Positions 1 through 64,000 of a DNA stretch of 64,000 nucleotides are shown here, one piece after another. The notes under the pieces are model-generated. The model was given only the letters and a program-made list of their open reading frames with translations. It ran no database searches and was not told the DNA's origin. The stretch is from Eubacteriales bacterium (GTDB lineage Bacteria; Bacillota; Clostridia; Oscillospirales; CAG-272). Position numbers and translations under genes: made by a program. How positions within the stretch are numbered: position 1 is the first letter of the stretch; every line of letters begins with the position of its first letter. The DNA lies in the NCBI GenBank assembly GCA_045658965.1, contig JAZOVZ010000086.1:43175-107174 (forward strand). Direction: 5' to 3'.

Positions 1-1
1 C

Positions 2-2449
2 AAGCCCAGCACGCACGATATTGAATCGATCGGCATGAACGACGGTGTACTGACCGCGATTGTCGGTAACACCAACGACCCCTATTTCCATTGGGCAGTA
101 AAATATCAGGCTGCGGATTATAACGCGATTGAGCTTACCATTCGCACCGAGCATGCAACCAACGTTACGCTGTATCTCCGCACCGATTCGGTTGGAAACT
201 TTAACAGCGAGCAGCTCGTTTCCTGCTCTGTTGTTCCCGGTGAAGAATTTTGCACGGTGATCATTCCCCTGGCTACCATACCCAATTATACGGGCAAGGT
301 TGAAGGCATTCGCGTTGACTGCGGCAACAAGGTTGGCGAGAAGATCGAGATCAAGGAAATGAAGGCTGTCAAGATCACCACCTCTGCGGCAACCACTATG
401 AAGCTCGACAGAAATTATCACGTTTACGGTGACAAGCTGCACCAGCAGATCCGCGTTGTTTCCGATGGCGACACCAAGGGCTTTTGCGGCTTCGGTACGG
501 TGACCCGCATTGAGCAAAGCCGCGTATCCTCGCTTGTTATTGCTGATAAGAACGGCAAGCATACGGATATTGGCAGCATTGATGCCGCATCCGTGGAATA
601 CGTTGGCTTTGATATCACCGACGCCGGCGTGTTCGGCTATATCTTCCCTGCCGACGACAAATACACAGGTGAAGTAACCGTAACGCTTGAAGACGGCTAT
701 TACGTTATCACGCAAACCTATACGCCCGACTCAACCAGCTTGAAATCTCACGAAAGCTATTCCATCGGTCACCGCATTTATACCGACGAGGGACATTCGT
801 TTGATGAGCTGGAAAGACAGGCTTACATCGAGCGCAACCCGCTGGCCGACGTCAAGATCGTAACCGCGCGCGACAATGCAAAGTTTGCAGGCTATAACAG
901 CCTTATCGGCTGCTACACCTATACGCTGAACGGTACTGATTTCAATCCTGCTTACTACAGAGATCCTCAAATGCAATTTATCGTTGATACGCAAATCAAC
1001 GGCGACGACTACGACCGCAATATTTACGTATTCGCACATACGACAACGTCCGGTGCGCTGGAGTGCAGCGTTGTACTGGATGGAAACGATGCTCTGCTGC
1101 CCATTAACGTAGAGGTTTGCAAAAACTTCAAGGGCGAATACGAAGAAAAGCTGTTTGACCCCGAGGATATGCACTACGGCTACGCGATCTTCCCCGTACG
1201 CATTGAAAAGAACCAGACCAAGCACTTCAAATCTGTCAATCTGTATCAGAACTGGGGTAACGTGCCGCTCAAGCAGCTTTCCTCCATTCAGTTTATCGCA
1301 CCCTACTATCACCTCTCCTGCGGTGTCACCGAGACCAACTGCATCGCCCCCTACTACGTGTACGATAAGGATTACTGGACGCTGCCCGATTTCCGCGCAA
1401 TGTCCTCGCCTCTGTGGAACAATCAGCCCCAGCACACCAGTGCAGGCAGACTGTACTGGCTGCAATACACCGATGCCCAGGGTAATTTCTACGGCTCCGA
1501 ATCGCAAACTGCGGACATTTCCTCGTCGGGTCCCGTTTACGTGGATATTGACATGAGTTATCTTTCCGACGACGGTAAGATCCAGGTCGATTACAGACAG
1601 GTAGAGATGGCACAATCCGACGAGACCAGAACCTACTACACGCTGGAGCTGACCGTTCTTGAAGACCTTGAAATTAAGGATTTCGTCAATAACTTCTCGT
1701 TCTTCTCTATGGACGGCAGAGCGATCGTGTATAAGAAGCTCGGTTATCTTGACGAGAACAATCAGCCCCAGACGGTTGATCTCAAGCTCAGCGAGCATAC
1801 AGATTACTACAAGCTGGGCAAAGAGGGCGCATACTTTGATTACTACGTCGACTCCGATCCTACCCACAAGACTACAGACTCGGTTAACATGGCTGTTGTG
1901 ATCAAGGATTACGCGATGATCATTGGCGGCAAGACCTATGACGGCAACCTTGTGCTCAAGGAAAGCTATGACGGCACAGTCAACCTTGCAACCCTGACCG
2001 CAGACCTTGGCGACGTCACCCTGCGCACAGGTGACACGGTACGCATTGACATGATCCTGCTGCCTTGGGGTCAGCCCGAAAGCACGGATGATTCCAACGT
2101 GCGCGGCGTCAGAGAGGATTCGGTTCTCTCGCCTATCAAGACCGAGGCAAGCGTTGGCACGGTGATCGCAGACACTTACCTGCCTACCGTCATGGCACAA
2201 AACAACACCGCGGAATTTACCGTCAGCGGTGGCGGCTCTACCATTTACGCGGTACGCGTTTACGGCTTTGATTCCTTCACCAAGCCCACCATTCAGGTGC
2301 TTGATGGCGGCAACTGGGTCGATTACGATTACCAGCATTACAGCTATGACGGATATATGTCCTTCCGCGAGGATGACGGTACGTATTCTTTCGCCTTCTC
2401 GTTTGAAATGACAGACGGCGAAGCACGCACCTTCCGCGTGACGCAGTAA
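2..2449 (+). CDS. Large hypothetical protein (at least 804 aa), N-terminus probably off-window
   Basis: ORF track gives 35..2449. The frame stays open from ATG-35 back to nt 2, and no GGAG-type RBS precedes ATG-35, so the true start is probably upstream of the window. A strong hairpin terminator follows the stop. I recognise no catalytic or domain motif by eye. Confidence 0.6.
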   Translation, partial: KPSTHDIESIGMNDGVLTAIVGNTNDPYFHWAVKYQAADYNAIELTIRTEHATNVTLYLRTDSVGNFNSEQLVSCSVVPGEEFCTVIIPLATIPNYTGKVEGIRVDCGNKVGEKIEIKEMKAVKITTSAATTMKLDRNYHVYGDKLHQQIRVVSDGDTKGFCGFGTVTRIEQSRVSSLVIADKNGKHTDIGSIDAASVEYVGFDITDAGVFGYIFPADDKYTGEVTVTLEDGYYVITQTYTPDSTSLKSHESYSIGHRIYTDEGHSFDELERQAYIERNPLADVKIVTARDNAKFAGYNSLIGCYTYTLNGTDFNPAYYRDPQMQFIVDTQINGDDYDRNIYVFAHTTTSGALECSVVLDGNDALLPINVEVCKNFKGEYEEKLFDPEDMHYGYAIFPVRIEKNQTKHFKSVNLYQNWGNVPLKQLSSIQFIAPYYHLSCGVTETNCIAPYYVYDKDYWTLPDFRAMSSPLWNNQPQHTSAGRLYWLQYTDAQGNFYGSESQTADISSSGPVYVDIDMSYLSDDGKIQVDYRQVEMAQSDETRTYYTLELTVLEDLEIKDFVNNFSFFSMDGRAIVYKKLGYLDENNQPQTVDLKLSEHTDYYKLGKEGAYFDYYVDSDPTHKTTDSVNMAVVIKDYAMIIGGKTYDGNLVLKESYDGTVNLATLTADLGDVTLRTGDTVRIDMILLPWGQPESTDDSNVRGVREDSVLSPIKTEASVGTVIADTYLPTVMAQNNTAEFTVSGGGSTIYAVRVYGFDSFTKPTIQVLDGGNWVDYDYQHYSYDGYMSFREDDGTYSFAFSFEMTDGEARTFRVTQ

Positions 2450-2467
2450 ACAAAATCTATAAATATG

Positions 2468-2502
2468 GCGGGAGCACACTTGCATTGCAAATGTGCTCCC
2501 GC
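2468..2502 (+). terminator. Rho-independent terminator after the 804-aa ORF
   Basis: An 11-bp stem, GCGGGAGCACA (2468-2478) with TGTGCTCCCGC (2492-2502), starts 19 nt after the stop and is followed by a T-rich tract (ttcttatagtattttcgttttttt). Confidence 0.7.
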
Positions 2503-2536
2503 TTCTTATAGTATTTTCGTTTTTTTAGATGTACAT

Positions 2537-3214
2537 TTAGAAATGAGACAGATGATTTTTCATCCTATTTCTCAAAATGATAAATCGAATGATTCTATAA
2601 ATATAGACAACAAAGAAAAGATGAACGACTGCATAATAAATACCTATGCAGATCAGAAGTTTAAGATACCACTTTTTCCCTTGCATACGAATAGAATCAG
2701 TAATCAAAAAGGAGGCGTATACGATTTGAGCAACATCAATGATCATCAAAGGCACAAATAAATTGATGATAACCGAGGTTTGATAGTCGGCAGTAGGTGT
2801 CAAATCGATATTCGGATTTAATCCGAAATAGAGCCAAACACAGATAAAAATGAAGGTTGGAATAACGATAAGTGAATCCCTAAGCAACTGCTTTTTTATT
2901 CCTCTGTATTCCAATAGCGTATTTTGTTTTTTGACCTTTGTGCTTTTTTCTTGGATCTCTACACGAGGTTCCTTATTTGTAGTCAGTTCGGCTTCGGAAG
3001 TAACAAACTCTCCACGCAAGATCTCATCTACGGTGACGCCCAATTCTTTCGCTAAAAGCAATAACAAACTACTGTCGGGAAGTCCGCGTCCCGTTTCCCA
3101 CCGAGAAACCGCCTTATTGGTTACGTTTAACTTGTTGCCAAGTTCAGCCTGCGATAATCCTTTGCTTTTTCGCAGTTCGCATATAAAATTTCCTATCTTG
3201 AAGTTTTCATCCAT
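2537..3214 (-). CDS. XRE-family HTH transcriptional regulator with C-terminal multi-pass membrane domain
   Basis: The N-terminus KIGNFICELRKSKGLSQAELGNKLNVTNKAVSRWETGRGLPD is a classic HTH_3/XRE motif. The C-terminal half has several hydrophobic helices (LIVIPTFIFICVWLYFGL, VIINLFVPLMIIDVAQIVYASFLI, LLICIGIYYAVVHLFFVVYIY). The gene is visibly AT-richer than the core genes. Confidence 0.8.
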   Translation of the reverse strand: MDENFKIGNFICELRKSKGLSQAELGNKLNVTNKAVSRWETGRGLPDSSLLLLLAKELGVTVDEILRGEFVTSEAELTTNKEPRVEIQEKSTKVKKQNTLLEYRGIKKQLLRDSLIVIPTFIFICVWLYFGLNPNIDLTPTADYQTSVIINLFVPLMIIDVAQIVYASFLITDSIRMQGKKWYLKLLICIGIYYAVVHLFFVVYIYRIIRFIILRNRMKNHLSHF

Positions 3215-3374
3215 TCGTATCAGCTCCTTTAGTTATAGATGCACTACAAGTATAACGATATGTACATCGTAAGTCAATAGTTCTGCTGTCTACTTAAAAT
3301 AGATATTTGCTTTTCGTTGCTTTTCGTTAAATACATGATCCTATTATATCATATTTTTTGATAATATCAAGATA

Positions 3375-3401
3375 AGGCGAGCGCAAAAAATACGCTCGCC
3401 T
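3375..3401 (-). terminator. Hairpin downstream of the anti-sigma-like gene (same stem sequence as 5665..5689)
   Basis: AGGCGAGCG (3375-3383) pairs with CGCTCGCCT (3393-3401). The hairpin lies 10 nt past the stop at 3412. The T-run is better on the plus side (tttgtgtgtttt) than on the minus side, so orientation and function are uncertain. Confidence 0.45.
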
Positions 3402-3411
3402 TTTGTGTGTT

Positions 3412-4935
3412 TTATGCCATAGGATAAACTATATCGCGAACTTTACCGTACTCATCGTATTCGCCCGCAAAAATATATGATTTCTCATAATCAGCACCAA
3501 TTCTATCGAACAAAGCATCTTTATCAATCGGTACGCACTCATCAGATCCATATTCGATGATATAATATGCATCGTCAAAATAACTGTCATCATAATAATG
3601 ACGCAAATCTGTATCCTCGTAATACCATGACACCCGAACCACACCTATAACTCCATTTGCAGTTTTGGCATACCATCCAAAAACTCCGGAGCTTTTCAGC
3701 TTCTCTTGATTAGCGTTTTGTAAATGAGGGGGCTTTATTTCGCCTGCCTCAAACGTACTTATAACGGCAGCAACCGCCGCTTGTAGGTCGGGAAGATTTT
3801 GTTCATCTTCTTTTGAAAAACGTGCATTTGACCAATTAACGCTATCGGCATAAATCATTCCGTTTTCATTGGTTGCAAATCCATTGATATATCTTCGGAA
3901 TCCAAGCTGAACTTCCGGACCGTAAAAGAGTTTCCCAGCACCGAGCGTTGTCACATAAACACCATTTTCAAAGGACTTGATATAATCGAGTGCCTCTGCT
4001 GCTTCACCATTCACATCCGCGAGAGAATGAACATAGTAGTAATCCTCTCCGTGTCCGGAGTTACGTGCTTCTTCTTCGGCATCTTGTAATGTGTAACTTT
4101 GAAAATACTCAGCTCCGAAATACTCCGCTGTGGAGCGTGTGCTTGTTTTCCAACTCTCCGTTGCCTCCCACAGTCTCATATCGAAGTGATTATCAGAATC
4201 AAACGCTGTAATTTTTGCCCCCAACCAACTGAATACGGTGTTACTATATCCAAAAAGAACCATTTCAAGTTGTTCGGCACACGCCTGAGTTTTATTATAA
4301 ACGAGAGAATACTCATAACCATATTGAGCAATATCCATAAAGACAAGTTTGTCGAACAAACTATAATCTGTCATATGGCTGTTAGGAACAATAAAACAAA
4401 ATTCACTCGGGACATCAGCACCTTCAAGAACGGTTATTACCTCCATTCTTATAATACGAAACTCAACCTGTCGCCAATCGTCAAAGAACGTGTAGGTATC
4501 GGGAAGAGCTTCTACAAAACGTGCAGTAACGGATATTCCGCTTTGCACAATTTCTGCTTGTGCGGAACTTGACGAACTGTTTACACTCGACTCACTTCCG
4601 TAATATTGAGGTGCGGAAGAAGGAACTTGAACATTCACAATCGGTATATTCGGTCTGTTATTATCATTCGTCGTCCCCGGTCCCGGATTTACACCGACGT
4701 CATTGTTCGTTTCATCGGGAGGAGTGATAATCCCCGGATCATCCTCTCGCAGCATCGGCACAACAATGACCGCACTTAAAATCATCACGAAGCAAGCCGC
4801 GATTGCTCCAAAGCGAAGCCACACTCCTTTGGGCTTTTTGTTCTTCTGTCTGAGCCTATCCTTTTGCTCAACGTATTTTTCAACAAGGTCAGGATCAAGG
4901 TGATTCAAACCTTCGTTCCATTCTTTCTTTTTCAT
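3412..4935 (-). CDS. Membrane-anchored partner of the sigma factor (putative anti-sigma/sensor), cassette 1
   Basis: Its ATG overlaps the sigma gene stop as ATGA (4932-4935). A short cytoplasmic N-terminus (LNHLDPDLVEKYVEQKDRLRQKNKK) resembles the N-termini of the partners in the other 3 cassettes. It has a single TM helix (WLRFGAIAACFVMILSAVIVVPML) and a roughly 440-aa extracytoplasmic region whose fold I do not recognise. Confidence 0.6.
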   Translation of the reverse strand: MKKKEWNEGLNHLDPDLVEKYVEQKDRLRQKNKKPKGVWLRFGAIAACFVMILSAVIVVPMLREDDPGIITPPDETNNDVGVNPGPGTTNDNNRPNIPIVNVQVPSSAPQYYGSESSVNSSSSSAQAEIVQSGISVTARFVEALPDTYTFFDDWRQVEFRIIRMEVITVLEGADVPSEFCFIVPNSHMTDYSLFDKLVFMDIAQYGYEYSLVYNKTQACAEQLEMVLFGYSNTVFSWLGAKITAFDSDNHFDMRLWEATESWKTSTRSTAEYFGAEYFQSYTLQDAEEEARNSGHGEDYYYVHSLADVNGEAAEALDYIKSFENGVYVTTLGAGKLFYGPEVQLGFRRYINGFATNENGMIYADSVNWSNARFSKEDEQNLPDLQAAVAAVISTFEAGEIKPPHLQNANQEKLKSSGVFGWYAKTANGVIGVVRVSWYYEDTDLRHYYDDSYFDDAYYIIEYGSDECVPIDKDALFDRIGADYEKSYIFAGEYDEYGKVRDIVYPMA

Positions 4936-5528
4936 ATCGAATAACCCTCACTTCCAAGTTTTTCTTTCAAGGCACTTCTAATGGCGGCAAGCTCCTTGTT
5001 TACCATTGAACGGCTTAAGTTCAGATCACTTGCAATCGTGTCAATGGGATCGGCAACGTAGTACCTACTCATAAATATGAATTGTCTGCGCTCGGAAAGC
5101 GAGTGAACAAAGTTGCTGATGACGCGCCCCAGTCTCTCTGCGTCAAAATCTGCACCGACGTCCTCGTCACCGGCTACGAAATCTTCAAGCTCGGACAAAG
5201 ACACTGTCATTTCGGAAGGTATCACGTTCTGCCGCAGATTGCTGTGATAGCGTTTGATCGCAATTCTTCGTGCGATGGTCGTCAGAAATGCTTTGAGCAC
5301 ATTTGGTCTTGATGGCGGCATTGCGTTCCATGCACCAAGATATGTATCGTTCAGGCATTCCTCGCAGTCAAGCCTATCGTGAACGACATTGTAAGCAATA
5401 GAAAACAGATACTTCTTGTATTTGAAGTCGGTCTCCTCAATCGCTTTTTCATCGCGTTCCCAATAAAGCTCAACGATCTTTTCGTCGTCCATCGGCACTT
5501 TTGCCGTTTGTTTGCTTTGAAGTTCCAT
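4932..5528 (-). CDS. RNA polymerase sigma-70 family (ECF-like) factor, cassette 1
   Basis: It has a region-2-like block (ELYWERDEKAI...DCEECLNDTYLGAWNAMPPSRP) and a region-4 HTH (IDTIASDLNLSRSMVNKELAAIRSALKEKL). An RBS GGAAGGAGG sits upstream of the ATG. There are 3 paralogues in the window. Confidence 0.85.
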   Translation of the reverse strand: MELQSKQTAKVPMDDEKIVELYWERDEKAIEETDFKYKKYLFSIAYNVVHDRLDCEECLNDTYLGAWNAMPPSRPNVLKAFLTTIARRIAIKRYHSNLRQNVIPSEMTVSLSELEDFVAGDEDVGADFDAERLGRVISNFVHSLSERRQFIFMSRYYVADPIDTIASDLNLSRSMVNKELAAIRSALKEKLGSEGYSI

Positions 5529-5664
5529 AACTCGCCTCCTTCCTTGCGTATTGAAAGGCCCTTCATAAATAGTAGTACCAAAAAATTTGAAAGTGTGTAA
5601 TGATTTTTGAAAGTTTTTTATTATTATACCATAAAATTTTGTTTTTTGTGTGAATATGCAGAAA

Positions 5665-5689
5665 AGGCGAGCGCCAAATACGCTCGCCT
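5665..5689 (-). terminator. Rho-independent terminator of mntP
   Basis: AGGCGAGCG (5665-5673) pairs with CGCTCGCCT (5681-5689). On the minus strand it is followed by TTTTC and lies 25 nt after the mntP stop. Confidence 0.65.
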
Positions 5690-5713
5690 AAAATATTCGA
5701 TGAAAAATTGAAA

Positions 5714-6349
5714 TCAAGAAAACAACCCCGTGAACCAATTCCAGGCAAAGTCGATTACGCCATACTGGTCGAGCACGTTTTTGATGCCGAGCAGGCACAG
5801 GACGATACCGCCTGCGAGCTGGGCTTTCTTCTCGTATTTGTCGCCAAACACGTTACCGATCTTGACGCCAAGCGCGGAGAGCGCGAACGTGATGATACCG
5901 ATCAGAGTTACGCTGAGCAGCACGCGAGGCACTGTCATATCGGGGCGCAATCCGTAGCCGACACCGACCACCATGGCGTCAATGCTGGTAGCAACCGCCA
6001 TGGGAAACATGACGCGCGCGGTCAGCGAAGCGTCGGTATTTTCACAGCTTGAGCAGCCGTCTTCCTGCTTTTCGAGTGCTTCCTTGATCATACCGCCACC
6101 GATGATGGCAAGCAGCACAAAGGCGATCCAACCGGTAAACATTTCAAGATAATCACCGAAAAACTTATTCAAAATACCTGCCAAGACAAAGCCGAGCGCG
6201 GGCATGAGTGCCTGAAAAGCACCGAACCAACCGCCTACAACGGCAGCCTTGCCTAAGGTTGCCTTTTGCATCGAAAGGCCCTTACAAATGGCTACGGCAA
6301 AGGCGTCCATCGCAAGTGCTACAGCCAAAATCAAAAGTTCAATTACCAT
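5714..6349 (-). CDS. mntP: Manganese efflux pump MntP
   Basis: The N-terminus MVIELLILAVALAMDAFAVAICKG and the second half-repeat MFPMAVATSIDAMVVGV are the duplicated DAF/DAM-containing helices typical of MntP (DUF204). It is a roughly 6-TM protein of 211 aa. Confidence 0.85.
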   Translation of the reverse strand: MVIELLILAVALAMDAFAVAICKGLSMQKATLGKAAVVGGWFGAFQALMPALGFVLAGILNKFFGDYLEMFTGWIAFVLLAIIGGGMIKEALEKQEDGCSSCENTDASLTARVMFPMAVATSIDAMVVGVGYGLRPDMTVPRVLLSVTLIGIITFALSALGVKIGNVFGDKYEKKAQLAGGIVLCLLGIKNVLDQYGVIDFAWNWFTGLFS

Positions 6350-7229
6350 TTTTCTCTCCGTTACTTATGTGCAATTTTTGTCCATCAACCGTTTCGACGG
6401 TCGTGTCATAAAATCTCTCCTGAAAATAGATCTCGCGGCAGATCTCGTGCGCGTCAAAGTCGCGATCCAAGGGACACGCGACCAGCTTATCTTCCACGTC
6501 ATCCGCACGGTGCACGATCGCAATCACCCTACCCGAAAAACGCTCCAAAGGCTGCTTTTCGCCAAGGCAGTACACGTCAAGCTCTTCGACGTCACCGCCC
6601 AGCACCCCCGGAATGTAACCGTAATTAACGGGATAAAGCAATTGCTTGCTTCCCTTTACGTGCAAATATCCGATCGGTCTGTCGATCTCTGCCTCAATCT
6701 GCTTGCCGAGATACGACCAAACCATCGCCTTTCGAAGCGTGTATTTAATAAAATCTGCTTTGGATTCAGTGTAGGCATTTCGGTCGTTAGGGTAACGCTG
6801 TGCAAGCTCGGTTTTGAGAGCACCGTAAGAATTGCGCACCACAGGAAATTCGGTCAGATAAGCCTTAAAATTGATATAATTGCGCCATTCCATGCTCATG
6901 TGCTTGACAACGTGAATATGTGCAGTGCGCCACTCACCCTCACCCAGCACAAAAAAGAGCTGCCATTCGTTGTCATTGGCGGGTCTGTGCCAAAATCCTG
7001 CCGCTTCCATCAAAGAAACGATCTGAGCATCAAAGGAATGCACCGCGACCGCAACGTCAATAATGGGTTTGGCGCAAAGTCCCGGCACAGACGTGCTGCC
7101 TACGTGCTCCACCGCTACGGCAAGCTCTCCAAGAGCACTCTTGATACGTGCACAGTACTGCACGCCAAGGTCTTCCCACGCATGCTCATGCGCACAAAGC
7201 CTTACAGTTCCCCTTTCAAGCCCCAGCAT
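6339..7229 (-). CDS. GrpB-domain protein fused to an inorganic-pyrophosphatase-like C-terminal domain
   Basis: The N-terminal half matches GrpB (MLGLERGTVRL..., HVGSTSVPGLCAKPIIDV). The C-terminal ~110 aa resemble a family-I PPase core (DRPIGYLH...YPVNYGYIPGVLGGDVEELDVY...DDVEDKLV). I chose ATG-7229, which is preceded by GGAGGG-ATAAT; the ORF-track start at 7250 is a TTG. The stop overlaps the mntP start by 11 nt. Confidence 0.65.
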   Translation of the reverse strand: MLGLERGTVRLCAHEHAWEDLGVQYCARIKSALGELAVAVEHVGSTSVPGLCAKPIIDVAVAVHSFDAQIVSLMEAAGFWHRPANDNEWQLFFVLGEGEWRTAHIHVVKHMSMEWRNYINFKAYLTEFPVVRNSYGALKTELAQRYPNDRNAYTESKADFIKYTLRKAMVWSYLGKQIEAEIDRPIGYLHVKGSKQLLYPVNYGYIPGVLGGDVEELDVYCLGEKQPLERFSGRVIAIVHRADDVEDKLVACPLDRDFDAHEICREIYFQERFYDTTVETVDGQKLHISNGEKNGN

Positions 7230-7338
7230 ATTATCCCTCCAAACGCACAAATCTCACATATTTTATCACAAATACTCCGTATTGTCTATAGGTTCACAAA
7301 ATATTTACATTTATTGTTAAATAATTATCACACTTTAC

Positions 7339-7367
7339 TTGACTAAAGCGATTCTTTGTAGTATAAT
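7339..7367 (+). promoter_or_regulatory. SigA-type promoter of the his operon
   Basis: TTGACT (7339-7344), a 17-nt spacer, then TATAAT (7362-7367). It lies about 35 nt upstream of the AAGGAGG RBS of hisZ. Confidence 0.7.
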
Positions 7368-7402
7368 CTTGGTATCCTTTTATTATTAAGGAGGATTTTC
7401 GA

Positions 7403-8467
7403 ATGGCAATCAACCAATATGCAATGACTCCTGCGGAACAGACCATCACCAAATGCGCCCAGCTTTATGCAAAATACGGCTATCGCAGGTTTACTATGAA
7501 TAAATTCGAAGACTATGCCCTGTATGCCGACAACAAGAACTTTTTGGTGGATGGCAGACTTTTGACCTTTACCGACGGCTCCAAGCTCAAGGCTCTCAAG
7601 CCCGATATCACACTCTCTATCGTCAAGAGCCTGGCTGCAAATCCCCGACTCCCCCTCAAGGCGTTTTATAACGAAACCGTCTACCGCGTAAAAAAGGGAG
7701 AAAAGGAATTCAGCGAGCTGCATCAGATGGGACTTGAGCTGATCGGCGACGGCTCCATTTATGCCACAAGCGAGGTGCTTGCGCTGGCAAAAACTTCGCT
7801 GGACGCAATTGACGCGCAAAACATTCTTGATATTTCGCACATGGGTATTCTCATGCCGCTGATTGATCAAGCGTGCGAAAGCGGTGCTGATCGCGACCGG
7901 TTGATCTCAATGATCACGCAAAAGAACGCGGACGGTATTGCTGCTATGCTGGGTGCAAAACATCCGCTTACGGTACTGGTGAATTCCTACGCTCCTATCG
8001 GCAAAATGATCCCCGTACTGCAAGAGATGCTGCCCGATATGCCTGCGGTAAACGAGCTTGCACAGACCGCTGACGTGCTTGGTGCAATGGGACTTGATGC
8101 GGGCGTGTATCTTGATTTCTCGCTCATGCACGATTTCGGCTACTACAACGGCATTATTTTCAAGGGATACATCAAGGACGTTCCGGTCTCCGTGCTTTCG
8201 GGCGGTCGTTACGATCCCCTGCTCGACCGTTTTGGTATCAGCACAGCCGCTCTCGGATTTGCCATTTATCTTGACTATATCCGTTACAGCGAAACCAAGC
8301 ACGATACGGACGCTCTGCTTTTGTACACCGAACAGGACAAAGCGGCAGACGTTGCTCGTGCCGTTAAGACGCTGACCGAGCAAGGATATCTTGTGCTCGC
8401 AGCGCAAACGCAGCCCGAAAACCGCAGCTTTGTCAAAGTTTTCCACGTCAAGGAGGTGCTCGCATGA
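7403..8467 (+). CDS. hisZ: ATP phosphoribosyltransferase regulatory subunit HisZ
   Basis: It is a HisRS-like paralogue without an anticodon domain (354 aa). It sits directly upstream of, and ATGA-coupled to, a short-form hisG, and is the first gene of the his operon. Confidence 0.85.
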   Translation: MAINQYAMTPAEQTITKCAQLYAKYGYRRFTMNKFEDYALYADNKNFLVDGRLLTFTDGSKLKALKPDITLSIVKSLAANPRLPLKAFYNETVYRVKKGEKEFSELHQMGLELIGDGSIYATSEVLALAKTSLDAIDAQNILDISHMGILMPLIDQACESGADRDRLISMITQKNADGIAAMLGAKHPLTVLVNSYAPIGKMIPVLQEMLPDMPAVNELAQTADVLGAMGLDAGVYLDFSLMHDFGYYNGIIFKGYIKDVPVSVLSGGRYDPLLDRFGISTAALGFAIYLDYIRYSETKHDTDALLLYTEQDKAADVARAVKTLTEQGYLVLAAQTQPENRSFVKVFHVKEVLA

Positions 8468-9081
8468 TCAGAATTGCATTACCCAAGGGCAGACTTGGCG
8501 ATAAGGTGCTTGCGCAGTTTGAAGCTGCGGGGTACGCCTGCCCCGAGATCCATACGCCCTCCAGAAAGCTTGTTTTTTCCACAGACGAGGTCTCTTACTT
8601 CTTCGTCAAGCCCTCAGACGTGCCGATCTACGTAGAACGCGGCGTGGCTGACATTGGCGTTGCAGGCAGCGATATTCTCATGGAATACCAGCCCGACGTC
8701 TATTCCCTGCTCGATCTCGGCATAGGCAAATGCCGCATTTGCGTGGCAGCCAAGGCAGAATTTGAGGATGATTACGGTCGCCCCTTACGCGTGGCAACCA
8801 AGTTTACCCACGTTGCATCCCAATATTACAATTCGCTTGGCAGAACCATTGATATCATCAAGCTCAACGGCTCGATCGAGCTTGCCCCCATTCTCGGGCT
8901 CTCGGACGTGATCGTTGACATTGTGGAAACAGGCACGACGCTCAAAGAAAACGGGCTTGTGGTCAAGCAGGATATTGCCTCGGTCAGCGCAAGGCTGATT
9001 GCCAACAAGACCTCTTACAAATTTAACAGCGCGCAGATCTCCGAGCTGCAGCAAAAGCTTCAGGAGCAAAGAAAGGACTAA
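8464..9081 (+). CDS. hisG: ATP phosphoribosyltransferase, short form
   Basis: MIRIALPKGRL...VATKF...ETGTTLKENGL is a typical short HisG of 205 aa. Confidence 0.9.
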   Translation: MIRIALPKGRLGDKVLAQFEAAGYACPEIHTPSRKLVFSTDEVSYFFVKPSDVPIYVERGVADIGVAGSDILMEYQPDVYSLLDLGIGKCRICVAAKAEFEDDYGRPLRVATKFTHVASQYYNSLGRTIDIIKLNGSIELAPILGLSDVIVDIVETGTTLKENGLVVKQDIASVSARLIANKTSYKFNSAQISELQQKLQEQRKD

Positions 9082-9086
9082 ATCCC

Positions 9087-10364
9087 ATGATTCGCATATA
9101 TGATTTTAACGCCGTTTCGGACGAAGAAATTTTCAACCGTTCCGAGGACGCCTTCAACGTAGAGGACGCAGTTACCGAGATCATTGCAAGCGTCAAAGCG
9201 CAAAAGGACGCTGCCCTGCTTGCATACACCGAGAAATTTGACAAGGTCAAGCTGGATGCGCTGCAGGTTTCCGAGCAGGAGATCGCAGAGGCGTTTGCAG
9301 GCAGCGACCCCGAATTTATCCGCGTGATGCGCGACGCAGCTGCCAATATTGAAGCTTACCATAAAAACCAGGTAAGAACCGGATTTGAGATGCAAAAGGA
9401 CGGCGGCATTGTACTTGGTCAGAAGATCACTCCCTTAGCCAAGGTTGGCATTTACGTGCCCGGTGGCACGGCGGCTTACCCCTCCACCGTGCTCATGAAC
9501 AGCATTCCCGCCAAGCTTGCGGGCGTTGGTGAGATCGTCATGGTCACGCCCCCCATGCGCGATGGCAAGGTGAATCCCGCAATTCTTTGTGCGGCAAAGA
9601 TTGCAGGTGTGGATAAGATCTTCAAGATCGGCGGCGCACAGGCGGTTGCCGCATTGGCATACGGTACGGAGTCTGTACCCGCGGTAGACAAGATCGTCGG
9701 TCCCGGCAATGCGTTCGTGGCAGAAGCAAAGCGTCAGGTCTACGGCAAGGTCGCCATTGACATGATCGCAGGCCCCTCCGAGATTCTGGTACTGGCAGAT
9801 GGCAAGTCCAATCCCGCATTCGTGGCTGCCGACCTGCTCTCTCAGGCTGAGCACGATAAGATGGCAAGCGCAGTGCTTGTCACCGACAGCGAGCAGCTTG
9901 CTTATGCGGTACAATCCGAGGTGGAGCGTCAGCTTTCCATTCTGCCCCGTGAACAAATCGCGCGCCCCTCTATTGATAACTTCGGCAAGATCATCGTTTG
10001 CGCGGACTTGTGGCAAGGCATTGAGGTTGCCAACCGCATCGCTCCCGAGCACCTTGAGATTTGCGTGGACAATCCTTTTGATTATCTTGATAAGATCGAA
10101 AATGCGGGTTCGGTATTCCTTGGCAGGTACTGCCCCGAAGCCCTTGGCGATTATTATGCAGGCACAAACCACACGCTCCCCACAAGCGGCACGGCAAAAT
10201 TCTCCAGCCCCTTGTCGGTTGACGATTTTATCAAAAAGATCTCCTATACCTACTACGACCGCAACGCTATACAGAAAGCAGCGCCCGATATTGCTCTGTT
10301 TGCCCGCAAGGAGGGCCTTGAGGCACATGCAAGAAGCGCTGAGATCAGGTTGACAAATGAGTAA
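9087..10364 (+). CDS. hisD: Histidinol dehydrogenase
   Basis: 425 aa with HisD-typical blocks (GVYVPGGTAAYPSTVLM, SQAEHD, PEHLE, AGTNHTLPT). Confidence 0.92.
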   Translation: MIRIYDFNAVSDEEIFNRSEDAFNVEDAVTEIIASVKAQKDAALLAYTEKFDKVKLDALQVSEQEIAEAFAGSDPEFIRVMRDAAANIEAYHKNQVRTGFEMQKDGGIVLGQKITPLAKVGIYVPGGTAAYPSTVLMNSIPAKLAGVGEIVMVTPPMRDGKVNPAILCAAKIAGVDKIFKIGGAQAVAALAYGTESVPAVDKIVGPGNAFVAEAKRQVYGKVAIDMIAGPSEILVLADGKSNPAFVAADLLSQAEHDKMASAVLVTDSEQLAYAVQSEVERQLSILPREQIARPSIDNFGKIIVCADLWQGIEVANRIAPEHLEICVDNPFDYLDKIENAGSVFLGRYCPEALGDYYAGTNHTLPTSGTAKFSSPLSVDDFIKKISYTYYDRNAIQKAAPDIALFARKEGLEAHARSAEIRLTNE

Positions 10365-11412
10365 ATTTTTCTCCCGTAAGCCTGGTGAGCTCAAGGCGTA
10401 CGTACCGGGTGAACAACCCAGAAACGTACAGCAGCTCATCAAGCTTAATACAAACGAGTCTCCATTCCCGCCCGCTCCCGAGGTTATAGATGCAGTAGCG
10501 AGTGCGGCGCAAAAGGCAAACTTATACTGCGATCCCACCATGTTAAAGCTGCGCGAGGATCTTGCAAGTATTTACGGCTATACCCCCGATTATTTTACGC
10601 TGGGCAACGGCTCGGACGAGCTTTTGTCCTTTGCATTCCTTGCTTTTTGCAACAAGGAGATCGGTGCGGCGTATGCAGATATTACCTACGGCTTTTACAG
10701 CGTTCTTTCGCGTCTGTATGCGACCGATACTAAGATCGTACCGCTGGACGAGCAATATTGCATCAATCCCGATGACTATGCAGGTCTTGGCAGGACCTTG
10801 TTCATTGCCAACCCCAACGCTCCCACCGGCATTGCTCTGACGCGTGCGCAGATCGAGCGCATCCTGCAAGCCAACCCCGATAACGTGGTGGTCATAGACC
10901 AGGCGTACGTGGACTTCGGTGCAGAATGTGCAATCCCTCTGGTGGAAAAGTACGACAATCTGCTTGTGATCAACACCTTTTCCAAATCCCGCAGCTTTGC
11001 GGGCGGCAGAGTGGGCTTTGCAGTAGCCCAGCCTGCGCTGATTGCAGACCTGGAGACCATACGCAATTCCATCAATCCTTATAACGTAAACTCGCTCTCG
11101 CAGGCTGCCGCGCACGCCATTCTGCAGCATAACGACTATTACATGCAGAATTGCAGCATCGTTGCGCAGAACCGCATCTATCTGACAGAGCAGCTTGATG
11201 CGATGGGCTTTACCACGCTTCCCTCTTTGACCAATTTCGTATTTACCAAGCATCCCACCATTTCGGGTGAACAGCTGTATCTGCAGCTCAAGTCACGCGC
11301 AATTCTTGTACGTTACTTTGACGCGCCCCGCCTTAGCGACTTCTGCCGTATTACGGTAGGGACACGCGAGCAGGTCGATGCCCTGCTGGATGCCATCAGA
11401 TCCATCCTCTGA
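10357..11412 (+). CDS. hisC: Histidinol-phosphate aminotransferase
   Basis: It carries LNTNESPFPP and the class-II aminotransferase lysine block FSKSRSFAGGRVGF. It overlaps hisD by 8 nt. Confidence 0.9.
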   Translation: MSKFFSRKPGELKAYVPGEQPRNVQQLIKLNTNESPFPPAPEVIDAVASAAQKANLYCDPTMLKLREDLASIYGYTPDYFTLGNGSDELLSFAFLAFCNKEIGAAYADITYGFYSVLSRLYATDTKIVPLDEQYCINPDDYAGLGRTLFIANPNAPTGIALTRAQIERILQANPDNVVVIDQAYVDFGAECAIPLVEKYDNLLVINTFSKSRSFAGGRVGFAVAQPALIADLETIRNSINPYNVNSLSQAAAHAILQHNDYYMQNCSIVAQNRIYLTEQLDAMGFTTLPSLTNFVFTKHPTISGEQLYLQLKSRAILVRYFDAPRLSDFCRITVGTREQVDALLDAIRSIL

Positions 11413-11426
11413 AAGGAGAACTTTTC

Positions 11427-12014
11427 ATGAGAACCTGTAAAATTAACAGAAAAACCAATGAAACCGATATCGCACTTACCTTAAATCTTGACGGCACGGG
11501 CAGCTGTGAGATCACGACCGATTGCGGCTTTCTTACGCACATGCTGACCTTATTTGCAAGACACGGCGGTTTTGATCTGACCGTGAACTGCAAGGGTGAC
11601 AGTGAGGTGGACTTCCACCACACCGCCGAGGATATCGGCATTTGCCTTGGACAGGCGTTTGCAAAAGCGCTGGGTGATTGCAAGGGCATTTACAGATACG
11701 GTGATATCATTCTGCCCATGGACGAAGCACTCATACTTTGTGCGGTGGACGTTTCGGGTCGCCCCTATCTTGGCTACAGCGTGGAAATACCCGCTGCACG
11801 CGTGGGTGATTTTGACACCGAGCTTGCCGAGGAATTCTGGTTGGCGTTCGTGCGTCACGCAGGCATGACGCTGCACTTCAGAATGCTTGCGGGCAAAAAC
11901 TCGCACCACATCATTGAAGCAGAATTCAAGGCAGCTGCGCGCGTGCTTGCCAAGGCTTGCGCTGTTGACGCTGCGAAAGCAGACCAAATTCCTTCCACCA
12001 AGGGTGTATTATGA
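11427..12014 (+). CDS. hisB: Imidazoleglycerol-phosphate dehydratase
   Basis: RKTNETDI...DGTG, HHTAEDIGI and NSHHIIEAEFKA are the IGPD signature blocks. An RBS GAAAGGAG is present. Confidence 0.92.
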   Translation: MRTCKINRKTNETDIALTLNLDGTGSCEITTDCGFLTHMLTLFARHGGFDLTVNCKGDSEVDFHHTAEDIGICLGQAFAKALGDCKGIYRYGDIILPMDEALILCAVDVSGRPYLGYSVEIPAARVGDFDTELAEEFWLAFVRHAGMTLHFRMLAGKNSHHIIEAEFKAAARVLAKACAVDAAKADQIPSTKGVL

Positions 12015-12649
12015 TTACGATTATCGACTACGGCGTGGGAAACCTCTTTTCCCTTGCCTGCTCGTTTGAAAAAATAGGCGAGCAAGTATGCATCACGTCG
12101 GATGCGCAAACGATTCTGCATGCAGAGCGCATTGTATTGCCGGGCGTTGGTGCATTTGAAGATGCAGCGAATAAGCTTCGCCAAAGCGGGTTGGATACCA
12201 TTGTCAAGCAAAAAGCGGCTGAAGGCACGCCTATCTTGGGCATTTGCCTTGGTATGCAGATGCTGTTTGACAAAAGCTTTGAGTTTGGTGAACACGAGGG
12301 ACTTGGCTTGATTCCCGGTGCAGTTTGTCCGATCGCGCCCGTGATCGGCAACCTAAAGACCCCGCAGATGGGCTGGAATGCGCTCATTTTCCCCAAGGAT
12401 AAGCCCAAGCACCCCATTTTCAAGTACGTAAACGAGGGGGATCACGTATATTTCGTGCACTCCTATGCTGCCATGCAGTGTGATGCCTCGGTCAGTGCTC
12501 TGACCGAATACGGCGCGCTTTTGACCGCTGCCGCATGCCGCGGCAACGTATGCGGCACACAGTTCCACCCCGAAAAGAGCGGGCGCGTAGGGCTTGAGAT
12601 TCTGCGTGCATTCGCTGAATTTGATCCCAAATCCACCAAGGAGGTTTGA
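12011..12649 (+). CDS. hisH: Imidazole glycerol phosphate synthase, glutaminase subunit
   Basis: MITIIDYGVGNLFS, GICLGMQML and FHPEKS form a class-I amidotransferase triad. It is ATGA-coupled to hisB. Confidence 0.92.
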   Translation: MITIIDYGVGNLFSLACSFEKIGEQVCITSDAQTILHAERIVLPGVGAFEDAANKLRQSGLDTIVKQKAAEGTPILGICLGMQMLFDKSFEFGEHEGLGLIPGAVCPIAPVIGNLKTPQMGWNALIFPKDKPKHPIFKYVNEGDHVYFVHSYAAMQCDASVSALTEYGALLTAAACRGNVCGTQFHPEKSGRVGLEILRAFAEFDPKSTKEV

Positions 12650-12653
12650 TAAC

Positions 12654-13373
12654 ATGATACTTTTTCCTGCAATAGACCTCATTGGCGGTAAGGCGGTACG
12701 CCTGACCAAGGGCGATTACGCACAAATGACGGTTTATCATGATAATCCCGTTGCGGTTGCACAGTCGTTCGAGGCTGCGGGCGCAACGCATATTCACGTG
12801 GTTGACTTAGAAGGCGCGCGTGACGGCACGCCCCCCAATTTTGAAACGGTTTGTGCCATTATCCGAAATACTTCCCTCAAATTAGAAATAGGCGGCGGCA
12901 TCCGAGATATGCAGACCGTGGAAAAATACCTGAACGCAGGCGCGTATCGCGTCATTCTCGGCACGGCTGCATTGACCGATCCCACATTTTTGAAGCTGGC
13001 AGTTGCTACGTATGGCGACCAAATCGCGGTTGGAGCAGACCTGCGCGACGGCATGGTCGCCACGCACGGCTGGCTGCAGACCTCGCGTGTGTCGGGTGCG
13101 GAGTTTATCCGTTCCATGCAGGAAATCGGCGTGCGCGTAATCATTTGCACCGACATTTCCAAGGACGGCGTGATGGGCGGCACAAACCGTGCACTTTACC
13201 AGTCTCTGCAAGCAGAGTTTCCGCAGATGTGCTTCACCGCATCGGGCGGCATTTCGGATATTGAGACAGTCAAGGCACTTGCCGATATGCACATGTACGG
13301 TGCGATTTTAGGCAAAGCACTTTACACAGGTGCGATTGATCTTGTGGACGCGGTACGGGAGGTGGCAGAATGA
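12654..13373 (+). CDS. hisA: ProFAR isomerase HisA
   Basis: I moved the start to ATG-12654 (MILFPAIDLIGGKAVRL), which is preceded by AAGGAGG. The ORF-track start at 12594 overlaps hisH and lacks an RBS. Confidence 0.9.
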   Translation: MILFPAIDLIGGKAVRLTKGDYAQMTVYHDNPVAVAQSFEAAGATHIHVVDLEGARDGTPPNFETVCAIIRNTSLKLEIGGGIRDMQTVEKYLNAGAYRVILGTAALTDPTFLKLAVATYGDQIAVGADLRDGMVATHGWLQTSRVSGAEFIRSMQEIGVRVIICTDISKDGVMGGTNRALYQSLQAEFPQMCFTASGGISDIETVKALADMHMYGAILGKALYTGAIDLVDAVREVAE

Positions 13374-14128
13374 TCACCAAGCGCATTATTCCCTGCCTGG
13401 ACGTCAAGGACGGCAGAGTGGTCAAGGGCGTCAACTTTGCAGGACTCCGCGACGTCAATTCGCCCGTCGAGCTTGCCAAATACTACAGCGACAACGGTGC
13501 TGACGAGCTTGTTTTTTACGATATCGCAGCATCTGCTACCGAACGTGCCCTGTTTACCGATATTTTGACAGAGACCGCGAGAAACGTTTTTATACCGCTT
13601 ACGGTGGGCGGCGGCATCAATGCACTTGCAGACTTTGAACGCGTACTTGCCTGCGGTGCGGATAAGGTCAGCGTCAACACGGGTGCTATCAAGAATCCCG
13701 ATCTGATCTATGACGCAGCGCGCAGATACGGCAGCCAATGCGTCGTGCTTTCCGCCGATATCAAGCGCGTGGACGGCACCTTCCGCATTTTTGCCAAGGG
13801 CGGACGCGAAAACACCGGCATTGAGGCACTGGAATGGGTCAGACGCGCCGAGCAAAACGGCGCGGGCGAGATCGTGGTCAATTCGATTGACACAGACGGT
13901 GTCAAGCAGGGCTTTGACATTGAAATGCTGCAGGCGGTTTGCGATACCGTCAAGATCCCGGTCATTGCATCGGGCGGTGCGGGCAGCGTGCAGGACTTTA
14001 TTACTCTTTTCCATTCGGTTCCGGGTGTAGATGCGGGGCTTGCCGCATCGGTCTTCCATTTCGGAGAAATCAAAATTCCCTCGCTCAAAGCAGAACTTGC
14101 CGAGCAAGGGATCATCGTGAGGTTATAA
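13370..14128 (+). CDS. hisF: Imidazole glycerol phosphate synthase, cyclase subunit
   Basis: [19 protein letters not shown]...VIASGGAG. It is ATGA-coupled to hisA. Confidence 0.92.
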
Positions 14129-14129
14129 T

Positions 14130-14777
14130 ATGTTGAATATCAAGGATTTGAAATTTGATAGTAATGGGCTGATCCCCGCCATTGTGGTGGACGCAGTCGA
14201 CGGCAAGGTGCTTATGCTTGCCTATATGAACGCAGAAAGCCTGCAGATCACCATGGACGAGGGCACGACCTGCTTCTGGTCGCGCTCCAGACAAGAACTC
14301 TGGAGAAAGGGCGAAACCTCGGGCAACCGCCAGCACGTGCTGTGCATCAAGGCGGACTGCGACCGTGACACCTTGACCGTGCTTGTCAATAAGGACGGCC
14401 CCGCCTGCCACACGGGAGCGGAGACCTGCTTTAACGATCTTGTTTACACAAGCGGCACGCAAGAACCCTTTTCGATGAAAACACTTGAGGCATTGCTTGC
14501 AGACAGACGCGAAAAGATGCCCGAGGGCTCTTATACCACCTATCTGTTTGCCAAGGGCATGGATAAGATCCTCAAAAAGGTGGGCGAGGAATCCACCGAG
14601 GTCATCATCGCGGGCAAGAATCAGGATAAGGCGGAAGCCATCTACGAGATCGCAGATCTTGCCTATCACGTCATGGTCATGATGAACGAAATGGGCATCT
14701 CGGTTGACGAGGTCAAAGCAGAGCTTGCGTCCAGACACATCATTGACCATAAGGTCAAGCAGGAAAAGATGAAATAA
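14130..14777 (+). CDS. hisIE: Bifunctional phosphoribosyl-AMP cyclohydrolase / phosphoribosyl-ATP pyrophosphatase
   Basis: The N-terminus is HisI-like (LIPAIVVD...LMLAYMN, CDRDTL...GPACHTG). The C-terminus is HisE-like ([22 protein letters not shown]...EESTEVIIA). Confidence 0.9.
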
Positions 14778-14783
14778 CAAAAA

Positions 14784-14814
14784 GGAACTTGCCCCAAGGC
14801 AAGTTCCTTTTTTT
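14784..14814. terminator. Bidirectional rho-independent terminator between the his operon and the convergent gene
   Basis: GGAACTTGCC (14784-14793) pairs with GGCAAGTTCC (14798-14807). It has an A-run upstream and TTTTTTT downstream. Confidence 0.85.
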
Positions 14815-14820
14815 GCTCAA

Positions 14821-16017
14821 TTATCGGTCACAAAACGCGCCGTTGGTGAAGTCCGGGAAGTCGACGGGGGCGCCGCCCTTGGCAATAGACATTTCGGACA
14901 GCGGCGTGACAGCCATCCAGGCGGCTGCGTCATAGACGTCGATGGGGCAAGGTGTACCGTTGCGGACTGCCTCGATAAAGGCGTCGTAAACAAGTCCGTC
15001 CATGCCGCCGTGGCCGCCGCGCAAGCCTTCCTTGAGATACTTCTCCCAAACAGGATGCTCGTACTTTTCCAGGTACTTTTCCGCGTTGTTCCACTGTACG
15101 GACCAATTCCAATGGTCAGCGGGAGTAAAATCGGAATCCAAATAAATCGAGTTATTATCTTCCATATACATACCCAGCGTGCCGCGCACGGTAAATCTGC
15201 GGCTGTAGGCTCTGGGCAGTGTGGTATCCAGGCTGAGCGTGATGGTCTCGCCGTTCGCACATTTGATGATGGTGGTGACCACGTCGCCCTGCGCAAAGCT
15301 TGCGGTCTGCAGCGCGGGATTGACGTTATCATGCTGCTTTGCATATTCGTTCATGCCGCGCGCCTTGCTTGCCACGGACACAAGCGACAAAAAGCGGTTG
15401 CCACGGTTGATATCCAAAATCTGTGCGATGGGGCCAAGCTCATGCGTGGGATAATTCTCGCAGTTTCTGTGCAGATAATTGCGCAGTCTGTAGTGTCTGT
15501 TTTCCTTACCAAACGCGATCTCGTCACGCAGATCGTGGCAATAGCCGCCTTCGCAATGCACGATCTCGCCAAACAGACCTTGCTTGATCATGTTCATGAC
15601 CATCATTTCAATTCTGCCGTAGCAGCAGTTCTCAAGGAACATAAAGGGCGTACCGGTCTGCTCATAGGTGCGCACCATATCCCAGCATTGATCGATGGAG
15701 TACGCGCCTCCAACCTCCATGCCGACGGCAATGCCCTTCTGCATTGCTTCAATGGCGATCGGCACGTGGGATTCCCAAGAGGAAAGAATGAGCACGGCAT
15801 CTGCAAGCTCCTTATTGAGGACGTCATGCCAATTCGTGCTTGCAAAGGGTGCAGGCTGACCGTGGCGCACAACGGCATCCACGCCCCATTGCACTCTGTC
15901 TTCGTACGTGTCGCATACTGCGGTCACGACCATATTATCCATATCTAACAGACAATGCTCCATCATATATTGACCGCGGCAACCAATGCCCACTACCGCA
16001 ACTCTTACCTTTTCCAT
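14821..16017 (-). CDS. Gfo/Idh/MocA-fold NAD-dependent enzyme, GH109-like glycosidase candidate
   Basis: It has an N-terminal Rossmann motif VAVVGIGCRGQ and a C-terminal GGHGGMD...DVYDAAAWMAVTPLSEMS block. From memory, that block is characteristic of NAD-dependent GH109-type glycosidases; I did not verify this by search. Confidence 0.55.
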   Translation of the reverse strand: MEKVRVAVVGIGCRGQYMMEHCLLDMDNMVVTAVCDTYEDRVQWGVDAVVRHGQPAPFASTNWHDVLNKELADAVLILSSWESHVPIAIEAMQKGIAVGMEVGGAYSIDQCWDMVRTYEQTGTPFMFLENCCYGRIEMMVMNMIKQGLFGEIVHCEGGYCHDLRDEIAFGKENRHYRLRNYLHRNCENYPTHELGPIAQILDINRGNRFLSLVSVASKARGMNEYAKQHDNVNPALQTASFAQGDVVTTIIKCANGETITLSLDTTLPRAYSRRFTVRGTLGMYMEDNNSIYLDSDFTPADHWNWSVQWNNAEKYLEKYEHPVWEKYLKEGLRGGHGGMDGLVYDAFIEAVRNGTPCPIDVYDAAAWMAVTPLSEMSIAKGGAPVDFPDFTNGAFCDR

Positions 16018-16100
16018 AACTGACCTCCGGGGTTGATATTAAAAATTACATTGATAATATATCATATTTCCGCATTTTTGTCAAGAATTTCTCAAAACTA

Positions 16101-16129
16101 TTGCAATGTTTTCACGGTTGTGATATAAT
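16101..16129 (+). promoter_or_regulatory. SigA-type promoter of trkA-trkH (extended -10)
   Basis: TTGCAA (16101-16106), a 17-nt spacer, then TGA-TATAAT (16121-16129). Confidence 0.7.
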
Positions 16130-16164
16130 TGTTATATATGTAAACTTCTATATGGAGATTTGTT

Positions 16165-17520
16165 ATGAGAATTATTATCGTTGGTGCGGGCACGGTCGGT
16201 ACTGTCATTTGCACTCGACTTGCACAAGAACATCATAATATTACGCTGATCGACCATAACGTTGCAGTTTTGAATGAAATGAATACCAAGTTTGACGTGA
16301 TTGGTATCGAGGGTAACGGCGCATCCGTCTCCACGTTGCGCAAGGCAGGAGCTGACAAGGCTGATTTGCTGATTGCAGTAACCAATCAGGACGAGCTGAA
16401 TATTCTTTGCTGTGCATCCGCAAAAAAGCTTGGAACCAAGCACACCATCGCGCGCGTGCGTAACCCCGAGTACAGCGAGCTGATGCAAATGATCAAGCAG
16501 GACCTTAACCTCTCTTTGACCATCAATCCCGAGCTGGCTGTTGCCAAAGAGATATCACGTATGCTGCGCTTCCCTTTTGCTACCAAGGTGGATACTTGCT
16601 ATCACGGCAGAGTGGAGCTTGCAGAGCTTGTCATTGGCGAAGGGTCGGCTCTTTGCGGTATGACCATGGCGCAGCTGCACACCAAACTCAATCTGCGCTT
16701 TTTGATTTGCGGAGTTTTGCGCCAAGGCAAGGCTTACATCCCTAAAGGTGATTTTATCCTCGCAGCAGGAGATCAGGTCTGCGTCACCGCTCACGACGAG
16801 GAGTTGGTCAACTTCTTTAAGGTGATCGGTGCGTACAAGCACCCCGTACGAGACGTGCTGATCGTAGGCGGTGGCAGAATGACCTATTATCTGCTCAATC
16901 ACCTGCAAAAAACCAAGATCCGAGCTACCGTCATTGAGCCGGACAAGACGCTTTGCCGCGGACTTGCCGAGCGATTTGACTGCAACGTCATCCGTGACGA
17001 CGGCACCAATCAATCCGTACTCAAGGAAGAAGGCATTGCGAAAGCCGATGCATTCCTTGCTCTTTCCTCCGAGGACGAAGAAAACGCTATCGTTTCCTTG
17101 TATGCAAAAACGCAAGGCACCAAAAAAATTATTACGCTGATCAGTGCCATGCAGTACGTTGATCTCTTCAAGGGCATGGGACTTGACGGAATCGTATCGC
17201 CCAAATACTCCACGTCTAACGAAATCTTACGTTACGTCAGATCGCTGGCTGTTACCAAGGATATTGAGATCGAATCTCTGCACAAGCTCATGGAGGACAA
17301 CTTTGAAGCACTGGAATGTGTGATCAAAGAGCCTGTCGAAGGCATTACGGGCATTCCGCTCAAAAACCTCAAGCTCAGACGTGACGTGATTATCGCAAGC
17401 ATCGTACATAAGGACAAGATCGTTATCCCTTCCGGTAATGATAAAATGGAAAGCGGCGACACGGTCATTCTGTTTACCACGGGTGTTGAAATCAACGACA
17501 TAAAGGATATTTTGAAATAA
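16165..17520 (+). CDS. trkA: Trk K+ uptake system NAD-binding subunit TrkA (tandem RCK)
   Basis: MRIIIVGAGTVG and a second VLIVGGGRMTYYL Rossmann motif give the two RCK_N/RCK_C units. 451 aa. Confidence 0.88.
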   Translation: MRIIIVGAGTVGTVICTRLAQEHHNITLIDHNVAVLNEMNTKFDVIGIEGNGASVSTLRKAGADKADLLIAVTNQDELNILCCASAKKLGTKHTIARVRNPEYSELMQMIKQDLNLSLTINPELAVAKEISRMLRFPFATKVDTCYHGRVELAELVIGEGSALCGMTMAQLHTKLNLRFLICGVLRQGKAYIPKGDFILAAGDQVCVTAHDEELVNFFKVIGAYKHPVRDVLIVGGGRMTYYLLNHLQKTKIRATVIEPDKTLCRGLAERFDCNVIRDDGTNQSVLKEEGIAKADAFLALSSEDEENAIVSLYAKTQGTKKIITLISAMQYVDLFKGMGLDGIVSPKYSTSNEILRYVRSLAVTKDIEIESLHKLMEDNFEALECVIKEPVEGITGIPLKNLKLRRDVIIASIVHKDKIVIPSGNDKMESGDTVILFTTGVEINDIKDILK

Positions 17521-17521
17521 T

Positions 17522-18961
17522 ATGAATTATCGCATGCTACGGTATCTGCTGGGATGCATCTTGTTCATCGAAGCAATTCTGATGACGCTGCCCTTAGCAG
17601 TATCATTGATCTCGCATGAGGATATCATGCCTTTCGTTTATACGATCGTAATTCTGCTCGTCATTTCGCTGCCGTGCGTGATCCTCAAGCCCAAAAACAC
17701 GCAGATCTATGCCAGAGAAGGCTTTGTTTGCGTCAGCGCGGCTTGGATCTTGCTGGCAGTATTCGGCGCACTCCCCTTTATTTTCAGCGGAGCGATCAGC
17801 AATCCCATAGACGCATTTTTCGAAACGGTATCCGGCTTTACCACCACGGGCGCAACCATTCTGCCCGCTGTGGAGCATCTGCCGCGCGGCATTTTGTTCT
17901 GGCGCAGCTTTACGCACTGGATAGGCGGTATGGGTGTGCTGGTATTTATGCTCGCAATTCTGCCCAGCGCAGGCGGCGAGGCAATACACCTGATGCGCGC
18001 GGAAGTGCCCGGCCCCACAAAGGGAAAGCTTGTGCCGAAAATGCGCCAGACCGCGCTGATTCTGTACGGCATTTATATTGCGCTGACCGTTCTGCAGATC
18101 ATTGTATTGCTGCTTTGTAAAATGCCGTTATACGATGCAATCGTCAATTCGTTTGCAACCGCGGGCACGGGTGGCTTCTCGGTGCTTAATAATTCCGTTG
18201 CCGGCTATAACAGCCCCGCCGTTGAATGGGTGATTGGCATATTTATGCTGCTGTTCGGTATCAACTTCAATTTGTTCTTTTTCATCTTGGTTGGTAAAAT
18301 CAAAGATGTGTTCAAAAGCGAAGAGCTCCGTGCTTATCTTGGCGTGGTGATCGCGTCAGTAACAGTCATTTTGATCAACACATACCGCATGTTCGACTCA
18401 TTCGGTCAAGGCTTACGCACCGTGTTCTTCCAAGTTTCATCGATCATGACAACGACCGGCTTTTGCACGGTGGAATTCAATGATTGGCCTGTGCTTTCCA
18501 AGACCGTGATCGTCATGCTGATGATGATCGGCGCGTGCGCCGGCTCTACCGGTGGCGGCTTGAAAATCTCGCGTATCATGATCTTATGTAAAAATATTGT
18601 ACGTGAGATCAAGCATATGATCAGACCGCGCTCGGTTAACGTCGTTCGTGTAGACGGAGAGGTAGTTCCCGACGAAACGCTTCGCTCCGCTACGGGATAC
18701 CTGACGGTTTACATTCTGGTAACGATAGTTACAATGCTGGTCATTTCAATTGACGGTATCAGCATGGAAACAAATCTGACCGCAGCGATCTCCTGCGTCA
18801 ATAATATCGGTCCCGCACTTGGTGAATTCGGAGCTTTTGGCAACTTTGCTCCCTATTCCGATCTTTCCACGTTTGTGCTGTCTTTTGCAATGCTGTTTGG
18901 CAGATTGGAGCTTGTACCCATGCTGGTGCTGTTCTCCCCTTACGTTTGGAAAAAGAGATAA
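17522..18961 (+). CDS. trkH: TrkH/KtrB-family K+ transporter membrane subunit
   Basis: A 479-aa polytopic protein with repeated selectivity-filter-like motifs (SGFTTTGAT, ATAGTGGFS, MTTTGF, GSTGGGLK). It starts 1 nt after the trkA stop. Confidence 0.88.
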   Translation: MNYRMLRYLLGCILFIEAILMTLPLAVSLISHEDIMPFVYTIVILLVISLPCVILKPKNTQIYAREGFVCVSAAWILLAVFGALPFIFSGAISNPIDAFFETVSGFTTTGATILPAVEHLPRGILFWRSFTHWIGGMGVLVFMLAILPSAGGEAIHLMRAEVPGPTKGKLVPKMRQTALILYGIYIALTVLQIIVLLLCKMPLYDAIVNSFATAGTGGFSVLNNSVAGYNSPAVEWVIGIFMLLFGINFNLFFFILVGKIKDVFKSEELRAYLGVVIASVTVILINTYRMFDSFGQGLRTVFFQVSSIMTTTGFCTVEFNDWPVLSKTVIVMLMMIGACAGSTGGGLKISRIMILCKNIVREIKHMIRPRSVNVVRVDGEVVPDETLRSATGYLTVYILVTIVTMLVISIDGISMETNLTAAISCVNNIGPALGEFGAFGNFAPYSDLSTFVLSFAMLFGRLELVPMLVLFSPYVWKKR

Positions 18962-18971
18962 TCATAAAATT

Positions 18972-18999
18972 ACGGCGAAGGCTTAAAAGCCTTCGCCGT
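18972..18999. terminator. Bidirectional terminator between trkH and the convergent oxidoreductase operon
   Basis: ACGGCGAAGGC (18972-18982) pairs with GCCTTCGCCGT (18989-18999), followed by tgtctttattt. Confidence 0.8.
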
Positions 19000-19004
19000 T
19001 GTCT

Positions 19005-19973
19005 TTATTTGGTTACGTTTTCGGATTTCCCTTGGCTTCTGTATGCCGCCAGTACAAGACGTACTACCTTTGCGGCTTCCGTACCGTTGATCTCAAAACG
19101 TCTGCCCGTTGCCACGCAGTCGTAGAAATCTGCGATCAGCGCACCGTGGCTGGAGCCGTAGCATGCTTTCCCCAGACTCAAAGCAACGTCATCATAATGC
19201 TCGTGCCTCTCACCGTACAAAACGTCCTTGGGCATGACCTTGATCCATTCACCGTCCGCGCGCACGGTCAGCTCTACCGGGCAATCTGTCGCACCGCCGT
19301 TGGTAGCGTAGAAGGTAAAGCCCTGACCGGACTTGCCGGCTAATATCACGGCTGTATCCTCAACCTCGATATCATCCGACAGCGTCATGCAGGAAATGCT
19401 TGCGCGCAGCTGCTCGGGCATACCGACGAACCATTGCACCAGATCCAGCGTATGTAATGCCTGATTGATCAGCACACCGCCGCCCTCGGTCTCCCATTTT
19501 CCTCTCCAAGCGCCTGAAGCGTAATATGCGGCATCTCTGTACCAAGTCACGCTTGCGGCCGCACAGAGACTTTTTTTGCCCTCTAAGTACGTCTTTACCG
19601 CAATGTTGGCTGCATTGTATCTGTTTTGCAAACAAACGCCCAACTGCGCCTTGCTGTTTTTCTCCGCTTCAAGAATACGAGGGATATCCTCCTCGCTGAT
19701 GCACAACGGCTTTTCGCAAAGCACGTTGATTCCCCTCTCCAAAGCTGCGACAATCATATCGGCATGCAGGTAATGCGGCGTGCAGATATGTACCACGTCG
19801 ATCTGCTCACGGTCCAACATCTCAGCGTAGTCCGTATAATGACATTGACCGGGTGCGTTACGCAAAGCGGCTTCACTGACGTCACATACCGCTACGATCT
19901 CATGCCCTTGACCTTTGAGCACCTGCTCGTGCAGCTTTGCAATATTACCGTAACCGATAATGGCAGATCTCAT
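19005..19973 (-). CDS. Gfo/Idh/MocA family oxidoreductase
   Basis: I moved the start to ATG-19973 (MRSAIIGYGNIAKLHEQ), which is preceded by AAGGAG. The ORF-track start at 20030 would overlap the upstream gene. It has an N-terminal Rossmann fold and an EKP motif (VLCEKP). Confidence 0.8.
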   Translation of the reverse strand: MRSAIIGYGNIAKLHEQVLKGQGHEIVAVCDVSEAALRNAPGQCHYTDYAEMLDREQIDVVHICTPHYLHADMIVAALERGINVLCEKPLCISEEDIPRILEAEKNSKAQLGVCLQNRYNAANIAVKTYLEGKKSLCAAASVTWYRDAAYYASGAWRGKWETEGGGVLINQALHTLDLVQWFVGMPEQLRASISCMTLSDDIEVEDTAVILAGKSGQGFTFYATNGGATDCPVELTVRADGEWIKVMPKDVLYGERHEHYDDVALSLGKACYGSSHGALIADFYDCVATGRRFEINGTEAAKVVRLVLAAYRSQGKSENVTK

Positions 19974-19983
19974 ACAATTCTCC

Positions 19984-21162
19984 TTATTTTGAGCCAAACG
20001 TACCTGCGGTATCTGCGACAGCACCGTCATTACACGTCTTCTTTTGGGAATTTGCTACGTGCTGCTCAAGCTCGCGCAGGTATCTGTCCTCATCAACGGG
20101 CAGCATGATAGCCTCACCGTTGTTCCAGCCCGAAAGCTCCATGGCATTCATCAGCTCAACGCCGTTGATGCCCTCTTTACCGTCAACAAACAAGGGCTCT
20201 TCTCCGCGAATTGCCGCAATGAAGTTGTTGATGATACCCATATGCTGGGGGTTCTCTCCGTCGGTCTCAACCTCGGTCATGGTGCACTTAGGAGGAACGA
20301 AGCCGATGGTTGCAGACTTAGACCACTCCTGAGAGTCCTGCTCATTCTGCCAATAGTAGAGCTTGTTGTTCTCAACCAGCAGCTTGCCCTTGGTGCCGGA
20401 AATTTCAAATCTGTTGGTACCGGGAGCCTCACCCGTGGTGGTAATGAACATGCCGGTCGCGCCGTTCTTGTAGCGCAAATATGCGGTTACGTCATCCTCA
20501 ACCTCAATATCGTGCCACTTACCGTACTGGCAGAAGCCGTTGACCTGTACGGGCAGTTCACCGACTACCCACTGCACAAGGTCGATCTGGTGCGGGCACT
20601 GATTAAACAACACGCCACCGCCTTCACCTTCCCAGGTTGCTCTCCAGCTACCGCTATCGTAATACTGCTGGGTGCGGTACCAGTCGGTAATGATCCAGGT
20701 CACTCTCTGCAGCTCACCAATGCCGCCTGCCTGCACGATCTCACGCATTTTGCGGTATACGCAGTTGGTGCGCTGATTGAACATCATGGCAAACAGTGCG
20801 TTTGACTGCTTGGCAACCTCGTTCATCTCCTTGACCTGCTTGGTATAGACGCCTGCAGGCTTATCACAGATCACGTGAATGCCGCGCTTGAGTGCTTCAA
20901 TGACCATTTCGGGGTGGAAATAGTGCGGAACAACGACCATGACCATATCGCAAAGACCGCTATCAAGCATGTCGATGTAATTATCAAAATATGCGATGTC
21001 CTGACCCACGGTTCTTGCTTTCATAGCCTCAATCTTGACAGGATTGTTATCGCAAAGCGCGGTGATCACACCGTTCGGGATCTTGCCGGGGTTAAACAAG
21101 CCCGCCATATAGTGCGTGCCCTGATTACCAAGACCAATAATACCAACTCTTACCTTTTCCAT
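19984..21162 (-). CDS. Gfo/Idh/MocA family oxidoreductase
   Basis: VRVGIIGLGNQG Rossmann motif and a VICDKP motif. 392 aa. Confidence 0.8.
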   Translation of the reverse strand: MEKVRVGIIGLGNQGTHYMAGLFNPGKIPNGVITALCDNNPVKIEAMKARTVGQDIAYFDNYIDMLDSGLCDMVMVVVPHYFHPEMVIEALKRGIHVICDKPAGVYTKQVKEMNEVAKQSNALFAMMFNQRTNCVYRKMREIVQAGGIGELQRVTWIITDWYRTQQYYDSGSWRATWEGEGGGVLFNQCPHQIDLVQWVVGELPVQVNGFCQYGKWHDIEVEDDVTAYLRYKNGATGMFITTTGEAPGTNRFEISGTKGKLLVENNKLYYWQNEQDSQEWSKSATIGFVPPKCTMTEVETDGENPQHMGIINNFIAAIRGEEPLFVDGKEGINGVELMNAMELSGWNNGEAIMLPVDEDRYLRELEQHVANSQKKTCNDGAVADTAGTFGSK

Positions 21163-21175
21163 GTCTGTGTCCTCC

Positions 21176-21946
21176 TTAAAGGTGTGCTTTGATGTATTTG
21201 ATGCTGCGGCCGACCTGCTCCATGGTATCGGGCAGCGTTGCTGCGTTGTCCTGCTCTACGAGGAAATACTGCGCGCCTGCGGCTCTCATGCGAGGCAGCA
21301 GCGAGACAAAATCAATGTTACCGTCACCAACGGGTGCAAATATGGGTGTGAATGCACCGGGATTTTCGGGAGTATTGGTGATCATATAGTCCTTTAAGTG
21401 GACACAGCAGATCCTTCCCTTCAATCTGTCAATCGTTGCACCAACGTCCACGCCACCGTACTGCAGCCAGTAGGTGTCCAGCGTGTAGTTGATATACGGT
21501 GCGTTTTCAATGATGTAATCAAACACGGTTTGTCCGCCGTGCTTGAAAAATTCAAAGTGGTGATGGTGATAGAAGAAGGAGAAGCCGTTTTGCTGCATGA
21601 CCTCACCCGCTTTATTGAGCTGCTCGATCATTTGCTTGCATCTGACCTCATTTGCAATGGCATCGGGCGGCATAGCGCCAAGACCGATATTTTTGCAGCC
21701 GAATTTCGCGTGCTCCTCCATGAGTGCCTGCGTATCGCTTACAATGCGATCCATGGGCACGTGGGTCAGCACCACGGGCAGCCCCGATTGTGCGCTGACG
21801 CGCGCGATTCTGTCCGCGTCAAAAGCTCCGCCCGAATACTGCATATAGGAGTATCCCATCTCCTTGAGTGCCATGGCAGCCTCCAGGAAATGCTCCTCGG
21901 TATCCAGATAATTGCGGATGGAATACAAATTAAGTCCTGCTTGCAT
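21176..21946 (-). CDS. Sugar phosphate isomerase/epimerase (xylose-isomerase-like TIM barrel)
   Basis: Its size and pattern (GYSYMQYSG..., CVHLKD, FLVEQD) are typical of the AP-endonuclease-2/XylA-like TIM barrel family. I chose ATG-21946; the ORF-track start is a TTG. Confidence 0.65.
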   Translation of the reverse strand: MQAGLNLYSIRNYLDTEEHFLEAAMALKEMGYSYMQYSGGAFDADRIARVSAQSGLPVVLTHVPMDRIVSDTQALMEEHAKFGCKNIGLGAMPPDAIANEVRCKQMIEQLNKAGEVMQQNGFSFFYHHHHFEFFKHGGQTVFDYIIENAPYINYTLDTYWLQYGGVDVGATIDRLKGRICCVHLKDYMITNTPENPGAFTPIFAPVGDGNIDFVSLLPRMRAAGAQYFLVEQDNAATLPDTMEQVGRSIKYIKAHL

Positions 21947-22799
21947 CTTTCTCAAATCCCTCCATGGTCTGCGCGTAGCCGTTTTGCAGCAGCAACGCTT
22001 TCAGAGCTGCAACAGCTGCGTCAAACGCCTGATCGTTGGTTTCAAACGTAAACTTGTTTTTCATTTCACTTGCATCGATCTGGGCATATCCCGCAAACAC
22101 GCGCAAGTGCGGCTCCAGCGTCAGTACCGCGTCCGCGTTTGTGTCGATCATGGCGATCAGCTGCCCGATTCTGCCGTCACCGTATCCTGCAGGCACGATC
22201 TCACCAGTCTCTGCTACCACGTCCTTGACGTGGAAATAGTTTGTATCCGCGTGCAGAGCTGCCAGCGTTTGCGCCGAATCCTGTCCGCATTGCAGATAGT
22301 TTGCAGGATCATACACGTGGGCAAGCCCGGGCACGTTTTGCTTGATCAACTGCACGCGCTCCAAGGTGTCACCGAAAATGTCCTTTTCATTTTCATGGCA
22401 AAGCAGCACGCCGTATTTGTCGGCAGTCTCTACCATGCGCGCAAGATACGTATATACCTTCTCGGACTGATCGTACGCACCGAAAAAGCTGAACATGCGG
22501 ATCCTTCTGCAATCAAATGCGTTTGCAAGCGCGCAAACGTGCTCCACGGTTTGCAGATACTCCTCAATATCCACGGTAATATCCACTTTTCCAAGCGGTG
22601 ATCCGATCGACCAGACCGCAATGCCCGCAGCATCCAGCTCCGCCTTGATCTGCGCAGCCTCATCAAGCGTCAGATCCTTGACGTTCTTTCCGTCTACCGA
22701 GCGCAGCTCTGTCAAAGCAATACCGTTTCTCGTCATTGCGGCAATCTGCCCTTGCAGAGATGCAGATGCTTCATCCGAAAATGCGCAAAGTCTTATCAT
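21930..22799 (-). CDS. Sugar phosphate isomerase/epimerase (xylose-isomerase-like TIM barrel)
   Basis: MIRLCAFSDEAS...LCHENE...YFHVKD...LTLEPH is the TIM-barrel metal-ligand pattern. I chose ATG-22799, which has an AAAGGGA RBS. Confidence 0.65.
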   Translation of the reverse strand: MIRLCAFSDEASASLQGQIAAMTRNGIALTELRSVDGKNVKDLTLDEAAQIKAELDAAGIAVWSIGSPLGKVDITVDIEEYLQTVEHVCALANAFDCRRIRMFSFFGAYDQSEKVYTYLARMVETADKYGVLLCHENEKDIFGDTLERVQLIKQNVPGLAHVYDPANYLQCGQDSAQTLAALHADTNYFHVKDVVAETGEIVPAGYGDGRIGQLIAMIDTNADAVLTLEPHLRVFAGYAQIDASEMKNKFTFETNDQAFDAAVAALKALLLQNGYAQTMEGFEKDASRT

Positions 22800-22959
22800 A
22801 ATGTCCCTTTCCGGAAATTCCCTCATTTTGACAGAAAAAATTCCTCATATAATTCGCAAATCCCATTGCTTTTTCCATGATTATATTGTACAATATATAT
22901 AAAGCTCTGTCAAGGGCATGGGCAAAACTATTTTTATTTTTTACAAACAGAGGTGCTAC

Positions 22960-24354
22960 ATGAAGCAATTTATGGACCGCGACTTTTTGCTTGAAAATGA
23001 TACTGCAAAAGCTCTCTATCACGACTACGCTGCGCAGCTTCCCTTAGTAGATTACCATTGTCACATTGATCCGCGTGAGATCTATGAAAACAGACAGTTT
23101 GAAAATCTGACGCAGATCTGGCTGGGGGGCGATCATTACAAGTGGCGCATCATGCGCTCCAACGGTGTTCCCGAAGAATACATCACGGGAAATGCTCCCG
23201 ATCGCGAAAAATTTCAAAAATTCGCAGAGACGCTTCCTCGCTGCGTGGGCAACCCCATGTATCATTGGTGTCACCTTGAACTGAAAACCTATTTCGGTTA
23301 CGAGGGCGTACTCAACGGCAAGACCGCAGAAGAGGTCTGGAATCTTTGCAACGAAAAACTCAAGACCATGCGCGCGAGAGATTTTGTGGCGCAGAGCAAG
23401 GTTGCCATGATCGGTACGACGGATGACCCCTGCAGCGATCTCGGCTATCACGCGCTGATTGCAAACGAAGGACTTGACTGCAAGGTTTGCCCCAGCTTCC
23501 GTCCCGACCCCGCGCTCAATATGCACAAGCCGGGCTTTGCCGCTTATATCGAAAAGCTTGGCAAGGCAGCAGGGACCCGGATCAAAACCGTTGCAGACGT
23601 CAAGGCTGCGCTTTCTGCAAGAATGGATCACTTTGCCGCACACGGCTGCCGTGCAAGTGACCATGGGCTTGATTATATCATGTACCGCGAAGCAAGTGAG
23701 GACGAGATCAACGCGTCCCTGACTACTGCCCTTGCAGGTGGTGCGGTTACCAAGGAACAGACCGAAGCGTATCAGACCGCGCTGCTGCTCTTCTGCGGGC
23801 GCGAATATGCACGCCGCGGTTGGGTCATGCAGCTGCACTTTTCCTGCATGCGTAATCCCAACAGCCGCAGATTTGCCGAGCTTGGCCCCGATACCGGCTT
23901 TGACTGCATTGCCGTCACCGATAGCTGCGCACCGCTGTACAGACTGATGGACGCATGGGATAAGGACGGGCAGCTGCCCCGCACCGTGCTCTACAGCCTC
24001 AACCCCGCCGATAACCAATGGATCGACACGCTGCTGGGTGCTTTCCAGGATAGCTCGATCCCCGGTAAGGTGCAGCACGGCAGCGCATGGTGGTTCAACG
24101 ATAACAAGGTGGGCATGCAGGATCAGCTGACCAGCCTTGCCAACCTTGGCATTCTTGGCAACTTTATCGGTATGCTGACCGACTCGCGCTCGTTCCTGAG
24201 CTACACAAGACACGAATACTTCCGCCGCATTCTCTGCAACCTGATCGGCACGTGGATCGAAAACGGCGAGTACCCCTGCGATATTCCCGCGGTAGGTGCA
24301 CTTGTACAGGATATCTGCTACTACAACGCAGCCCGCTATTTTGGACTTGAATAA
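22960..24354 (+). CDS. uxaC: Glucuronate isomerase
   Basis: MKQFMDRDFLLENDTAKALYHDYAAQLPLVDYHCHIDPREI is a textbook UxaC N-terminus. I moved the start to ATG-22960 (RBS AGAGGTG). Confidence 0.92.
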   Translation: MKQFMDRDFLLENDTAKALYHDYAAQLPLVDYHCHIDPREIYENRQFENLTQIWLGGDHYKWRIMRSNGVPEEYITGNAPDREKFQKFAETLPRCVGNPMYHWCHLELKTYFGYEGVLNGKTAEEVWNLCNEKLKTMRARDFVAQSKVAMIGTTDDPCSDLGYHALIANEGLDCKVCPSFRPDPALNMHKPGFAAYIEKLGKAAGTRIKTVADVKAALSARMDHFAAHGCRASDHGLDYIMYREASEDEINASLTTALAGGAVTKEQTEAYQTALLLFCGREYARRGWVMQLHFSCMRNPNSRRFAELGPDTGFDCIAVTDSCAPLYRLMDAWDKDGQLPRTVLYSLNPADNQWIDTLLGAFQDSSIPGKVQHGSAWWFNDNKVGMQDQLTSLANLGILGNFIGMLTDSRSFLSYTRHEYFRRILCNLIGTWIENGEYPCDIPAVGALVQDICYYNAARYFGLE

Positions 24355-24367
24355 AGGAGAAAGCGCT

Positions 24368-25450
24368 ATGCAAATGACGTTTCGCTGGTACGGCGAGGGC
24401 AACGATAAGATCAGCCTTGCCGATATCAAACAAATTCCCGGTGTGACGGGGATCGTTTGGGCATTGCACGATAAAATGCCCGGTGAAGTTTGGCAGCCCG
24501 AAGAAATTGCCAAGGTCAAAGAGCAGCTTGACGCTTACGGCTTCAACATGGACGTGGTGGAATCGGTCAACGTGCACGACGATATCAAGATCGGTCTTCC
24601 CTCCCGCGATGCTTATATTGAAAACTACAAGCAGACCATTCGCAACTTAGCTCCCTTTGGCGTAAAGGTCATCTGCTACAATTTCATGCCTATCTTTGAC
24701 TGGACCAGATCCAATCTGTTCCACCCCGTTGGCGACGGCTCGACCGCGCTGTTCTATGAAAAGAACATGATCCAGGACGACTACAATGCCATGGCGAAGT
24801 ACATTCTGGATTTCACCGAGAAATACAACATGTCCTTCCCCGGCTGGGAGCCCGAGCGTATGGCAAAGCTGGACCAGCTGTTCAAGGCGTACGCCGACGT
24901 AGACCACGAAAAGCTGTGGGCAAACCTCAAGTATTTCCTGGAAGCACTTATGCCCGTATGCGAGGAGACCGGCATCAAAATGGCGATCCACATGGATGAC
25001 CCGCCTTGGGATATTTTCGGTCTGCCCAGACTTCTGGTGGACGAGCCCTCGATCGACCGTTTCCTTTCTATGGTCGATCACCCCTGCAACTGCCTGACGC
25101 TTTGCTCGGGCAGCTTGAATGCCAACCCCGATACCAACGTAGCAGACATTGTGCGCAAGCATTGCGACCGCATTGCGTTTGCGCATATCCGTAACGTCAA
25201 GCACTTCGAAAACGGCGACTTCTCCGAGGCTTCCCACCGCGACTGCGACGGTGACACGGGCATTCTTGACATTCTCAAGGCTTACCACGATTGCGGCTTT
25301 GACGGCTATATCCGACCCGACCACGGCAGACACCTGTGGGGCGAGGGTCCCGGTACGGTTCGCCCCGGTTACGGACTTTACGACCGCGCACTTGGCATTA
25401 TGTACATGCTGGGCGTTTGGGACATGCTTGATAAATTGGAGGAAAAATAA
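24368..25450 (+). CDS. uxuA: Mannonate dehydratase
   Basis: MQMTFRWYGEGNDKISLADIKQIPGVTGIV is typical of UxuA. I moved the start to ATG-24368, which follows AAGGAGAA. Confidence 0.9.
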   Translation: MQMTFRWYGEGNDKISLADIKQIPGVTGIVWALHDKMPGEVWQPEEIAKVKEQLDAYGFNMDVVESVNVHDDIKIGLPSRDAYIENYKQTIRNLAPFGVKVICYNFMPIFDWTRSNLFHPVGDGSTALFYEKNMIQDDYNAMAKYILDFTEKYNMSFPGWEPERMAKLDQLFKAYADVDHEKLWANLKYFLEALMPVCEETGIKMAIHMDDPPWDIFGLPRLLVDEPSIDRFLSMVDHPCNCLTLCSGSLNANPDTNVADIVRKHCDRIAFAHIRNVKHFENGDFSEASHRDCDGDTGILDILKAYHDCGFDGYIRPDHGRHLWGEGPGTVRPGYGLYDRALGIMYMLGVWDMLDKLEEK

Positions 25451-25451
25451 T

Positions 25452-26294
25452 ATGATCAACTTACCTTTGAAAATAGACTATACCGATAAGGTTGTCGTGA
25501 TTACCGGTGCCGGCGGACTGATCTGCGGCGCAATGGCACGTGCATTTGCACAGTGCGGTGCCAAGGTGGCAGCTCTTGACTTAAACCTTGACGCTGTGAC
25601 CAAGCTTGCCGACGAGCTGACTGCAGAAGGCTTTATCTGTAAGGGATACAAGGCAAACGTGCTTGATCCCGCAGCTCTGGAAGAGGTACACGCGCAGGTG
25701 CTTGCCGATCTTGGCAAGTGCGACGTACTGGTCAACGGTGCGGGCGGCAATAACCCCAGAGCAACCACCTCTAACGAATACCATCACGAGGCAACTCCCG
25801 AGGGCAAGTCCTTCTTTGATCTGGATGCAGACGGCGTTGACTTCGTATTCAAGCTCAACTTCCAGGGCACGCTGCTGCCGACGCAGGCGTTTGCCAAGGA
25901 TATGCTGGAGACGGGCGGCTGCATTCTTAACATTTCCTCGATGAACGCATATACCCCCTTGACCAAGATCCCCGCTTACTCTGCAGCAAAGGCAGGTATT
26001 TCCAACTTCACGCAATGGCTGGCAACACACTTTGCAGGCACCAACATCCGCTGCAACGCCATCGCTCCCGGTTTCCTTGTTTCCGCGCAGAACTACTCCC
26101 TGCTCTTTCATGAGGACGGCACTCCCACCGCAAGAAGCGCAAAGATCCTGAACGGTACGCCCTGCCACAGATACGTACAGGCTGAGGAGCTGCTTGGTGC
26201 AACGCTGTTCCTTTGCGACGATCGCAGCGCATCCGCCATTACCGGTGTCGTGCTTCCCATTGACTGCGGTTTTGCCGCTTATTCGGGCGTTTAA
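25452..26294 (+). CDS. uxuB: SDR-family D-mannonate (fructuronate) oxidoreductase
   Basis: I set the start at ATG-25452 (MINLPLKIDYTDKVVVITGAGGLICG). It has the SDR motifs TGxxGxxG, NISS and YSAAK. Its position between uxuA and kdgA matches the Firmicute SDR-type UxuB (YjmF-like). Confidence 0.75.
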   Translation: MINLPLKIDYTDKVVVITGAGGLICGAMARAFAQCGAKVAALDLNLDAVTKLADELTAEGFICKGYKANVLDPAALEEVHAQVLADLGKCDVLVNGAGGNNPRATTSNEYHHEATPEGKSFFDLDADGVDFVFKLNFQGTLLPTQAFAKDMLETGGCILNISSMNAYTPLTKIPAYSAAKAGISNFTQWLATHFAGTNIRCNAIAPGFLVSAQNYSLLFHEDGTPTARSAKILNGTPCHRYVQAEELLGATLFLCDDRSASAITGVVLPIDCGFAAYSGV

Positions 26295-26306
26295 GGAGGC
26301 TACATC

Positions 26307-26933
26307 ATGACCGTACTTGAAAGATTTTCCCGCGTGGGCATCGTCCCCGTTGTGGTCATTGACAAGGTTGAGGATGCCGTTCCCACCGCAAAGGCTTTAC
26401 TTGCGGGCGGCGTGGACGTCATGGAAATCACATTCCGCACCGCTGCTGCTCCCGAGGCGATCAAGGCTGTTGCTGACGAGTGCCCCGACATGCTGGTTGG
26501 CGCAGGCACCATTCTCAACGTAGAGCAATGTAAACAGGCGATCGAAATGGGCGCGAAATTCATCGTTTCCCCCGGTTTTGACCGCGACGTGGTTGCTTAC
26601 TGCATCGAAAATGACATCGCCACCACGCCCGGCTGCGTCACTCCCACCGAGATCACGGCTGCTCTTAACATGGGGCTTAAGGTCATCAAGTTCTTCCCTG
26701 CCAACATTTACGGCGGCTTGAACGCAATGAAGAACCTCTCCGCACCCTTCGTAGGCGTCAAATTCCTGCCCACGGGCGGCATTAGCACCGCAAACGTGCG
26801 CGAATATATCGATGCACCCTTTATTCAGGCAGTGGGCGGCTCTTGGATCTGCCCCCGTGCCGATATTGCGGCAGGCAACTTCGATAAGATCACCGCGCTC
26901 TGCAAGGAAGCGCGCAGCGCGGCATTTGATTGA
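26307..26933 (+). CDS. kdgA: 2-dehydro-3-deoxyphosphogluconate (KDPG) aldolase
   Basis: VPVVVIDKVEDAVPTAKALLAGGVDVMEITFRT...KFFPA...GG is the Eda/KdgA family pattern. 208 aa. Confidence 0.88.
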   Translation: MTVLERFSRVGIVPVVVIDKVEDAVPTAKALLAGGVDVMEITFRTAAAPEAIKAVADECPDMLVGAGTILNVEQCKQAIEMGAKFIVSPGFDRDVVAYCIENDIATTPGCVTPTEITAALNMGLKVIKFFPANIYGGLNAMKNLSAPFVGVKFLPTGGISTANVREYIDAPFIQAVGGSWICPRADIAAGNFDKITALCKEARSAAFD

Positions 26934-26945
26934 TAGGAGGCTATT

Positions 26946-27974
26946 ATGGGAAAGATTATTACGTTTGGCGAGCTGATGCTCAGACTTCAGCCCTTTAACT
27001 ATGAAAGATTCGTACAGGCAAGTCAGGTAGAATTCTCCTTTGGCGGCGGTGAAGCCAACGTGGCTGTTTCTCTTGCCAACTACGGTATGGACGCTGCTTT
27101 TGTGACCAAGCTCCCCGCACACGCGATCGGTCAGGCTGCGGTCAATTCCCTGCGCAGATATGGGGTAGACACCTCTATGATCGTGCGCGGTGGCGACCGC
27201 GTGGGCATCTACTACAACGAAAAGGGTGCTTCGCAACGCGGTTCTGTCTGCATTTATGACCGTGCAAACTCGGCAATCGCAAAGGCTGACGCTGCGGATT
27301 TTGATTGGGACACCATTTTTGACGGTGCGGATTGGTTCCACTTTACCGGAATTACCCCTGCACTTGGCGAAAACGTGGCTGCGATTTGTCTTGATGCCTG
27401 CAAGGCTGCAAAGGCACGCGGCATCAAGATCTCTTGCGACCTTAATTACCGCGGCAAGCTTTGGACGCGCGCACAGGCAAGAGAGACCATGACCAAGCTT
27501 TGCGAGTACGTAGACGTTTGCATTTCCAACGAAGAAGATGCAAAGGACGTTTTCGGCATTGAGGCTGAGGCGACCGACATTTACGGCGGCACGCTCAACC
27601 ACGAGGGCTACAAGTCGGTAGCAAAGCAGCTGGCTGACAAGTTCGGATTTGAGATGGTTGCCATCACGTTGCGTGAGAGCCACAGCGCAAGCGCGAACGG
27701 CTGGAGCGCAATGCTCTACAATGTGGCAGAAGATGCGTACTGCTTCTCCAAGAAGTACGAGCTGACCATCATTGACCGCGTTGGCGGCGGTGACTCGTTC
27801 GGCGGCGGCTTGATCTACGCAGTGCTTAACGGCAAGACCACGCAGCAGGCTGTTGAATTTGCAGTTGCTGCATCCGCACTCAAGCACACTATCGGCGGTG
27901 ACTACAACATGGTCACGGTTGCCGAGGTAGAAAAGCTGGCAGGCGGCGACGGCTCGGGCAGAATCCAGAGATAA
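26946..27974 (+). CDS. kdgK: 2-dehydro-3-deoxygluconokinase (PfkB family)
   Basis: MGKIITFGELMLRLQP...GGGEANVAVSLANYG...DRVGGGDSFGGGLIY are the PfkB motifs. It completes the KDG pathway. Confidence 0.88.
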   Translation: MGKIITFGELMLRLQPFNYERFVQASQVEFSFGGGEANVAVSLANYGMDAAFVTKLPAHAIGQAAVNSLRRYGVDTSMIVRGGDRVGIYYNEKGASQRGSVCIYDRANSAIAKADAADFDWDTIFDGADWFHFTGITPALGENVAAICLDACKAAKARGIKISCDLNYRGKLWTRAQARETMTKLCEYVDVCISNEEDAKDVFGIEAEATDIYGGTLNHEGYKSVAKQLADKFGFEMVAITLRESHSASANGWSAMLYNVAEDAYCFSKKYELTIIDRVGGGDSFGGGLIYAVLNGKTTQQAVEFAVAASALKHTIGGDYNMVTVAEVEKLAGGDGSGRIQR

Positions 27975-27992
27975 GCAACAATAACGTGAGAA

Positions 27993-28019
27993 AACCCACA
28001 GGGTCATGCCCTGTGGGTT
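27993..28019. terminator. Bidirectional terminator between kdgK and the convergent LRR gene
   Basis: AACCCACAGGG (27993-28003) pairs with CCCTGTGGGTT (28009-28019), followed by CTTGTT. Confidence 0.75.
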
Positions 28020-28023
28020 CTTG

Positions 28024-29478
28024 TTATTCAATCAGAACTTTACCATCTGTACAAATGACTTGAATTTGGTGATCGGTACAAAGAACATCTCCGCTCCCTA
28101 CATGCATAATCCATTCGGCTTTTGTACCATTATAATTTATGGTACGAAGCGTACTCTTGGAAAACGCCCAACTTCCAATAATCACGTATGGGTATGGTAT
28201 ATTAAGAATCTCAATAGTGCAGCCATAAAATGCTTTATCCTGAATTGTTTTAGTGTTTTTCGAAAGCTCTACTACATTCAAATCTTCACAACCCGAAAAC
28301 GCCTCCCAACTGATTGTCTCCAAACTAACGGGAATGATGATTTTGATCAGGCCCGATCCGTAGAACGCACCAGATCCTAAAGTTAACAAACTATCCGGCA
28401 GAGTAATTTTTTGCAGTGCTGAACAGTTTCTAAATGCGTAATCCCCAATCGTTAACACGTTTCCATTGAACGTAACCTGCTTTAGATACGCGTTAGACGA
28501 ACACATTTCCTCGGGGATATGGAGCACGTTTGATGGAATTACAATTTCTTTTAGCTTTGCATTTTTAAACGCAGCTTTTCCAATAGCGACCAAACTTTCC
28601 GGCAAATTAATGGTCTCAAGATTTGGACAGGCAAACGCATATGATCCTATTTCATTCAATCTTTCAGGCAATATCACCTCTTGCAGTCCCGTGTGATTTT
28701 CAAATGCATGATCCGCTATACTTTTGACGGGTATGCCCTCTATTTCTTCCGGAATAATCACGCGATATCGATAATCGGATTCACTCTGTGATTCATTCGT
28801 GAATCCTAAAACCACAAATAAGTCTCCACGCTCGTTCAATTGATACTGTACATCCTGATCATCCACACGAATCACACCGGGTTCTAACGGAGGCAAAGTT
28901 TCTGTTTCCGATTCAAATTCAGTATCCGTTTCCGTTTGGGTATCCGTCTCACCTATGATTGCATCAACCTCATCCTTATGATCGATATAATACTCATAAA
29001 GTCTTTCCAGGAAATCTCCAAGATCCTGCATGCTCTCGCCTACCAATCCATCGCTTTGCATGGATTGCAGCTTGTTGATGACCGAATCATCCGTACCTGC
29101 GCCGAGAGCGTTGAAGAGCTCTTCGGTAAACTTCCATTCGATCCAATTCAGCTGCAACAGACTTTGCGCAGGCGGTGTGGGTGCATCGGGATCGTCCGGA
29201 TCTGCGGGCTGCTGATCCAACGGGAACAGCACGTTCTCGATGACTTGGCTGCCCCATTCTTGCACGGGCTTGCTGCCAAGCACGATAAAAGACAGCGGCA
29301 GAGAGACAAGCAGCATGGAGAACACCAAAGCAAGGCAGGCTGCGCTGATCAGGATGCCGCGGTTTCTCTTTCGGCGTCTTGATTTGAGAATAGACAGCTT
29401 GGTTTCATACTGCACGTACTCAATGATATACTTTTGGTCAATGGCGGAAATCGCATCAATCATCACGTTTTTGTTCAT
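28024..29478 (-). CDS. Membrane-anchored sigma partner with BspA-type leucine-rich-repeat ectodomain, cassette 2
   Basis: Its ATG overlaps the sigma stop (ATGA 29475-29478). Order of parts: N-terminal IDAISAIDQKYIIEYV, a basic stretch, a TM helix (GILISAACLALVFSMLLVSLPLSFIVL), a conserved juxtamembrane module, an acidic T/E linker, then repeats of about 23 aa of the type IPxxVxxIGxxAFxxCxxLxxI (LRR_5/BspA-like). Confidence 0.7.
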   Translation of the reverse strand: MNKNVMIDAISAIDQKYIIEYVQYETKLSILKSRRRKRNRGILISAACLALVFSMLLVSLPLSFIVLGSKPVQEWGSQVIENVLFPLDQQPADPDDPDAPTPPAQSLLQLNWIEWKFTEELFNALGAGTDDSVINKLQSMQSDGLVGESMQDLGDFLERLYEYYIDHKDEVDAIIGETDTQTETDTEFESETETLPPLEPGVIRVDDQDVQYQLNERGDLFVVLGFTNESQSESDYRYRVIIPEEIEGIPVKSIADHAFENHTGLQEVILPERLNEIGSYAFACPNLETINLPESLVAIGKAAFKNAKLKEIVIPSNVLHIPEEMCSSNAYLKQVTFNGNVLTIGDYAFRNCSALQKITLPDSLLTLGSGAFYGSGLIKIIIPVSLETISWEAFSGCEDLNVVELSKNTKTIQDKAFYGCTIEILNIPYPYVIIGSWAFSKSTLRTINYNGTKAEWIMHVGSGDVLCTDHQIQVICTDGKVLIE

Positions 29479-30050
29479 AGCCCGATTCCCTCCTCTGCCA
29501 GCTTTTGTTTGAGGGATTGCTTGATGTACGCGATCTGCTTGGAGACCTTGGAGCGACTCACGCCCATTTCGCTTGCAATGTCATCGATCGACTTGCCGAA
29601 ATAGTATCTGCCAAGGAAAATATACCGTTGATCCTTGTCAAGGCTTGCAATATACGCCTCAATGACCATAGCCAGCATGCGTACATCATCGGTTTCGCGC
29701 GCATCTGCCAGCACGTCTTCCAGATCTGAGAGCGATACGGCTTGGCTCATCGCGGCTCTTTTCTGCGCCTTTTGCCTGCGACCGACCATCAAGGACTGGT
29801 TGCGGATAATGGCAGCCAAAAAGGCTTTGAGCAAATACGGACGCTCGGGCGGAATGGTGTTCCAGGCAGACAGGTAGGTGTCATTCAGGCATTCCTCACA
29901 GTCTTGCATGTCTTTTAAAATGTTATATGCCACCTTGAGCAAATACGCTCTGTATTTGTCATCGGTGTGTTTGATAGCATTCTCATTGCGCGCCCAATAT
30001 AGTGCAATGATCTCTTCGTCACTCAGAATGCGGACGTAATTCGTTTCCAT
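29475..30050 (-). CDS. RNA polymerase sigma-70 family (ECF-like) factor, cassette 2
   Basis: ALYWARNENAIKHTDDKYRAYLLKVAYNILKDMQDCEECLNDTYLSAWNTIPPERP plus a C-terminal HTH (IDDIASEMGVSRSKVSKQIAYIKQSLKQKL). Confidence 0.85.
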   Translation of the reverse strand: METNYVRILSDEEIIALYWARNENAIKHTDDKYRAYLLKVAYNILKDMQDCEECLNDTYLSAWNTIPPERPYLLKAFLAAIIRNQSLMVGRRQKAQKRAAMSQAVSLSDLEDVLADARETDDVRMLAMVIEAYIASLDKDQRYIFLGRYYFGKSIDDIASEMGVSRSKVSKQIAYIKQSLKQKLAEEGIGL

Positions 30051-30141
30051 ATCGTTCTCCTTTCAGCATCCTTCACCCTTATAGATGCGTTTTTTTAGAA
30101 AAAGTGTACGGTTTTGCTAAAATTTTTTTATTTTTTTAAAA

Positions 30142-30165
30142 TCGGTGGGAGCAAGCCCCCACCGA
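30142..30165 (-). terminator. Rho-independent terminator of the 3xTM-protein/fucosidase operon
   Basis: TCGGTGGG (30142-30149) pairs with CCCACCGA (30158-30165). On the minus strand it is followed by TTTTAAAAAAATAAAAAAA and lies 9 nt after the fucosidase stop. Confidence 0.7.
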
Positions 30166-30173
30166 AAGTAATG

Positions 30174-31142
30174 TTATTCCTCTCTCTTGCCAACCTCGCG
30201 CAGAATTTCAAGCGCGGGCACGGGGATACGTCCTAAGTGGTCGGGGCCTACGTTGAGCAGGTAGTTGACGCCGCGGTCGTTGAGGTGTTTCTTGATGCGA
30301 ATGACCTCGTCGGCATTCTTCCAGTTATCGTCGAAATACTTAAAGCCCCAGGTATCGTTGAGCGTGGTGGGAGATTCCACCAGAATATCCTCCATATACT
30401 CATTGGGGATGACATTGTCGCCCATGGATACGTAGTCGCCAAGTCCGTTACCAATGCGGGAATTCAGCAGGCATTCGGGCTGCAGCTCCTTGACAAGATC
30501 GCGCAATTCCTTGGATTGCTCGGGCGTGATCTGAAAAGGCGTATCACACCAAAGCAGGCAAATATCGCCGTACTTGGTCAAAATTTCGCGGATCTGCGGC
30601 AGGATCTTTGCGCGGAAGCATTGCTCGTAATTCTTTTGATCGTCGTTCGGGAAATCCCAGTTGTTGGTCCAATGCGTGTCGTCAATATTGAGGTGCGAGG
30701 GGTGATAACCGCCACCGTTGGGCTCGTGCCAATCAAGCTCCTGCGAATAATACAGACCCAGCTTCAGACCGTGCTTTTTGCAAGCCGCAGCGATCTCACC
30801 GATCACGTCTCTGCCAAAGGGCGTTGCGTCCACCACGTTGTAGTTGTCGTACTCGGATTTGAACATGCAAAAACCGTCGTGGTGCTTACTGGTCACGACC
30901 ATGTAATTCATGCCCGCATCCTTGGCAAGCTTGACCCATTCCTCGGCGTCAAAATAAATGGGATTGAACGCCTTTGCAAGCTGCGAGTATTCCTCGTTCG
31001 GAATACGGAAATACGCCTGCGCCCATTCTGCGATCATGCCGATGCGCTTTCCGCGGTGCTCCCCTGCCAGCAGCGAATACAGACCCCAGTGGATCATCAA
31101 ACCGAATTTAGCCTCTTTTTTGAACCATTCCTTATTGGTCAT
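30174..31142 (-). CDS. Alpha-L-fucosidase, GH29 catalytic domain, no signal peptide
   Basis: FGLMIHWGLYSLLA...EWVKLAKDAGMNYMVVTSKHHDGFCMFKS...YN are hallmark GH29 blocks. It is 322 aa and starts directly with MTNKEWFKKE, with no hydrophobic leader. Confidence 0.85.
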   Translation of the reverse strand: MTNKEWFKKEAKFGLMIHWGLYSLLAGEHRGKRIGMIAEWAQAYFRIPNEEYSQLAKAFNPIYFDAEEWVKLAKDAGMNYMVVTSKHHDGFCMFKSEYDNYNVVDATPFGRDVIGEIAAACKKHGLKLGLYYSQELDWHEPNGGGYHPSHLNIDDTHWTNNWDFPNDDQKNYEQCFRAKILPQIREILTKYGDICLLWCDTPFQITPEQSKELRDLVKELQPECLLNSRIGNGLGDYVSMGDNVIPNEYMEDILVESPTTLNDTWGFKYFDDNWKNADEVIRIKKHLNDRGVNYLLNVGPDHLGRIPVPALEILREVGKREE

Positions 31143-31146
31143 TGCC

Positions 31147-31731
31147 TTACTCTCCTATCTTACCGTTATATGTAAAGAATTTGGTGTTATATGCATATGC
31201 GACCTCTGCGTCACCCAAGCGTCTGACTATATAAAACTTGTCACCGCGCAACGAGGTGTTCTCCAGCCCCTTGGGCGAGATGTACATTTCCTTACTCCAA
31301 GCGTACAGCGTTTCGATCTCGGGCACACGCCATTGCGAGTTATAGAATTTGAACACGGTCACGCTCTTGGTATAGTGCATCCTGTTCCCGCCTCTGGTAT
31401 AGCTACGTTGCACGTGCGGCTCATACACGGTTTCCTGATCGATATGCGAAAGCGTGTCGATCTCTACGACAAAATCACAATTATGCTCGACCTCAAACAC
31501 AACATCATTGTCGGCTTGATTTTGCTTGAAATATAAGTAAATCGGCACGATAGCAACAAGACCGATCAGCACACCAAGCAACACGTGCACGTAAATGCCC
31601 GCCGCCAAAGCCGCAGCAGCAATCGGCATTACCCAAACCAGTGTTTTGTTATCGTTATTTTTCGCTTTTTTGACTTCATTGCCCAGCACGTCACGGCGAA
31701 TCGCCTCGTCTGTCAATATCTCTTTGGTCAT
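31147..31731 (-). CDS. Hypothetical 2-TM membrane protein, paralogue 1 of 3
   Basis: A charged N-terminus, 2 TM helices (VWVMPIAAAALAAGIYVHVLLGVLIGLVAIVPIYLYF), then a roughly 110-aa soluble domain ending GDKFYIVRRL...YNTKFFTY. The SD for the fucosidase gene (GGAGAG) lies in its last codons. Confidence 0.7.
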   Translation of the reverse strand: MTKEILTDEAIRRDVLGNEVKKAKNNDNKTLVWVMPIAAAALAAGIYVHVLLGVLIGLVAIVPIYLYFKQNQADNDVVFEVEHNCDFVVEIDTLSHIDQETVYEPHVQRSYTRGGNRMHYTKSVTVFKFYNSQWRVPEIETLYAWSKEMYISPKGLENTSLRGDKFYIVRRLGDAEVAYAYNTKFFTYNGKIGE

Positions 31732-31737
31732 ATCGTT

Positions 31738-32304
31738 TTACTCCTTATATACAAAGAACTTTTCGCTGTACAGATCCACGACCGTTTGCGGATCGTTTTT
31801 CATGGTGACAACGATATATGTATCACCGTATTCGGACATCTGCAGCCAGACCGATAATCTTGACGGGCAGCTTGAGCCGTTTCGCTTATCATGGTAAATG
31901 CGATATTCCTTGCCGCCCTCAAAGGAAACGACATCATAACCGTAATCCCTCAAGGAATGCCACGGGTCAAACTCCACGAAGCTTAAAAACTTGGCGCGCT
32001 CAATGACGACCTGCGAGCCGTCCTCGTTTTTGACCGCGCGGATCAGCGTAACCGTTTTGTATATCAGATATGCGCATACCGCTGCAAGCGCCAGCATAAC
32101 AACGCCGCAAAACGCCATAAAACCCACCGCTTGATCTGCGGGCTCTTTTGCAAGCTCTTTGAACAGCCGGGATGCAAAGATCGCAAACACGATTGCCGTG
32201 ATCACGCCTGCCGCACCGTATATCGGGAAATAGAAATACGCGCCGCGGTTGAATTTTTTAAGCAGCATTTCCCTTGTAATAACTTCTCTTCTGTCTTCTT
32301 GCAC
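31738..32304 (-). CDS. Hypothetical 2-TM membrane protein, paralogue 2 of 3
   Basis: I reassigned the start to GTG-32304, which is preceded by GGAGGG-ATAAC and lies 1 nt after the stop of the upstream paralogue. The ORF-track TTG-32337 would overlap by 32 nt. It has 2 TM helices and a C-terminal domain ending GDTYIVVTM...YSEKFFVY. Confidence 0.65.
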   Translation of the reverse strand: MQEDRREVITREMLLKKFNRGAYFYFPIYGAAGVITAIVFAIFASRLFKELAKEPADQAVGFMAFCGVVMLALAAVCAYLIYKTVTLIRAVKNEDGSQVVIERAKFLSFVEFDPWHSLRDYGYDVVSFEGGKEYRIYHDKRNGSSCPSRLSVWLQMSEYGDTYIVVTMKNDPQTVVDLYSEKFFVYKE

Positions 32305-32305
32305 G

Positions 32306-32890
32306 TTATCCCTCCGTTCCTTGTGCCATATCGTCAACGTATTCGTACATTGCCTCGGGATAAATCATCTGCAGCTCCCAGCTCTTTTTCTGATAGATCA
32401 CCAAAATAAAAGACTGCCCCACGCCGAACTTGTCGCGTGCGCGGTTTTTCTCGGACTCTGTCCACAGCCCCTCTTTCATGGTAAAGGTGTTTCCGCGCGC
32501 AAATTCAAACACGTCGTATTCGATTTCTTTTAACGTGTGCGTGCGGTGGCTGTAATAGGTTTCCACGCACTTGCGCACTTCGGTCAGCGTGTCAATCACC
32601 ACGGTGACGTCGCCTTCCATAATGCTCTGCTTCTTTTGGTGCATTTCCCCAACCCGCCTGAAGCCTCCATAGAGCAAAACAGGTATTGCGGCACAAGGTA
32701 TAATGCCAAAAACAAAGCCACCCAATCTGTTGACGTCGCTCCACATCCAGTTTGCCACGAAAAGCATGACCAAAAAAGGGACGCACGCACCGAACGAGAT
32801 AGCGATCATCATACCGAATTTGTCGGTCGCGCGCTCAGTCATGGTACGCAATATATCGGATTTTTTGAGTATTTTTCTCTGCTCTTCCAT
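32306..32890 (-). CDS. Hypothetical 2-TM membrane protein, paralogue 3 of 3
   Basis: I set the start at ATG-32890 (MEEQRKILKK), preceded by AAGGAGAAGCGC. The ORF-track start at 32965 lies upstream of the mapped promoter. It has 2 TM helices and a C-terminal domain ending GQSFILVIY...YPEAMYEY. Confidence 0.7.
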   Translation of the reverse strand: MEEQRKILKKSDILRTMTERATDKFGMMIAISFGACVPFLVMLFVANWMWSDVNRLGGFVFGIIPCAAIPVLLYGGFRRVGEMHQKKQSIMEGDVTVVIDTLTEVRKCVETYYSHRTHTLKEIEYDVFEFARGNTFTMKEGLWTESEKNRARDKFGVGQSFILVIYQKKSWELQMIYPEAMYEYVDDMAQGTEG

Positions 32891-32923
32891 GCGCTTCTCC
32901 TTGCTTTGGCAATCATTATACAC

Positions 32924-32952
32924 ATTATACCAAATACACACACAAATGTCAA
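32924..32952 (-). promoter_or_regulatory. SigA-type promoter of the 3xTM-protein/fucosidase operon
   Basis: On the minus strand: TTGACA (32952-32947), a 17-nt spacer, then TATAAT (32929-32924). Confidence 0.75.
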
Positions 32953-32973
32953 CAAATCGCAACAAAAAGAGAT

Positions 32974-32999
32974 GCCCCGACGGGAAATCCCGTCGGGGC
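32974..32999 (-). terminator. Rho-independent terminator of sigma/LRR cassette 3
   Basis: GCCCCGACGGG (32974-32984) pairs with CCCGTCGGGGC (32989-32999). On the minus strand it is followed by ATCTCTTTTTGTTG. Confidence 0.8.
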
Positions 33000-33012
33000 T
33001 TGCGTATGTCGT

Positions 33013-35343
33013 TTAAGCAATTGTTTCACCGTCCGTACAAACAACGGTGATATTAATATAATTAAAACCTACAAAATTGATTTGCCGCCACTCTTCCAAC
33101 GTGCCTTCGTAGTAGATATGCGTCATAGAATCGCAGCCTTTGAATGCGGATTTTCCAATCGTTTTCACACTTACGGGTATCGTAATCGATTCTAACTGCT
33201 TTGCATCGTAAAACGCAAAGGTTTCGATCTTTTCGATCCCTGCGGGCACAACGTAATCCACTACACCGGAATAACTGAAGGTACTCTCGGGAATATTCAC
33301 GATGCGTTCGGGGAATACGACCTCTTGAATATTGTCGCAATATTGAAAGAGTCGCTTACCGATCGTGTCCACGGAGTCGGGAAATGCAATATAGGTCAAG
33401 GCGTTGCAATACTCAAATGCATTATTACCGATCTTTCTCAAACTACTGTTCTCTGCAAAATGCACATCGGTCAGCGAAACGCATCTGTTAAACGCGTCAT
33501 CTCCGATGCTGACTACGTTTGCTCCAATATTCACGGTCTTCAAGCTCCGACAAAGGAAAAACGCACTTTTGCCGATCGAATTGATCGAGCTGCTTAACTC
33601 AAGCTGCTCCAAAGAGGTACAGCCGTAGAATGCGCTTCCGCCGATATTTTTCACGCCTTTTTCAAGCACAACCGTTTTGAGCGCAGTACAGTCCATAAAT
33701 GCCGAGGTTGGAATGGATTCAAGGCTTCCGGGAATCGTCAGCTCCACAAGAGACGTGCATTCCTTGAAGGCATCGACCTCCATGACCTTCAGATCGTTTG
33801 GCAGCACCAGCTTCTGTAATTTCATGCATCCGGAAAATGCATGCTCGCGGATGGTTCGGTATTCCACAGTTGCGGGATCGCCATCCTCAAACACAACCTC
33901 CTCAAGATACGAGCACTCGTCAAACGTATACTTTTCAATAGTGGCAACACCCTTGGGGATGTGCACACGCTTCAGCGATGAGCATCTATGGAAGGCGCGT
34001 TCACCAAGCGTAACCAGTCCGCCTGGAAGATCAGCGCTGACCAATGCTTTGCAATCCTTGAAGGCATCGTTTTCAATGGTGTGTACAGAATCGGGCAGAT
34101 CTATGCTGCGCAAAGAAAGACATCCATTAAACGCGCTTTCTCTGATATGCTCAAGCGTGTCGGGAAGGCTGACCGAGTAAAGCACATTACACGCATTGAA
34201 CATATTGGCATTCAGAATCTTGATCGGTGCAAGGATTTCCACTTGGACGACTCCGGACGCTGCAAAGATTTCTCCGTCAAGCTCAGTACAGCTTTCGGGG
34301 ATGGTAAACTCTGTCAGTTCCCTGCAATTTTTGAATACTCTGACACCGATCGACTGCAAATTAGGTGAGCAGTATACTTCTTTTAGGAAAATGCACCCCA
34401 TAAACAATTCGTGCTCCAGCGCAATGACGCTGTCGGGGATATGAATACTCTTAAGTGATGAGCAATTCACAAAGGCTTGCTGCCCGATGGTTTGCAGGCT
34501 TTCGGGCAACGTAATATTAGACAATTTTGTGCAATCGCGGAAGGCTTCCCTACCGATCGCGCTCACACCATCGGGAATATAGATCTCTTCAATATCGGTC
34601 TTTCGAAAAGCCTCCTCCCAAATCTCGGTAACGGGCTTTCCGTCGTAGGTAACGGGAATGATGATGACCTTATCCGTGCAATCTCCTATACCTGATACGG
34701 CATAGCTTTCACCGCCCGACAGTTCCTTGTACTTAAGCCCTTTGCTTCCATCCACATCATAACTCGGGTCGGGCTCGGGCTCGGGCTCGGGCTCGGTTTC
34801 GGATTCCTGCTGGCTTTCGGTCTCCTTTTCATCAGGCGGTAAATCCGTACCGTCTTTATGCTTCAGGTAATACTCATAAAGCTTGGCAAGGAACTCTCCA
34901 AGGCTTTGCATGCTATCGCCTGCAAGCGTACCGCCTTGCATGGATTGCATCTTATCAATGACAGAATCCTCGGTGCCCGCTCCTAAAGCATTAAAGAATT
35001 CCTCTGCGAATTTCCATTCGACCCAATTGATCAGCAGGTCCTCGGGGTTGATATTCTCCCCGTCGTCAGTTTCCTTATCAAGCGGGAACAGGATATTCTC
35101 CACGCCCTCGGATACGGCTGAGTTGATCTTTTCCGCATTGAAGACGTAAATAAGCGGTACAGACGTGATAAGCAGCGCGAAAATCAATATCATTGCAACG
35201 GCAGCGGCAAGCAAAGTCACCAGATATTTTTTGGTTTTGCCTGTCCTGCGGCGGCTGCGCAATCTTTGATCCATAAGCACGTAGGACTCCAGCAGTTCGG
35301 GATCGATCATGCCTACGGCATCAAACAACATGGCTTTTTTCAT
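33013..35343 (-). CDS. Membrane-anchored sigma partner with long BspA-type LRR ectodomain, cassette 3
   Basis: It overlaps the sigma stop as ATGA (35340-35343). Order of parts: N-terminal FDAVGMIDPELLESYV, a basic stretch, a TM helix (YLVTLLAAAVAMILIFALLITSVPLIYVF), a juxtamembrane module shared with cassette 2 (ENILFPLD...INWVEWKFAEEFFNALGAGTEDSVIDKMQSMQ...LYEYYLKHKD), an acidic EPEPEPEP linker, then more than 20 LRR_5-like repeats (ITLPESLQTIGQQAFVNCSSLKSIHIPDSV...). Confidence 0.75.
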   Translation of the reverse strand: MKKAMLFDAVGMIDPELLESYVLMDQRLRSRRRTGKTKKYLVTLLAAAVAMILIFALLITSVPLIYVFNAEKINSAVSEGVENILFPLDKETDDGENINPEDLLINWVEWKFAEEFFNALGAGTEDSVIDKMQSMQGGTLAGDSMQSLGEFLAKLYEYYLKHKDGTDLPPDEKETESQQESETEPEPEPEPDPSYDVDGSKGLKYKELSGGESYAVSGIGDCTDKVIIIPVTYDGKPVTEIWEEAFRKTDIEEIYIPDGVSAIGREAFRDCTKLSNITLPESLQTIGQQAFVNCSSLKSIHIPDSVIALEHELFMGCIFLKEVYCSPNLQSIGVRVFKNCRELTEFTIPESCTELDGEIFAASGVVQVEILAPIKILNANMFNACNVLYSVSLPDTLEHIRESAFNGCLSLRSIDLPDSVHTIENDAFKDCKALVSADLPGGLVTLGERAFHRCSSLKRVHIPKGVATIEKYTFDECSYLEEVVFEDGDPATVEYRTIREHAFSGCMKLQKLVLPNDLKVMEVDAFKECTSLVELTIPGSLESIPTSAFMDCTALKTVVLEKGVKNIGGSAFYGCTSLEQLELSSSINSIGKSAFFLCRSLKTVNIGANVVSIGDDAFNRCVSLTDVHFAENSSLRKIGNNAFEYCNALTYIAFPDSVDTIGKRLFQYCDNIQEVVFPERIVNIPESTFSYSGVVDYVVPAGIEKIETFAFYDAKQLESITIPVSVKTIGKSAFKGCDSMTHIYYEGTLEEWRQINFVGFNYINITVVCTDGETIA

Positions 35344-35924
35344 ACCGTGTAGCCCTCCTTTTCAAGTGCACTTTTCAAGGAAGTCCTGATGTAGGCAACG
35401 TCTGCATTGACCGTAGAGCGTGCAACGCCAAGCACCTGCGCGATCTCGTCAAGCGGTTGCGCATCGTAATAACGGGCAAAGAATACGTATCTCTTTCGTT
35501 CGTCCAGCGTGCGCAGCCATGCGCTGATCACCTCGGCAAGCTGCGCTGCATCACTTTCGGTGTAATCATCGCCATCCTCAAGGGCATATCCCTGCAGATC
35601 CTCAAAGGATGCAACAAAGCATGGGGGTATGCTCTTTTTGCGGTGCTTTTGTCGGTAGCGGTCAATTGCCTGATTACGCATGATGCTGCCAACAAAGGCT
35701 TGCAGCACGCGCGGTCGCTTGGGCGGAATGGCATTCCATGTGTCTAAATAGGTGTTGTTAAGGCATTCCTCACTATCCTGCATATCCTGCAGGACGTTAT
35801 ATGCCGTCCTGAGCAGATAATTGCGATATTTTTGATCCGTATGCTTGATCGCGGCTTCATCCCGCGCCCAATACAGCTCAATGATCGCTTCATCGCTGAG
35901 CATATAGCTGTTTTCTTGCTTCAT
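35340..35924 (-). CDS. RNA polymerase sigma-70 family (ECF-like) factor, cassette 3
   Basis: ELYWARDEAAIKHTDQKYRNYLLRTAYNVLQDMQDSEECLNNTYLDTWNAIPPKRP plus an HTH (LDEIAQVLGVARSTVNADVAYIRTSLKSALEKE). An RBS AAAGGAG is present. Confidence 0.85.
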   Translation of the reverse strand: MKQENSYMLSDEAIIELYWARDEAAIKHTDQKYRNYLLRTAYNVLQDMQDSEECLNNTYLDTWNAIPPKRPRVLQAFVGSIMRNQAIDRYRQKHRKKSIPPCFVASFEDLQGYALEDGDDYTESDAAQLAEVISAWLRTLDERKRYVFFARYYDAQPLDEIAQVLGVARSTVNADVAYIRTSLKSALEKEGYTV

Positions 35925-36007
35925 AATGCTTCTCCTTTATATGTCCTTCACCTATATAGACGATGATTTGTCGGGAAATGTCCGACGTTTTTTGAAATTT
36001 TTTCAAA

Positions 36008-36033
36008 AAACGGGCGAAAAATTTCGCCCGTTT
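36008..36033 (-). terminator. Rho-independent terminator of asnS
   Basis: AAACGGGCG (36008-36016) pairs with CGCCCGTTT (36025-36033). On the minus strand it is followed by a T-run (TTTTTTGAAAAAATTT) and lies 10 nt after the asnS stop. Confidence 0.8.
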
Positions 36034-36043
36034 CTGTTTTTGA

Positions 36044-37438
36044 TTAATATTCTGCGTTGCCAACCGTTCTGGGGTAAGGAATGACGTCACGGATGTTGGA
36101 AACACCGGTCAGGTACATGATAATACGCTCAAAGCCCAGACCGTAGCCTGCGTGCTTGGTGCCACCGTACTTGCGCAGGTTGACGTACCACCAGTAGTCC
36201 TCTTCCTTAAGGTTGCACTCTGCCATTCTTTCAAGCAGAACGTCCAATCTCTCTTCTCTCTGGCTACCGCCGATGATCTCACCAACGCCGGGAACCAGCA
36301 GGTCCATAGCGGCAACCGTCTTGCCGTCGTCGTTGAGTCTCATATAGAAGGACTTGATCTCCTTGGGATAGTCGATGACGAATACGGGACAACCGTAGAC
36401 CTGCTCGGTCAGGTATCTCTCATGCTCGGTCTGCAGGTCGCAGCCCCAGGATACGGGATACTTGAAGTCTGCGCCCGACTTGGACAGCAGCTCAACAGCC
36501 TCGGTGTAGGTCACCTTCTTATATTCGCTCTTTGCCAGCGTGTTAAGTCTGTCAAGCAGGGTCTTATCCACAAAGCTGTTAAAGAAGTTGAGCTCGCGCT
36601 CGCAGTTCTTGAGCACGTGCTTGATGATATACTGGATCATATCCCATGCAAGCTGCATGTTATCGTTCAGATCTGCAAATGCGATCTCGGGCTCGATCAT
36701 CCAGAACTCAGCCGCATGACGTGCGGTGTTGGAGTTCTCTGCGCGGAAGGTGGGGCCAAAGGTGTAAATGTTACCAAACGCCATAGCGTAGGTCTCGCCC
36801 TCCAGCTGACCGGACACGGTCAGGTTTGCGGACTTGCCAAAGAAGTCCTGCGAGTAATCGATCTTGCCGTCCTCGGTCTTGGGCGGGTTCTCCATGTCCA
36901 TGGTAGTTACACGGAACATCTCGCCTGCACCCTCACAGTCGGATGCGGTGATCAGAGGGGTGTGTACGTATACGAATCCACGCTCGTGGAAGAAGGTGTG
37001 GATGGCGTAAGCAACCTCGCTGCGTACGCGGAAAACTGCCGAGAACAGGTTGGTTCTGGGACGCAGATATGCCTGCTCACGCAGATACTCAACGGTATGA
37101 CGCTTCTTCTGCAGGGGGTAATCGGGGGTAGAGGTTCCCTCCACCTCAACGGAGATAGCCTTGATCTCAAAGGGCTGCTTCATTTCGGGAGTCAGCTCCA
37201 CGGTACCGACAACGACCAACGATGCGCCAACGTTCTGCTTTGCAATCTCGGTATAATTGTCGATCTTATCTCTCTCAAAAACGATCTGTGCGCCGGTAAA
37301 GCAGCTACCGTCGTTAAGATCGATAAAGCCAAACGCCTTGCTATCGCGAATGCTTCTTGCCCAACCGCCAAGCACAACCTGCTTGCCGGAGTAGGCTTCC
37401 ATATCTTCATAAATGCTTCTGATCAGATCACGTTTCAT
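36044..37438 (-). CDS. asnS: Asparagine--tRNA ligase
   Basis: 464 aa. It has an N-terminal OB-fold ([25 protein letters not shown]) and class-II motifs ([45 protein letters not shown]). Confidence 0.92.
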
Positions 37439-37461
37439 ATTGTTTCGCTCCTTGCAAATTT

Positions 37462-38196
37462 TTACTGTCCAAATCCGCCCATAAGGCCGCCAAGCTGTCC
37501 GTATCCGGGAATCATTTCTTCCAGAATGCCGTCCATATATCCGTCATTCCCCTTCATGGCGTTATATACCGAGTCGTAAATGGCATCGTATATCGCGCCG
37601 CCCACAACCTCATTAATGCGTTCCACAACCGAGTTTGCCACAGCCTCTGCGGTTTTATCTGCGATGTAGTCGCGCAAATCGTCCTCATTGTCCTCGGGCA
37701 GCTGCTCCTCGGTGGTCTCCTCATCCGTCGGCTGTTCGGTGGTTTGCTCGGTCTTTTCAAAATTATCCTCGATCCAAGCCTTGATCAGCCCTTTGATAAA
37801 CTCAGAGGTCGTGCTGCTGCCTATGTAAAGATCCAACACCTCGGTGATGATCTCCTTATAGTCATAGTCACCGTTGCCAAGTCCGCCAAGTGAACCAAGC
37901 AGATCCTCTACTATGCCGCCGTACTCGGTGGTCACTTCTTCCTCGGTGGTAGGCTCTTCGGTCGTTTGCTCGAACTTACCAATTGCTTCTAAGATCGACT
38001 CTGCCATCTCATTCTTGAGCTCCTCGATCTCTTGCTCGGAAAGCTCGGGTTCGGTCTCTATTTCAGTCTCTCTTTCGGTCTCGCGTTCTGTTTCCTTGGG
38101 GTCGTCTTTATTATCCTTGTCACCGCATGCGGCAAGCACGGATACAGTCATCAGCAACACAAGCAGCAATGCAACAAGTCTCAAATACTGTTTCAT
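37462..38196 (-). CDS. Acidic lipoprotein of unknown function
   Basis: I set the start at ATG-38196 ([26 protein letters not shown]), which gives a signal peptide plus lipobox. The mature protein is very acidic ([25 protein letters not shown]...) and has a Gly-rich tail ([14 protein letters not shown]). Its stop lies 23 nt upstream of asnS. Confidence 0.7.
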
Positions 38197-38243
38197 ATGT
38201 ATGCTGTTCCTTTCTCTTATCAGGTATTTGTAAAACAACTATC

Positions 38244-38272
38244 ATTATAACATTATTTATCCGCAATGTCAA
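38244..38272 (-). promoter_or_regulatory. SigA-type promoter of lipoprotein-asnS unit
   Basis: On the minus strand: TTGACA (38272-38267), a 17-nt spacer, then TATAAT (38249-38244). Confidence 0.75.
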
Positions 38273-38318
38273 CCTTTTTGCAAAAATACAGAAAATTCCT
38301 TGCATTTTTTCGCATCAA

Positions 38319-38348
38319 AAAGCCGCTTTCGTATTTGAAAGCGGCTTT
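38319..38348 (-). terminator. Rho-independent terminator ending the long minus-strand gene string
   Basis: AAAGCCGCTTTC (38319-38330) pairs with GAAAGCGGCTTT (38337-38348). On the minus strand it is followed by TTTTTG and lies 6 nt after the stop at 38355. Confidence 0.8.
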
Positions 38349-38354
38349 GAAGGC

Positions 38355-40298
38355 TTATTGCAGGTATTCCACGGTGCAGGACACCGAGGTTGAGTCGAAC
38401 GAGTTATGCCCGTTTTTGTTGAGTACGATGGCAATGCGGTCACCGCTTTGCACGTCGATATCGATCGTTTGCTCGTCAACTCGCCCTGTGGGCAAGAAGA
38501 CGTAACCGCCCTCTGCATCCAGAACGTGCTCTCCGTTCAAAAGCAACGCATACTTGACGCCGTCTCCCTCTTCGGAATTGACGCCTATGACAAAGCTGAC
38601 ACACACCTTGCCGCTCTTGGGTGCTTCAAACACCAACGCGCTGTCGTATTCGTCGGGGTGCATCGCGCCGCTCATGATCAGCGTAAAAGTTCCCTCGATC
38701 GCCCAGCGGTTGTTGGCGGTATCAAAGCTCAATTCACCAAACTCACCGCGCTTCTTGTCATAGCTCATATAGAACCAGCCGTCCTTACCCTGCTCTGTAC
38801 TAAAGCTGCTGGGGAAGGAATAGACCGCCAAGGGCTGATCGATCGTCTTGTCGGTCAGATCGTCTATAATGCGGAGCTTAACAAATTCACCCTTGGTTGC
38901 AAGTGCGTAGTAGCGCGTGATGAATACACCGGGCGTGCCCTTGCGCAAATGGTCGGTCAGAGAGATATCCATAGTCAGATCCGTCTTGGTCGTATCGATG
39001 ACCTCGGGGGCGTTGTCGCCCAACCACGTATCGATGAGCTGTTTCCATACCCACTCATATTCGCGGTATTTCTGATCGATCTCCCAGTTGGCAATACTCA
39101 CATAGGTACAGCCTCTGCCATACGCATCCATGCCCTGCTCCAGATAGTTTTCGGGAGTAGCTGCGACCTGAACGGGTCCGTCGATCTCCTGCGCAAGCAT
39201 GACGTGCGGCGGGAAGGTCGCGTGTGCATGGTCCATGGAAAACTCATGATCGGTCAGAGGACCGTCGTCGATCCACACCACGTCGGCATGCTCGGCAAGA
39301 TCGCCTGCAGCCAGCGTGCAACGCAGAAGAGATGCAGTATCGTAGATGCTGCCGAACTGCAGCGCGTACTTGGAATCGGGGCTGATCTGCTTTTGCACAA
39401 TTGCCAGCGAGTCGATCATTTCCTTGAGCTTTTGATGGCGGAACTGATACCAAAGCTGACCGAGATTATCCGATGCCGTGCAGGACGGAGGCTGAATCTG
39501 ATCAAAGGAGGCATATTCCGTACCCAAAACGCAGTTCAAAGCGTCAATATCGGTATATTTTTCCTGCAAGAACGCACGGAACTGTGCTTTTGCAGGATCG
39601 GAATAATCGTATTCCCCTGCGCACCAGTATTCACTCTCGGCAAACTGCGAGAATGCGGGGAGATAGAACAACACGTCCTCTGCATACAAAGCCTCGTACC
39701 GTTCAACAGCCGCCGCATAGAAATTCACAGCGGAGCTGACCGCGCTCTCGGAGCAAAACGAGATCATGGTACGCATACCGTCGATCGAGCCGCCCTGGCA
39801 AAGGTTGCCGTTCGGGTCATACTGCATCTGATCCAAGGGAATGATCTTATCGTCAGCACGGCGGGTCAGGTCGATCGAAATCGCCACCTTAAGCCCCTTA
39901 GTCTTGACAACGTAATTGATCATGTCGTCAAATGCGGCAAAATCGTACTCGCCTGCTTTGGTTGACTCCACGCGACTCCACGGAATGTGCACCTTGATCG
40001 CATTAAAGCCGGTCTTGGCAGCCTCGTCCACGATCTGCTCAAAAGCGTCTTGGGTCATGGGGGTAAAATTCCAGATGCGGTAAACGAAATAGCGTTCTCC
40101 AACGTTGCGCGGCTGATCCATGGGTATTACCTCCTGCGTAGTCTCTTCCCCGGTAGGTTGCCCGGTTTGCGTCTGCACGTTCTGCTCGGGCTGCGTTGTC
40201 TGCTCACTTCCCTGCTCGGGATGCGTTTGGCAGGCAACTGCACCGATCGTCAGTATGCAAAGTAAAAGGCAAAGTGCTCTTGCTCGAAAGTTTCTCAT
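38355..40298 (-). CDS. Secreted lipoprotein, clan GH-A (GH42-like) glycoside hydrolase candidate
   Basis: A lipobox signal peptide (ALCLLLCILTIGAVAC) and a Q/T/E-rich linker are followed by a TIM-barrel-like block, GFNAIKVHIPWSRVESTKAGEYDFAAFDDMINYVVKTKGLKV...FRAFLQEKYTDIDALNCVLGTEYASFDQI, which is reminiscent of GH42 N-terminal domains. I chose ATG-40298 (RBS AAGAGG); the ORF-track start at 40304 is a GTG. Confidence 0.5.
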   Translation of the reverse strand: MRNFRARALCLLLCILTIGAVACQTHPEQGSEQTTQPEQNVQTQTGQPTGEETTQEVIPMDQPRNVGERYFVYRIWNFTPMTQDAFEQIVDEAAKTGFNAIKVHIPWSRVESTKAGEYDFAAFDDMINYVVKTKGLKVAISIDLTRRADDKIIPLDQMQYDPNGNLCQGGSIDGMRTMISFCSESAVSSAVNFYAAAVERYEALYAEDVLFYLPAFSQFAESEYWCAGEYDYSDPAKAQFRAFLQEKYTDIDALNCVLGTEYASFDQIQPPSCTASDNLGQLWYQFRHQKLKEMIDSLAIVQKQISPDSKYALQFGSIYDTASLLRCTLAAGDLAEHADVVWIDDGPLTDHEFSMDHAHATFPPHVMLAQEIDGPVQVAATPENYLEQGMDAYGRGCTYVSIANWEIDQKYREYEWVWKQLIDTWLGDNAPEVIDTTKTDLTMDISLTDHLRKGTPGVFITRYYALATKGEFVKLRIIDDLTDKTIDQPLAVYSFPSSFSTEQGKDGWFYMSYDKKRGEFGELSFDTANNRWAIEGTFTLIMSGAMHPDEYDSALVFEAPKSGKVCVSFVIGVNSEEGDGVKYALLLNGEHVLDAEGGYVFLPTGRVDEQTIDIDVQSGDRIAIVLNKNGHNSFDSTSVSCTVEYLQ

Positions 40299-40313
40299 GC
40301 GCACCTCTTATTA

Positions 40314-41261
40314 TCAGTAAAAAGTTGCTACTTCTTGTGTGGGCTTGGTGGCAAATTCGGTCTTTTCCGCGTAAAGCACGGGACCGGGTCTGCCGTAAAG
40401 CTTATGCTTTTCGATCTTGATCTTGGCGGTCACGACAGTCCAATCACGGGTCTTGAAGTTGGTTGCCGTCGGGAAATAGCAGACGAGTGCGTTATATGCA
40501 ATATCGTCTGCGCAGCAGGTCATAACGTGTCTGCCGATGACAAGTCCGTTCTTGCCAAGCGCGCGGTCACGCGCCACGATGCCCTTGAAGCGTACCGTCT
40601 TGCCGTCGTACTTTTCGGTATCCTCGGCAAGATCGCGGTACCAAACGGCATAGTCCTCATCCTTGACGTCAATGACAGGTGCATCAATATCAAAGGGCAG
40701 CGGATCCTCGATCTCATCGTATTCCACGTGTCCGTCGGGATAATCGTAGGTGATGGACGCGCGCGTGCTTACGCTGCGCACAACGCGGTGGATCTCCTCT
40801 TTATCAATGACCTCGGGCGTGCGGTTGAGCACGATCATTTCGCAATCCTGCAGCTTATCCACCATAAGCTGACGCATGTTTGCGTTATAGGTCAAAAAGG
40901 TTTTTGCGTCCGCAAACATCATGTTCTGGAAAATAAACCAGTCTGCGGGCAATGCGGCATACAGCTTGGAGAGCAGCCACATGCCATTATATTCGATGAT
41001 CACGCGGTCGATCTTGTGCTTTTTGTAAAGTAGGGTCAGATAGTCGCGCGTCAGCATTTCGGGATCGTCAAGCAGCTCAAGGTAAACGTTCTTGCCCCAG
41101 AAGCGGTCAAGATCCAGCTCCTCAATGCCCTCTTCGCACATGATCAGCAGCGTTTTTTCACCCGAATTGAAGCGCTGATCCTCCATGGACTCCTGAATGA
41201 TGTGCGTTTTGCCCCCTTCCAGGAAGCCCGTGAAGACGTATACGGGAATTTTGTTAGCCAT
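40314..41261 (-). CDS. Divergent G3E (CobW-like) P-loop protein fused to a CCADD-motif C-terminal domain
   Basis: The N-terminus IPVYVFTGFLEGGKTHII is a Walker A in CobW context. However, the CxCC motif is absent (LIMCEEGIEE replaces ENEFGE..GCICC) and NKxD is degenerate (VLNRTPE). The C-terminus VRFKGIVARD...VIGRHVMTCCADDIAY...DWTVVTAKI resembles the C-terminal domain of DUF1980/TIGR03943-type proteins; this is from memory, not from a search. Confidence 0.55.
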   Translation of the reverse strand: MANKIPVYVFTGFLEGGKTHIIQESMEDQRFNSGEKTLLIMCEEGIEELDLDRFWGKNVYLELLDDPEMLTRDYLTLLYKKHKIDRVIIEYNGMWLLSKLYAALPADWFIFQNMMFADAKTFLTYNANMRQLMVDKLQDCEMIVLNRTPEVIDKEEIHRVVRSVSTRASITYDYPDGHVEYDEIEDPLPFDIDAPVIDVKDEDYAVWYRDLAEDTEKYDGKTVRFKGIVARDRALGKNGLVIGRHVMTCCADDIAYNALVCYFPTATNFKTRDWTVVTAKIKIEKHKLYGRPGPVLYAEKTEFATKPTQEVATFY

Positions 41262-41392
41262 AGTAATCTCCTTGCCGCCTATGGCGGCTAAAATAGTTTT
41301 GAAATCTTATCTGAAAATGGGCTGTGCCCCATTTTCAAGTAAGATTTATGCGTGAACACCAGCCTAAACGAAAGGAGGTGTGAAAATTCACG
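41262..41392 (-). promoter_or_regulatory. Conserved structured intercistronic element, copy 1 of 2
   Basis: This 131-nt spacer runs from the TAG stop to the ATG. With 44712..44843 it shares, read on the minus strand, the blocks TAGCGTGAA, TTCACGC, TAAATCT, AAAATGGG-6nt-CCCATTTT, AAAACT and GGAGATTA. It contains nested hairpins. Confidence 0.6.
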
Positions 41393-42628
41393 CTATCCCT
41401 CCGACTTATGCAATGCTACACCCAGCAGCTCACCGATGGCATCAATGTTCAGATTCGAGCCGATAACGCACAGTCTGCCGATGATGCCTGCAGCACCCGT
41501 ACGAATGTCGGGCTCACCGGGAACGTAGTCAAAGTGGATCCAGCTGCCGTCGTCCCCTGCTACGATGCCCTTTGCACGCAGTACGATGCCGAATTTGCCC
41601 TCATCGCAAAGCTCGTCAAGCTGCTCAGCAAGCAGTTTTGCATTGAACTTAGCCGTGGTTTCTGCGCCTGCGCTGATGAATACCTCGTCTGCATGGTGGT
41701 GATGGTGATGACCGCCGCAGCCGCAGCTGCAGGTCTCGTCATGCTCGTGATGATGGTGATGTTCGTGCTCATGCTCATGCTCATGCTCGTGCTCATGATC
41801 ATGGCAGCCGCACTCGCAGTGCTCATCATGATCGTGATGATGGTGATGTTCGTGCTCGTGCTCATGGTCATGGCAACCGCACTCGCAATGGTCGTCATGG
41901 TCATGATGATGGTGATGCTCATGCTCATGCTCATGATCATGCTCATGGCAACCGCACTCGCAGTGCTCGTCATGATCGTGATCATGGTGATGGTGGTGCG
42001 CATGCTCCAATCTTTCAAGCTCAGCCTGTAAAGTGTCCTTGCGCTCCATGGCTTCCAGCAGCTGCTCTGCGCTCAGAATATCCCAATCGGTCGTGACGAT
42101 GGTTGCGGTAGTATTGTGCTCACGCAGCATTGCAACGCACTCGGAAATCTTCTTTTCGCTTGCAGTACCGGTATGAGAAAGCACGATACAGCCTGCGTTG
42201 GCAACCTGATCGTTGAAAAACTCGCCGAAGTTTTTCATGTACATCTTGCACTTGCCTGCATCCACAACGGTAGTGAATGCATTAAGCTCTGCGCCCTCTA
42301 CGTGCAGATTCTGCACCGCTCTGATCACGTCGGACAGCTTGCCGACACCCGAGGGCTCGATCAGAATTCTGTCGGGTGCGTACTGCTCCAGCACCTGCGT
42401 CAGCGCCTTACCAAAGTCGCCAACCAAGGAGCAGCAAATGCAGCCCGAATTCATTTCGTTGATCTGAATGCCTGCCTCTGCAAGAAAGCCGCCATCAATG
42501 CCGATCTCACCGAATTCGTTTTCGATCAGCACCAGCTTCTCTCCCTTGTAAGCCTGCTCGATCATCTTCTTGATCAGCGTGGTCTTACCCGCGCCCAAAA
42601 ATCCGGAAAAAATATCTATCTTAGTCAT
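41393..42628 (-). CDS. COG0523/CobW-family G3E GTPase (putative metallochaperone) with giant His/Cys-rich insert
   Basis: Walker A FSGFLGAGKTTLI, ENEFGEIGID, the canonical metal motif NSGCICCSL, and IEPSGVGK. A 104-aa His/Cys array is followed by a CobW_C-like C-terminus (FGIVLRAKGIV...WIHFDYVPGE). The start is 6 nt after the upstream stop. Confidence 0.85.
   Translation of the reverse strand: MTKIDIFSGFLGAGKTTLIKKMIEQAYKGEKLVLIENEFGEIGIDGGFLAEAGIQINEMNSGCICCSLVGDFGKALTQVLEQYAPDRILIEPSGVGKLSDVIRAVQNLHVEGAELNAFTTVVDAGKCKMYMKNFGEFFNDQVANAGCIVLSHTGTASEKKISECVAMLREHNTTATIVTTDWDILSAEQLLEAMERKDTLQAELERLEHAHHHHHDHDHDEHCECGCHEHDHEHEHEHHHHHDHDDHCECGCHDHEHEHEHHHHHDHDEHCECGCHDHEHEHEHEHEHEHHHHHEHDETCSCGCGGHHHHHHADEVFISAGAETTAKFNAKLLAEQLDELCDEGKFGIVLRAKGIVAGDDGSWIHFDYVPGEPDIRTGAAGIIGRLCVIGSNLNIDAIGELLGVALHKSEG
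41693..42004 (-). repeat. In-frame tandem repeat encoding the His/Cys array
   Basis: ATGGCArCCGCACTCGCArTG recurs at 41801, 41870 and 41945 (69- and 75-bp periods). It encodes 3 units HHHHHDHD(E/D)HCECGCH(D/E)H(E/D)HEHEH plus a 4th degenerate unit (ETCSCGCGGHHHHHH). Confidence 0.9.
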
Positions 42629-42634
42629 GTTATC

Positions 42635-44323
42635 TTAATCCTTTTTCTTAGTGCCTCTGTATACGTAGTTGAGTCTGCCCAGAGGTGCGGCATCACCCTT
42701 ATCGTAAAAGTCCTCAATGCTTGTCAGCTCTTCGGTGCTGTCCGCGACCTTGAACCAAACGGTAAAGTCGTCCTTGTCAAGACCAATGACCGCGCGAGGT
42801 GCGATCACCAGCAGCATATTGCCCTGGCAGCGGTACACGATATCACCGAAATCAGCGGCACGCAAGCCATCCACAATGACACCAACCGTACTGGTGCGGT
42901 CATCCACGGGCTTGTTGTTGAGCACGTACTGATATTCCTTACCGCCATCGGTATTGAGGTAAATTCTCAGCCAGGTACCCGTTCCGTCATAAGGCTTGAC
43001 GTCTCCCTTGGTCACGATGCCGAAATAGATGAAATCGTCGTCGTGGCTGACGGTCACGCCCGTGATGGCATTGCGCTGGGTGTGATTTTCATATACGGTG
43101 CCATATCCCTTTGCTTCTCTTGCAAAATCACCGTCCGAGAAGTTGTGGTACTCTGCCCAGATCTCCTCTGCCTCGTCCTGCTCGGAATCGTTGTTGTAAT
43201 CCACGGGCACAAGCTCGGCAAAGCTGTCGTATTCATCCACGCCCTTATACTTGCGAACGTAATCGACAAGCTGCATAAAGTAGTTATCAAAGTAGCCGCC
43301 GCGCATCATTTCAAGGTCACGGCTATATTCGTAGTTGGCACAGTCCACGAACATGATGGGTCTGTGCGGAAAGCCCTTCCATCTGCCTGCGATCCATTCA
43401 TTCCAGCCCGTGACAAGCACGATGGGCGGATCGGTTTCGATGGCGCGCTCAAACTGCTCGGCAAAATTATAGCCGTGGAGATACGCATCGGGATCGGGGT
43501 CGTTGTGCATATCGTGGAAACCGCGACCGTTGTTATCGGTCTCGCCATACATCACAGAGTCGCCAAAGCGCAGCTGCGGATGCTGGGCAACGGATACGTT
43601 GATGACCTCGTCCTCACCCTTGAGATTGGCAAACACGCGCTGCGGACGGGTAAAGTCCATCCAAGGCCAGCCGCCAAGCTTATCGGGCTCATTGGGCCAC
43701 TGCGACATTTTAATGTTAAAGAACTCTCTGCATTCGGCAGAGCACTCCTCCTCTATCGCGATGATAACAGGCTTGCCCTCAAAGTAGAACCACGTATCGG
43801 GGCAATATTTTGCCGCATAGATCTTGTCGTAGATCTCCTGCACGGTCTTGCCCGAGTGGGTATTGGTATAGAACATCACCTTGGGGATCTTCCAGCCGTC
43901 CTTGGCGTATTCGTCCAGCACGCGCATGACGAGCTTGACGTTATGCTCGTAAATGCAGGCATTGGTGGTATCAAAGAACAAAAAGTCAATGTCTGCCTGG
44001 ATCAGCAGCTTCATGTGACGGCGCACGACCCACTCGTCATCCGAGTAGTAGTAGCCGTAGAAGGGTTCACCCCAATGGTGATAGGTGCCGATCTTGCCCC
44101 AGTATTCCGCATCCACGTGCTCTCCCGCATCGGGGTGCTCTGCCGTGATCTTGGAAATATCGTAAGGCTTATGTCTGCCGTGCTCACCCAACCACAGGAA
44201 ATAGAACATACCCACAAGGCGGCCTTCTCTGCGCGCGGGGGCGTTTTCGCGGTCTGCGGTCTTTCTGCCCAGCGCGTCGGTTGCCATCAAGGGGCCGTTG
44301 GCGTAATTCTTATACTGTTCCAT
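42635..44323 (-). CDS. Cytoplasmic hypothetical protein, possible GH99/WbsX-like glycoside-hydrolase fold
   Basis: 562 aa with no signal peptide. Blocks FYFLWLGEHG, TYHHWGEPFYGYYYSDDEWVVRRHMKLLIQADIDFLFFDTTN and VTGWNEWIAGRW resemble TIM-barrel GH99-like/WbsX-like families. This is a weak, by-eye call. The C-terminal ~150 aa look beta-rich. Confidence 0.35.
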   Translation of the reverse strand: MEQYKNYANGPLMATDALGRKTADRENAPARREGRLVGMFYFLWLGEHGRHKPYDISKITAEHPDAGEHVDAEYWGKIGTYHHWGEPFYGYYYSDDEWVVRRHMKLLIQADIDFLFFDTTNACIYEHNVKLVMRVLDEYAKDGWKIPKVMFYTNTHSGKTVQEIYDKIYAAKYCPDTWFYFEGKPVIIAIEEECSAECREFFNIKMSQWPNEPDKLGGWPWMDFTRPQRVFANLKGEDEVINVSVAQHPQLRFGDSVMYGETDNNGRGFHDMHNDPDPDAYLHGYNFAEQFERAIETDPPIVLVTGWNEWIAGRWKGFPHRPIMFVDCANYEYSRDLEMMRGGYFDNYFMQLVDYVRKYKGVDEYDSFAELVPVDYNNDSEQDEAEEIWAEYHNFSDGDFAREAKGYGTVYENHTQRNAITGVTVSHDDDFIYFGIVTKGDVKPYDGTGTWLRIYLNTDGGKEYQYVLNNKPVDDRTSTVGVIVDGLRAADFGDIVYRCQGNMLLVIAPRAVIGLDKDDFTVWFKVADSTEELTSIEDFYDKGDAAPLGRLNYVYRGTKKKD

Positions 44324-44354
44324 GATAACACTCCTTTACCTGTATTTGTTGTAA

Positions 44355-44711
44355 TTATTCAACGTAAGAGGTTACGATGATATCTGCGCCCGTACCAAGC
44401 AGGTTAGCAATGACCACGTCACCCTGCTTGACGGTAACGGGGGCTATGCAAGCGTTGATCTCCTTCATGCAATCAAACAGCAGCTCCTTGGGGACTGCCT
44501 TATTGGACTTGACGGCAACCACTTCACCGCTCTCGGTCATAACAGTGGTCGTCAGCGTTCTCGTGGGTGCGGTGCATTCCGCAACGGCATAATCCGTGCC
44601 GCGCTTGCAAGCGTTGCCCTTAACGCTCAGCACCTTTTTGTCCTCCAACTCCACGGTCAGCGTGCAGCCGCGGGGACAAATGATACAAGTCATTTCTCTT
44701 TTATTTTCCAT
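44355..44711 (-). CDS. DUF1667 domain protein (third member of the glpA-like trio)
   Basis: MTCIICPRGCTLTVE...VKGNACKRGTDYAVAE is the CxxCPxGC...C cysteine pattern typical of DUF1667. I chose ATG-44711, which follows GGAGATTATT; the ORF-track ATG-44723 lacks spacing to an SD. Confidence 0.75.
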   Translation of the reverse strand: MENKREMTCIICPRGCTLTVELEDKKVLSVKGNACKRGTDYAVAECTAPTRTLTTTVMTESGEVVAVKSNKAVPKELLFDCMKEINACIAPVTVKQGDVVIANLLGTGADIIVTSYVE

Positions 44712-44843
44712 AATAATCTCCATTCCACAAAGTTTTAAAATTTCACCGTGGAGCTTTGCTCCAAAAATGGGTTGGGTCCCATTTTTAGGTGAGATTTAAG
44801 CGTGAATCGTAAAGTTATCAGATGGGTTGCGTGCGCTTTCACG
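44712..44843 (-). promoter_or_regulatory. Conserved structured intercistronic element, copy 2 of 2
   Basis: This 132-nt spacer runs from the TAG stop (44844-44846) to ATG-44711. It has the same block order as 41262..41392. The invariant stem GCGTGAA:TTCACGC encloses 31 nt here, versus 30 nt in copy 1. Confidence 0.6.
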
Positions 44844-46088
44844 CTATTCCTCCAATCCAATGGTTATAGTGCCCTCTGCCAGCTCGGCAAGCACCTGGGC
44901 GGTCAGCTTGACCGTCTCCATCTCACCGGGGGCGAGCTTGATCTTCTTTTTATTCGAAATGACGCGATCACCGCACTTGACCACGACTCGCTTGTCGCGG
45001 AACACGTCGGCAACGCGGAAATAAACGGTGGTGTCCTGTGCGCTGGTGATCTTCTGCGGTACGGTATAGCGTACGCCGCCTACGGGCTGCAAGGTAATAT
45101 CCACGCGCTCGCTTTGCTTGTTAGCCAGATAATCGGCAGCAGCGCAGCCGGCGATCTCTGCTTCCTCGGATACGTAGTCCACAAGGTCGTGCACGTGCAG
45201 CACGTTACCGCATGCAAACACACCGGGAATAGAGGTCTGTCTGCTCTGGTCGGTCACGGCGCCGCCCGTAATTCTGTCCATGGTAATGCCTGCGCCCTTG
45301 GTCAGCTCGTTTTCGGGCAGCAGACCGCAGGAAAGCAGCAGCGTGTCGCACGCGATATACTGCTCGGTCTCCTTGATGGGATTGCGTCTCTCATCCACCT
45401 TGGCAATGGTCACGCCCGTGACTCTGTCCTTACCGTGGATCTGTACGACGGTGTGCGACAGCATCAGCGGAATGCCGAAATCATTCAGACACTGCTCGAT
45501 GTTACGCGCCAGACCGCCCGAATAAGGCATCAGCTCGCAAACTGCCTTGACCTTTGCACCCTCCAGCGTCATGCGGCGTGCCATGATCAGACCGATATCG
45601 CCCGAGCCGAGGATAACGACCTCTTTACCGGGCATATAGCCCTTGATATTAACGTATTTCTGTGCAGTACCCGCGGTATAGATACCCGAGGGACGTGCAC
45701 CTGCGATATTCAGCGCACCCTTGGGACGCTCGCGGCAACCCATGGCGAGAATGATCGCCTCTGCTTGAATATGCATAATACCGTCGGTGGGATTGACTGC
45801 GGTGATCACCTTATCCTCGGTGATGCCGGTCACCATAGTGCCCACCTTATAAGGAATGCCCAGCTCCTTGACCTGCTCGGCATAGCGAGCGGCATACTCG
45901 GGGCCTGTCAGCTCCTCACCGAATTTGTGAAGACCGAAGCCGTTATGAATGCACTGGCGCAGAATACCGCCCAGGTGCGCTTCACGCTCCAGGATCAGCA
46001 GATCGGTTACGCCTGCCTTATATGCGGCAACTGCCGCGCTCATGCCTGCGGGGCCGCCGCCGACGATTACAAGAGAAACCTTACGCAT
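44844..46088 (-). CDS. FAD/NAD(P)-dependent pyridine nucleotide-disulfide-type oxidoreductase
   Basis: I set the start at ATG-46088 (MRKVSLVIVGGGPAGMSAAVAAYKAG). A second dinucleotide motif is VVILGSGDIGLIMA. It overlaps the upstream stop by 8 nt (ATGCGTAA). Confidence 0.8.
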   Translation of the reverse strand: MRKVSLVIVGGGPAGMSAAVAAYKAGVTDLLILEREAHLGGILRQCIHNGFGLHKFGEELTGPEYAARYAEQVKELGIPYKVGTMVTGITEDKVITAVNPTDGIMHIQAEAIILAMGCRERPKGALNIAGARPSGIYTAGTAQKYVNIKGYMPGKEVVILGSGDIGLIMARRMTLEGAKVKAVCELMPYSGGLARNIEQCLNDFGIPLMLSHTVVQIHGKDRVTGVTIAKVDERRNPIKETEQYIACDTLLLSCGLLPENELTKGAGITMDRITGGAVTDQSRQTSIPGVFACGNVLHVHDLVDYVSEEAEIAGCAAADYLANKQSERVDITLQPVGGVRYTVPQKITSAQDTTVYFRVADVFRDKRVVVKCGDRVISNKKKIKLAPGEMETVKLTAQVLAELAEGTITIGLEE

Positions 46089-47529
46089 CGTTCTTATCCC
46101 CCTTGGTTCTTCCGTAGTTAATAATAGATGCACCGCCCGACTTGGTGACCTGCTCGTAAGGAATGCCCATCTCTCTGGACAGAATCTCTACGATGATAGA
46201 GGAGCAGAAGCCTCCCTGGCATCTGCCCATGCCGCTTCTCGTGCGGCGCTTGACACCGTCCACGTCGCGTGCACCGGGATTGGTACGGATGGCTGCCACG
46301 ATCTCGCCCTCGCTGACGCCCTCGCAACGGCAGACCATATTGCCGTAGGCAGGGTTTTCTTTGATGATCTCGTTCTTTTGCTCGTCGGTCATCTTACTGA
46401 ATTTGATCGCGCCCTTGGTGCGTACGGGCGACCAATCTGCCTTTTTCTCAAGAGCCAAGCCCTCGAGAGCAAGCAGCTCTGCGCAATACTCTGCAAGTGC
46501 GGGTGCGCTGGTCAGACCGGGGCTTTCAATGCCGCCGAAGGTGATAAAGCCGGGAGCGGATGCATGGATGATAAAGTCACCCGTGCTGCCAACGGCACGC
46601 AAGCCGGTAAAGCTTGTAATGACAGCGTTAAAAGGAATGTTCTGCACGTATCTTGCACTCTGTGCGCGGATAGATGCAGTACCTGCTGCCGTGGTATCAA
46701 GGTCTTCCTTATCGGTCAGTTCCTCTGCGGTAGGACCGAGCATAACGTTGCCGCCCGTGGTGGCGGTCACAAGGATGCCCTTACCCTTGGGGGTGGGGGT
46801 GGAAAACAGAGTAAAGTTGGTCAAGGAAGGCGTGAACGCCTTGTCCAGCACCATATATTCACCGCGTCTGGGGTGAACGGTAAAGGAATCGTCACCGACC
46901 ATAGCGGCGATCTTATCGGAATACAGACCTGCGCAGTTGACAACGTACTTGGCACGTACGGTCTGCTCTCCTGCATACAGCACGTAAGCGTCGTCCTCAC
47001 GCTCGATTCTGTCAACCTCAAAATTGCGGATAAACTCGGCACCGTTGTCCATTGCATGTCCAAGACCTGCATCGCAAAGCCCGAAGGGGCTGACGATGGC
47101 ACCCGTGGGTGCGTAGAGTGCGCAGGTGACCTCCTCGGTCACGTGGGGCTCGAGTGCTACCACGCCCTCGCGGTCAAGCAGCTGCAGATCCTTCACGCCG
47201 TTTTTAACACCGCGCTCGTAAAGGTCGCCGAGGGTTGCCTTGTCCTCATCGGAATATCCAAGCACCAGCGAGCCGTTACGCACGTATTTGACACCGAGGT
47301 CGCGGCAAACCTGCTCCATCATTTCAGAGCCGCGCACGTTAAATCTTGCCTTTAAGGTGCCGGGCTTTGCATCAAAGCCTGCGTGCACAATGGCACTGTT
47401 GGCACGGGATGCGCCCGTGCAGACGTCGTTTGCGCGATCAACAACGCAAACGTTCAGCTTATAAGCGGACAGCTCGCGCGCACAAAGTGCACCGACCACA
47501 CCCGCTCCGACGATACATACGTCAAACAT
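46081..47529 (-). CDS. FAD-dependent glycerol-3-phosphate-dehydrogenase-like oxidoreductase with BFD-like [2Fe-2S] domain
   Basis: I set the start at ATG-47529 (MFDVCIVGAGVVGALCARELS), preceded by GGAGG. It has a DAO-type fold and a C-terminal VCRCEGVSEGEIV...MGRCQGGFC, which is the BFD-like Cys pattern. This is the GlpA/GlpD-like class. Confidence 0.75.
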   Translation of the reverse strand: MFDVCIVGAGVVGALCARELSAYKLNVCVVDRANDVCTGASRANSAIVHAGFDAKPGTLKARFNVRGSEMMEQVCRDLGVKYVRNGSLVLGYSDEDKATLGDLYERGVKNGVKDLQLLDREGVVALEPHVTEEVTCALYAPTGAIVSPFGLCDAGLGHAMDNGAEFIRNFEVDRIEREDDAYVLYAGEQTVRAKYVVNCAGLYSDKIAAMVGDDSFTVHPRRGEYMVLDKAFTPSLTNFTLFSTPTPKGKGILVTATTGGNVMLGPTAEELTDKEDLDTTAAGTASIRAQSARYVQNIPFNAVITSFTGLRAVGSTGDFIIHASAPGFITFGGIESPGLTSAPALAEYCAELLALEGLALEKKADWSPVRTKGAIKFSKMTDEQKNEIIKENPAYGNMVCRCEGVSEGEIVAAIRTNPGARDVDGVKRRTRSGMGRCQGGFCSSIIVEILSREMGIPYEQVTKSGGASIINYGRTKGDKNDA

Positions 47530-47637
47530 AAAAATCCTCCGTTTTCCCATAGTATGGCATTATATTATTATTCAAAATATATTATATCACCGATCCCCTT
47601 TCCCGTCAAGAAAATTCCGCGTTTTTATTGACAAAAT

Positions 47638-47666
47638 TTCATGCGTATGATACACTAAAATCAAAC
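47638..47666 (+). promoter_or_regulatory. SigA-type promoter (extended -10) of the beta-propeller GH gene
   Basis: TTGACA (47638-47643), a 17-nt spacer, then TGA-TACACT (47658-47666). Confidence 0.65.
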
Positions 47667-47690
47667 AGTTCATACAAACAGGAGGTAGTT

Positions 47691-49307
47691 ATGTCAAAGC
47701 ATTTCAAATTGAGATTGCCCGATGCGGGCAAGGACGTTTACATGCCCCGCGAAGGACAGACCTGGGGGTATCGCTACGGCCCCTCGATCATGGTCGAGGG
47801 CGACGTTTGCCGTGCATGGTTTGCCTCACCCGGAGATTGCTTTGAGGCAGACTGGTTTACTTACCGCGAATCGCGTGACAAGGGCGAAACTTGGACGACC
47901 GAGCGCGTGGTGCTTGTTCCTACGCCCGACTCTATGGACTGGTTCTCGGTTTGCGACCCTGCCGTATTCAAGTACGGTAAGTATTATTATATCGGCTACA
48001 CCTCCACCATTTTTGCCGACGGTGGCGGCGTTTGCAACAACGGCTTTGTGGCAAGAAGCGAGCATCCCGACGGCCCCTTCTTCAAATGGACGGGTGACGG
48101 CTGGGGTGAATACCGCGACGGCTGCGCATGGATGGGCAAGCCTGCTCCCATTATCTACTACGACGAGGATTGGCGCAACTGGGGCGCGGGTGAATTTTCA
48201 TTCGTTGTCAAGGATGACGTACTGTACATCTACTACACCTGGACCTCCAAAAAGATCGACGGCAAAACCTATTCACAGACCCGCGTAGCAACTGCGGATA
48301 TCACGCGCGAGGATTGGCCCGCAACCATCGTGCAGCACGGTGTTGCAGCGGTGCGCAATTCCACAAGCAACGACTCCTATGACGTGGTGTACTGCGAGGA
48401 GCTTGACAAGTTCATTTCCCTTTCCACCGACAAGCGGTTTTCGAGGGAAAGCTTTTTGTCGGTTTCCGAGTCGGATGACGGCTTGCGCTTTACGCGCGTC
48501 AACGACATTCGCACAAACACCTGCTTCATGCTGCACAACTGCGGCATTTCGGGTGACGCGCAGCACCATATCAAGCAGAGCGATACCCTGCTGCTGGGCT
48601 ACGCCTATGGCAACCAATGGGGCAAGTGGGGCACGCGCATGCACAGATACGAATACGGGATGATGGACGAGGACTACTGCTCCGAGCTGGAGCTGCCCAA
48701 CCTCGAAATGCCCACCGAGCTTTGGAAGCGCGAGGCAGAGCTGCCGCCCATCATTCTGACTGCCGAGAAGCCGCACTATTTGCGCGTCAAGCCCGGCATG
48801 AGCGCGCCTCTTGTATTTGTCACATATAACTCTTGCTACGAGCCAGAGATCATTGACGCGTCGCAGTTGACATTTGACAACTATGACAAGTCCACCGTGG
48901 AAATCAAGGACGGCACGGTGGTCGGCAAAAACGTGGGATATACGTATGTCGACGCGCACCTTGGCAATCTTTGCGGTACGGTGCTTGTGTACGTGGATAC
49001 GCCCGATACCTGTTACGATATCGAAACGCGCACGGTTGTTTCGTTTGAGCCGATGCTTGAGACCTACGTCATTTCCCTTTCCGATGGCGTCGCCAAGCAG
49101 CTGCGCGGTCTGGCTACATGGTCGGACGGCAAATGGTATGAAGTAAACCAACCCGAGCAGGGTGTGCGCTACCAAAACCACAATCCCGAGCTGATTTCGG
49201 TCAACGAGCGCGGTGTGGTCACCCCCGTGGGCGGTATTGGCACAGGCAAGGTCACAGTACGCTGCGGGGATCAGGCGTTTGACGTAAACGTGATTGTCAC
49301 CGAATAA
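47691..49307 (+). CDS. Putative beta-propeller glycoside hydrolase (GH43/GH32-like fold) with C-terminal Ig-like (Big_2-type) domains
   Basis: I set the start at ATG-47691, which follows GGAGG. Repeated blade-like motifs are present (WGYRYGPSIM, FSVCDPAVFKYGKYYYIGYTS, GEFSFVVKDDVLYIYYT). The C-terminal VVTPVGGIGTGKVTVRCGDQAFDVNVIV is typical of Big_2. There is no signal peptide. The family assignment is tentative. Confidence 0.45.
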   Translation: MSKHFKLRLPDAGKDVYMPREGQTWGYRYGPSIMVEGDVCRAWFASPGDCFEADWFTYRESRDKGETWTTERVVLVPTPDSMDWFSVCDPAVFKYGKYYYIGYTSTIFADGGGVCNNGFVARSEHPDGPFFKWTGDGWGEYRDGCAWMGKPAPIIYYDEDWRNWGAGEFSFVVKDDVLYIYYTWTSKKIDGKTYSQTRVATADITREDWPATIVQHGVAAVRNSTSNDSYDVVYCEELDKFISLSTDKRFSRESFLSVSESDDGLRFTRVNDIRTNTCFMLHNCGISGDAQHHIKQSDTLLLGYAYGNQWGKWGTRMHRYEYGMMDEDYCSELELPNLEMPTELWKREAELPPIILTAEKPHYLRVKPGMSAPLVFVTYNSCYEPEIIDASQLTFDNYDKSTVEIKDGTVVGKNVGYTYVDAHLGNLCGTVLVYVDTPDTCYDIETRTVVSFEPMLETYVISLSDGVAKQLRGLATWSDGKWYEVNQPEQGVRYQNHNPELISVNERGVVTPVGGIGTGKVTVRCGDQAFDVNVIVTE

Positions 49308-49323
49308 ACCCACATATAAAAAA

Positions 49324-49352
49324 CCTTCGCACAGTACGTGCGAAGGTTTTTT
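49324..49352. terminator. Bidirectional terminator
   Basis: CCTTCGCAC (49324-49332) pairs with GTGCGAAGG (49338-49346), followed by TTTTTTG. It has an A-run upstream and lies between convergent genes. Confidence 0.85.
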
Positions 49353-49356
49353 GTAA

Positions 49357-50811
49357 TTATTTCAGCCACTCGGAAAGCAGCAGATTGGCAGTGATATGCA
49401 TGCCGTCTGCTGACAGCGTACATACGGTTACCATTTCTTCGGTTTCGGTGCTTGCTATATAGGTGGTCAGATCCTTTTGCTTGTTATAAATGATGTTTTT
49501 GCCGTCATAGCCGCAGAACGTTTCGTACTTGGAAGTCCCTGCGAAGATCTGCTCCACAAACTTGTCATACGACGCTTGCGCAGTTGAGATGCGATTGGTA
49601 TTTGATTTTTGGGTGTCAATGAGATACGAAGTTTGATAGCCCATGTATCCCCAGGCAACAAGCACCGTGTGCCTGCCGTTACGGCTATCGGTAGGAGAAC
49701 GCGTACCCATAGGCAACAGCACGGTCTTGGCTTGCGTTGCATCGTAAATACTGCGCAAATTTTCCCAATCGTGCGTATCGTTCGCCCCCGTAGTTAAGCC
49801 GTGGTGCGTCATCTGGAATGCGCTTGCTGCAAATGCCGTGCTTTCATAGGTCTTGCACACAACGGCTGCCGCCTTGTCACCTGCATCACCCATATGCAAC
49901 ACGCGTGCGCCGCCGCAATCCGCAATAAAGATCAGGCTGGTATCATTTTCATAATCAATTCCCTTTAGCATATCGGGCGTATATAGCATATCCAACGTCA
50001 GGTTACCGATATAATAGCGCAGCCCCGCGTGTGGCGTGACGTGAATCGCATCGGGATATCTCCCACTCAGATAGTTGACAAAATACGGCACGTCAAGAGA
50101 TGCAAGCACGCTTGGATCCATCGGCAAGGAGTACATCAAATATTCCACGGTTGTACTATCCTTGTATGCTTCGGCAAAGCTATACAAAGCACCGAAATGA
50201 TCTCCATGACCGTGCGAGAGAATCCAGGCGGCAATTTGGTAGCGTCCGCGCGAATCCTTGACAATTCCCAAGGTTTCCAGCGTCTTGTATATCACGCTTT
50301 CGTTGCCGAAAATACCGCCGTCCAGAATGACCGCTCTGCCGTCCGAGAGCCGATACACGTAGCACATACCAATAGCAGGATTGTCGGTAGTGGCATTTCG
50401 CATTACTCCCACCTGTACCATGGTGACCTCGCCTATTCCCGTTTGCGCATTGGGCGTCAGCAATGCGTGTGCTGCAGAATCGTAGGTATCCCACATCACG
50501 CGCACACCGTCGTCCGTCTTGTACAGAGTAACAAGGTTGTTCCCTGCTGCAAGCACGTCGGGCGCGTTGTGCACACCCTCAACCGCGGTGGCTTGCACAG
50601 GCTTGTAGCCTGCATCGACAAATGACTTGCGTACCTCTTGTACGCTATCTGCGTGCAGCTCGGTCTGCCAGGTACTGTAGCCAAACTGCGACACAGTTGC
50701 GTTCGGGTCAACGTCGCCGACTACCCGGTCGGGCGACTCGGCGCGACCGCACGAAACCATCATACCCGCCATCAAGGCCACGCATAAGATCAACAATAAT
50801 CCCTTGTTCAT
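49357..50811 (-). CDS. Metallo-beta-lactamase-fold lipoprotein
   Basis: Lipobox signal peptide LLILCVALMAGMMVSC. The HxHxDH motif is in WILSHGHGDHFGAL. It is ATGA-coupled to the GH35 gene (50808-50811). Confidence 0.7.
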   Translation of the reverse strand: MNKGLLLILCVALMAGMMVSCGRAESPDRVVGDVDPNATVSQFGYSTWQTELHADSVQEVRKSFVDAGYKPVQATAVEGVHNAPDVLAAGNNLVTLYKTDDGVRVMWDTYDSAAHALLTPNAQTGIGEVTMVQVGVMRNATTDNPAIGMCYVYRLSDGRAVILDGGIFGNESVIYKTLETLGIVKDSRGRYQIAAWILSHGHGDHFGALYSFAEAYKDSTTVEYLMYSLPMDPSVLASLDVPYFVNYLSGRYPDAIHVTPHAGLRYYIGNLTLDMLYTPDMLKGIDYENDTSLIFIADCGGARVLHMGDAGDKAAAVVCKTYESTAFAASAFQMTHHGLTTGANDTHDWENLRSIYDATQAKTVLLPMGTRSPTDSRNGRHTVLVAWGYMGYQTSYLIDTQKSNTNRISTAQASYDKFVEQIFAGTSKYETFCGYDGKNIIYNKQKDLTTYIASTETEEMVTVCTLSADGMHITANLLLSEWLK

Positions 50812-52568
50812 GCGGTTAACTCCGGCGTGTCAACAAATTTGATCACCGGCTCAGCATACCCGTCCGACTCAAACACCACGATCTCGTTGTCGCCCTGCTT
50901 GAGCAGAGGCGCGGGAACGTACAGCGTTTTTTGCGGTCCTGCGGGGTTGAAATATCTGCCGATATTGAAGCCGTTGACCGTGACAAAGCCCTTGGTAAAG
51001 CCGTCAAGGCGGATAAACGTATCCTTGGGCTGCTCGTCAAGGTGCAGATTGCCGCGCAGGAAGGCAGGCTTACAGAAGCCGCTTTCGGGGGCAAAGGACA
51101 ACTTTGACAGATCATCCATAGTCAAGGGATACATCTCCCAGCCGTAGTGGTATCTCTGCCCCAGACGCACGCCGCCCAGTATGCCCTTTTTGTCAAGCAG
51201 ATTGATGCCGTAATTGACTCTGCCCATGTTCTCAACCAGTATTTCTACCACGGCACTCTCACCAAAATCAAGCGAGATCGTGACCTCATCGTCACGGCGG
51301 TCGCGTTCCTTAATGCCGACAAACTTGCCGTTGACAAAGATGATCGCGCGGTCATGCAGCTCACCAAAGCAAAGCGGCAGCGGCTCGATCGGTCCTTGAA
51401 TGGTAGTGCGGTACAGAATATAGCCAAAGTCCTGACCGATCTGCTCCATGGTCTTGGGGAACGCGGCTTTTACGGGTGTAGAAAGCGCGTCAAGGTTTGC
51501 AAACAAGTCCGCCTGTTCGGTCAGAGTCAGCGTGCCGTAGGCGGCTTTTTCGCTGTTTTTGACCGCGATATCGGGTGCGGGCTTACCTGTTCTGCGCGTG
51601 ATAAGCTCCTTGACCGCCTCATAAAGCGGCGTGATATCACCCGCCTCGCTGAGCAGGGCGCGATAATCATAGCTGGTAATGGTAGGCTGATACTGCCCCG
51701 GGTGATTAGCCCCGTTCCAGAATCCGAAGTTGGTGCCACCGTGGAACATATAGAGATTGAAGGACGCGCCGAGATCAAAGAATTGTTCGATCTCCTTGAC
51801 AAGGTCATCAATCGGGCGCAGCTGCGTGCCCGACTCGTACCAATGGTCAAACCAGCCGTCCCAGAACTCGCCGCACATCAAGGGGCGATCCTTTTGGAAC
51901 TCCTTGAGCGTAAGGATCTGCGGCACGTAGCTACCGAAATTGGCTACCGCCAGCACGTCGGGAAGCGTACCACCGCTCAGCATCCATTTTGCCGTGCCGT
52001 CCGAGGTGAACAGCAGGCAATCGATCCCGTTTTCGCGGTAGATATCCACGATCTTTTGCAAATAGACCTTATCGTCACCGTAGCTGCCGTATTCATTCTC
52101 GACCTGCACCATGATGACGTTGCCGCCGTTGGTGCACAGATGCGGACGGATGCGCGAGAGCAGCTCGCGGTAGTAGGGCTTGACCTTTTCCAAGTACAAG
52201 GGATCGTCACAGCGCAACGCGATATCGGGATAGGAAAGCAGCCACGAAGGCAGTCCTCCGAAATCCCATTCTGCGCAGATATAAGGACCGGGACGCAATA
52301 TCACGTACAGACCCAGCTTTTCTGCGGTTTCAATGAACCTTTCAATGTCAAGCAGCCCCGAGAAGTCAAACTCCCCTTCTCTGCGCTCATGCAGATTCCA
52401 GCAGGTATAGGTCTCAACGGTATTCAGACCGCACGCCTTAAGCTTTGCAAGTCTGTCCTCCCAGCATGCGGGCAGGGTGCGGAAGTAATGCACCGCTCCC
52501 GACATAAGCGTGATCGGCTGACCGTCCAGCATAAAGCGGTCGCCCTGATAAGTAAATGAATGCTTCAT
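50808..52568 (-). CDS. Beta-galactosidase, GH35
   Basis: I set the start at ATG-52568 (MKHSFTYQGDRFMLDGQPITLMSGAVHYFR). Hallmark GH35 blocks are GLNTVETYTCWNLHE...GEFDFSG, LYVILRPGPYICAEWDFGGLPSWL and MVQVENEYGSY. Confidence 0.88.
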   Translation of the reverse strand: MKHSFTYQGDRFMLDGQPITLMSGAVHYFRTLPACWEDRLAKLKACGLNTVETYTCWNLHERREGEFDFSGLLDIERFIETAEKLGLYVILRPGPYICAEWDFGGLPSWLLSYPDIALRCDDPLYLEKVKPYYRELLSRIRPHLCTNGGNVIMVQVENEYGSYGDDKVYLQKIVDIYRENGIDCLLFTSDGTAKWMLSGGTLPDVLAVANFGSYVPQILTLKEFQKDRPLMCGEFWDGWFDHWYESGTQLRPIDDLVKEIEQFFDLGASFNLYMFHGGTNFGFWNGANHPGQYQPTITSYDYRALLSEAGDITPLYEAVKELITRRTGKPAPDIAVKNSEKAAYGTLTLTEQADLFANLDALSTPVKAAFPKTMEQIGQDFGYILYRTTIQGPIEPLPLCFGELHDRAIIFVNGKFVGIKERDRRDDEVTISLDFGESAVVEILVENMGRVNYGINLLDKKGILGGVRLGQRYHYGWEMYPLTMDDLSKLSFAPESGFCKPAFLRGNLHLDEQPKDTFIRLDGFTKGFVTVNGFNIGRYFNPAGPQKTLYVPAPLLKQGDNEIVVFESDGYAEPVIKFVDTPELTA

Positions 52569-52569
52569 A

Positions 52570-53253
52570 TCAATCCTTTCCCGATGCAATATAAGGCGCA
52601 ATGGCAGCCGCGGTTGCCACGATGGGCATGGACTGAATCCAAACCTTACCGGGGCCGGTCACGCGGGTGTTAAACAGCCCTTCACCGCCAAACAGCACGT
52701 TCTTAAAGCCCTTGACGCTTTCTACGTCCATGGTGCAGGTCTCGCTCATAGCGGCAAGATAGCCCGTGCCGAGCACCAAGCTCTGCCCTGCCTCAAGGTC
52801 GTACTCAACGCAATGACCGTCGATCTCGATGAAGACAATACCGTCACCGGTGATCTTTTGCATGATAAAGCCTTCGCCGCCAACCAAGCCCGCGCCAAGC
52901 TTTTTGCGGAAATGGATGGACAGATCCAGTCCCTTTTCCATGGCAAGAAAGCCCTTTTTCTGCACGATGATGCCATTGCCGGGAGTGACGCGGTGTGCAA
53001 TGATAGAACCCGGGAAGGACGATGCGAACGCGATCATGCCCTGACCGCCCTGCGCAGTGTATTCGTTTAAGAAGATGGACTCACCCGAGAACATGCGTCC
53101 CATGGCTTTGCCAAAGCCGCCTGCGTTGGTCTCCATTTTCATATTGGGGCTCATCCAGCTCATGGCACCTCTTTCGGTGCACAGCGTTTCTCCCGCCTCG
53201 GGATAGCAGATGACTACGGGCAGATTGTCGCCCTTGATTTCATACTTGATCAT
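52570..53253 (-). CDS. TIGR00266/AIM24 (DUF124) family protein
   Basis: I set the start at ATG-53253 (MIKYEIKGDNLPVV), preceded by AAAGGAGA. GESIFLNEY...GEGFIMQKITGDG...GEGLFNTRVTGPGKVWIQSMP is the typical AIM24-family pattern. Its stop is 1 nt before the GH35 ATG. Confidence 0.7.
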   Translation of the reverse strand: MIKYEIKGDNLPVVICYPEAGETLCTERGAMSWMSPNMKMETNAGGFGKAMGRMFSGESIFLNEYTAQGGQGMIAFASSFPGSIIAHRVTPGNGIIVQKKGFLAMEKGLDLSIHFRKKLGAGLVGGEGFIMQKITGDGIVFIEIDGHCVEYDLEAGQSLVLGTGYLAAMSETCTMDVESVKGFKNVLFGGEGLFNTRVTGPGKVWIQSMPIVATAAAIAPYIASGKD

Positions 53254-53280
53254 AAGAGTTCTCCTTTCCCTTATAAGACA

Positions 53281-53309
53281 AAGCCTTGCACGGATTCCGT
53301 GCAAGGCTT
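53281..53309 (-). terminator. Strong hairpin between the SGNH gene and the AIM24-family gene (possible attenuator/terminator)
   Basis: AAGCCTTGCACGG (53281-53293) pairs with CCGTGCAAGGCTT (53297-53309). On the minus strand it is followed only by a weak T-rich tract (TGTCTTAT). Confidence 0.5.
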
Positions 53310-53320
53310 TTGATGATTTA

Positions 53321-54691
53321 TCAGTAACCGATCACGGTTTCGTAAACAACCTGGGCGTAAAGTCTGCCAAGGAAGTCGTTGGGGTGATTGATGTTATTAC
53401 CGGTGTGGTCGCGGAAACGCTTGTTTTCCAGAATTCTCTGGCTCATGCTGGTCATCTTTGCAACGGCACAGGACTTGCCTTCCTTAACGTAATCCGCTGC
53501 AAGGCTTTCAAATACGGATTCAAATCTGTGCTGATTGCCGTACCAGCCGTTGGTCGCCTCGGGATTGGGGATCATGGTCGCAACCAGCAGCATTTCTGCC
53601 TCGGGAGCGATTGCATACACCTCGTCAGCAATCTTCTTGATTGCCTTTTGCTCGTTCTTGGGAGAGTTGCCTGCATCGTTCATACCGAATGCCAAGAGGA
53701 AGAAATCACAGCCGTACTGCTCAACGAAGGGAGTGATGTACTCATCAAACTTGTTAAAGCCGTCCGCACTGGTCCAACCGCCTACTGCGGGATTGATGTA
53801 GGTAATGGTACCGTTGGTACCGAATACGGTATCCTCTGCGGGAGGCGGGCATGCACCGGTCAAGCCCGTGTTGACGTACTTGATGGTGTAACCGTACTTC
53901 TGTGCCAGATACTGCGTGAACATCTGGGTATAAGGAGGTGCGTAAGGATGCACGTTTGCACCGCTGGAGGAGGTTGCACCAAAGGTGATACTGTCACCGT
54001 AGAAGATCATGGTAACGTCCTCGCCTGCCTCCATCTTAGCGATCAGCTTGGTAAACTGATCGGACTTTTCGGGCTTGAAGCCTTCCCAGGTCTGGCTGTG
54101 GGTATAGGTCACGGCTACCTGCCACTGAGTCATGGTCGTGCCCTCGCCCCAGTATACGTAGTATCTCTGACCGTCTACCTTAACCTCAAGCTGCGCGGGC
54201 ATTCCTGCAATCTGCTGCTTGTGGTAATACTCGTCAAAAGCAATTACGGGAATGCTTGTGCCCTCCAAGAGCACCAGCTTGCCGTCTACTACGTCATAAT
54301 CCTTACCCTTTTCATAGGTGGTCTTAAGATCGTAGGAGGTCACGGAAAGGATCTCGTCGGGGGTGTACAGAAGTGCCGCCTGGTCGTCCATACCAACGAA
54401 CATCACGGTCTCGTTGTACACGTACTTGCCCTTCCAGATAGGCTTCATATACGCGTTAAGATTGAAAGTGTCGTAAGCGAGCAGCTCTTCGGGAGGCTCG
54501 GGCTCGGTGGTTGCCTCTTCGGTGGTGGGTGCATCGGTTGTCGGTGCATCGGTGGTCTGTGCAGGATCGCCCGTGGGTGCCTCGGTTTCGGCTTCGGTGG
54601 GATCCTCGGTCTGTCCTTGATCACAGCCTACAAAGCAAATGCCCAGCATCAGCATTGCAAGCAGCATAGAAAGAATTCTTTTTGCGTTCAT
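53321..54691 (-). CDS. SGNH/GDSL-family hydrolase lipoprotein
   Basis: Lipobox MLLAMLMLGICFVGC and a T/P/E-rich linker. The SGNH blocks are IFYGDSITFG, GGWTS, LAFGMNDAG and NHPND. Confidence 0.75.
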   Translation of the reverse strand: MNAKRILSMLLAMLMLGICFVGCDQGQTEDPTEAETEAPTGDPAQTTDAPTTDAPTTEEATTEPEPPEELLAYDTFNLNAYMKPIWKGKYVYNETVMFVGMDDQAALLYTPDEILSVTSYDLKTTYEKGKDYDVVDGKLVLLEGTSIPVIAFDEYYHKQQIAGMPAQLEVKVDGQRYYVYWGEGTTMTQWQVAVTYTHSQTWEGFKPEKSDQFTKLIAKMEAGEDVTMIFYGDSITFGATSSSGANVHPYAPPYTQMFTQYLAQKYGYTIKYVNTGLTGACPPPAEDTVFGTNGTITYINPAVGGWTSADGFNKFDEYITPFVEQYGCDFFLLAFGMNDAGNSPKNEQKAIKKIADEVYAIAPEAEMLLVATMIPNPEATNGWYGNQHRFESVFESLAADYVKEGKSCAVAKMTSMSQRILENKRFRDHTGNNINHPNDFLGRLYAQVVYETVIGY

Positions 54692-54729
54692 TGTGTTCCT
54701 CCAAAAATTTATATTGATTTATGAAAGCC

Positions 54730-55167
54730 TTATTTTGTACCGGTAGAGCCAAAACCGCCCGTACCGCGCTCGGTATCGCTCAAAGCATCCACCTCGCAGA
54801 ATGCAGCCTGATAAACGGGCGCGAACACCATCTGTGCCACTCTCTCGCCGGGTTCGACGTATTGGGGAGCGTCGGAATGGTTGTGCAAAGACACCATGAC
54901 CTGACCGCGATAGTCGCAATCAATGACACCTACCTTATTGGCAGGAGCAAGTCCGCGCTTGGTGGCAAGACCGCTGCGTGCGTAAATAAAGCCCGCAAAG
55001 CCCTGCTCTATCTCCATGCTAAGACCCGTGGGGATCAGCACGGTCTGCCCGGGCAGAATGGATACAGGCTTTTCAAGGCAAGCATACAGATCCGCACCTG
55101 CTGCATCGGTGCTACCGTACGTGGGAATTTTGGCGTTTTGCTGCAGCTTTACGATCTTAACTGTCAC
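54730..55167 (-). CDS. dut: dUTP diphosphatase
   Basis: KLQQNAKIPTYGSTDAAGADLYA...IYARSGLATKRGL...GVIDCDYRGQV...GGFGSTG are the 5 dUTPase motifs. I chose GTG-55167, which is preceded by GGAGG-TCGCT and gives a typical length of about 146 aa. The ORF-track start at 55293 adds about 40 non-conserved residues. Confidence 0.85.
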   Translation of the reverse strand: MTVKIVKLQQNAKIPTYGSTDAAGADLYACLEKPVSILPGQTVLIPTGLSMEIEQGFAGFIYARSGLATKRGLAPANKVGVIDCDYRGQVMVSLHNHSDAPQYVEPGERVAQMVFAPVYQAAFCEVDALSDTERGTGGFGSTGTK

Positions 55168-55244
55168 AGCGACCTCCGAATCATATCGATTTCTCATATT
55201 GTAGCAGAAATATTTTAACATAGTATGAACATACCTAATAATTC

Positions 55245-55273
55245 TTGACGATTTGCACTTTTTCGTGTATAAT
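55245..55273 (+). promoter_or_regulatory. SigA-type promoter of the Gfo/Idh/MocA gene
   Basis: TTGACG (55245-55250), a 17-nt spacer, then TATAAT (55268-55273). Confidence 0.7.
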
Positions 55274-55304
55274 ATGGCTAATAGCTTTATCAAGGAGGCA
55301 TATT

Positions 55305-56372
55305 ATGAGCAAAACCAAAGTTGCCGTGATCGGCTGCGGTACGATCGCCAACGGCGCACACATTCCCGCTTACATGAATAACCCCGAGGTGGAGATCAAG
55401 TATTTCTGCGACATCATTCCCGAAAAGGCACAGGCTGCCGTGGAAAAGTACGGCTGCGGTACTGCTATTGTGGACTACCACGACATTCTGGATGATCCGG
55501 ATCTGGACGCGGTTTCGGTTTGTACCCCCAACCGTATGCACACCACCATTGCCATTGACTTTTTGGAGCATGGCAAGCACGTGCTTTGCGAAAAGCCTGC
55601 CGCAAGAACCTATGCAGAGGCAAAGCTGATGCAGGAAGCGCAGCACAAGACGGGCAAGGTGCTCAATATCGGCGTGGTCAACCGCTTCAACACGGCTGTT
55701 AACGAGATCCGCAAGCTGATCGAGGACGGCGTGCTGGGTGAGGTATATCACGTGTACGTTTCCTTCCGCGCATGGCGTTCTATCCCCGGTCTGGGCGGCG
55801 CGTTTACCACCAAGGAGATCGCAGGCGGCGGTGCTTTGATCGACTGGGGCGTGCATTACCTTGATATCGTCATGTTCTGCACCGGCGACCCCAAGCCCCA
55901 AACCGTTTCGGGCAAGGCGTTCTGCAAGCTGGGCGCAGATATGCCCAATTACGTATATGAGGGCATGTGGGCTGAGGATACAAAGGATCTGAACGGCACC
56001 TATGACGTTGACGACAGCGTGACCGGCTTTATCCGCACCGAGGGTCCCACCATCACCTTCAACGGCGCATGGGCACAAAACATCGGCGTGGGCGAGTGCT
56101 ATATCGACTTCCTTGGCGACAAGGCAGGCGTGCGCCTCAATTACGGCGGCAACTTTACCGTGTTCGGCACCAAGGACGGCAAGCTGACCAAGGAAGTGCC
56201 CGAGTACGAGAGCGTGCACATGTTCCAGAACGAGATCGACTCCTTCATCCGTTGCATCAAGACGGGCGAGAAGCTTCCCTCTCACATCGACCAGGTCATC
56301 ATCACCGCACGTATGATGCAGGCGATCTACGACTCCTCCGAGCAGGATCAGGAGATCAAGCTGGAGTGGTAA
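55305..56372 (+). CDS. Gfo/Idh/MocA family oxidoreductase
   Basis: I set the start at ATG-55305 (MSKTKVAVIGCGTIANGAH), which follows AAGGAGG. It carries the VLCEKP motif. Confidence 0.8.
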   Translation: MSKTKVAVIGCGTIANGAHIPAYMNNPEVEIKYFCDIIPEKAQAAVEKYGCGTAIVDYHDILDDPDLDAVSVCTPNRMHTTIAIDFLEHGKHVLCEKPAARTYAEAKLMQEAQHKTGKVLNIGVVNRFNTAVNEIRKLIEDGVLGEVYHVYVSFRAWRSIPGLGGAFTTKEIAGGGALIDWGVHYLDIVMFCTGDPKPQTVSGKAFCKLGADMPNYVYEGMWAEDTKDLNGTYDVDDSVTGFIRTEGPTITFNGAWAQNIGVGECYIDFLGDKAGVRLNYGGNFTVFGTKDGKLTKEVPEYESVHMFQNEIDSFIRCIKTGEKLPSHIDQVIITARMMQAIYDSSEQDQEIKLEW

Positions 56373-56380
56373 AAAACAAA

Positions 56381-56415
56381 ACGACAGACACGCCGCGGCG
56401 TGTCTGTCGTTTTTA
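56381..56415 (+). terminator. Rho-independent terminator
   Basis: ACGACAGACACG (56381-56392) pairs with CGTGTCTGTCGT (56399-56410), followed by TTTTT. Confidence 0.85.
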
Positions 56416-56456
56416 TATGATGCGTGTCGTGGGGAATGTTCAGCGTGAATGCGCCT

Positions 56457-57092
56457 CTAATCAAACAGTTTGAAATTACCAAAGCCGGACACCTCAACTA
56501 TGTTTTCCACATGATCCAACGATGAAAACAATGCACTGTAATCTATCGTGATTTTATATTCACCCGGTTCTTTCGGTAAAGTATCCACAACCGTTCCGTT
56601 CACCGTAATCACCAATTCAACGTCTTTTACTTCATGACCATTGTCGGGTCTGTAATTTTTTGAGGGTGTAACAATGTCATATAGTTGTACTTTTTGGCGT
56701 CCAACCCCGTGCTCATCCGTCCATTCCTCCGTTACAATAAAGCCTCCGAATTTGAAATAAATTTGTGAGTCTTTTTCTTTTACAAGTGTAAAACTGCATG
56801 TATGGTTCTCCGTATCAACACTATGAAACGTCAGAGAACCGGCACTGTTCTGCACGGTTGCGCCAACGTAATAATATCTCAAAGTTTCTGATCCGATGAT
56901 ATCTTGAATATACGGGATCATAAGCGCACCCAATGCAATCACTACACAAATGCTCGCGGCAATTGCAGACCATTTCCACACGTGCGTTTTGCGTTTAGGT
57001 CTATGCCGCAGCCGATCCTTTTGCTGCAAATGCTGCGCAAGAATATCCGCATCCAGATATCCGACGGCATCCATGAAAATATCTTTATTCAT
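56457..57092 (-). CDS. Membrane-anchored sigma partner (short ectodomain), cassette 4
   Basis: It overlaps the sigma stop as ATGA (57089-57092). The N-terminus FMDAVGYLDADILAQHLQQKDRLRHRPKRK is followed by a TM helix (WSAIAASICVVIALGALMIPYI) and a roughly 140-aa beta-rich ectodomain. Confidence 0.65.
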   Translation of the reverse strand: MNKDIFMDAVGYLDADILAQHLQQKDRLRHRPKRKTHVWKWSAIAASICVVIALGALMIPYIQDIIGSETLRYYYVGATVQNSAGSLTFHSVDTENHTCSFTLVKEKDSQIYFKFGGFIVTEEWTDEHGVGRQKVQLYDIVTPSKNYRPDNGHEVKDVELVITVNGTVVDTLPKEPGEYKITIDYSALFSSLDHVENIVEVSGFGNFKLFD

Positions 57093-57679
57093 ACAAAAAT
57101 ATCATTCCTTTCCAAGTGTGATTTTAGTCCCTGCTTGATCTTATCGATCTCTCGATACACGGTTGCAGGCGAGATTTTCAGATCGGCGGCGATGGTCTCC
57201 ACCGATTCCGACAAATAGAATCGGTCGATAAATATGTAGCGTTGGCGGTCGGGCAGCGTCTTGACGTAGTCGTTAATGATCTTCCCTACCTCTGCTGCCT
57301 CGTATGCCGCTTCTACCGAGTCACCGTGATACAGCGTGCCCTGCGCATCTTCCAAAGCAACTGTCAGCTCGGACGGGATGCGCTTTTTGCTTGTTTTTTC
57401 CCTGTAGCGATTGATTGCAATGCGTCGCATGATCTGCACAAGAAACGCTCCAAGCACTGCAGGTCTTGTGGGTGGGATGGCATTCCACGCGCCAAGGTAG
57501 GTGTCGTTTTGGCATTCCTCAGAGTCCTGTCGGTCGTGCAGCATATTGTTGGCGATGCGAAACAGAAATTGCCCGAATTTTTTGTCGGTTTCCTGTATTG
57601 CATTCTCCTGCCGTGTCCAATACAGCTCGATGATCTGCTCGTCAGCCATCACCGTCTGTTGTTCAGTGCGTTTGCTCAT
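57089..57679 (-). CDS. RNA polymerase sigma-70 family (ECF-like) factor, cassette 4
   Basis: ELYWTRQENAIQETDKKFGQFLFRIANNMLHDRQDSEECQNDTYLGAWNAIPPTRP plus an HTH (VETIAADLKISPATVYREIDKIKQGLKSHL). Confidence 0.85.
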   Translation of the reverse strand: MSKRTEQQTVMADEQIIELYWTRQENAIQETDKKFGQFLFRIANNMLHDRQDSEECQNDTYLGAWNAIPPTRPAVLGAFLVQIMRRIAINRYREKTSKKRIPSELTVALEDAQGTLYHGDSVEAAYEAAEVGKIINDYVKTLPDRQRYIFIDRFYLSESVETIAADLKISPATVYREIDKIKQGLKSHLERNDIFV

Positions 57680-57865
57680 GTTTGCCTCCCTTCGTTTTGG
57701 TAGAAAGCGCTTTCATAAATGTATGTCAAGAAATTCTTGGATTTTTCTCATATTTTTCAAATTTTCTAAAAATTTTTTATTCGCGCCCTTGCAGATCCTT
57801 CGCTACGCTCGAGGATGACATATCCGCTGCGCGGATACGTCGCAAGGGCTTGGGAACAGAATAAT

Positions 57866-57995
57866 CCGTAGGGGCGACCTGCGGTCGCCTGCCTGCGTAG
57901 CCATTGGTTATACATATGAATGCCGTAGGGTCGATTCACGAATCGACCGCGCATCCTTATAACCCTTCGTTCGTAGGGGCGATCAGTGATCGCCC
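57866..57995 (+). repeat. Cluster of three REP-like GTAG-hairpin repeats
   Basis: The three units are CCGTAGGGGCGACC-tgc-GGTCGCC (57866-57889), CCGTAGGGTCGATT-cacg-AATCGACC (57923-57948) and TCGTAGGGGCGATC-agt-GATCGCCC (57971-57995). All have the same orientation and lie in a roughly 470-nt non-coding gap. Confidence 0.75.
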
Positions 57996-58149
57996 GCCAA
58001 AAAGCTATCAATCCACGACCCCATAGCCGCGCGAAAATTGTTGTAGACAAGGCGTACCGGAGCGGGCAAGGCGAAGGCTTACTTATCGTAAGTCGAGCCG
58101 CACGCGAGGAACAACGCAGTATACGGCAATTTTCGAAGGCGCATCATTT

Positions 58150-58203
58150 GGAGAAATAGAAAAGGTGAATGCAAAAACACGCATTCACCTTTTCTATTTC
58201 TCC
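58150..58203 (-). terminator. rplS terminator: perfect 23-bp inverted repeat
   Basis: GGAGAAATAGAAAAGGTGAATGC (58150-58172) pairs with GCATTCACCTTTTCTATTTCTCC (58181-58203), with an 8-nt loop. It starts 5 nt after the rplS stop. Confidence 0.7.
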
Positions 58204-58207
58204 AAGA

Positions 58208-58549
58208 TTAAATCTTTTCCTTAACCTTGGATGCCTTACCAACTCTGCCGCGCAGGTAGTACAGCTTTGCACGTCTAACCTTACCGTAACGGATGGTCTC
58301 AACAGCGACTACGTTGGGAGAGTGGATGGGGAAAGTCTTTTCAACGCCGCAGCCGTAAGAAATTCTTCTTACAGTGAAAGTAGCGGAAATGCCTGCACCG
58401 TGCTTAGCGATAACAGTGCCTTCGAAAAGCTGGATTCTCTCTCTGGAACCCTCTTTGATCTTGTTGTGTACACGTACGGTGTCACCAACGTTGACAGAAG
58501 GAATTTCCTTCTTCAATTGCTCGTTTGTAAAAGCCTCGATAATGTTCAT
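58208..58549 (-). CDS. rplS: 50S ribosomal protein L19
   Basis: I set the start at ATG-58549 ([28 protein letters not shown]...), preceded by AAGGAGG. This gives 114 aa. The ORF-track start at 58630 lies in the 5' UTR. Confidence 0.93.
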
Positions 58550-58635
58550 GATGGCCCTCCTTATCATTCGGATGTTCTTGCGAGCATGCAGCGGACCACC
58601 CGTTCTAATTGCCGTGCTCATAGCACGCAACGGAT

Positions 58636-58664
58636 ATTATACCATATACTTTTGAAAAATGCAA
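58636..58664 (-). promoter_or_regulatory. SigA-type promoter of rplS
   Basis: On the minus strand: TTGCAT (58664-58659), a 17-nt spacer, then TATAAT (58641-58636). This leaves a 5' UTR of about 80 nt with a GCGTGCT-atg-AGCACGGC hairpin. Confidence 0.75.
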
Positions 58665-58704
58665 TAGGTTTTGGAAAAATATTTTACATTTTTCTCATAT
58701 TTTT

Positions 58705-60120
58705 TTAGCGTTTTAATCTCCCCTTCACCATCTCGGGCAGCATCTTCAGCATGGACAGCAGCGCAGGCGCATTGATGCCTACCACGACAGCGGTGCAAAG
58801 TCCGATCCACAACATCCACATGGGCGGCGCGAGCATCATAATGGCGACCATGCCGCAAAGCAGTACGGTGTTGACCGTGATCTTGGGAATCTGCAAATTG
58901 AAGCGGATATACTTATGCATGGTTGCCGCGCGCAGTACAAATACTGCAAAGTAGCTGATCAGGGTGGCAACAGACGCGCCAACCGCACCCCACGTAGGAA
59001 TCCAGATCAGGTTAAGCGCGATATTGAGCACCGCGCCCGCCATGGAGGTATAGAAGGACACCATGGTCTTTTTCTTGGTGAAATACGCGGTGGCAAGGAA
59101 GGAATCAAACGAGGTGAACACGGTGGCGGCAACCAAAATGGGCACGTACAGCCAAGCCTCGTAATAGGAATCGGCAAACAAAATGATCGAGCACACTTTG
59201 GCAAACGCGATCAGGAACGCACCGCCCACGAATACGATCGCCACGTAATAGCGGAACACCTTGGAGAAGAATGCAGCGCACTCCCCTTCATCATCCGACT
59301 CTTTGACCGCGGACAGTCGCCACGCCTCGTTGAATACAGAGACCATATAGGTCAGCAGCGTGGGGATCTTATACGCGGCGGCGTACAAGCCGTTCTCGGC
59401 ATCCGAGCGCATGCGCGCAACCAGATAGCGGTCAGAGACACCCGTGATCCACCAGAACACCGTGGTGGGAATGAGCGGCAGCGAAAAACGCAGCATCTCG
59501 CCCATCAAGGGCTTGGATATCTTCTTGACAGAAAAAGCACGCCACAGACGGCAGAACAGGATCAGAACGACCGTAGTTGTAAAATCAGCGCACACGACGC
59601 TGAGCACGTAGCCCTCGACCTTCATGCCAAAGCCAAGCAGGAACAGCAAGTTGAACGCGATATTGAGTGCGGTATTGAGAATTCCCTGCGCGGCAAAGGT
59701 CTTGGTCCTGCCGATGGCGCACACGTACTGCGCGCAGACAGAATGAACGTTGGAGCAAAGCACAAACAGCACGATCAGCCACAGGTAGGGGGCAAAATAT
59801 TCCAGCAGCAACAGCAGCGGCGAGAGCAGCAGGAACGCAAGCGTACTGATGCCCAGTATCGCAACGCCGCTGGAGAAAAACGCTTGCTTATCCCCTTCCT
59901 TGGCAGCTGCATTGCGGAAAATGCCCTCACTGATGCCAAGGCAAGCAAGCGGAATGAGCAGATTTGCAAGCTGGGTGATAAGATCCGCGGTGGAATACTG
60001 CGCCTCGGACAGGCACGCGGTATACAGCGGCATCATGAAAAAGACCAACAGCTTGGAAATAAATTTTCCTGCCGTAAAGATCATGGTATTGCCAAACAAC
60101 CGCTTAAGTCTTGCATCCAC
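58705..60120 (-). CDS. MOP-superfamily polysaccharide/oligosaccharide flippase (Wzx/SpoVB/MurJ-like)
   Basis: A polytopic protein of about 14 TM helices with an N-terminus typical of polysaccharide biosynthesis proteins (LKRLFGNTMIFTAGKFISKLLVFFMMPLYT). I chose GTG-60120, which is preceded by GGGGGTGA and lies downstream of the mapped promoter. The ORF-track start at 60216 lies inside the upstream terminator. Confidence 0.7.
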   Translation of the reverse strand: MDARLKRLFGNTMIFTAGKFISKLLVFFMMPLYTACLSEAQYSTADLITQLANLLIPLACLGISEGIFRNAAAKEGDKQAFFSSGVAILGISTLAFLLLSPLLLLLEYFAPYLWLIVLFVLCSNVHSVCAQYVCAIGRTKTFAAQGILNTALNIAFNLLFLLGFGMKVEGYVLSVVCADFTTTVVLILFCRLWRAFSVKKISKPLMGEMLRFSLPLIPTTVFWWITGVSDRYLVARMRSDAENGLYAAAYKIPTLLTYMVSVFNEAWRLSAVKESDDEGECAAFFSKVFRYYVAIVFVGGAFLIAFAKVCSIILFADSYYEAWLYVPILVAATVFTSFDSFLATAYFTKKKTMVSFYTSMAGAVLNIALNLIWIPTWGAVGASVATLISYFAVFVLRAATMHKYIRFNLQIPKITVNTVLLCGMVAIMMLAPPMWMLWIGLCTAVVVGINAPALLSMLKMLPEMVKGRLKR

Positions 60121-60154
60121 GCGCTCACCCCCTTTGAAAAATCCGTACTGATTT

Positions 60155-60183
60155 ATTGTATCATTTTCGTGCGCGGGTGTCAA
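60155..60183 (-). promoter_or_regulatory. SigA-type promoter (extended -10) of the flippase gene
   Basis: On the minus strand: TTGACA (60183-60178), a 17-nt spacer ending in TGA, then TACAAT (60160-60155). Confidence 0.7.
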
Positions 60184-60201
60184 GGCAAAAACGCAAAAAA
60201 A

Positions 60202-60241
60202 AGCCGCGCCGGGCATACTACAGTATCACCCGTGCGCGGCT
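60202..60241 (-). terminator. Rho-independent terminator of argS-yebC
   Basis: AGCCGCGC (60202-60209) pairs with GCGCGGCT (60234-60241), with inner CGGG/CCCG pairs. On the minus strand it is followed by TTTTTTTTGCGTTTTTG. Confidence 0.8.
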
Positions 60242-60260
60242 GTTTTATGACTTTACAATA

Positions 60261-60995
60261 TCATTCATCCTGGTTTTCCCAGTTGTGGAATACGGTGAGC
60301 ACGTCGTCGTCCTCTTCCAGCTTTTCCAAGAGCAGATTCATGAACTTCTTGTCGTCGTCCGTGGTCAGCTCGGTGTAGGTAGAGGGGATCATGGTCTGCT
60401 CGGCGGAAAGCACGGGATAGCCCGCTGCCTTGATCGACTCAGCAACTGCAAATACGTCTGCGCTCTCGGTGTAGATCTCGAAAACCTCACCCTCAGCTGC
60501 AAAGTCCTCTGCACCTGCCTCCATTGCATCCTCCATCAGCTTATCCTCGTCGATGTCGCCGTCCTCGTTATCGATCACGATCAGTCCCTTTTCGGAGAAC
60601 ATAAAGCTGACGCTGCCCGTGGTACCGAGGTTGCCGTGGTACTTAGAGAAAGCGGCACGCACGTTGCCTGCGGTTCTGTTACGGTTATCGGTAGCAGCTC
60701 TTACGATAACTGCTACGCCTGCGGGACCGTAGCCCTCGTAGGTGATCTCTTCAAAGTTATCGCCGCCTGCGCCCAGTGCCTTTTCAATGCTTCTCTTGAT
60801 GTTATCGTTGGGCACGTTGTTTGCCTTTGCCTTAGCGATCAGATCACGAAGCTTGCTGTTATTGTTGGGGTCGCCGCCGCCAGCCTTAACGGCTACTGCG
60901 ATTTCCTTACCGATCTGGGTAAAGATCTTACCCTTAGCGGCGTCGGTCTTTTCCTTCTTGTGCTTGATATTCGCCCATTTGCTATGTCCGGACAT
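60261..60995 (-). CDS. yebC: YebC/PmpR family DNA-binding transcriptional regulator
   Basis: MSGHSKWANIKHKKEKTDAAKGKIFTQIGKEI...NVPNDNIKRSIEKA is an unmistakable YebC-family N-terminus. 244 aa. Confidence 0.92.
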   Translation of the reverse strand: MSGHSKWANIKHKKEKTDAAKGKIFTQIGKEIAVAVKAGGGDPNNNSKLRDLIAKAKANNVPNDNIKRSIEKALGAGGDNFEEITYEGYGPAGVAVIVRAATDNRNRTAGNVRAAFSKYHGNLGTTGSVSFMFSEKGLIVIDNEDGDIDEDKLMEDAMEAGAEDFAAEGEVFEIYTESADVFAVAESIKAAGYPVLSAEQTMIPSTYTELTTDDDKKFMNLLLEKLEEDDDVLTVFHNWENQDE

Positions 60996-61017
60996 GTTGT
61001 ATTACCTCACTTGTGTG

Positions 61018-62742
61018 TTAAATTTTTTCTGTTTTCTTAAGGCAGATCATCTCAAACGCGCTGCCAAGCACGTGCTTGGTTGCCTGCGTCAGCGCAATTC
61101 TGGTCTGCTTGATTGCCTCATCGCTCTCGGAGAGGATGCGGCAGTTATGATAGAAGCGGTTGAATGCCACGGCAACGTCCAGAATGAATCTGGTGATGAC
61201 CGAGGGCTCGTAGTCACGCAGCGCCATGAGCACCTTTTCCTCGTAGGTGGACAGCACCTTAAGCAGTGCTGCTTCCTCGGGAGCAGTGATCACGAAATCT
61301 GCAGCGCTACTCTCGCCTGCCTTTTCCAAGACAGAGCAAGCACGCGCGTAGGTGTACTGCACGTAAGGACCGGTGTTGCCGTCAAAGGACAGCGCGTCAT
61401 CCATATTAAAGTCGATATCCTTGATACGGTTGTTGGTCAGATAGTAGAATACGATCGCGCCAACACCGACTGCTTCTGCAACGTCGGTTCTGCCCTTCAT
61501 CTCGGGGTTCTTCTCCTCCATGATCTCGGTGACCTTATCGATAGCCGCACCGAACAAGTCACGCAGAAGCACCACGTTACCCGTTCTGGTTGCCAGCTTT
61601 GCACCGCCGATGCTGACCGTGCCGTAAGGAATGTGCACCAGCTGATCGTGCCAATCGTAGCCCATCAGCTCAACCACCTTGAACCACTGCTTGAAGTGCA
61701 GGATCTGCTGGGTGCTGGTGACGTAAATGCACTTATCAAAATGCAGGTTTTCCTTGCGGTAGACCGCCGCTGCGATGTCACGCGTGGGATACAGCGTGCT
61801 GCCGTCACGCTTAAGGATCAGGCAAGGAGGCATACCGTACTCGTCAAGGTCCACGATGGATGCACCGTCGTCGATCTTGAGAAGTCCCGCATCGCGCAGC
61901 TTTTGCACCTGTGCGGGCATCTTATCGGTATAGAAGGACTCACCAAGGTAGCTGTCAAAGGTAATGCCCAGCTGCTTGTAGGTCTTTTCGTATTCCTCAA
62001 GGCTGATCTGAATAAACCACTTCCAGAGCGCGAGATTTTGCTCATCGCCCATTTCCATCTTATGGAACTCGGCACGGGCTGCGTCTGCAAGCTCGGTGTT
62101 GCCCTGCTCCTTTTGCTCGGTAATGGCGTTGTTGATCCTAACGTAAAGCTCAACCAGCGTATCAATGCCGCCCTGCTCTACCATTTCCTTGCTGCCCCAC
62201 AGGTTATAAGCAAGGATCAGCTTGCCGAACTGGGTACCCCAGTCGCCAAGATAGTTGATGCCGTAGCACTCGTATCCAGCAAACTCGTGCATCTTCTTGA
62301 GCGAGTGACCGATGACCGTGGTGCCAAGGTGTCCTATATGGAAAGGCTTTGCCACGTTGGGAGAAGAATAGTCAAGAACTACCTTTTTGCCGCAGCCAAT
62401 GGTGGGAGCGCCGTACTTTTCCTTCTGTTCAAGCACCGCCGCAAGCACGTGGCTTGTCAGAAATGCGGGATCAAGACGGATATTGAGATAGCCGTTGAGT
62501 GCCTGCGCGCTTTGCACGCAAGGGCAATTCATGCCGTCGGCAAGCACCTGCGCGATCATAACGGGCGCGCGGCGCAAGGACTTTGCGAGCTTGAAGCAAG
62601 GCAGCGCAAGGTCGCCCATGGCGTCATCGGGGGGATATTCCAGCATGCCCGCAAGCTCGTCTGCCGTCAGCTCTGCTGCAGGATTGATACCCTTAACGCC
62701 CTCTAAAATGTTTTGTGCGATAAGTTGTTTGATTTTCAGCAT
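61018..62742 (-). CDS. argS: Arginine--tRNA ligase
   Basis: 574 aa. It has the class-I HIGH region (SSPNVAKPFHIGHLGTTVIGHSL), an N-terminal Arg_tRNA_synt_N-like domain, and a C-terminal DALR-type anticodon-binding region. Confidence 0.88.
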   Translation of the reverse strand: MLKIKQLIAQNILEGVKGINPAAELTADELAGMLEYPPDDAMGDLALPCFKLAKSLRRAPVMIAQVLADGMNCPCVQSAQALNGYLNIRLDPAFLTSHVLAAVLEQKEKYGAPTIGCGKKVVLDYSSPNVAKPFHIGHLGTTVIGHSLKKMHEFAGYECYGINYLGDWGTQFGKLILAYNLWGSKEMVEQGGIDTLVELYVRINNAITEQKEQGNTELADAARAEFHKMEMGDEQNLALWKWFIQISLEEYEKTYKQLGITFDSYLGESFYTDKMPAQVQKLRDAGLLKIDDGASIVDLDEYGMPPCLILKRDGSTLYPTRDIAAAVYRKENLHFDKCIYVTSTQQILHFKQWFKVVELMGYDWHDQLVHIPYGTVSIGGAKLATRTGNVVLLRDLFGAAIDKVTEIMEEKNPEMKGRTDVAEAVGVGAIVFYYLTNNRIKDIDFNMDDALSFDGNTGPYVQYTYARACSVLEKAGESSAADFVITAPEEAALLKVLSTYEEKVLMALRDYEPSVITRFILDVAVAFNRFYHNCRILSESDEAIKQTRIALTQATKHVLGSAFEMICLKKTEKI

Positions 62743-62783
62743 AGTATTTATATTTCCTCAATGATTATTTTTCACAATTTTGT

Positions 62784-62812
62784 ATTATAACACATACTTT
62801 GCAAAAATGCAA
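62784..62812 (-). promoter_or_regulatory. SigA-type promoter (extended -10) of argS-yebC
   Basis: On the minus strand: TTGCAT (62812-62807), a 17-nt spacer, then TGT-TATAAT (62792-62784). Confidence 0.7.
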
Positions 62813-62826
62813 CAGCAAATTTGCAA

Positions 62827-64000
62827 TTATTCGCAATCCTTACTCGACAGCATGTCTCTTGCCGCCTGCATCTGCGCCTCGGTGACCTTGATACCGCCCA
62901 AAATGCGTGCCACCTCGGCAACTCTTCCCTCACCCGTCAGCTCTGCAACCGAGGTAAAGGCGCGTCCGTCCTTTTCCTCCTTATAAATATGCAGGTGCTG
63001 ATCGCCAAGGGAGGCGACCTGCGCCGAGTGCGTAATGCAGATGATCTGCTGTCTTGCCGCCATATCGGAGAGGCGAATGCCGATCTTACGCGAGGTTTTA
63101 CCCGAAATGCCGGTGTCCACCTCGTCAAAAACCGTGGTAGGCACGCCGTCCTTTTGGTTCATGACGCATTTGATGGCAAGCATAATGCGAGACAGCTCAC
63201 CGCCCGATGCAATGCGCACCATGGAGGAAAGCGGCTCGCCGGGGTTGGTGGCGATCATGAACTCCACGCGGTCAATACCGCCGGCAGTCAGCTCCTTTTC
63301 GCGCGCGACAGCGATGCGAAAGCGCACGCCCGCCATATCGAGGTAGGACAGCTGCTCTGCGATCTGCTCCGCTGCCTTTTCTGCCGCCCTTGCACGCTTT
63401 TCGGACATTTGCTCTGCAATCTCCATTGCCTTTGCATGAGTCTCGGAGATCTGCGCGTCGTATTGCTCGCAAAGCTCGTCCGAGCTCTCGATCTCGTCAA
63501 GTCTTGCTCGGGCGTTTTCCAAAAATGCAAGCACCGCATCCACGCTGCCGCCGTATTTGCGCTTGAGCTTGGAGATGGCTTCCAGCCTGTCCTCGATCTT
63601 GTCAAGCATTGCTACGGGATCGTCGTCCAGATCCTCGGCATACGCCGAGATGCGGTCGGACAGATCCTTGACGCGATAGGAAAGATCGATCAGCTCCTCG
63701 CCCACCTCGGCAGCATCCGCTACGTAAGCGGAAAGCGCGTTCATGGAAGCCGCGCTGCGCTCCAGCAGATAGGAGACCGAGCCGTTCGAGCCGGCTTCGG
63801 TTAATAATTTGGTAGAAAAGCGCACCTGCTTTTGCACCTTTTCGGTGTTTTGCAGCTTATTTCGCTTTTCGATGAGTGCCTCTTCCTCGCCCGCCTTGAG
63901 CTTCAAAGAGGCGATATCGTTGATCTGGTAGGTCAACATTTCCACGGTGCGCAACCGCTCGCCCGCGTCGCGGATGAGCGCGTCACGTTTCTCACAAAGC
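62827..64000 (-). CDS. recN: DNA repair protein RecN, C-terminal part (5' end beyond window)
   Basis: The C-terminal ABC/SMC signature is present (ASGGELSRIMLAIK, TTVFDEVDTGISGKT, ITHSAQVA). The frame stays open from the ORF-track TTG at 63954 through nt 64000, so the gene continues off-window. Confidence 0.9.
   Translation of the reverse strand, partial: LCEKRDALIRDAGERLRTVEMLTYQINDIASLKLKAGEEEALIEKRNKLQNTEKVQKQVRFSTKLLTEAGSNGSVSYLLERSAASMNALSAYVADAAEVGEELIDLSYRVKDLSDRISAYAEDLDDDPVAMLDKIEDRLEAISKLKRKYGGSVDAVLAFLENARARLDEIESSDELCEQYDAQISETHAKAMEIAEQMSEKRARAAEKAAEQIAEQLSYLDMAGVRFRIAVAREKELTAGGIDRVEFMIATNPGEPLSSMVRIASGGELSRIMLAIKCVMNQKDGVPTTVFDEVDTGISGKTSRKIGIRLSDMAARQQIICITHSAQVASLGDQHLHIYKEEKDGRAFTSVAELTGEGRVAEVARILGGIKVTEAQMQAARDMLSSKDCE

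Follow-up and report, generated by a model that had tools for sequence, protein, structure and literature searches.

We describe, from an uncultured ruminant-gut Clostridia bacterium, a minus-strand operon in which three genes for small membrane-anchored proteins, hereafter referred to as A, B and C, precede a gene for a family 29 glycoside hydrolase (GH29). In the account that we find on balance probable, the operon is constitutive and combines tandem-expanded anchored binding proteins with an AlfC-type GH29 fucosidase in a clade-specific arrangement. A, B and C would have arisen by tandem expansion, specific to the lineage, of a chromosomal family that is undescribed and unrelated to GH29. 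The operon was analyzed in the window, i.e. the whole 64,000-nucleotide stretch of DNA under study, and at related loci, which are numbered L001, L004 and so on.

Operon organization and control signals

The genes lie in the order A-B-C-GH29 with intergenic gaps of 1-6 nt, and the following features were mapped.

32974-32999, minus strand: intrinsic terminator of the upstream LRR gene; 11-bp stem with 10 GC pairs, 4-nt loop, T-run
32924-32952, minus strand: SigA-type promoter, TTGACA-17-(TG)TATAAT, 12/12 consensus match
32306-32890, minus strand: gene A, 194 aa; open reading frame with Shine-Dalgarno AAGGAG 6 nt before ATG
31738-32304, minus strand: gene B, 188 aa; GTG start, GGAGGG upstream
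31147-31731, minus strand: gene C, 194 aa; canonical family member
30174-31142, minus strand: GH29 gene, 322 aa; predicted AlfC-type alpha-L-fucosidase
30137-30165, minus strand: probable operon terminator; 10-bp GC-rich hairpin with short U tract

Together the four genes make up a single, tightly packed operon whose promoter is of the SigA consensus type. The first-pass annotation had described this promoter as near-consensus; it is in fact a perfect match with TG before the -10 element. Two perfect promoter matches were observed in the window, compared to 0.00 expected from 100 shuffles. The promoter is kept before the first family gene in L001, L008, L009, L010, L011, L004 and L013; the sole exception among the related loci examined is L025, where no promoter was found within the 56 nt read.

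The A/B junction reads TAA-C-GTG, leaving a gap of 1 nt, and the gaps at the B/C and C/GH29 junctions are 6 and 4 nt, respectively. As had been noticed earlier, at all three junctions the Shine-Dalgarno motif of the next gene (GGAGGG, AAGGAG and GGAGAG, in junction order) is located within the last codons of the preceding gene. The GTG start of B is backed by an ATG at the homologous codon in L009 and L010. TTG-extended open reading frames of A and B were rejected as starts, since they begin upstream of the promoter or within gene A.

Terminators had been proposed on both sides of the operon. The one upstream is strong, with its T-run; the same hairpin is present in L001 and L008-L011, and it insulates the operon from read-through. 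The one downstream is weaker than had been claimed: the hairpin at 30142-30165 (RNA folding energy -18.4 kcal/mol, z -3.3) is followed only by UUUU, which is below the T-run rule of the terminator scan. Its function as the operon terminator is plausible.

The GH29 gene encodes an AlfC-like enzyme

The GH29 protein matches the Pfam Alpha_L_fucos profile (PF01120) with E 3e-68 and 231 bits (cut-off 25.2) over profile positions 27-338 of 345. Comparison with AlfC of Lacticaseibacillus casei (PDB 6O18) gave E 2.7e-125 and 58% identity over 266 aa, with GH29 aligned to AlfC residues 4-332 of 345. AlfC is a tetramer without a C-terminal domain, with D200 as the nucleophile and D242 as the acid/base (PMC7718225), and the residue roles used in our active-site comparison are those defined in that work. 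Thirteen of the 14 AlfC active-site residues are identical in GH29. The catalytic D200, D242, R229 and N243 are identical at the aligned positions, H18, E39, W40, H87, H88, Y131 and W198 are kept as well, and equivalents of E274 and W283 are conserved, while F237 is replaced by Y.

Hydropathy analysis revealed no hydrophobic segment or signal peptide in GH29 (maximum 19-residue value 0.84). With no hydrophobic N-terminus and a clear fucosidase profile match, the earlier description of a fucosidase without a signal peptide is upheld, and the enzyme is assigned to the cytoplasm. The 322-aa protein is a single domain that lacks a C-terminal beta-sandwich; a single catalytic domain and no signal peptide are also found in AlfC and in TT1819 of Bifidobacterium asteroides (PDB 8P1S). 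AlfC is longer (345 aa), and the GH29 segment corresponding to the region between AlfC residues ~247 and 271 is shorter. Judged by sequence, GH29 is an intracellular AlfC-type alpha-L-fucosidase, and 58% identity does not fix alpha-1,6 linkage specificity. A ruminant-gut clade is thereby added to the AlfC-type intracellular fucosidases, a group of enzymes relevant to transfucosylation and to the removal of core fucose.

In L. casei, substrates are imported by the partner permease AlfH and then defucosylated by AlfC (PMC6960285). The two enzymes differ in their operon partners: those of AlfC are the MFS permease AlfH and the alf-2 catabolic genes (PMC6960285), whereas those of GH29 are three small membrane proteins.

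A, B and C belong to an undescribed family

Searches of Pfam, NCBIfam, PADLOC, PHROG and PDB sequences revealed no family match for A, B or C, and Foldseek yielded none either; the first-pass annotation had likewise been unable to assign these proteins. No family copies were found in searches of phages, plasmids and viral contigs. With a cut-off of E<=1e-3, the family of C, as defined by our alignment A5, comprises 521 representative clusters (more than 500 clusters at 50% identity), most of which, with few exceptions, are 180-210 aa long and matched over the full length. The named members all come from uncultured Clostridia.

Residues D14, Y143, W145, Y181 and F186 are invariant in the family, and its signature consists of D14, E100, E104-P105, Y143-x-W145-S146, N158-T-S160, G163-D, Y181 and F186. 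C matches the family HMM over its full length (E 1.4e-63) with every signature residue present, and has the cytoplasmic N-terminal K-E-x-L-T..D motif that is conserved in the family. A, B and other extra copies have lost the signature. If this description stands, the family, which Pfam and NCBIfam lack and for which there is neither a solved structure nor one of significant similarity, deserves curation as a candidate new domain family; its signature is clear and its domain model confident. The practical value for now is annotation, not a new mechanism.

The three proteins had been considered paralogues of one another. Pairwise BLAST among them revealed nothing significant. Profile comparison with hhalign matched C to A (89%, E 2.4e-6, 156 columns) and, over the C-terminal 60 columns, C to B (34%, E 4e-4); a relationship between A and B was unsupported. 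The broad family HMM matched A at 1e-7 to 2e-8 and B at 6.5e-4 to 3.6e-3, and the homologue clusters found numbered 15 for A and 7 for B. A keeps D14, F129, W145, G163, F166 and Y181 with the polar signature residues of the family missing, and B matches the C-terminal core motif of the family only. The similar C-terminal beta-like motif pointed out earlier is real: the pattern G-D/Q-x-F/Y ... Y-x-x-K/A-x-F/Y is common to all three proteins and falls on G163, F166, Y181 and F186, the core positions at which the family is most conserved. Since A and B keep this fold-core motif without the full signature, they appear to be degenerate paralogues. On sequence grounds A can securely be called a divergent paralogue of C, and B is probably the most divergent paralogue, a placement for which the match is weak. 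The claim of three paralogues thus holds for the A-C pair and less firmly for B, while its A-B component is not supported.

Membrane topology

Hydropathy analysis revealed two hydrophobic segments in A (windows 24-49 and 55-78) and in B. C has a single hairpin stretch of 41 residues, and its AlphaFold2 model has helices at 8-47 and 50-83. The common architecture ascribed to the three proteins, two transmembrane helices and a soluble domain, was thus recovered. A K/R-rich linker follows the second helix in the family alignment. Taken with the two-helix hairpin, the distribution of charges points to cytoplasmic termini and a cytoplasmic beta domain, and we infer that A, B and C are N-in/C-in hairpins with a beta domain of ~110 aa facing the cytoplasm. 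Their external loops are 2-15 residues long; with loops of this length and a domain predicted to be cytoplasmic, extracellular glycan sensing is excluded. Across 68 family members no conserved transmembrane residue was found, and every invariant residue lies in the cytoplasm; this pattern speaks for an anchoring hairpin and against a pore.

The MFS fold is polytopic, with about 12 transmembrane helices. An AlfH-type MFS permease was considered as the identity of A, B and C and rejected, as each has only two hydrophobic helices and no MFS match.

The same topology raises the possibility that the proteins act like holins and form lesions through which the fucosidase, an enzyme without a signal peptide, would be released to the cell surface. 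A, B and C share the N-in/C-in, two-helix arrangement with class II holins, and very weak matches of the hairpin were obtained for C (phrog_1129, E 0.01) and for B (Phage_holin_3_6, E 0.17). These matches are, however, sub-threshold, compositional and limited to the hydrophobic segments. At ~190 aa the proteins are 2-3 times as large as holins, and what is conserved in them is a folded domain on the cytoplasmic side. There is no endolysin or phage context, and it is implausible that a lethal pore-former would be placed behind a perfect constitutive promoter. The L. casei precedent, in which a permease brings AlfC substrates into the cell before they are defucosylated (PMC6960285), also speaks against release of the enzyme. 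We regard the chance of holin-like export as close to negligible.

Fold of the soluble domain

The soluble domain of C was modelled with pLDDT 87.8 and pTM 0.78. Its beta domain has the strand order b1(long)-b2-b3-helix-b4-b5. Foldseek revealed no significant structural neighbour, the hits having E >= 0.08 and TM <= 0.4; this weak list is dominated by OB-fold proteins (SSB, PriB, LEF-3, CTC1 and MCM-N). Secondary-structure order and these hits suggest that the modelled domain is OB-like in topology.

Membrane proteins of the bPH type have an N-terminal helix pair and a cytoplasmic all-beta domain of ~100 aa, often occur as tandem paralogues, and are poorly defined in function. A, B and C resemble bPH_2 proteins in the helix pair and in the size, location and all-beta nature of the domain. 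PH folds, however, carry a C-terminal capping helix, whereas the predicted domain ends in beta strands without one. The bPH_2/YdbS-YdbT family (PF03703) was rejected as a candidate, having no sequence match to these proteins. The bPH fold suggested by the first-pass annotation was not borne out, with neither a bPH sequence match nor a bPH structure among the Foldseek PDB hits listed.

NfeD/YuaF proteins, which are partners of SPFH proteins, are also composed of a membrane anchor and a small beta-barrel with the order b1-b2-b3-helix-b4-b5. The family of C additionally conserves an N-terminal motif in the cytoplasm that contains an invariant Asp; NfeD is not known to have such a motif. A, B and C could nevertheless be remote analogues or homologues of NfeD/YuaF, acting as scaffold partners that organize SPFH/flotillin-type microdomains. 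In both groups membrane helices are followed by a small five-stranded beta-barrel-like domain, and the predominance of OB-fold proteins among the weak Foldseek hits agrees with such kinship, the C-terminal domain of NfeD being an OB-fold that multimerizes and acts as a scaffold (PMC4208085). The NfeD profile PF01957 was, however, matched neither by A, B and C (E<=1) nor by 68 family members (E<=0.01). No NfeD structure is among the 50 Foldseek PDB hits listed, and no SPFH/Band_7 gene is present either within the operon or in the 25 neighbour families that recur most often. This possibility is thus highly improbable.

Family genes and GH29 at other loci

Related loci have one (L011), two (L004, L012, L013, L015), three (the window, L001, L008, L009, L025) or four (L010) family genes before GH29; in L025 B is separated from A and C and lies behind a 619-aa open reading frame. 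The C-GH29 pair, with a spacing of 4-13 nt, is kept in a clade of ruminant-gut Clostridia MAGs though both flanks are rearranged, and the promoter-C-GH29 core is constant over five flank arrangements. With anything from 1 to 4 paralogues per locus, there is no need to assume a three-way complex of fixed stoichiometry.

Distant family members present a different picture. At the 21 distant loci examined, no GH29 gene lies within a distance of about 6 kb, and the neighbours are of mixed kinds: AP_endonuc_2 in 5, PfkB in 3, DUF4234 in 3, and the rest singletons. Several distant members are translationally coupled to soluble enzymes, such as an FGGY kinase in L035 and a NUDIX protein in L038. Conversely, AlfC-like GH29 genes at 56-88% identity exist without a family gene nearby. 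One of them, 88% identical, directly follows an apparent L-fucose isomerase gene, as read from the C-terminal sequence of the upstream open reading frame. The first-pass annotation had named occurrence without any linked carbohydrate-active enzyme as a refuting finding; this applies to the family, which occurs elsewhere without such a link, while the triplet has only ever been seen with GH29.

These data bear on the view that A, B and C form a hetero-oligomeric complex for fucosylated glycans, which would either import them in place of AlfH or tether the fucosidase to the import site. The tight coupling of four genes behind one promoter and the C-GH29 adjacency in every close-clade arrangement agree with this view, as does the fact that AlfC-type enzymes use imported substrates, with a permease as the partner in L. 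casei (PMC6960285), and the operon contains no permease gene. Against it are the lack of any conserved transmembrane residue and the short external loops, the variable paralogue number, the unrelated neighbours of distant members, and GH29 relatives without the family, including the one after an apparent fucI. We consider such a complex unlikely, and the importer, tether or sensor of the first-pass annotation is poorly supported, though tethering alone may occur. By sequence and gene order, the family-GH29 pairing appears to be a local habit of one small clade and is unlikely to be a dedicated fucose-glycan machine.

Selection and divergence

The dN/dS values are 0.10-0.20 for A, 0.11-0.23 for B and 0.06-0.21 for C, with a range of 0.03-0.23 over all four genes; by this sequence measure, the four genes are under purifying selection. 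Identity to L001 is 74.5% for C versus 98.1% for GH29, and dS at the locus is mosaic, being 1.64 for C versus 0.05-0.66 for the other seven genes compared.

Faster evolution of the family genes than of the neighbouring enzyme and mosaic dS, in a tandem array of variable copy number, would agree with an immunity or protective membrane system directed against a toxin or bacteriocin, akin to bPH YdbS/YdbT, with GH29 as an unrelated passenger. A precedent is known, as tandem PH-domain membrane proteins are present in leaderless bacteriocin loci (PMC8657885). Selection at the family genes (dN/dS 0.06-0.23) is, however, purifying and not diversifying. The operon has no toxin, bacteriocin, ABC exporter or secretion gene next to it, nor does one recur near distant members. 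PADLOC detected 0 families, phage, plasmid and viral copies are lacking, and the flanks are chromosomal. The proteins match bPH neither in sequence nor in fold, and their conserved surface is cytoplasmic. An immunity function, also raised in the first-pass annotation, is thus very unlikely.

Proposed role of the family

Our best guess is that members of the family are membrane-anchored cytoplasmic binding or scaffold proteins. The hairpin would be an anchor only, and the architecture and conservation suggest that the cytoplasmic domain binds either a partner protein or some small ligand on the inner side of the membrane. C probably works as a homo-oligomer or as a hetero-oligomer with its degenerate paralogues. 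GH29 would ride on the strong promoter of the family in a clade-specific arrangement that implies no family-wide functional coupling; at most, C may hold or organize the soluble GH29 at the membrane. The trio would be neither a transporter nor an extracellular glycan sensor.

The persistence of the closely spaced C-GH29 pair could mean functional coupling within the clade and not promoter dependence, and the coupling to the FGGY kinase and the NUDIX protein would fit a more specific enzyme-tethering role. In its fullest form, which we consider quite improbable, the family would be a new class of anchored cytoplasmic OB-like adaptors that recruit soluble sugar-processing enzymes to the inner side of the membrane, every copy being matched to the enzyme whose gene is translationally coupled to it, with A and B as non-binding subunits of a hetero-oligomeric tether. 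The coupled enzymes would be the AlfC-like fucosidase here and an FGGY kinase, a NUDIX hydrolase and xylose-isomerase-like TIM-barrel enzymes elsewhere. If true, this would matter more than the preferred account of anchored binding proteins sharing a promoter with GH29, as it would reveal membrane proteins that organize cytosolic glycan-processing enzymes at the membrane.

The flanking genes are of chromosomal types: AsnS, sigma/LRR pairs and uronate catabolism.

Organization of the operon

The first-pass annotation had described an operon in which three membrane protein genes (A, B and C) and a GH29 fucosidase gene follow a near-consensus SigA promoter, each junction carrying a Shine-Dalgarno sequence within the preceding codons. 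Open reading frames, junction sequences and a full promoter match bear this out.

Features of the A-B-C-GH29 operon (window coordinates)
32999-32974, minus strand, strong terminator of the preceding LRR gene
32952-32924, minus strand, promoter TTGACA-17-TATAAT, 12 of 12 positions matching, TG before the −10 element
32306-32890, minus strand, gene A, 194 aa, ATG start
31738-32304, minus strand, gene B, 188 aa, GTG start
31147-31731, minus strand, gene C, 194 aa
30174-31142, minus strand, GH29 gene, 322 aa
30142-30165, minus strand, hairpin 3′ of GH29, 10-bp GC-rich stem, −18.4 kcal/mol, z −3.3, then four U only

The junctions read TAA-C-GTG (A/B), TAA-AACGAT-ATG (B/C) and TAA-GGCA-ATG (C/GH29), with Shine-Dalgarno sequences GGAGGG (for B), AAGGAG (for C) and GGAGAG (for GH29) lying within the final codons of each upstream gene. 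For B, the GTG start is corroborated by an ATG at the homologous codon in two related loci, L009 and L010. A perfect TTGACA-17-TATAAT sequence occurs twice in the 64-kb window versus 0.00 expected from shuffles; the second copy (38244-38272, minus strand) is located directly upstream of an open reading frame of 258 aa (37462-38238). Terminators had been placed on both sides of the operon. The upstream one is strong, while the downstream hairpin, being followed by four U only, is a plausible but imperfect operon terminator. A search of Rfam revealed no RNA family in the whole window.

Estimated dN/dS ratios (0.10-0.20 for A, 0.11-0.23 for B, 0.06-0.21 for C and 0.03-0.09 for GH29) indicate purifying selection on all four genes, none of which is therefore a copy in decay.

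Predicted properties of the fucosidase

The GH29 protein matches Pfam Alpha_L_fucos (3e-68) and its hydropathy profile shows no hydrophobic segment, in agreement with the original description of a GH29 fucosidase without a signal peptide. The nearest solved structures are those of AlfC from Lacticaseibacillus casei (345 aa, E 2.7e-125) and Bifidobacterium asteroides TT1819 (342 aa). AlfC is a tetramer without the C-terminal domain of most fucosidases; D200 is its nucleophile and D242 the probable acid/base, and R229, N243, E274, W283, E39, H18, H87, H88, Y131, W40 and W198 are also listed in its active site (PMC7718225). The window protein is 58% identical to AlfC over 266 residues of the HMMER alignment, and 13 of the 14 AlfC active-site residues checked are identical, the sole change being F237 to Y. 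In L. casei, alfC forms the alfHC operon with an MFS permease gene; AlfH imports 6′-fucosyl substrates, which AlfC then defucosylates (PMC6960285). Based on its AlfC-type sequence, the lack of a hydrophobic segment and the action of AlfC on imported substrates, the window GH29 protein is predicted to be a cytoplasmic AlfC-type fucosidase. By every feature that can be tested in sequence, it joins the AlfC-type GH29 subgroup as a new member.

Membrane proteins A, B and C and an undescribed family

By hydropathy, A and B have two membrane helices each. In C the analysis marks a hairpin stretch of 41 residues, and AlphaFold2 predicts helices at residues 8-47 and 50-83. There are 6-7 Lys/Arg residues at the N-termini of the three proteins and 0-3 in the inter-helix loops. 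The charged N-termini and two transmembrane helices reported earlier were thus recovered. The linker that follows the second helix is rich in Lys/Arg throughout the family. From the charge distribution and the presence of only two helices we infer that the N and C ends of A, B and C all face the cytoplasm. Sensing of fucosylated glycans was one of the functions initially proposed; extracellular sensing is excluded by this inferred topology.

The first-pass annotation could assign A-C to no family, and searches of Pfam, NCBIfam, PADLOC and PHROGs likewise returned only sub-threshold matches to hydrophobic segments. Word-indexed homologue searches with C, A and B yielded no more than 32, 15 and 7 clusters, respectively, every one of them from uncultured Clostridia. 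When the C alignment was used in an exhaustive profile search, the yield rose to 521 representative clusters (50% identity level) with E≤1e-3, of which 249 had E≤1e-10. With few exceptions, members are 180-210 aa long and match the C profile end to end; the few that are named are annotated as ‘hypothetical protein’. The family was not found in phage, plasmid and viral-contig collections. Pfam analysis of 68 diverse members revealed no domain in common, and the best match of the family profile to PDB sequences had an E of 1.3.

In the 68 sequences D14, Y143, W145, Y181 and F186 are invariant and F129, W134, S146, G155 and G163 nearly so. All these residues are cytoplasmic, and no membrane-helix position is found among the top 40 by conservation. 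Import had been suggested earlier, but since there is no conserved membrane residue and each subunit has only two helices, a transporter or pore is unlikely.

The model of the soluble domain of C (residues 78-194, 70-sequence alignment) was obtained with pLDDT 87.8 and pTM 0.78, and the full-length model with pLDDT 75.5. A long b1 is followed by b2, b3, a short helix, b4 and b5, which is the OB-fold order. On this model, the conserved polar and aromatic signature extends over much of the beta domain: it begins in b1, continues through the loop between b3 and the helix, and reaches the start of b4. Foldseek comparison of both models with PDB gave no match with E<0.08. The weak soluble-domain matches (best E 0.08, query-normalised TM at most 0.4) were mostly to OB-fold proteins (SSB, PriB, LEF-3, CTC1 and MCM-N), and a BFVD search gave unnamed phage proteins with a best E of 0.037. 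The domain family is thus undescribed and moderate in size; its model is confident, and no structural relative could be detected.

The bPH (YdbS/YdbT) and NfeD proteins resemble A-C in combining a membrane anchor with a small cytoplasmic beta domain and in a tendency to tandem copies or multimerisation (PMC8657885, PMC4208085). However, A-C fail both the sequence and the fold tests for bPH, the fold whose examination had been recommended, and no bPH, NfeD or PilZ structure is present among the 50 Foldseek matches listed. An NfeD-like scaffold is very improbable: A-C also fail the sequence and fold tests for NfeD, and the SPFH partner by which the NfeD context is defined is missing. The N158-T-S160-x-x-G163 segment resembles the D/NxSxxG motif of PilZ; this reading was rejected because the RxxxR motif, a Pfam PilZ match and a PilZ match among those listed by Foldseek are all missing. 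A-C were also rejected as holins, MFS permeases or known defence proteins; an immunity system, as had been suggested, is improbable, and holin-like export is scarcely credible.

Relationship between A, B and C

Pairwise BLAST comparisons of A, B and C were not significant. With hhalign, the C and A families aligned over 156 columns (89% probability, E 2.4e-6), the C and B families over the C-terminal 60 columns only (34% probability, E 4e-4), and the A and B families with an E of 0.13. The paralogy proposed for the trio is therefore supported for A and C, weakly supported for B and C, and not supported for A and B compared directly. The broad family HMM matched A at 1e-7 to 2e-8 and B at 6.5e-4 to 3.6e-3, and the A-family HMM matched a distant canonical member, L037, at 9e-7. 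In the family HMM alignment every signature residue is present in C. Only the hydrophobic core motif (F129, G163-D/Q-x-F/Y166, Y181 and F/Y186) is kept in A and B, from which the polar signature (E100, E104-P105, Y143-x-W145-S146 and N158-T-S160) is missing. The same loss is seen in extra copies at loci L004, L010, L019, L023 and L033. The graded profile scores and signature retention point to C as the canonical family gene, to A as a secure degenerate paralogue of C and to B as a probable one.

Linkage to the fucosidase gene in the close clade

Scans of genomes and metagenomes, run for C relatives in genomes with a 20-sequence alignment, identified 26 loci with a C relative and 48 with a GH29 relative. 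Nine loci were added by exact look-up of C relatives that the homologue searches had returned, and another seven by look-up of members of the wider family. In the close clade of ruminant-gut Clostridia MAGs (C at least 63% and GH29 87-98% identical) GH29 is always immediately 3′ of C, with the rest of the locus variable.

Gene order at close-clade loci
Window, L001, L008 and L009: A-B-C-GH29 between two ECF-sigma/LRR pairs
L010: A-B-B′-C-GH29
L025: B apart from A-C-GH29
L011: AsnS-C-GH29-PfkB, a single family gene
L004, L012, L013 and L015: ApbE-TMEM164-extra copy-C-GH29, then an Acyl_transf_3 gene or a sigma/LRR pair

A consensus TTGACA-17/18-TATAAT promoter is located just 5′ of the first family gene in all cases examined but one: at L025, no such promoter is present in the 56 nt read. 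In window-type loci a terminator hairpin precedes the promoter. With flanks variable and promoter and C-GH29 steady, the constant unit in the close clade is promoter, zero to three extra copies, C and GH29. The resulting copy numbers of 1-4 contradict a fixed three-subunit stoichiometric complex.

A gene for a TMEM164-family (PF14808) membrane protein immediately precedes the family gene(s) at L004 (1833-2606), L012, L013, L015, L025 and also L030 (4894-5664), a distant locus with 39% identity to C. The window has no such gene, and at L004 and L013 a short hairpin with a T-run (identified by eye) and a consensus promoter intervene; TMEM164 was therefore rejected as a conserved partner. The start of a membrane acyltransferase gene (Acyl_transf_3, PF01757) overlaps the GH29 stop by 4 nt at L004 (4834-6036) and L013 (7567-8769); in the window this gene is missing and a sigma/LRR pair is found instead.

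The family and the fucosidase also occur apart

No GH29 gene was found within about 6 kb of distant family members (30-39% identical to C). The neighbours at 21 non-redundant distant loci, drawn from the genome scan and look-ups, are heterogeneous: AP_endonuc_2 (5), PfkB (3), DUF4234 (3) and singletons. AP_endonuc_2, recurring at just 5 of the 21 loci, was rejected as a partner. Conversely, AlfC-like GH29 genes at 56-88% identity have no family gene in their flanks. At L040, a GH29 gene (455-1423, 88% identical) begins 9 nt after a reading frame (2-445) with an apparent L-fucose isomerase C-terminus, and at L072 (83% identical) it follows a 189-aa reading frame with an HD-type motif and not a family gene (both recognized by eye). 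The L040 arrangement would support a role in fucose catabolism for this GH29 clade that does not involve the membrane proteins. Family members without GH29, and GH29 relatives without the family, contradict a family-wide link to fucose or CAZymes. Despite the constant C-GH29 pair of the close clade, an importer or tether dedicated to fucosylated glycans is thus unlikely.

At some distant loci the family gene runs into the start of a gene for a soluble enzyme, for example an FGGY kinase at L035 and a NUDIX hydrolase at L038. That the family comprises enzyme-tethering adaptors matched to neighbouring soluble sugar enzymes is a doubtful proposition. Two canonical copies may occur in one MAG (L022 and L027) or within 5 kb (L019, L023). 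Large unannotated proteins adjoin distant members, among other loci, at L002 (13-1344, 443 aa), L029 (3993-5489, 498 aa), L032 (6283-8118, 611 aa) and L033 (8692-11073, 793 aa); none has a Pfam or NCBIfam match, and the 443-aa protein, the one searched against PDB, had no match there.

On balance, we consider it somewhat probable that the operon is clade-specific, with GH29 relying on the strong promoter in front of the family gene(s), and that it includes a membrane-anchored binding or scaffold module. The family would act in the cytoplasm, probably in oligomers that combine C and its degenerate paralogues. The C-GH29 pairing could be neutral, since a breakpoint within the tightly packed operon would silence GH29. 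Alternatively, there may be a local functional tie; C might, for example, keep the soluble tetramer of the enzyme at the membrane, close to an importer. The fucosidase neighbour is of a well-understood type, and the evidence is against a more striking functional coupling. Curating the family is worthwhile, although its occurrence in uncultured gut Clostridia is no surprise in itself.

Flanking genes and mosaic divergence

The window contains four paralogous ECF-type sigma-factor genes (mutual phmmer 2e-51 to 2e-57), each overlapping the start of its downstream gene.

ECF-type sigma genes and downstream genes
35340-35924, minus strand, sigma gene; downstream gene 33013-35343
29475-30050, minus strand, sigma gene; downstream gene 28024-29478
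4932-5528, minus strand, sigma gene; downstream gene 3412-4935
57089-57679, minus strand, sigma gene; downstream gene 56457-57092

Two of the downstream genes code for membrane-anchored BspA-type LRR proteins (776 and 484 aa) with N-termini that may be anti-sigma-like. These two sigma/LRR pairs flank the A-B-C-GH29 operon and look like insertions, since they are absent at the corresponding positions of L004 and L013. Comparison of window positions 28024-35924 with L001 3815-11703 gave dS values of 0.048 (LRR1), 0.17 (sigma1), 0.26 (B), 0.31 (GH29), 0.44 (sigma2), 0.51 (A), 0.66 (LRR2) and 1.64 (C). This strongly mosaic synonymous divergence of adjacent genes points to recombination within the locus or to replacement of alleles, above all those of gene C and the first LRR gene.

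The locus adjoins a conserved hexuronate-catabolism cluster on the opposite strand (22918-27974; UxaC, UxuA, a short-chain dehydrogenase, a KDPG-type aldolase and a PfkB kinase), which is syntenic in the downstream regions of L001 and L004. PfkB also recurs near distant family members, at 3 of the 21 loci.

Follow-up and report, generated by a model that had tools for sequence, protein, structure and literature searches.

Results

Organization of the locus

The window analyzed in the present study, a 64-kb stretch (64,000 nucleotides) of DNA from an Eubacteriales bacterium (GCA_045658965.1 JAZOVZ010000086.1:43175-107174), contains four sigma/partner cassettes, two of which have leucine-rich repeat (LRR) partners (Table 1). 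In the cassette described here, the junction between the sigma gene and the gene for its 776-aa partner reads ...ACGGT ATGA AAAAA, such that the partner ATG and the sigma TGA overlap by 4 nt, and an RBS-like AAGGAGG is located 8 nt 5' of the partner ATG. Both ORFs were found at exactly the coordinates given in a preliminary description of this DNA, and the overlap of the partner ATG with the sigma stop, which it had also reported, was borne out by the junction sequence. Since the unit has its own ECF-like promoter and a strong terminator directly after the partner, it was regarded as a two-gene (bicistronic) operon. The same layout of a dedicated promoter, ATGA overlap, and terminator was common to all four cassettes in the window.

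Table 1. Coordinates of the sigma/LRR cassette, its parts, and the other cassettes in the window
Feature	Position	Strand	Description
Sigma gene	35340..35924	(-)	ECF-type (group 4) sigma-70 family, 194 aa, sigma2 and sigma4 only
Partner gene	33013..35343	(-)	776 aa; single-pass N-in membrane protein, putative anti-sigma, LRR ectodomain
Cytoplasmic module, residues 1-34	35242..35343	(-)	Putative sigma-binding element; predicted helices 4-11 and 15-31
Basic stretch (RRRTGKTKK) and TM helix YLVTLLAAAVAMILIFALLITSVPLIYVF, residues 35-68	35140..35241	(-)	Conserved family xAA motif
Juxtamembrane domain, residues 69-165	34849..35139	(-)	Extracytoplasmic, predicted helical
Spacer, residues 166-200	34744..34848	(-)	Acidic, low-complexity, disordered (ETESQQESETEPEPEPEPDP...)
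LRR solenoid, residues 201-776	33016..34743	(-)	Approximately 23 BspA-type LRR_5 repeats
Recently exchanged segment	33000..34950	(-)	98-100% nucleotide identity to locus L002
Putative ECF-type cassette promoter	35955..35986	(-)	-35-like GTCGGAC, 17-nt spacer, -10-like CGTCTATA
Intrinsic terminator	32974..32999	(-)	11-bp stem, 10 G-C pairs, T-run; 14 nt past partner stop
Perfect sigma-70 promoter for next genes	32952..32924		Beyond cassette terminator
Second cassette	28024..30109	(-)	Sigma 29475..30050; 484-aa LRR_5 partner 28024..29478; terminator
Second-cassette promoter	30081..30109	(-)	GTACAC-N15-GCATCTAT
Third cassette	3412..5599	(-)	Sigma 4932..5528; 507-aa partner 3412..4935, Pfam-less ectodomain
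Third-cassette promoter	5573..5599	(-)	TACACAC...GGTACTA
Fourth cassette	56457..57679	(-)	Sigma 57089..57679; 211-aa partner 56457..57092

Sigma factor and promoter

The sigma protein scored above the Pfam cut-offs for Sigma70_r2 (35.3 bits), Sigma70_r4 (32.3 bits), and Sigma70_r4_2 (30.7 bits), and reached 27.9 bits against Sigma70_ECF (cut-off 21.1) and 65.9 bits against TIGR02937 (cut-off 42.9). Judging from its domains, length, and scores, which are those of group 4, it is a canonical ECF sigma factor. The nearest solved structure was Bacillus subtilis SigW (5wuq, E=2.8e-4), and the protein shares 43-48% identity with its three window paralogues.

GTCGGAC-N17-CGTCTATA was found approximately 30 nt before the sigma start codon; it is kept in the orthologous loci L001, L002, L004, and L005 and occurs in a variant form in L003. 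A regex search returned one match in the window and four in 750 kb of related loci, all of the latter approximately 30 nt upstream of an orthologous sigma gene; within these sequences, the search revealed no targets besides the cassettes' own promoters. The short probe GGAC-N15-19-CGTCT alone was not rarer than expected by chance in one window, and the case for a cassette promoter is, therefore, based on conservation among orthologues. The -35 and -10 elements were specific to each subfamily and differed from one sigma subfamily to the next, a pattern known from autoregulated ECFs, and every promoter motif in the window was found solely before its own sigma gene. The cassette promoter is apparently of the ECF type and autoregulatory. 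Since the only promoter of this type visible in the 64 kb is that of the cassette itself, its first output would be more sigma factor and LRR protein.

N-terminal module and transmembrane segment of the partner

The preliminary description had attributed to the partner a short cytoplasmic N-terminus, a basic stretch, and a single TM helix shared with the other three partners. This was supported by a common motif, M-K-K-x4-D-A-v-g-x-I-D-x-d-l-l-E-x-y-v...r-L, which was followed by a K/R-rich stretch and one hydrophobic helix in all four partners in the window. In an AF2 model of the N-terminal 200 residues (26-sequence alignment), which was of moderate confidence (pLDDT 66, pTM 0.40), the two helices of residues 1-34 were modelled at a pLDDT of approximately 74-77. 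The TM of the 776-aa partner carries LAA/AAA at residues 45-48, and an xAA motif at residues 41-47 was present in the TM of 101 of the 105 partners collected below and of 136 of 142 family representatives. The conserved 'AAC' was also considered as a lipobox, which was rejected because the Cys sits in the middle of a continuous hydrophobic helix in partner sequences, with at least 15 hydrophobic residues after it.

No known anti-sigma domain was recognized in this region. The N-terminal 70 aa matched nothing in Pfam and NCBIfam at E<=10, including zf-HC2, RsgI_N, and DUF4179, which had been suggested as candidates, and the N-terminal 200 aa gave nothing meaningful in these libraries at permissive E-values. 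None of the four partners in the window matched an anti-sigma family in Pfam or NCBIfam; the best DUF4179 match was non-significant (E=0.051) and lay over the TM of one window paralogue. A profile of 51 N-termini yielded only chance matches in the PDB (E>=0.79), and a Foldseek search with the N-terminal 200-aa model returned nothing below E=5.9. A recognizable ASD (approximately 80 aa, four helices, often with HxxxCxxC) is absent from the partner, the cytoplasmic part of which comprises only approximately 34 aa, and our literature search found no report on this N-terminal module.

Ectodomain of the partner

The juxtamembrane domain was conserved only among LRR-type partners (alignment of 14 LRR partners), with the consensus VENILFPLD...LINWVEW.F.E.FNALGAGTEDSVID...LYEYYLKHKD (invariant columns in A6), and had neither a Pfam nor a fold match. 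Between residues 69 and 165, the AF2 model, again of moderate confidence, contained only helices (pLDDT 56-81), those at 111-120, 128-134, and 140-163 being modelled at pLDDT 75-81. An RsgI-type SEAL autoproteolytic domain was provisionally set aside because this region is predicted to be all-helical. The spacer had a pLDDT below 50 in both AF2 models and varied in length among relatives.

The 776-aa partner matched LRR_5 in four stretches (E=3.8e-129), and the second cassette likewise encodes an LRR_5 partner (484 aa, E=1e-49), a point that the preliminary description had not stressed. We counted approximately 23 units of approximately 23 aa between residues ~228 and ~757, and the earlier figure of more than 20 BspA-type repeats consequently holds. 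Residues 201-776 were modelled by AlphaFold as a solenoid (pLDDT approximately 80-90), for which the best Foldseek matches in the PDB were BspA-type LRR surface proteins, namely, 4fs7 (E=3e-17), 4gt6, PcpA (4cp6), 4h09, and TpLRR (6mlx), with TLR ectodomains among the weaker fold matches; the NCBIfam similarity of this part was to HupY/LrrG. No C-terminal wall-anchor motif was found in the partner, and an exact look-up of the 776-aa protein returned no record. A word-indexed homologue search with residues 1-220 detected only five close fragments, and an exhaustive profile search was needed to see the family.

Conservation, co-variation, and exchange in the family

The architecture of the cassette and the coupling of its two genes are conserved throughout the family. 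In the window and 79 related loci, all 105 sigma genes overlap the next gene downstream, which in every case encodes a partner that has the N-terminal motif, the basic stretch, and a TM. The overlap was 4 nt in all but four cases, three of which read at -35 (TTG start) and one at -7. The ectodomains of these partners fell into more than 25 unrelated clusters, and most ectodomains in the family were 100-450 aa in length without adhesin-like features. A profile built solely on the N-terminal module matched 547 protein clusters (50% identity), always at residue 1; conversely, all four profile matches that were looked up directly follow an ECF sigma gene. LRR_5 ectodomains were present in 14 of the 105 loci and in 19 of the 76 long representatives of the family, among which LRR_5 was the only convincing Pfam domain in the ectodomains.

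Sigma identity correlated with that of the partner N-terminus (Spearman rho 0.66; partial 0.63 given the ectodomain) and less with that of the ectodomain (rho 0.30; partial 0.17). Part of this co-variation is to be expected, given that the coding sequence of the N-terminus lies right beside the sigma gene, from which recombination would separate it less often than the ectodomain. In 114 locus pairs, the N-termini were at least 75% identical with unrelated ectodomains, and the sigma factors were 84-89% identical in the eight such pairs listed. Mutual information between sigma and partner columns was 0.33 for the cytoplasmic part and 0.23 for the TM, with the top pairs mostly in sigma4; this signal is weak and confounded by phylogeny.

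The segment nearly identical to L002 contains the LRR part. L002 belongs to a different species-level bin, the sigma gene and partner 5' end of which showed only 67-82% nucleotide identity to those described here, and the sigma proteins of the loci sharing this segment were only 78% identical. From these identities, the LRR segment was recently exchanged between species, and a near-identical LRR segment beside a diverged sigma factor shows that ectodomains are exchanged like cassettes and experience selection of their own.

Discussion

The two-gene unit in the present study is most likely an undescribed variant of a sigma/anti-sigma switch in which an LRR domain forms the outside part. The preliminary description had read the partner as an anti-sigma factor or sensor; it does look like a single-pass anti-sigma-type regulator in terms of the invariant coupling, co-variation, xAA motif, and promoter, but carries no known anti-sigma domain. 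The sequence evidence strongly suggests an anti-sigma role for the 776-aa protein and supports its being a regulator of this type rather than an ordinary secreted adhesin, and its LRR domain may sense a ligand.

In the SigI/RsgI systems of cellulolytic clostridia and Bacillus, RsgI consists of an N-terminal anti-sigma domain, a TM, the SEAL autoproteolytic domain, an IDR, and a C-terminal sensor, such as a CBM. The present cassettes resemble them in that multiple paralogous, apparently autoregulated units of a sigma factor and single-pass partner are present in one genome. The order of a cytoplasmic module, TM, juxtamembrane domain, disordered spacer, and swappable binding domain is also similar, with the acidic spacer between the juxtamembrane domain and LRR corresponding to the RsgI IDR (PMC10556640), as is the xAA motif in the TM, which in RsgI is a ClpXP tag exposed by RseP (PMC12203970). 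LRR is not mentioned among the seven appended domain types counted in the main text of PMC10556640. On the other hand, the sigma factor here is a canonical sigma2-sigma4 ECF and not of the sigmaI type, the partner does not match RsgI_N, the juxtamembrane domain is predicted to be all-helical whereas SEAL is alpha/beta, and the sensor fold is LRR_5. The analogy with SigI/RsgI drawn previously is fair as logic, but does not extend to membership of the RsgI family because the sigma factor is a canonical ECF and the juxtamembrane domain is not SEAL-like.

The cassette also resembles sigmaW/RsiW, sigmaV/RsiV, and sigmaP/RsiP, in which an ECF sigma factor is co-transcribed with a single-pass N-in partner; SigW is the nearest structure, and the partner TM is alanine-rich as in the Bacillus proteins. 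RsiW, RsiV, and RsiP are single-pass anti-sigmas destroyed by regulated intramembrane proteolysis. In RsiV, the ectodomain itself binds a macromolecule, namely, lysozyme, as its receptor (PMC4183432, PMC5014341). Unlike these proteins, the present partner has a cytoplasmic module of approximately 30 aa without a zinc-binding or ASD signature, and no DUF4179/RsiV ectodomain. Regarding the LRR part, its fold and repeat type are those of BspA-type LRR_5 proteins, such as Tannerella forsythia BspA, pneumococcal PcpA, GBS HupY/LrrG, and Treponema pallidum TpLRR, and of the JCSG structures 4fs7, 4gt6, and 4h09 from gut bacteria. In contrast to BspA-type proteins, the LRR here is the C-terminal extracellular part behind a sigma-coupled N-terminal module, its gene shares an operon with an ECF sigma gene through ATGA coupling, and no wall-anchor, choline-binding, or T9SS domain is present. 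Our literature search for ECF/anti-sigma systems combined with LRR or BspA found nothing relevant, and the word 'leucine' does not occur in the ECF reclassification paper.

We give about an even chance to the whole explanation, namely, a cassette of two genes, for an ECF sigma factor and its anti-sigma, that is autoregulated and belongs to a large uncharacterized family in uncultured gut Clostridia. The sigma factor would drive its own operon from GTCGGAC-N17-CGTCTATA, and the co-translated partner would insert N-in and hold it at the membrane via the 34-residue two-helix module. Outside the cell, the small helical juxtamembrane domain would be followed by the acidic disordered spacer, which possibly spans the wall, and the 23-repeat solenoid would be exposed at the surface. 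On the model of RsiW, RsiV, and RsgI, site-1 cleavage may remove the LRR ectodomain once it is engaged or lost, after which a site-2 protease would cut the TM near the conserved xAA and ClpXP would degrade the stub, thereby freeing the sigma factor. The xAA motif and the topology of the partner are consistent with this route.

A possible, albeit rather doubtful, alternative is that the LRR adhesin is itself the payload and that its N-terminus sequesters the dedicated sigma factor purely as negative feedback, such that LRR protein that is shed or degraded gets replaced with no specific ligand-triggered signaling. This is consistent with the strictly bicistronic operon and with the cassette's own promoter being the sole detectable target in the window and 750 kb of related loci, as well as with the surface/adhesin nature of LRR_5 proteins with solved structures, the HupY/LrrG similarity, and the exchange of the LRR cassette between species and its replacement among close relatives in the manner of a variable surface antigen. 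However, the promoter search covers these sequences only and the regulon may be wider, the short ectodomains that predominate in the family are not adhesin-like, and RsgI and RsiV, the known single-pass anti-sigmas with large ectodomains, are sensors. This alternative overlaps with the sigma/anti-sigma switch, the sole difference being the trigger of release.

It appears very unlikely that the partner is an ordinary exported LRR protein with a cleaved long signal peptide or anchor at its N-terminus, and that the sigma factor is just a dedicated activator from the same transcript, the two proteins not regulating each other. Annotations usually describe BspA-type proteins as secreted, the nearest name in the databases is 'leucine-rich repeat domain-containing protein', and a weak (-3,-1) site (ITS/V) was noted by eye where the hydrophobic segment ends on the outer side; however, this segment, at approximately 29 residues, is of TM length, and the 34-residue motif upstream of the basic stretch, which is needless for export, accompanies any ectodomain in all 105 partners and 547 clusters. 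The co-variation of the N-terminus with the sigma factor and the conserved xAA motif also argue against export alone. Quite unlikely, too, is a FecR-like role of the module as a pro-sigma or activator, in which a released N-terminal fragment is needed for sigma activity and is not just inhibitory. FecI-type sigma factors depend for their activity on N-terminal fragments of FecR-type regulators, the coupling and co-variation apply to this role as well, and the module, besides being very short, resembles no known inhibitory anti-sigma domain. Nevertheless, Pfam and NCBIfam searches revealed no similarity to FecR, and the degron-like xAA motif suggests that the stub is destroyed and not kept (PMC12203970). 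Cleavage by signal peptidase is compatible with anti-sigma function and is not a clean refutation of this role because signal peptidase itself is the regulated site-1 protease for RsiV and RsiP (PMC4183432, PMC8844934).

Returning to the sigma/anti-sigma switch, a broader reading, which we offer as tentative and somewhat doubtful, joins a swappable receptor toolkit, an LRR receptor branch, horizontally moving LRR cassettes, and antisense silencing. The chassis of this toolkit in uncultured gut Clostridia would be a compact sigma factor with a 34-aa anti-sigma and a TM, onto which unrelated ectodomains are swapped, and would comprise at least 5 or 6 mutually distinct promoter specificities. In one major branch, a BspA-type LRR would receive a macromolecule of host, dietary, or microbial origin at the cell surface, and these bacterial proteins would thereby parallel Toll-like receptors or plant LRR receptors in both their topology and their logic. 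Horizontal movement would carry LRR cassettes between species, and the sigma factor of one cassette may silence the LRR gene of another via an antisense promoter (33961..33989). The resemblance to Toll-like receptors and plant LRR receptor kinases, with an LRR outside, one TM, and a cytoplasmic element controlling transcription, is an analogy only; these eukaryotic receptors differ in sequence, repeat subtype, and signaling chemistry, and no homology is implied.

The putative sigma-binding module of approximately 30 residues has no counterpart in the Pfam and NCBIfam libraries used here and represents a new module, and the compact sigma/partner/promoter cassettes with distinct promoter motifs are candidate parts for synthetic biology with putative orthogonality. 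Gut and oral bacteria abound in BspA-type LRR proteins, which are regarded as passive adhesins. A recurrent subclass of these proteins, as seen among the long representatives of the family, is tied to its own dedicated ECF sigma factor at the level of both genes and domains. If this coupling is regulatory, the engagement of LRRs at the surface would feed directly into transcription, and a large class of 'hypothetical' LRR proteins would gain a testable function.

Organization of the sigma factor/LRR cassette

The two open reading frames that the preliminary description had proposed as a pair were both found at exactly the positions it gave, and the overlap of the partner ATG with the sigma TGA was confirmed to span 4 bases (junction ACGGT-ATGA-AAAAA), with AAGGAGG located 8 nt upstream of the partner start. 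The first of the two proteins is a sigma factor, as had been claimed, and belongs to the canonical ECF type; Sigma70_r2, r4, r4_2 and Sigma70_ECF all scored above their cut-offs, the match to TIGR02937 reached 65.9 bits (cut-off 42.9), and its nearest solved relative is SigW of B. subtilis (5wuq). The main sigma/LRR cassette is bicistronic. The asnS gene upstream closes with a terminator of its own, and terminators comparable to that of the main cassette close all four cassettes in the window.

Features of the main cassette, its partner protein and their surroundings
Feature	Position	Strand	Remarks
Sigma factor gene	35340..35924	-	194 aa
Partner gene	33013..35343	-	776 aa
Promoter-like element GTCGGAC-N17-CGTCTATA	35955..35986	-	Conserved; ~30 nt before sigma ATG
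Intrinsic terminator	32974..32999	-	11-bp hairpin, 10 GC, T-run; 14 bases past partner stop
Perfect TTGACA-17-TATAAT promoter	32924..32952	-	Of the next genes, after the main cassette terminator
Genes for three ~195-aa proteins	31147..32890	-	
Gene for 258-aa acidic protein	37462..38238	-	
Glycoside hydrolase genes flanking cassettes	30174..31142, 38355..40304	-	
Match to promoter consensus of other LRR cassette	33961..33989	+	Antisense within 776-aa LRR gene
Near-palindromic element TGAAGGGCCTTTCA	5552..5565, 57703..57715	-	Also at many related loci
LRR-coding segment	33000..34950		98-100% identical to L002 ~5950..7900
Cytoplasmic module	Residues 1-34		Two predicted helices
Basic stretch	Residues 35-39		
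TM helix	Residues 40-68		~29 hydrophobic residues
xAA motif	Residues 41-47; window ~35203..35223		Cytoplasm-proximal part of TM
Juxtamembrane domain	Residues 69-165		Predicted helical; VENILFPLD...LINWVEW...ALGAGTEDSVID...LYEYYLKHKD; kept only among LRR-type partners
Acidic spacer	Residues 166-200		Disordered
LRR solenoid	Residues 201-776		

Regarding the surroundings, the TTGACA-17-TATAAT promoter reads into genes for three consecutive proteins with N-terminal hydrophobic segments, apparently membrane-spanning, and a C-terminal domain of ~100 aa; they showed no meaningful Pfam match and no detectable similarity to one another. Unannotated genes likewise lie downstream of the cassette at a syntenic locus in another genome (L080). 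The N-terminus of the 258-aa protein (LAAC) resembles that of a lipoprotein, and its main body is of low complexity and extremely acidic, with TE/EE repeats; no Pfam family matched the protein. At 59-72% nucleotide identity to L002 (described below), its gene is the least conserved one in the syntenic block.

Architecture of the partner protein

The anatomy of the partner was derived from an alignment of LRR partners and from AlphaFold2 models. Its N-terminus reads MKKAMLFDAVGMIDPELLESYVLMDQRLRSRRRTGKTKK and is followed by the hydrophobic helix, a layout common to the partners of all three remaining sigma paralogues of the window, in agreement with the preliminary description. The LRR_5 match of the ectodomain (E=3.8e-129) marks it as a true LRR_5/BspA-type array, in which ~23 units of ~23 aa were counted between residues ~228 and ~757, so that the claim of more than 20 repeats held. 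The second of the four partners in the window (28024..29478) likewise matches LRR_5. The solenoid was modeled with confidence, and among solved structures it best matched 4fs7, 4gt6, PcpA, 4h09 and TpLRR, all of them surface proteins with BspA-type LRRs from gut and oral bacteria; a C-terminal wall anchor is absent from the 776-aa partner.

The small-residue xAA motif occupies a fixed position, its columns being near-invariant in family alignments; it was present in 101 of 105 partners and in 136 of 142 independent representatives, with the AAC form in 84 of the 105. In the RsgI anti-sigma factors of C. thermocellum, XAA motifs of the TM helix are ClpXP recognition tags that are exposed by RseP cleavage (PMC12203970). 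By analogy, the Ala-Ala of the partner motif would fit a ClpXP tag after site-2 cleavage.

Nucleotide identity was compared along the locus with L002, which belongs to a different species-level bin and has the same asnS-sigma-partner synteny. The LRR-coding 1.7 kb was 98-100% identical, whereas the sigma gene and the partner 5' end reached only 67-82%, which indicates that the ectodomain cassette was recombined or horizontally transferred recently. Identity was 84-94% in asnS and ~80% immediately past the partner stop. At the same locus, L004, a closer relative (sigma 89% identical), has an LRR array that is shorter (540 aa) and unrelated (33% identity). Contig JAZNCE010000120.1 of the MAG assembly JAZNCE01 carries a 97%-identical version of the locus. 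The ectodomain is, as judged from these alignments, a mobile cassette.

Coupling of the sigma factor to its partner among relatives

When the four sigma paralogues of the window were scanned against one genome per GTDB species, at least 565 relatives were obtained, and all 79 loci that were kept came from uncultured Clostridia/Eubacteriales/Oscillospiraceae gut MAGs. Together with the window, these loci supplied 105 sigma ORFs, each of which was followed by an overlapping downstream ORF; the overlap was 4 nt for all but four (-35 in three, for which a TTG start was read, and -7 in one). The N-terminal motif, basic stretch and TM were common to all 105 partners, the ectodomains of which fell into more than 25 unrelated clusters and almost all lacked Pfam domains. 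Direct tandems of two or three sigma/LRR cassettes were observed in related genomes (L003 at 2857, 4973 and 7154; L005 at 4997 and 7929; L006 at 1476 and 4595; and L084), pointing to probable expansion through tandem duplication.

In the converse direction, a profile built from the first 62 residues of the four partners in the window was run exhaustively against 1.84 billion representatives. It retrieved 547 clusters (70 at E<=1e-10), and the match started at residue 1 for nearly all of the 150 clusters listed. An ECF sigma gene directly preceded all four matches that were looked up (three LRR, one non-LRR), with the same overlap. LRR_5, the sole convincing Pfam domain among 76 long representatives, was found in 19 of them, which shows that the LRR-type partner is a recurrent major branch rather than an accident of one genome.

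Across 5460 locus pairs, sigma identity correlated with N-terminal identity over 34 aa (rho=0.66, partial 0.63), in part because the N-terminus is encoded adjoining the sigma gene; the correlation with ectodomain similarity was lower (rho=0.30, partial 0.17). N-termini were at least 75% identical and ectodomains unrelated in 114 pairs, with sigmas 84-89% identical in the eight of these listed, and 115 pairs had related ectodomains with N-termini less than 35% identical. Thus, the sigma factor evolves with the N-terminal module rather than with the ectodomain, a pattern that a sigma-binding module would give. By mutual information, cytoplasmic columns had a weak tendency toward stronger co-variation with sigma than TM columns, and sigma4 contained most of the top pairs.

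Promoter elements

The -35/-10-like elements upstream of the 105 sigma genes are subfamily-specific and switch together with the sigma/N-terminus subtype: GTCGGAC and CGTCTATA in the LRR-776 type, GTACAC and GCATCTAT in the LRR-484 type, TTACACAC and GGTACTACTAT in a third, TTTACAG and GTCGACTGTAT in a fourth, and GTGAGCC and GCGACTATTA in a fifth. Such switching is a hallmark of autoregulated ECF sigma factors with distinct specificities, as these appear to be. Apart from one antisense match inside the 776-aa LRR gene, no motif was seen anywhere but before its own sigma gene, either in the window or in related loci amounting to 750 kb. This site matches the promoter consensus of the other LRR cassette's sigma, GT[AG]CAC-N15-GCATCT[AG]T, exactly, including the 15-nt spacer; within 814 kb, the consensus was otherwise found only upstream of that sigma subtype (chance expectation ~0.07). 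The match may be coincidental, or it may mark an antisense promoter through which one cassette represses the other.

Most family promoters have the near-palindromic TGAAGGGCCTTTCA right after the -10-like element, within the predicted 5' leader, and both LRR cassettes have GTGAAGGA in its place. Candidate roles for the TGAAGGGCCTTTCA element are those of a 5' stem-loop or an operator.

Discussion

The preliminary description read the partner as an anti-sigma factor and sensor; this interpretation is partly supported, the architecture and coupling being strongly borne out and the binding and sensing putative. We consider it probable that the partner N-terminus regulates the sigma factor through direct binding. 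In the full model, the likeliest of the readings considered, the cassette would be an autoregulated ECF sigma/anti-sigma unit with the LRR ectodomain as a sensor, the membrane partner holding sigma via its short two-helix N-terminus and exposing the solenoid beyond the wall on the acidic spacer. If RsiW, RsiV and RsgI are a guide (PMC4183432, PMC10556640, PMC12203970), loss of the ectodomain or its displacement would permit site-2 cleavage near xAA, after which the stub would be degraded by ClpXP and sigma set free, the first visible consequence being more sigma and more LRR protein. Our confidence in this model as a whole is evenly balanced.

The main rival explanation regards the LRR as an adhesin payload, with the sigma/anti-sigma link being merely homeostatic feedback, and we consider it rather unlikely. 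That the LRR protein is simply secreted, and the sigma gene linked to it by chance, is highly improbable because the cytoplasmic motif is kept across the family. Processing by signal peptidase would not be decisive against an anti-sigma role since in RsiV and RsiP this enzyme is the regulated site-1 protease (PMC4183432, PMC8844934).

Considering known systems, the cassette probably works like SigI/RsgI and the Bacillus ECF/RIP systems, yet it falls outside the RsgI family: its sigma factor is a canonical sigma2-sigma4 ECF, the partner lacks RsgI_N, and its juxtamembrane domain is predicted to be helical and not SEAL-like. The proposed analogy to SigI/RsgI thus stands for the logic and not for membership. 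Searches of the N-terminal module against Pfam/NCBIfam did not detect zf-HC2, RsgI_N, DUF4179, which had been suggested as candidates, or any other family; its profile found no related chain in the PDB, and a fold search with the model of residues 1-200 gave no match. Seven domain types are counted as additions to RsgI-like anti-sigma factors in the main text of the SEAL paper (PMC10556640), where LRR never comes up. Full-text searching found no literature linking anti-sigma/ECF factors with BspA/LRR ectodomains, and the ECF reclassification paper lacks the word "leucine", "LRR" being outside the terms looked for.

A GH29 alpha-L-fucosidase gene lies directly upstream of the second sigma/LRR cassette with a GH42-like beta-galactosidase gene nearby, and GH123 adjoins a related cassette (L082 2389..5028). 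These flanking glycoside hydrolases suggest a host-glycan-degrading lifestyle and may weakly hint at what the LRR receptors respond to. The cassette belongs to a large unannotated family of uncultured gut Clostridia, and what is new here is the combination of a minimal, so far undescribed cytoplasmic module and an LRR ectodomain on the familiar logic of a sigma factor and a single-pass anti-sigma factor.

What the first reader, a model, noticed from the sequence alone, without database searches (positions are those of the whole stretch)
40314..41261. Degenerate G3E paralogue fused to a CCADD-motif domain, paired with the canonical COG0523 GTPase
The protein keeps a Walker A in CobW context (TGFLEGGKT). 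It has lost the CxCC metal site, and its NKxD guanine-specificity motif is degenerate (LNRTPE). Its C-terminal 120 aa (VRFKGIVARD...GRHVMTCCADDIAY...DWTVVTAKIKIE) resemble the C-terminal domain I associate with DUF1980/TIGR03943 proteins, which are normally membrane-anchored partners of a permease. A soluble fusion of that domain to a G3E-like NTPase, immediately downstream of a hyper-His COG0523 gene, suggests a two-component metal-handling pair (donor plus adaptor). I have not seen such a pair described.
Basis: partly seen in the sequence, partly recalled or inferred. Interest (0 to 1): 0.6.

Follow-up and report, generated by a model that had tools for sequence, protein, structure and literature searches.

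The report
Paired metal-chaperone NTPases from a transporter
This gene encodes a soluble protein that joins a cysteine-motif-less relative of metal-chaperone GTPases to a small cysteine-bearing barrel domain normally tethered to a membrane permease. It is almost always encoded right after a histidine-rich metal chaperone in gut Clostridia, which points to an undescribed two-protein metal-handling unit derived from a metal transporter operon.

Summary
The ORF at 40314-41261 (-) encodes a 315-aa protein with a G3E/CobW-type P-loop domain and a DUF1980_C domain. The P-loop domain matches Pfam cobW at 29.8 bits and YjiA at profile E 1.6e-11. The DUF1980_C domain scores 75 bits, and AF2 plus Foldseek show it is an OB-fold. 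CxCC lies in a deletion, and the G4 Asp is not conserved. The P-loop, switch-I E-x-G, Walker-B E-x-N-G and an "NR" are nearly invariant across 66 diverse members, so the protein is probably an active NTPase and not a decayed one.

The His-rich COG0523 gene lies directly upstream in every testable locus (76/76 genome loci, median gap 11 bp) and in 3 of 4 members at 30-38% identity.

New here: the N-domain belongs to a distinct CxCC-less clade. In other Clostridia this clade is standalone or fused to an ArsP_1 permease, within COG0523-NTPase-ArsP_1-DUF1980 cassettes that sometimes sit beside ZnuA, CDF or ZinT genes. The window's pair looks like a permease-less derivative in which the NTPase became fused to the OB domain and the COG0523 gained a His/Cys-rich linker.

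No paper in the searchable library describes this. The function is inferred to be cytosolic NTP-driven handling of zinc or another thiophilic metal, and it is untested. I rate it a new variant of a known kind, interest about 0.6.

The parts
40314..41261 (-). Gene for the 315-aa fusion protein (CxCC-less G3E NTPase domain plus DUF1980_C OB-fold domain), stop codon included
   Evidence: ORF. Pfam and NCBIfam. AF2 model mean pLDDT 95.9, pTM 0.83. About 300 clusters at 50% identity share the full-length architecture.
40737..41261 (-). N-terminal G3E-type P-loop NTPase domain (residues 1-175) without a CxCC motif
   Evidence: Pfam cobW 29.8 bits. YjiA profile match E 1.6e-11, with CxCC lying in a deletion. 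Foldseek top hits are YjiA, HypB and UreG. It clusters with standalone and permease-fused NTPases, apart from COG0523.
41205..41231 (-). Walker A / P-loop TGFLEGGKT (residues 11-19)
   Evidence: G12, G17 and K18 are invariant and T19 is present in 64/66 diverse members.
41118..41138 (-). Switch-I-like CEEGIEE (residues 42-48), equivalent to COG0523 ENEFGE. Cys42 is mostly specific to the fused type.
   Evidence: E43 and G45 are present in 66/66 and C42 in 57/66. Type-A NTPases have D, L or Q at this position, except L109.
40977..41000 (-). Walker B / switch II IIEYNGMW (residues 88-95)
   Evidence: E90 66/66, N92 65/66, G93 61/66, W95 62/66. It aligns with YjiA IECTGM.
40812..40829 (-). G4 position LNRTPE (residues 145-150): N and R are kept, the guanine-specifying Asp is lost
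   Evidence: N146 64/66 and R147 65/66, position 149 variable. It aligns with YjiA LTKTD.
40317..40709 (-). Linker helix plus OB-fold DUF1980_C domain (residues 185-315)
   Evidence: Pfam PF21537 75 bits. The domain-only AF2 model has pLDDT 95.7. The best Foldseek PDB hits are the AsnRS/AspRS anticodon-binding OB domain, Ten1 and SSB.
40503..40535 (-). GRHVMTCCADD (residues 243-253): conserved R-x-x-M-x-C-C-x-x-D signature of DUF1980_C, the candidate thiolate metal site
   Evidence: R244 66/66, M247 62, C249 65, C250 64, D253 65. The same motif occurs in membrane-anchored TIGR03943 proteins, e.g. ARYIMVCCAAD.
41262..41392 (-). 131-nt structured intergenic spacer between the two genes, a lineage-specific insertion
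   Evidence: Hairpin MFE -47.6 kcal/mol, z -6.65. It is absent from the closest relative L004, where the gap is 1 bp. No Rfam match.
41393..42628 (-). Partner gene: 411-aa COG0523 protein (P-loop GFLGAGKTT, ENEFGE, CICC, IEPSGVG, G4 LSHTG, His/Cys-rich linker, CobW_C-like domain with RAKG)
   Evidence: Pfam cobW 128 bits, CobW_C 21 bits. YjiA E 1.5e-18. Motif coordinates. It lies directly upstream of the fusion gene in 76/76 testable genome loci.
42431..42442 (-). CICC (CxCC) metal-binding motif of the partner (residues 63-66)
   Evidence: Invariant in 77 partner orthologues. Coordinates.
41681..42043 (-). His/Cys/acidic-rich linker of the partner (residues 196-316; 51 His, 12 Cys), encoded partly by a 69-nt tandem repeat at 41759-42007
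   Evidence: Such linkers are specific to partners of the fused type: median 36 His in type B against 0-4 His in type A.
41567..41578 (-). RAKG (RxKG) motif in the partner's C-terminal domain (residues 351-354)
   Evidence: R.KG is present in all type-A partners examined. RxKG is reported as a cis/trans arginine finger of COG0523 CTDs (PMC13001444).

Best explanation
The 315-aa protein and the His-rich COG0523 protein encoded just upstream form a conserved two-gene cytosolic metal-handling module. I propose it descends from a four-gene metal-transport cassette: COG0523, a CxCC-less G3E NTPase, an ArsP_1 permease, and a membrane-anchored DUF1980 protein. Loss of the permease and of the DUF1980 membrane anchor fused the NTPase directly to the DUF1980 OB-fold domain.

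Shown:
- The domain architecture.
- The retention of the catalytic NTPase motifs.
- The loss of CxCC and of the guanine-specifying Asp.
- The conserved Cys-Cys-Asp signature on an OB fold.
- The near-obligate synteny and tight spacing with the COG0523 gene.
- The existence of the permease-containing cassettes, with the same two paralogous NTPase lineages.

Inferred:
- The fusion protein hydrolyses NTP, probably without guanine specificity.
- Its OB domain binds a thiophilic divalent metal through C249/C250/D253 (+M247). Zn(II) is most likely; Co, Ni or Cu are not excluded.
- It acts as a hetero-oligomer with the COG0523. The COG0523 holds metal at CxCC and in its His/Cys-rich reservoir. Nucleotide hydrolysis in one or both G-domains would drive metal hand-over between the two proteins or on to clients.
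For: Architecture and motifs.

Synteny: a COG0523 G-domain lies immediately upstream on the same strand in all 76 genome loci with at least 1 kb of upstream sequence. The same holds in the cultured Vescimonas fastidiosa, in members at 30-38% identity (P0259, P0216, P0178), and in nearly all type-B metagenome loci. The median gap is 11 bp, with nine overlaps among 77 pairs. No third gene is conserved nearby.

Origin:
- The C. butyricum 'permease' is a cobW-like NTPase fused to ArsP_1 and lies next to a TIGR03943 gene.
- Its NTPase domain matches the fusion-family profile at hhalign probability 99.4%, E 1e-21.
- L091 has ZnuA, COG0523, standalone NTPase, ArsP_1 and DUF1980 in a row.
- Ten of 14 type-A loci carry the COG0523 directly upstream of the NTPase.
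- An NJ tree separates a CxCC/RxKG COG0523 clade from a CxCC-less NTPase clade, and each clade contains both types.

Metal link:
- The partner has CxCC and a His/Cys-rich linker.
- ZnuA and CbiMNQO lie next to L091.
- A CDF transporter lies next to L100.
- A ZnuA-type ABC transporter and ZinT flank the Priestia permease/TIGR03943 pairs, whose loop 2 reads DHDHDHNGDCSCGHSHE.
- Zur boxes bound in EMSA lie upstream of a B. anthracis ArsP_1 permease (PMC6336718).
- ArsP-family relatives are curated as Cu/Zn efflux transporters with a conserved CxC motif.
Against: No experiment bears on this protein or on any DUF1980 domain, and the substrate of ScfAB/YcgRQ/SMU.746-747 is unknown (PMC5584981).

I found no Zur/Fur-type operator upstream of the pair. 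A FUR-family gene is nearby in only 3 loci.

Many permease/TIGR03943 pairs (Listeria, Enterococcus) have no metal-related neighbours and no NTPase.

By the positive-inside rule, the OB domain of the membrane-anchored proteins lies outside the cell (7/7 sequences). Its role there may therefore not carry over to a cytosolic fusion.

One distant member (P0234) has no adjacent COG0523.

Physical interaction between the two proteins, nucleotide hydrolysis and metal binding were not testable here. I could not inspect model coordinates.

I could not check whether these genomes encode an ArsP_1 permease elsewhere.
Confidence: 0.5

Rival explanations
1. The fusion protein is still a transporter accessory. 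It would dock on the cytoplasmic face of an ArsP_1-type (or other) permease encoded elsewhere in the genome. It would replace the membrane-anchored DUF1980 subunit and couple NTP hydrolysis and the COG0523 chaperone to metal import or export.
For: The same NTPase clade is fused to or adjacent to ArsP_1 permeases. DUF1980_C is otherwise always a permease partner.
Against: No ArsP_1 gene lies within +-10 kb in 80 genome loci or in the 64-kb window. None is listed on the 861-kb Vescimonas replicon that carries the pair. The canonical OB domain is predicted to be extracytoplasmic, so a cytosolic copy could not occupy the same site. The His-rich linker expansion is seen only in the permease-less type, which suggests a shift towards soluble storage or buffering.
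Confidence: 0.2
2. The N-domain is a catalytically dead pseudo-NTPase. The protein would be only a passive adaptor or metal-buffer subunit for the COG0523 GTPase, which is the first reader's 'degenerate paralogue' reading.
For: The Pfam cobW score is weak (29.8 bits). CxCC and the CobW_C/RxKG domain are lost and G4 is altered.
Against: G12, G17, K18, E43, G45 and E90 are invariant, and T19, N92, G93, N146 and R147 are at least 92% conserved, across members down to 30% identity. That pattern is typical of a working nucleotide site. The partner's G4 is equally non-canonical.
Confidence: 0.1
3. The system handles a non-zinc thiophilic substrate, such as copper, cobalt or nickel, or an organometalloid. 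ArsP-family permeases export organoarsenicals and SO_0444 relatives export Cu/Zn. The pair would then be a detoxification or sequestration device, not a nutritional chaperone.
For: The M-x-C-C-x-x-D signature and W274 resemble soft-metal sites. The ArsP family is classed as an organoarsenical exporter, and its relatives as Cu/Zn efflux transporters with a CxC motif. CbiMNQO lies next to L091. The partner has His/Cys repeats like nickel-storage proteins.
Against: The ZnuA, ZinT and CDF neighbours and the Zur-box EMSA point to zinc. No ars, cop or mer genes were seen in any locus examined.
Confidence: 0.12
4. The OB domain binds nucleic acid, and the protein is an RNA- or ribosome-associated NTPase unrelated to metals.
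For: The best structural matches are tRNA anticodon-binding and ssDNA-binding OB folds. A canonical TIGR03943 protein hits Pfam tRNA_anti-like weakly. R244, K221, Y218 and W274 are conserved.
Against: The TM-scores are modest (about 0.45-0.5). The conserved signature is Cys-Cys-Asp, and it is shared with membrane-anchored, probably extracytoplasmic domains that partner permeases. The obligate partner is a CxCC metallochaperone.
Confidence: 0.04

Closest known systems
COG0523 metallochaperone GTPases (E. coli YjiA/YeiR, A. baumannii ZigA/MigC, B. subtilis ZagA/YciC, CobW, Nha3, eukaryotic ZNG1)
   Same: Same G3E P-loop fold and motif order: GxLGxGKT, E-x-G switch I, hhhE-x-x-G Walker B. YjiA is the best sequence and structure match. 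The gene is linked to metal-related genes and is encoded next to a true COG0523 protein.
   Different: It lacks the CxCC motif that the literature treats as universal in COG0523 (PMC2770081). It lacks the CobW_C domain and its invariant RxKG arginine finger (PMC13001444) and has an OB-fold domain in that place. G4 is N-R-x-x. It forms its own clade apart from COG0523.
TIGR03943 / DUF1980 proteins with their ArsP_1 (DUF318) permease partners: GAS ScfAB, S. mutans SMU.746-747, B. subtilis YcgRQ
   Same: It shares the C-terminal DUF1980_C domain with the R-x-x-M-x-C-C-x-x-D signature. The fusion's N-domain clade occurs in the same cassettes as these permeases.
   Different: It has no DUF1980_N transmembrane anchor and no adjacent permease. 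It is soluble and cytosolic, whereas the canonical domain is predicted to face outward. The known systems have phenotypes (acid tolerance, biofilm, virulence) but no known substrate.
HypB and UreG (G3E nickel-insertion GTPases) with their partners HypA/SlyD and UreE/F/D
   Same: They are G3E NTPases that work in multi-protein metal-delivery complexes. Some HypB proteins have His-rich stretches. They are among the top structural matches.
   Different: HypB and UreG are homodimers with a metal site at the G-domain interface, and they serve defined enzymes. Here two different G3E paralogues are paired, no client enzyme is encoded nearby, and the putative metal site of one partner sits on an appended OB domain.
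SO_0444-family Cu/Zn efflux transporters and ArsP organoarsenical exporters (ArsP_1 superfamily)
   Same: They belong to the same permease superfamily as the permeases found in type-A cassettes, and they have conserved CxC motifs for thiophilic substrates.
   Different: They are not known to use G3E NTPase or DUF1980 subunits. The window's pair has no permease at all.

Membership tests
G3E P-loop NTPase superfamily (Pfam cobW PF02492: CobW/HypB/UreG nucleotide-binding domain) | Sequence match above the Pfam gathering score, and the SIMIBI/G3E fold | tested here: met
   29.8 bits against a cutoff of 20.7. The family profile hits YjiA at E 1.6e-11. The Foldseek top hits are YjiA, HypB and UreG.
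G3E P-loop NTPase superfamily | Walker A GxxxxGK[ST], a switch-I acidic residue plus Gly, and a Walker B Glu followed by x-x-G | tested here: met
   G12, G17, K18, E43, G45 and E90 are invariant. T19, N92 and G93 are at least 92% conserved in 66 members.
COG0523 subfamily | CxCC metal-binding motif between switch I and Walker B | tested here: not met
   There is no CxCC. YjiA's GCICCS falls in a ~10-residue deletion of the family. The only conserved N-domain Cys is C42. All 14 type-A NTPases also lack it.
COG0523 subfamily | C-terminal CobW_C domain carrying the invariant RxKG motif | tested here: not met
   There is no CobW_C hit, and the C-domain is DUF1980_C with an OB fold. VRFKG at 223-227 is not conserved in the family: R224 occurs in 16/66 and K226 in 34/66.
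COG0523 subfamily | G4 [NT]KxD guanine-specificity motif | tested here: not met
   The window protein has N-R-T-P. N and R are conserved, and Asp is present in only 17/66.
TIGR03943 / DUF1980 putative permease subunit | DUF1980_C domain with the R..M.CC..D signature | tested here: met
   PF21537 scores 75 bits. R244, M247, C249, C250 and D253 are each conserved in at least 62 of 66 members, and the same motif occurs in canonical proteins.
TIGR03943 / DUF1980 putative permease subunit | NCBIfam whole-protein score above the curated cutoff | tested here: not met
   83.8 bits against a cutoff of 88.8, and only model positions 97-219 of 221 are matched.
TIGR03943 / DUF1980 putative permease subunit | N-terminal DUF1980 transmembrane region (PF09323) | tested here: not met
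   There is no PF09323 hit, and the N-terminus is a P-loop domain starting at residue 6. Canonical proteins have three TM-like segments.
TIGR03943 / DUF1980 putative permease subunit | Encoded next to an ArsP_1 (PF03773) permease | tested here: not met
   There is no ArsP_1 match in the window or within +-10 kb in 80 loci.
CxCC-less, ArsP_1/DUF1980-linked G3E NTPase clade (defined here, not a curated family) | The G-domain groups with standalone or permease-fused NTPases and not with COG0523, and is encoded directly after a COG0523 gene with an LS[RH]T G4 and an RxKG CTD | tested here: met
   hhalign probability 99.4%, E 1e-21 to the C. butyricum permease N-domain. NJ tree. Gene order. Caveat: the tree is a simple BLOSUM62 neighbour-joining tree without support values.

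The most novel reading that the evidence does not exclude
The pair would be a heteromeric G3E machine of a kind not yet described.

The CxCC-less NTPase would bind metal at a composite site. That site would be built from Cys42 in its switch-I loop and from Cys249, Cys250 and Asp253 of the appended OB domain, so that NTP hydrolysis directly opens or closes it.

Its missing arginine finger would be supplied either in trans by the RxKG C-terminal domain of the COG0523 partner, or in cis by the invariant Arg244 of the OB domain.

This would give bacteria a permease-derived, self-contained metal store-and-release device. It would also identify the first obligate protein partner of a bacterial COG0523 subfamily, and it would imply that the enigmatic ScfAB/YcgRQ/SMU.746-747 permeases are thiophilic-metal transporters.
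Probability: 0.15. Interest if true: 0.8.

Novelty: new variant of a known kind. Interest (0 to 1): 0.6.

Why it matters
Bacterial COG0523 proteins are widely assumed to be zinc metallochaperones, yet a 2024 review states that no client is known for any Zur-regulated bacterial member (PMC11672702).

Here a whole COG0523 subfamily has a near-obligate, co-transcribed protein partner. A clear evolutionary trail leads from that pair back to a permease cassette. This offers a concrete two-protein system in which hetero-oligomerisation, trans-activation of hydrolysis and metal hand-over can be tested directly.

The same trail ties the DUF1980/ArsP_1 permeases (ScfAB in group A Streptococcus, SMU.746-747 in S. 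mutans, YcgRQ in B. subtilis) to metal-chaperone NTPases and zinc-acquisition genes. These permeases have virulence and stress phenotypes but no known substrate, so the link suggests what they transport.

The pair is very common in gut Oscillospirales. The pair may therefore matter for metal economy in the gut microbiome.

Tried and rejected
1. RxKG in the fusion. VRFKG (223-227) looks like the COG0523 arginine-finger motif, but it is not conserved in the family. I rejected it as coincidence.
2. Zur/Fur regulation. A FUR gene lies near the pair in L001-L003, but in only 3 of about 80 loci. K-mer and palindrome enrichment upstream of 67-75 partner genes found only sigma-70-like promoter elements. 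There is no evidence of a shared operator.
3. A conserved third gene. Clustering of neighbours found none. The next most frequent cluster (15 loci) is a generic ABC ATPase at variable distance.
4. A single-sequence PDB search gave nothing, so a profile was needed.
5. The first locus search with the 66-sequence alignment failed because no block was conserved enough. It worked with 12 closer sequences.
7. A word-indexed search with the C. butyricum N-domain returned only 8 proteins. The metagenome scan was needed to see the clade.
8. Riboswitch or known RNA in 40000-45000. The only hit was a spurious sub-threshold miRNA match inside the His-codon repeat.
9. The 131-nt spacer as a repeated mobile element. 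It is unique in the window and absent from 174 loci.
10. An AlphaFold complex of the two proteins was not attempted. The tool takes single chains and returns no inter-chain or coordinate information, so the result could not have been evaluated.
11. Whether genomes with the pair hold an ArsP_1 permease elsewhere could not be settled.
Full report
**1. The observation**

The ORF at 40314..41261 (minus strand) is real. It is 315 aa long, starts at an ATG and has AAGGAG seven nucleotides upstream. An identical protein is already in NCBI/ENA, and near-identical entries are named only "GTPase [Clostridia bacterium]".

- TGFLEGGKT at residues 11-19.
- No CxCC.
- LNRTPE at residues 145-150.
- GRHVMTCCADD at residues 243-253.

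Pfam gives cobW PF02492 for residues 6-167 (29.8 bits, gathering 20.7) and DUF1980_C PF21537 for residues 194-309 (75 bits, E 5e-21). NCBIfam TIGR03943 matches only through its C-terminal half (83.8 bits, cutoff 88.8).

The gene upstream (41393..42628, minus) is a COG0523 protein. It has CICC, a 121-aa linker with 51 His and 12 Cys, and a CobW_C-like domain carrying RAKG.

**2. Family and conservation**

The exhaustive search of 50%-identity representatives gave 2389 hits at E <= 1e-3 and 306 at E <= 1e-30. Full-length members of 310-320 aa reach down to about 30% identity.

In an alignment of 66 such members, the following are invariant or at least 92% conserved:
- P-loop: G12, G17, K18, T19.
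- A switch-I-like C-E-E-G: E43 and G45 invariant, C42 in 57/66.
- Walker B: I-E-Y-N-G-M-W.
- An N146-R147 pair.

The residue at the position of the G4 Asp is variable. A profile of the family matches E. coli YjiA at E 1.6e-11 across residues 3-171. YjiA's GCICCS falls in a roughly 10-residue deletion, and f-N-R-c-e aligns with L-T-K-T-D.

So the domain is a G3E NTPase that has kept its catalytic apparatus. It has lost the COG0523 metal motif and the guanine-specifying Asp. "Degenerate" is therefore the wrong word.

In the C-domain, R244 is invariant. M247, C249, C250, D253 and W274 are each conserved in at least 62 of 66 members.

**3. Structure**

AlphaFold2 with this alignment gives a very confident two-domain model (mean pLDDT 95.9, pTM 0.83). 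The C-domain modelled alone is equally confident (pLDDT 95.7).

Foldseek against the PDB matches the N-domain to YjiA, HypB and UreG. It matches the C-domain to OB folds: the AsnRS/AspRS anticodon-binding domain, Ten1 and SSB, with TM-scores of about 0.45-0.5. DUF1980_C is therefore a helix followed by a five-stranded OB barrel. It is unrelated to CobW_C, and no solved structure of it exists. A canonical TIGR03943 protein also hits Pfam tRNA_anti-like weakly, which fits an OB fold.

**4. Co-occurrence with the COG0523 gene**

The partner's G-domain is found immediately upstream on the same strand in all 76 loci that have at least 1 kb of upstream sequence. The other seven loci sit at contig edges. 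Further findings:
- Across 77 pairs the median gap is 11 bp, with nine overlaps. The window's 131 bp is an outlier.
- No third gene is conserved.
- The pair is also present in the cultured Vescimonas fastidiosa MM35, annotated "CobW family GTP-binding protein" plus "GTP-binding protein".
- Of four distant members tested (30-38% identity), three have the same His-rich COG0523 upstream and one (P0234) does not.

The partner family is itself unusual. Its G4 reads LS[HR]T-x where YjiA has LTKTD.

**5. Where the pair comes from**

This is the main new result.

A tblastn control with a canonical C. butyricum permease/TIGR03943 pair showed that the 537-aa "permease" carries an N-terminal NTPase domain. 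Pfam confirms cobW (52 bits) plus ArsP_1 (200 bits). That domain matches the fusion-family profile at hhalign probability 99.4%, E 1e-21, and it also lacks CxCC.

One contig (L091) has, in a row, ZnuA, COG0523, a standalone 192-aa CxCC-less NTPase, ArsP_1 and DUF1980, with CbiMNQO just upstream. Its COG0523 is 53% identical to the window partner's G-domain and shares the LSRT G4 and RxKG.

A metagenome scan seeded with the standalone NTPases returned 80 loci, which fall into two types:
- **Type A:** [COG0523]-NTPase-ArsP_1-DUF1980. The NTPase is either standalone (L100-L106, L109) or fused to the permease in one ORF (L090, L096-L098). COG0523 lies directly upstream in 10 of 14 such loci.
- **Type B:** COG0523 followed by the NTPase::DUF1980_C fusion, as in the window.

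A neighbour-joining tree separates a COG0523 clade from a CxCC-less NTPase clade. Every examined member of the COG0523 clade has CICC, and all type-A partners have R.KG. Each clade contains both type-A and type-B members.

Given the gene order, the simplest origin of type B is a deletion that removed ArsP_1 and the DUF1980 membrane anchor. This is an inference. The tree is simple and carries no support values.

Type-B partners have His-rich linkers (median 93 aa and 36 His). Type-A partners have short linkers with 0-4 His and no Cys.

**6. Which substrate**

The evidence points to thiophilic metals, with zinc first:
- The partner has CxCC and a His/Cys reservoir.
- ZnuA lies next to L091 and L092.
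- A CDF transporter lies next to L100.
- In Priestia plasmids, permease/TIGR03943 pairs lie between a ZnuA-type ABC transporter and ZinT. One of these proteins has the loop DHDHDHNGDCSCGHSHE.
- A B. anthracis ArsP_1 permease has Zur boxes that are bound in EMSA (PMC6336718).
- ArsP-family relatives include curated Cu/Zn efflux transporters with a conserved CxC motif.

Against this, the Listeria and Enterococcus pairs have no metal neighbours. I also found no shared operator upstream of type-B pairs.

**7. An unresolved point**

All seven canonical DUF1980 proteins examined have three TM-like segments, with a K/R-rich N-terminus and a K/R-rich loop 2. The positive-inside rule therefore places their OB domain outside the cell. 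The window's protein has no signal or TM segment and starts with a P-loop, so its OB domain is cytosolic.

Either the topology prediction is wrong, or the fusion moved the domain to a new compartment and gave it a new role. This limits how far function can be transferred from the canonical systems.

**8. Mechanism proposed**

*Shown:* the architecture, motif conservation, synteny, and the link to permease cassettes.

*Inferred:*
- The fusion protein is an active NTPase of relaxed base specificity.
- Its OB domain binds Zn(II) or another soft divalent metal through Cys249, Cys250 and Asp253, possibly with Met247 and Cys42.
- It forms a hetero-oligomer with the COG0523, which binds metal at CxCC and in its His/Cys linker.
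- Nucleotide hydrolysis drives transfer.

A 2026 preprint shows that COG0523 C-terminal domains supply an RxKG arginine finger that also works in trans (PMC13001444). The fusion protein lacks such a domain, so trans-activation by the partner is a testable idea.

Rival explanations are given with their evidence in the structured fields: a soluble accessory of a distal permease, a dead adaptor, another substrate, or nucleic-acid binding.

**9. Comparison with known families and novelty**

The protein is a member of the G3E superfamily. It fails three defining features of COG0523: CxCC, CobW_C/RxKG and NKxD. It has the DUF1980_C domain but fails three features of TIGR03943: the membrane anchor, the adjacent permease and the curated score.

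Searches of the paper library found no description of the fusion, of the CxCC-less clade, or of a COG0523 link to these permeases. The terms were DUF1980, TIGR03943, COG3689/COG0701/UPF0703/SMU.747, ycgQ, DUF318/SO_0444/ArsP_1, and COG0523 with sequence similarity networks. The library is incomplete, so this is absence of evidence in what could be searched. Databases call the protein only "GTPase" or "GTP-binding protein".

I rate it a new variant of a known kind, with moderate to high interest (0.6).

Noticed in passing
window 41262-41392: The 131-nt spacer between the two genes is an insertion relative to the closest relative (L004, gap 1 bp). It folds into a long hairpin (MFE -47.6 kcal/mol, z -6.65). 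It is unique in the window, absent from all 174 fetched loci, and has no Rfam match. It might uncouple or differentially stabilise the two halves of the transcript.
   Followed up: partly
window 41759-42007 (within 41681-42043): A 69-nt tandem repeat (3.5 copies) encodes the HCECGCH(D/E)HEHEHEHHHHHDHD repeats of the partner. Linker length varies from 30 to 150 aa among orthologues, so the repeat is evolutionarily unstable. It also creates long spurious ORFs on both strands (41408-42031 +, 41560-42018 -) and a spurious sub-threshold miRNA hit.
   Followed up: partly
window 40000-44600; 42629-42634: No sigma-70-like promoter is predicted in this stretch (0 found against 4.1 expected). The partner gene starts 6 nt after a GH99-like gene (42635-44323), and a GH42-like lipoprotein gene (38355-40304) follows the fusion gene. 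In this lineage the cassette appears to be embedded in a glycoside-hydrolase transcription unit, whereas most other loci have their own TTGAC...TATAAT promoter.
   Followed up: partly
window 42167-42181 and 40812-40829: Both members of the pair lack the guanine-specifying Asp of the G4 motif. The partner has LSHTG and the fusion has LNRTPE, where YjiA has LTKTD. The partner family reads LS[HR]T-x throughout. Both may be ATPases or non-specific NTPases and not strict GTPases.
   Followed up: partly
L090:3844-5457; L096:2497-4116; L097:6956-8614; L098:6971-8611: In the Clostridium butyricum group, the CxCC-less NTPase domain and the ArsP_1 permease form a single ORF of 536-538 aa, annotated only as 'permease' in RefSeq (WP_071981825.1). 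These four loci have no COG0523 gene nearby.
   Followed up: yes
L093:5455-6306 (Priestia megaterium plasmid): This canonical TIGR03943 protein has a His/Cys-rich cytoplasmic-type loop (DHDHDHNGDCSCGHSHE) between TM2 and TM3, and it has H-C in place of the C-C of the OB-domain signature. Two permease/TIGR03943 pairs lie there between a ZnuA-type ABC transporter and ZinT.
   Followed up: partly
L001:5992-6660: In one lineage a FUR-family gene lies upstream and divergent from the pair, separated from it by a probable tRNA gene read by eye (not checked with ARAGORN). The FUR gene has a palindrome (TAGAATAATTCTA) in front of its own start. This arrangement was seen in only 3 loci.
   Followed up: partly
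L085/L086:6001-6933: A distant family member (P0234, 34% identity) has no adjacent COG0523. It sits after WYL-domain and D12 methyltransferase genes, showing that the pairing is not absolute across the whole family.
   Followed up: no
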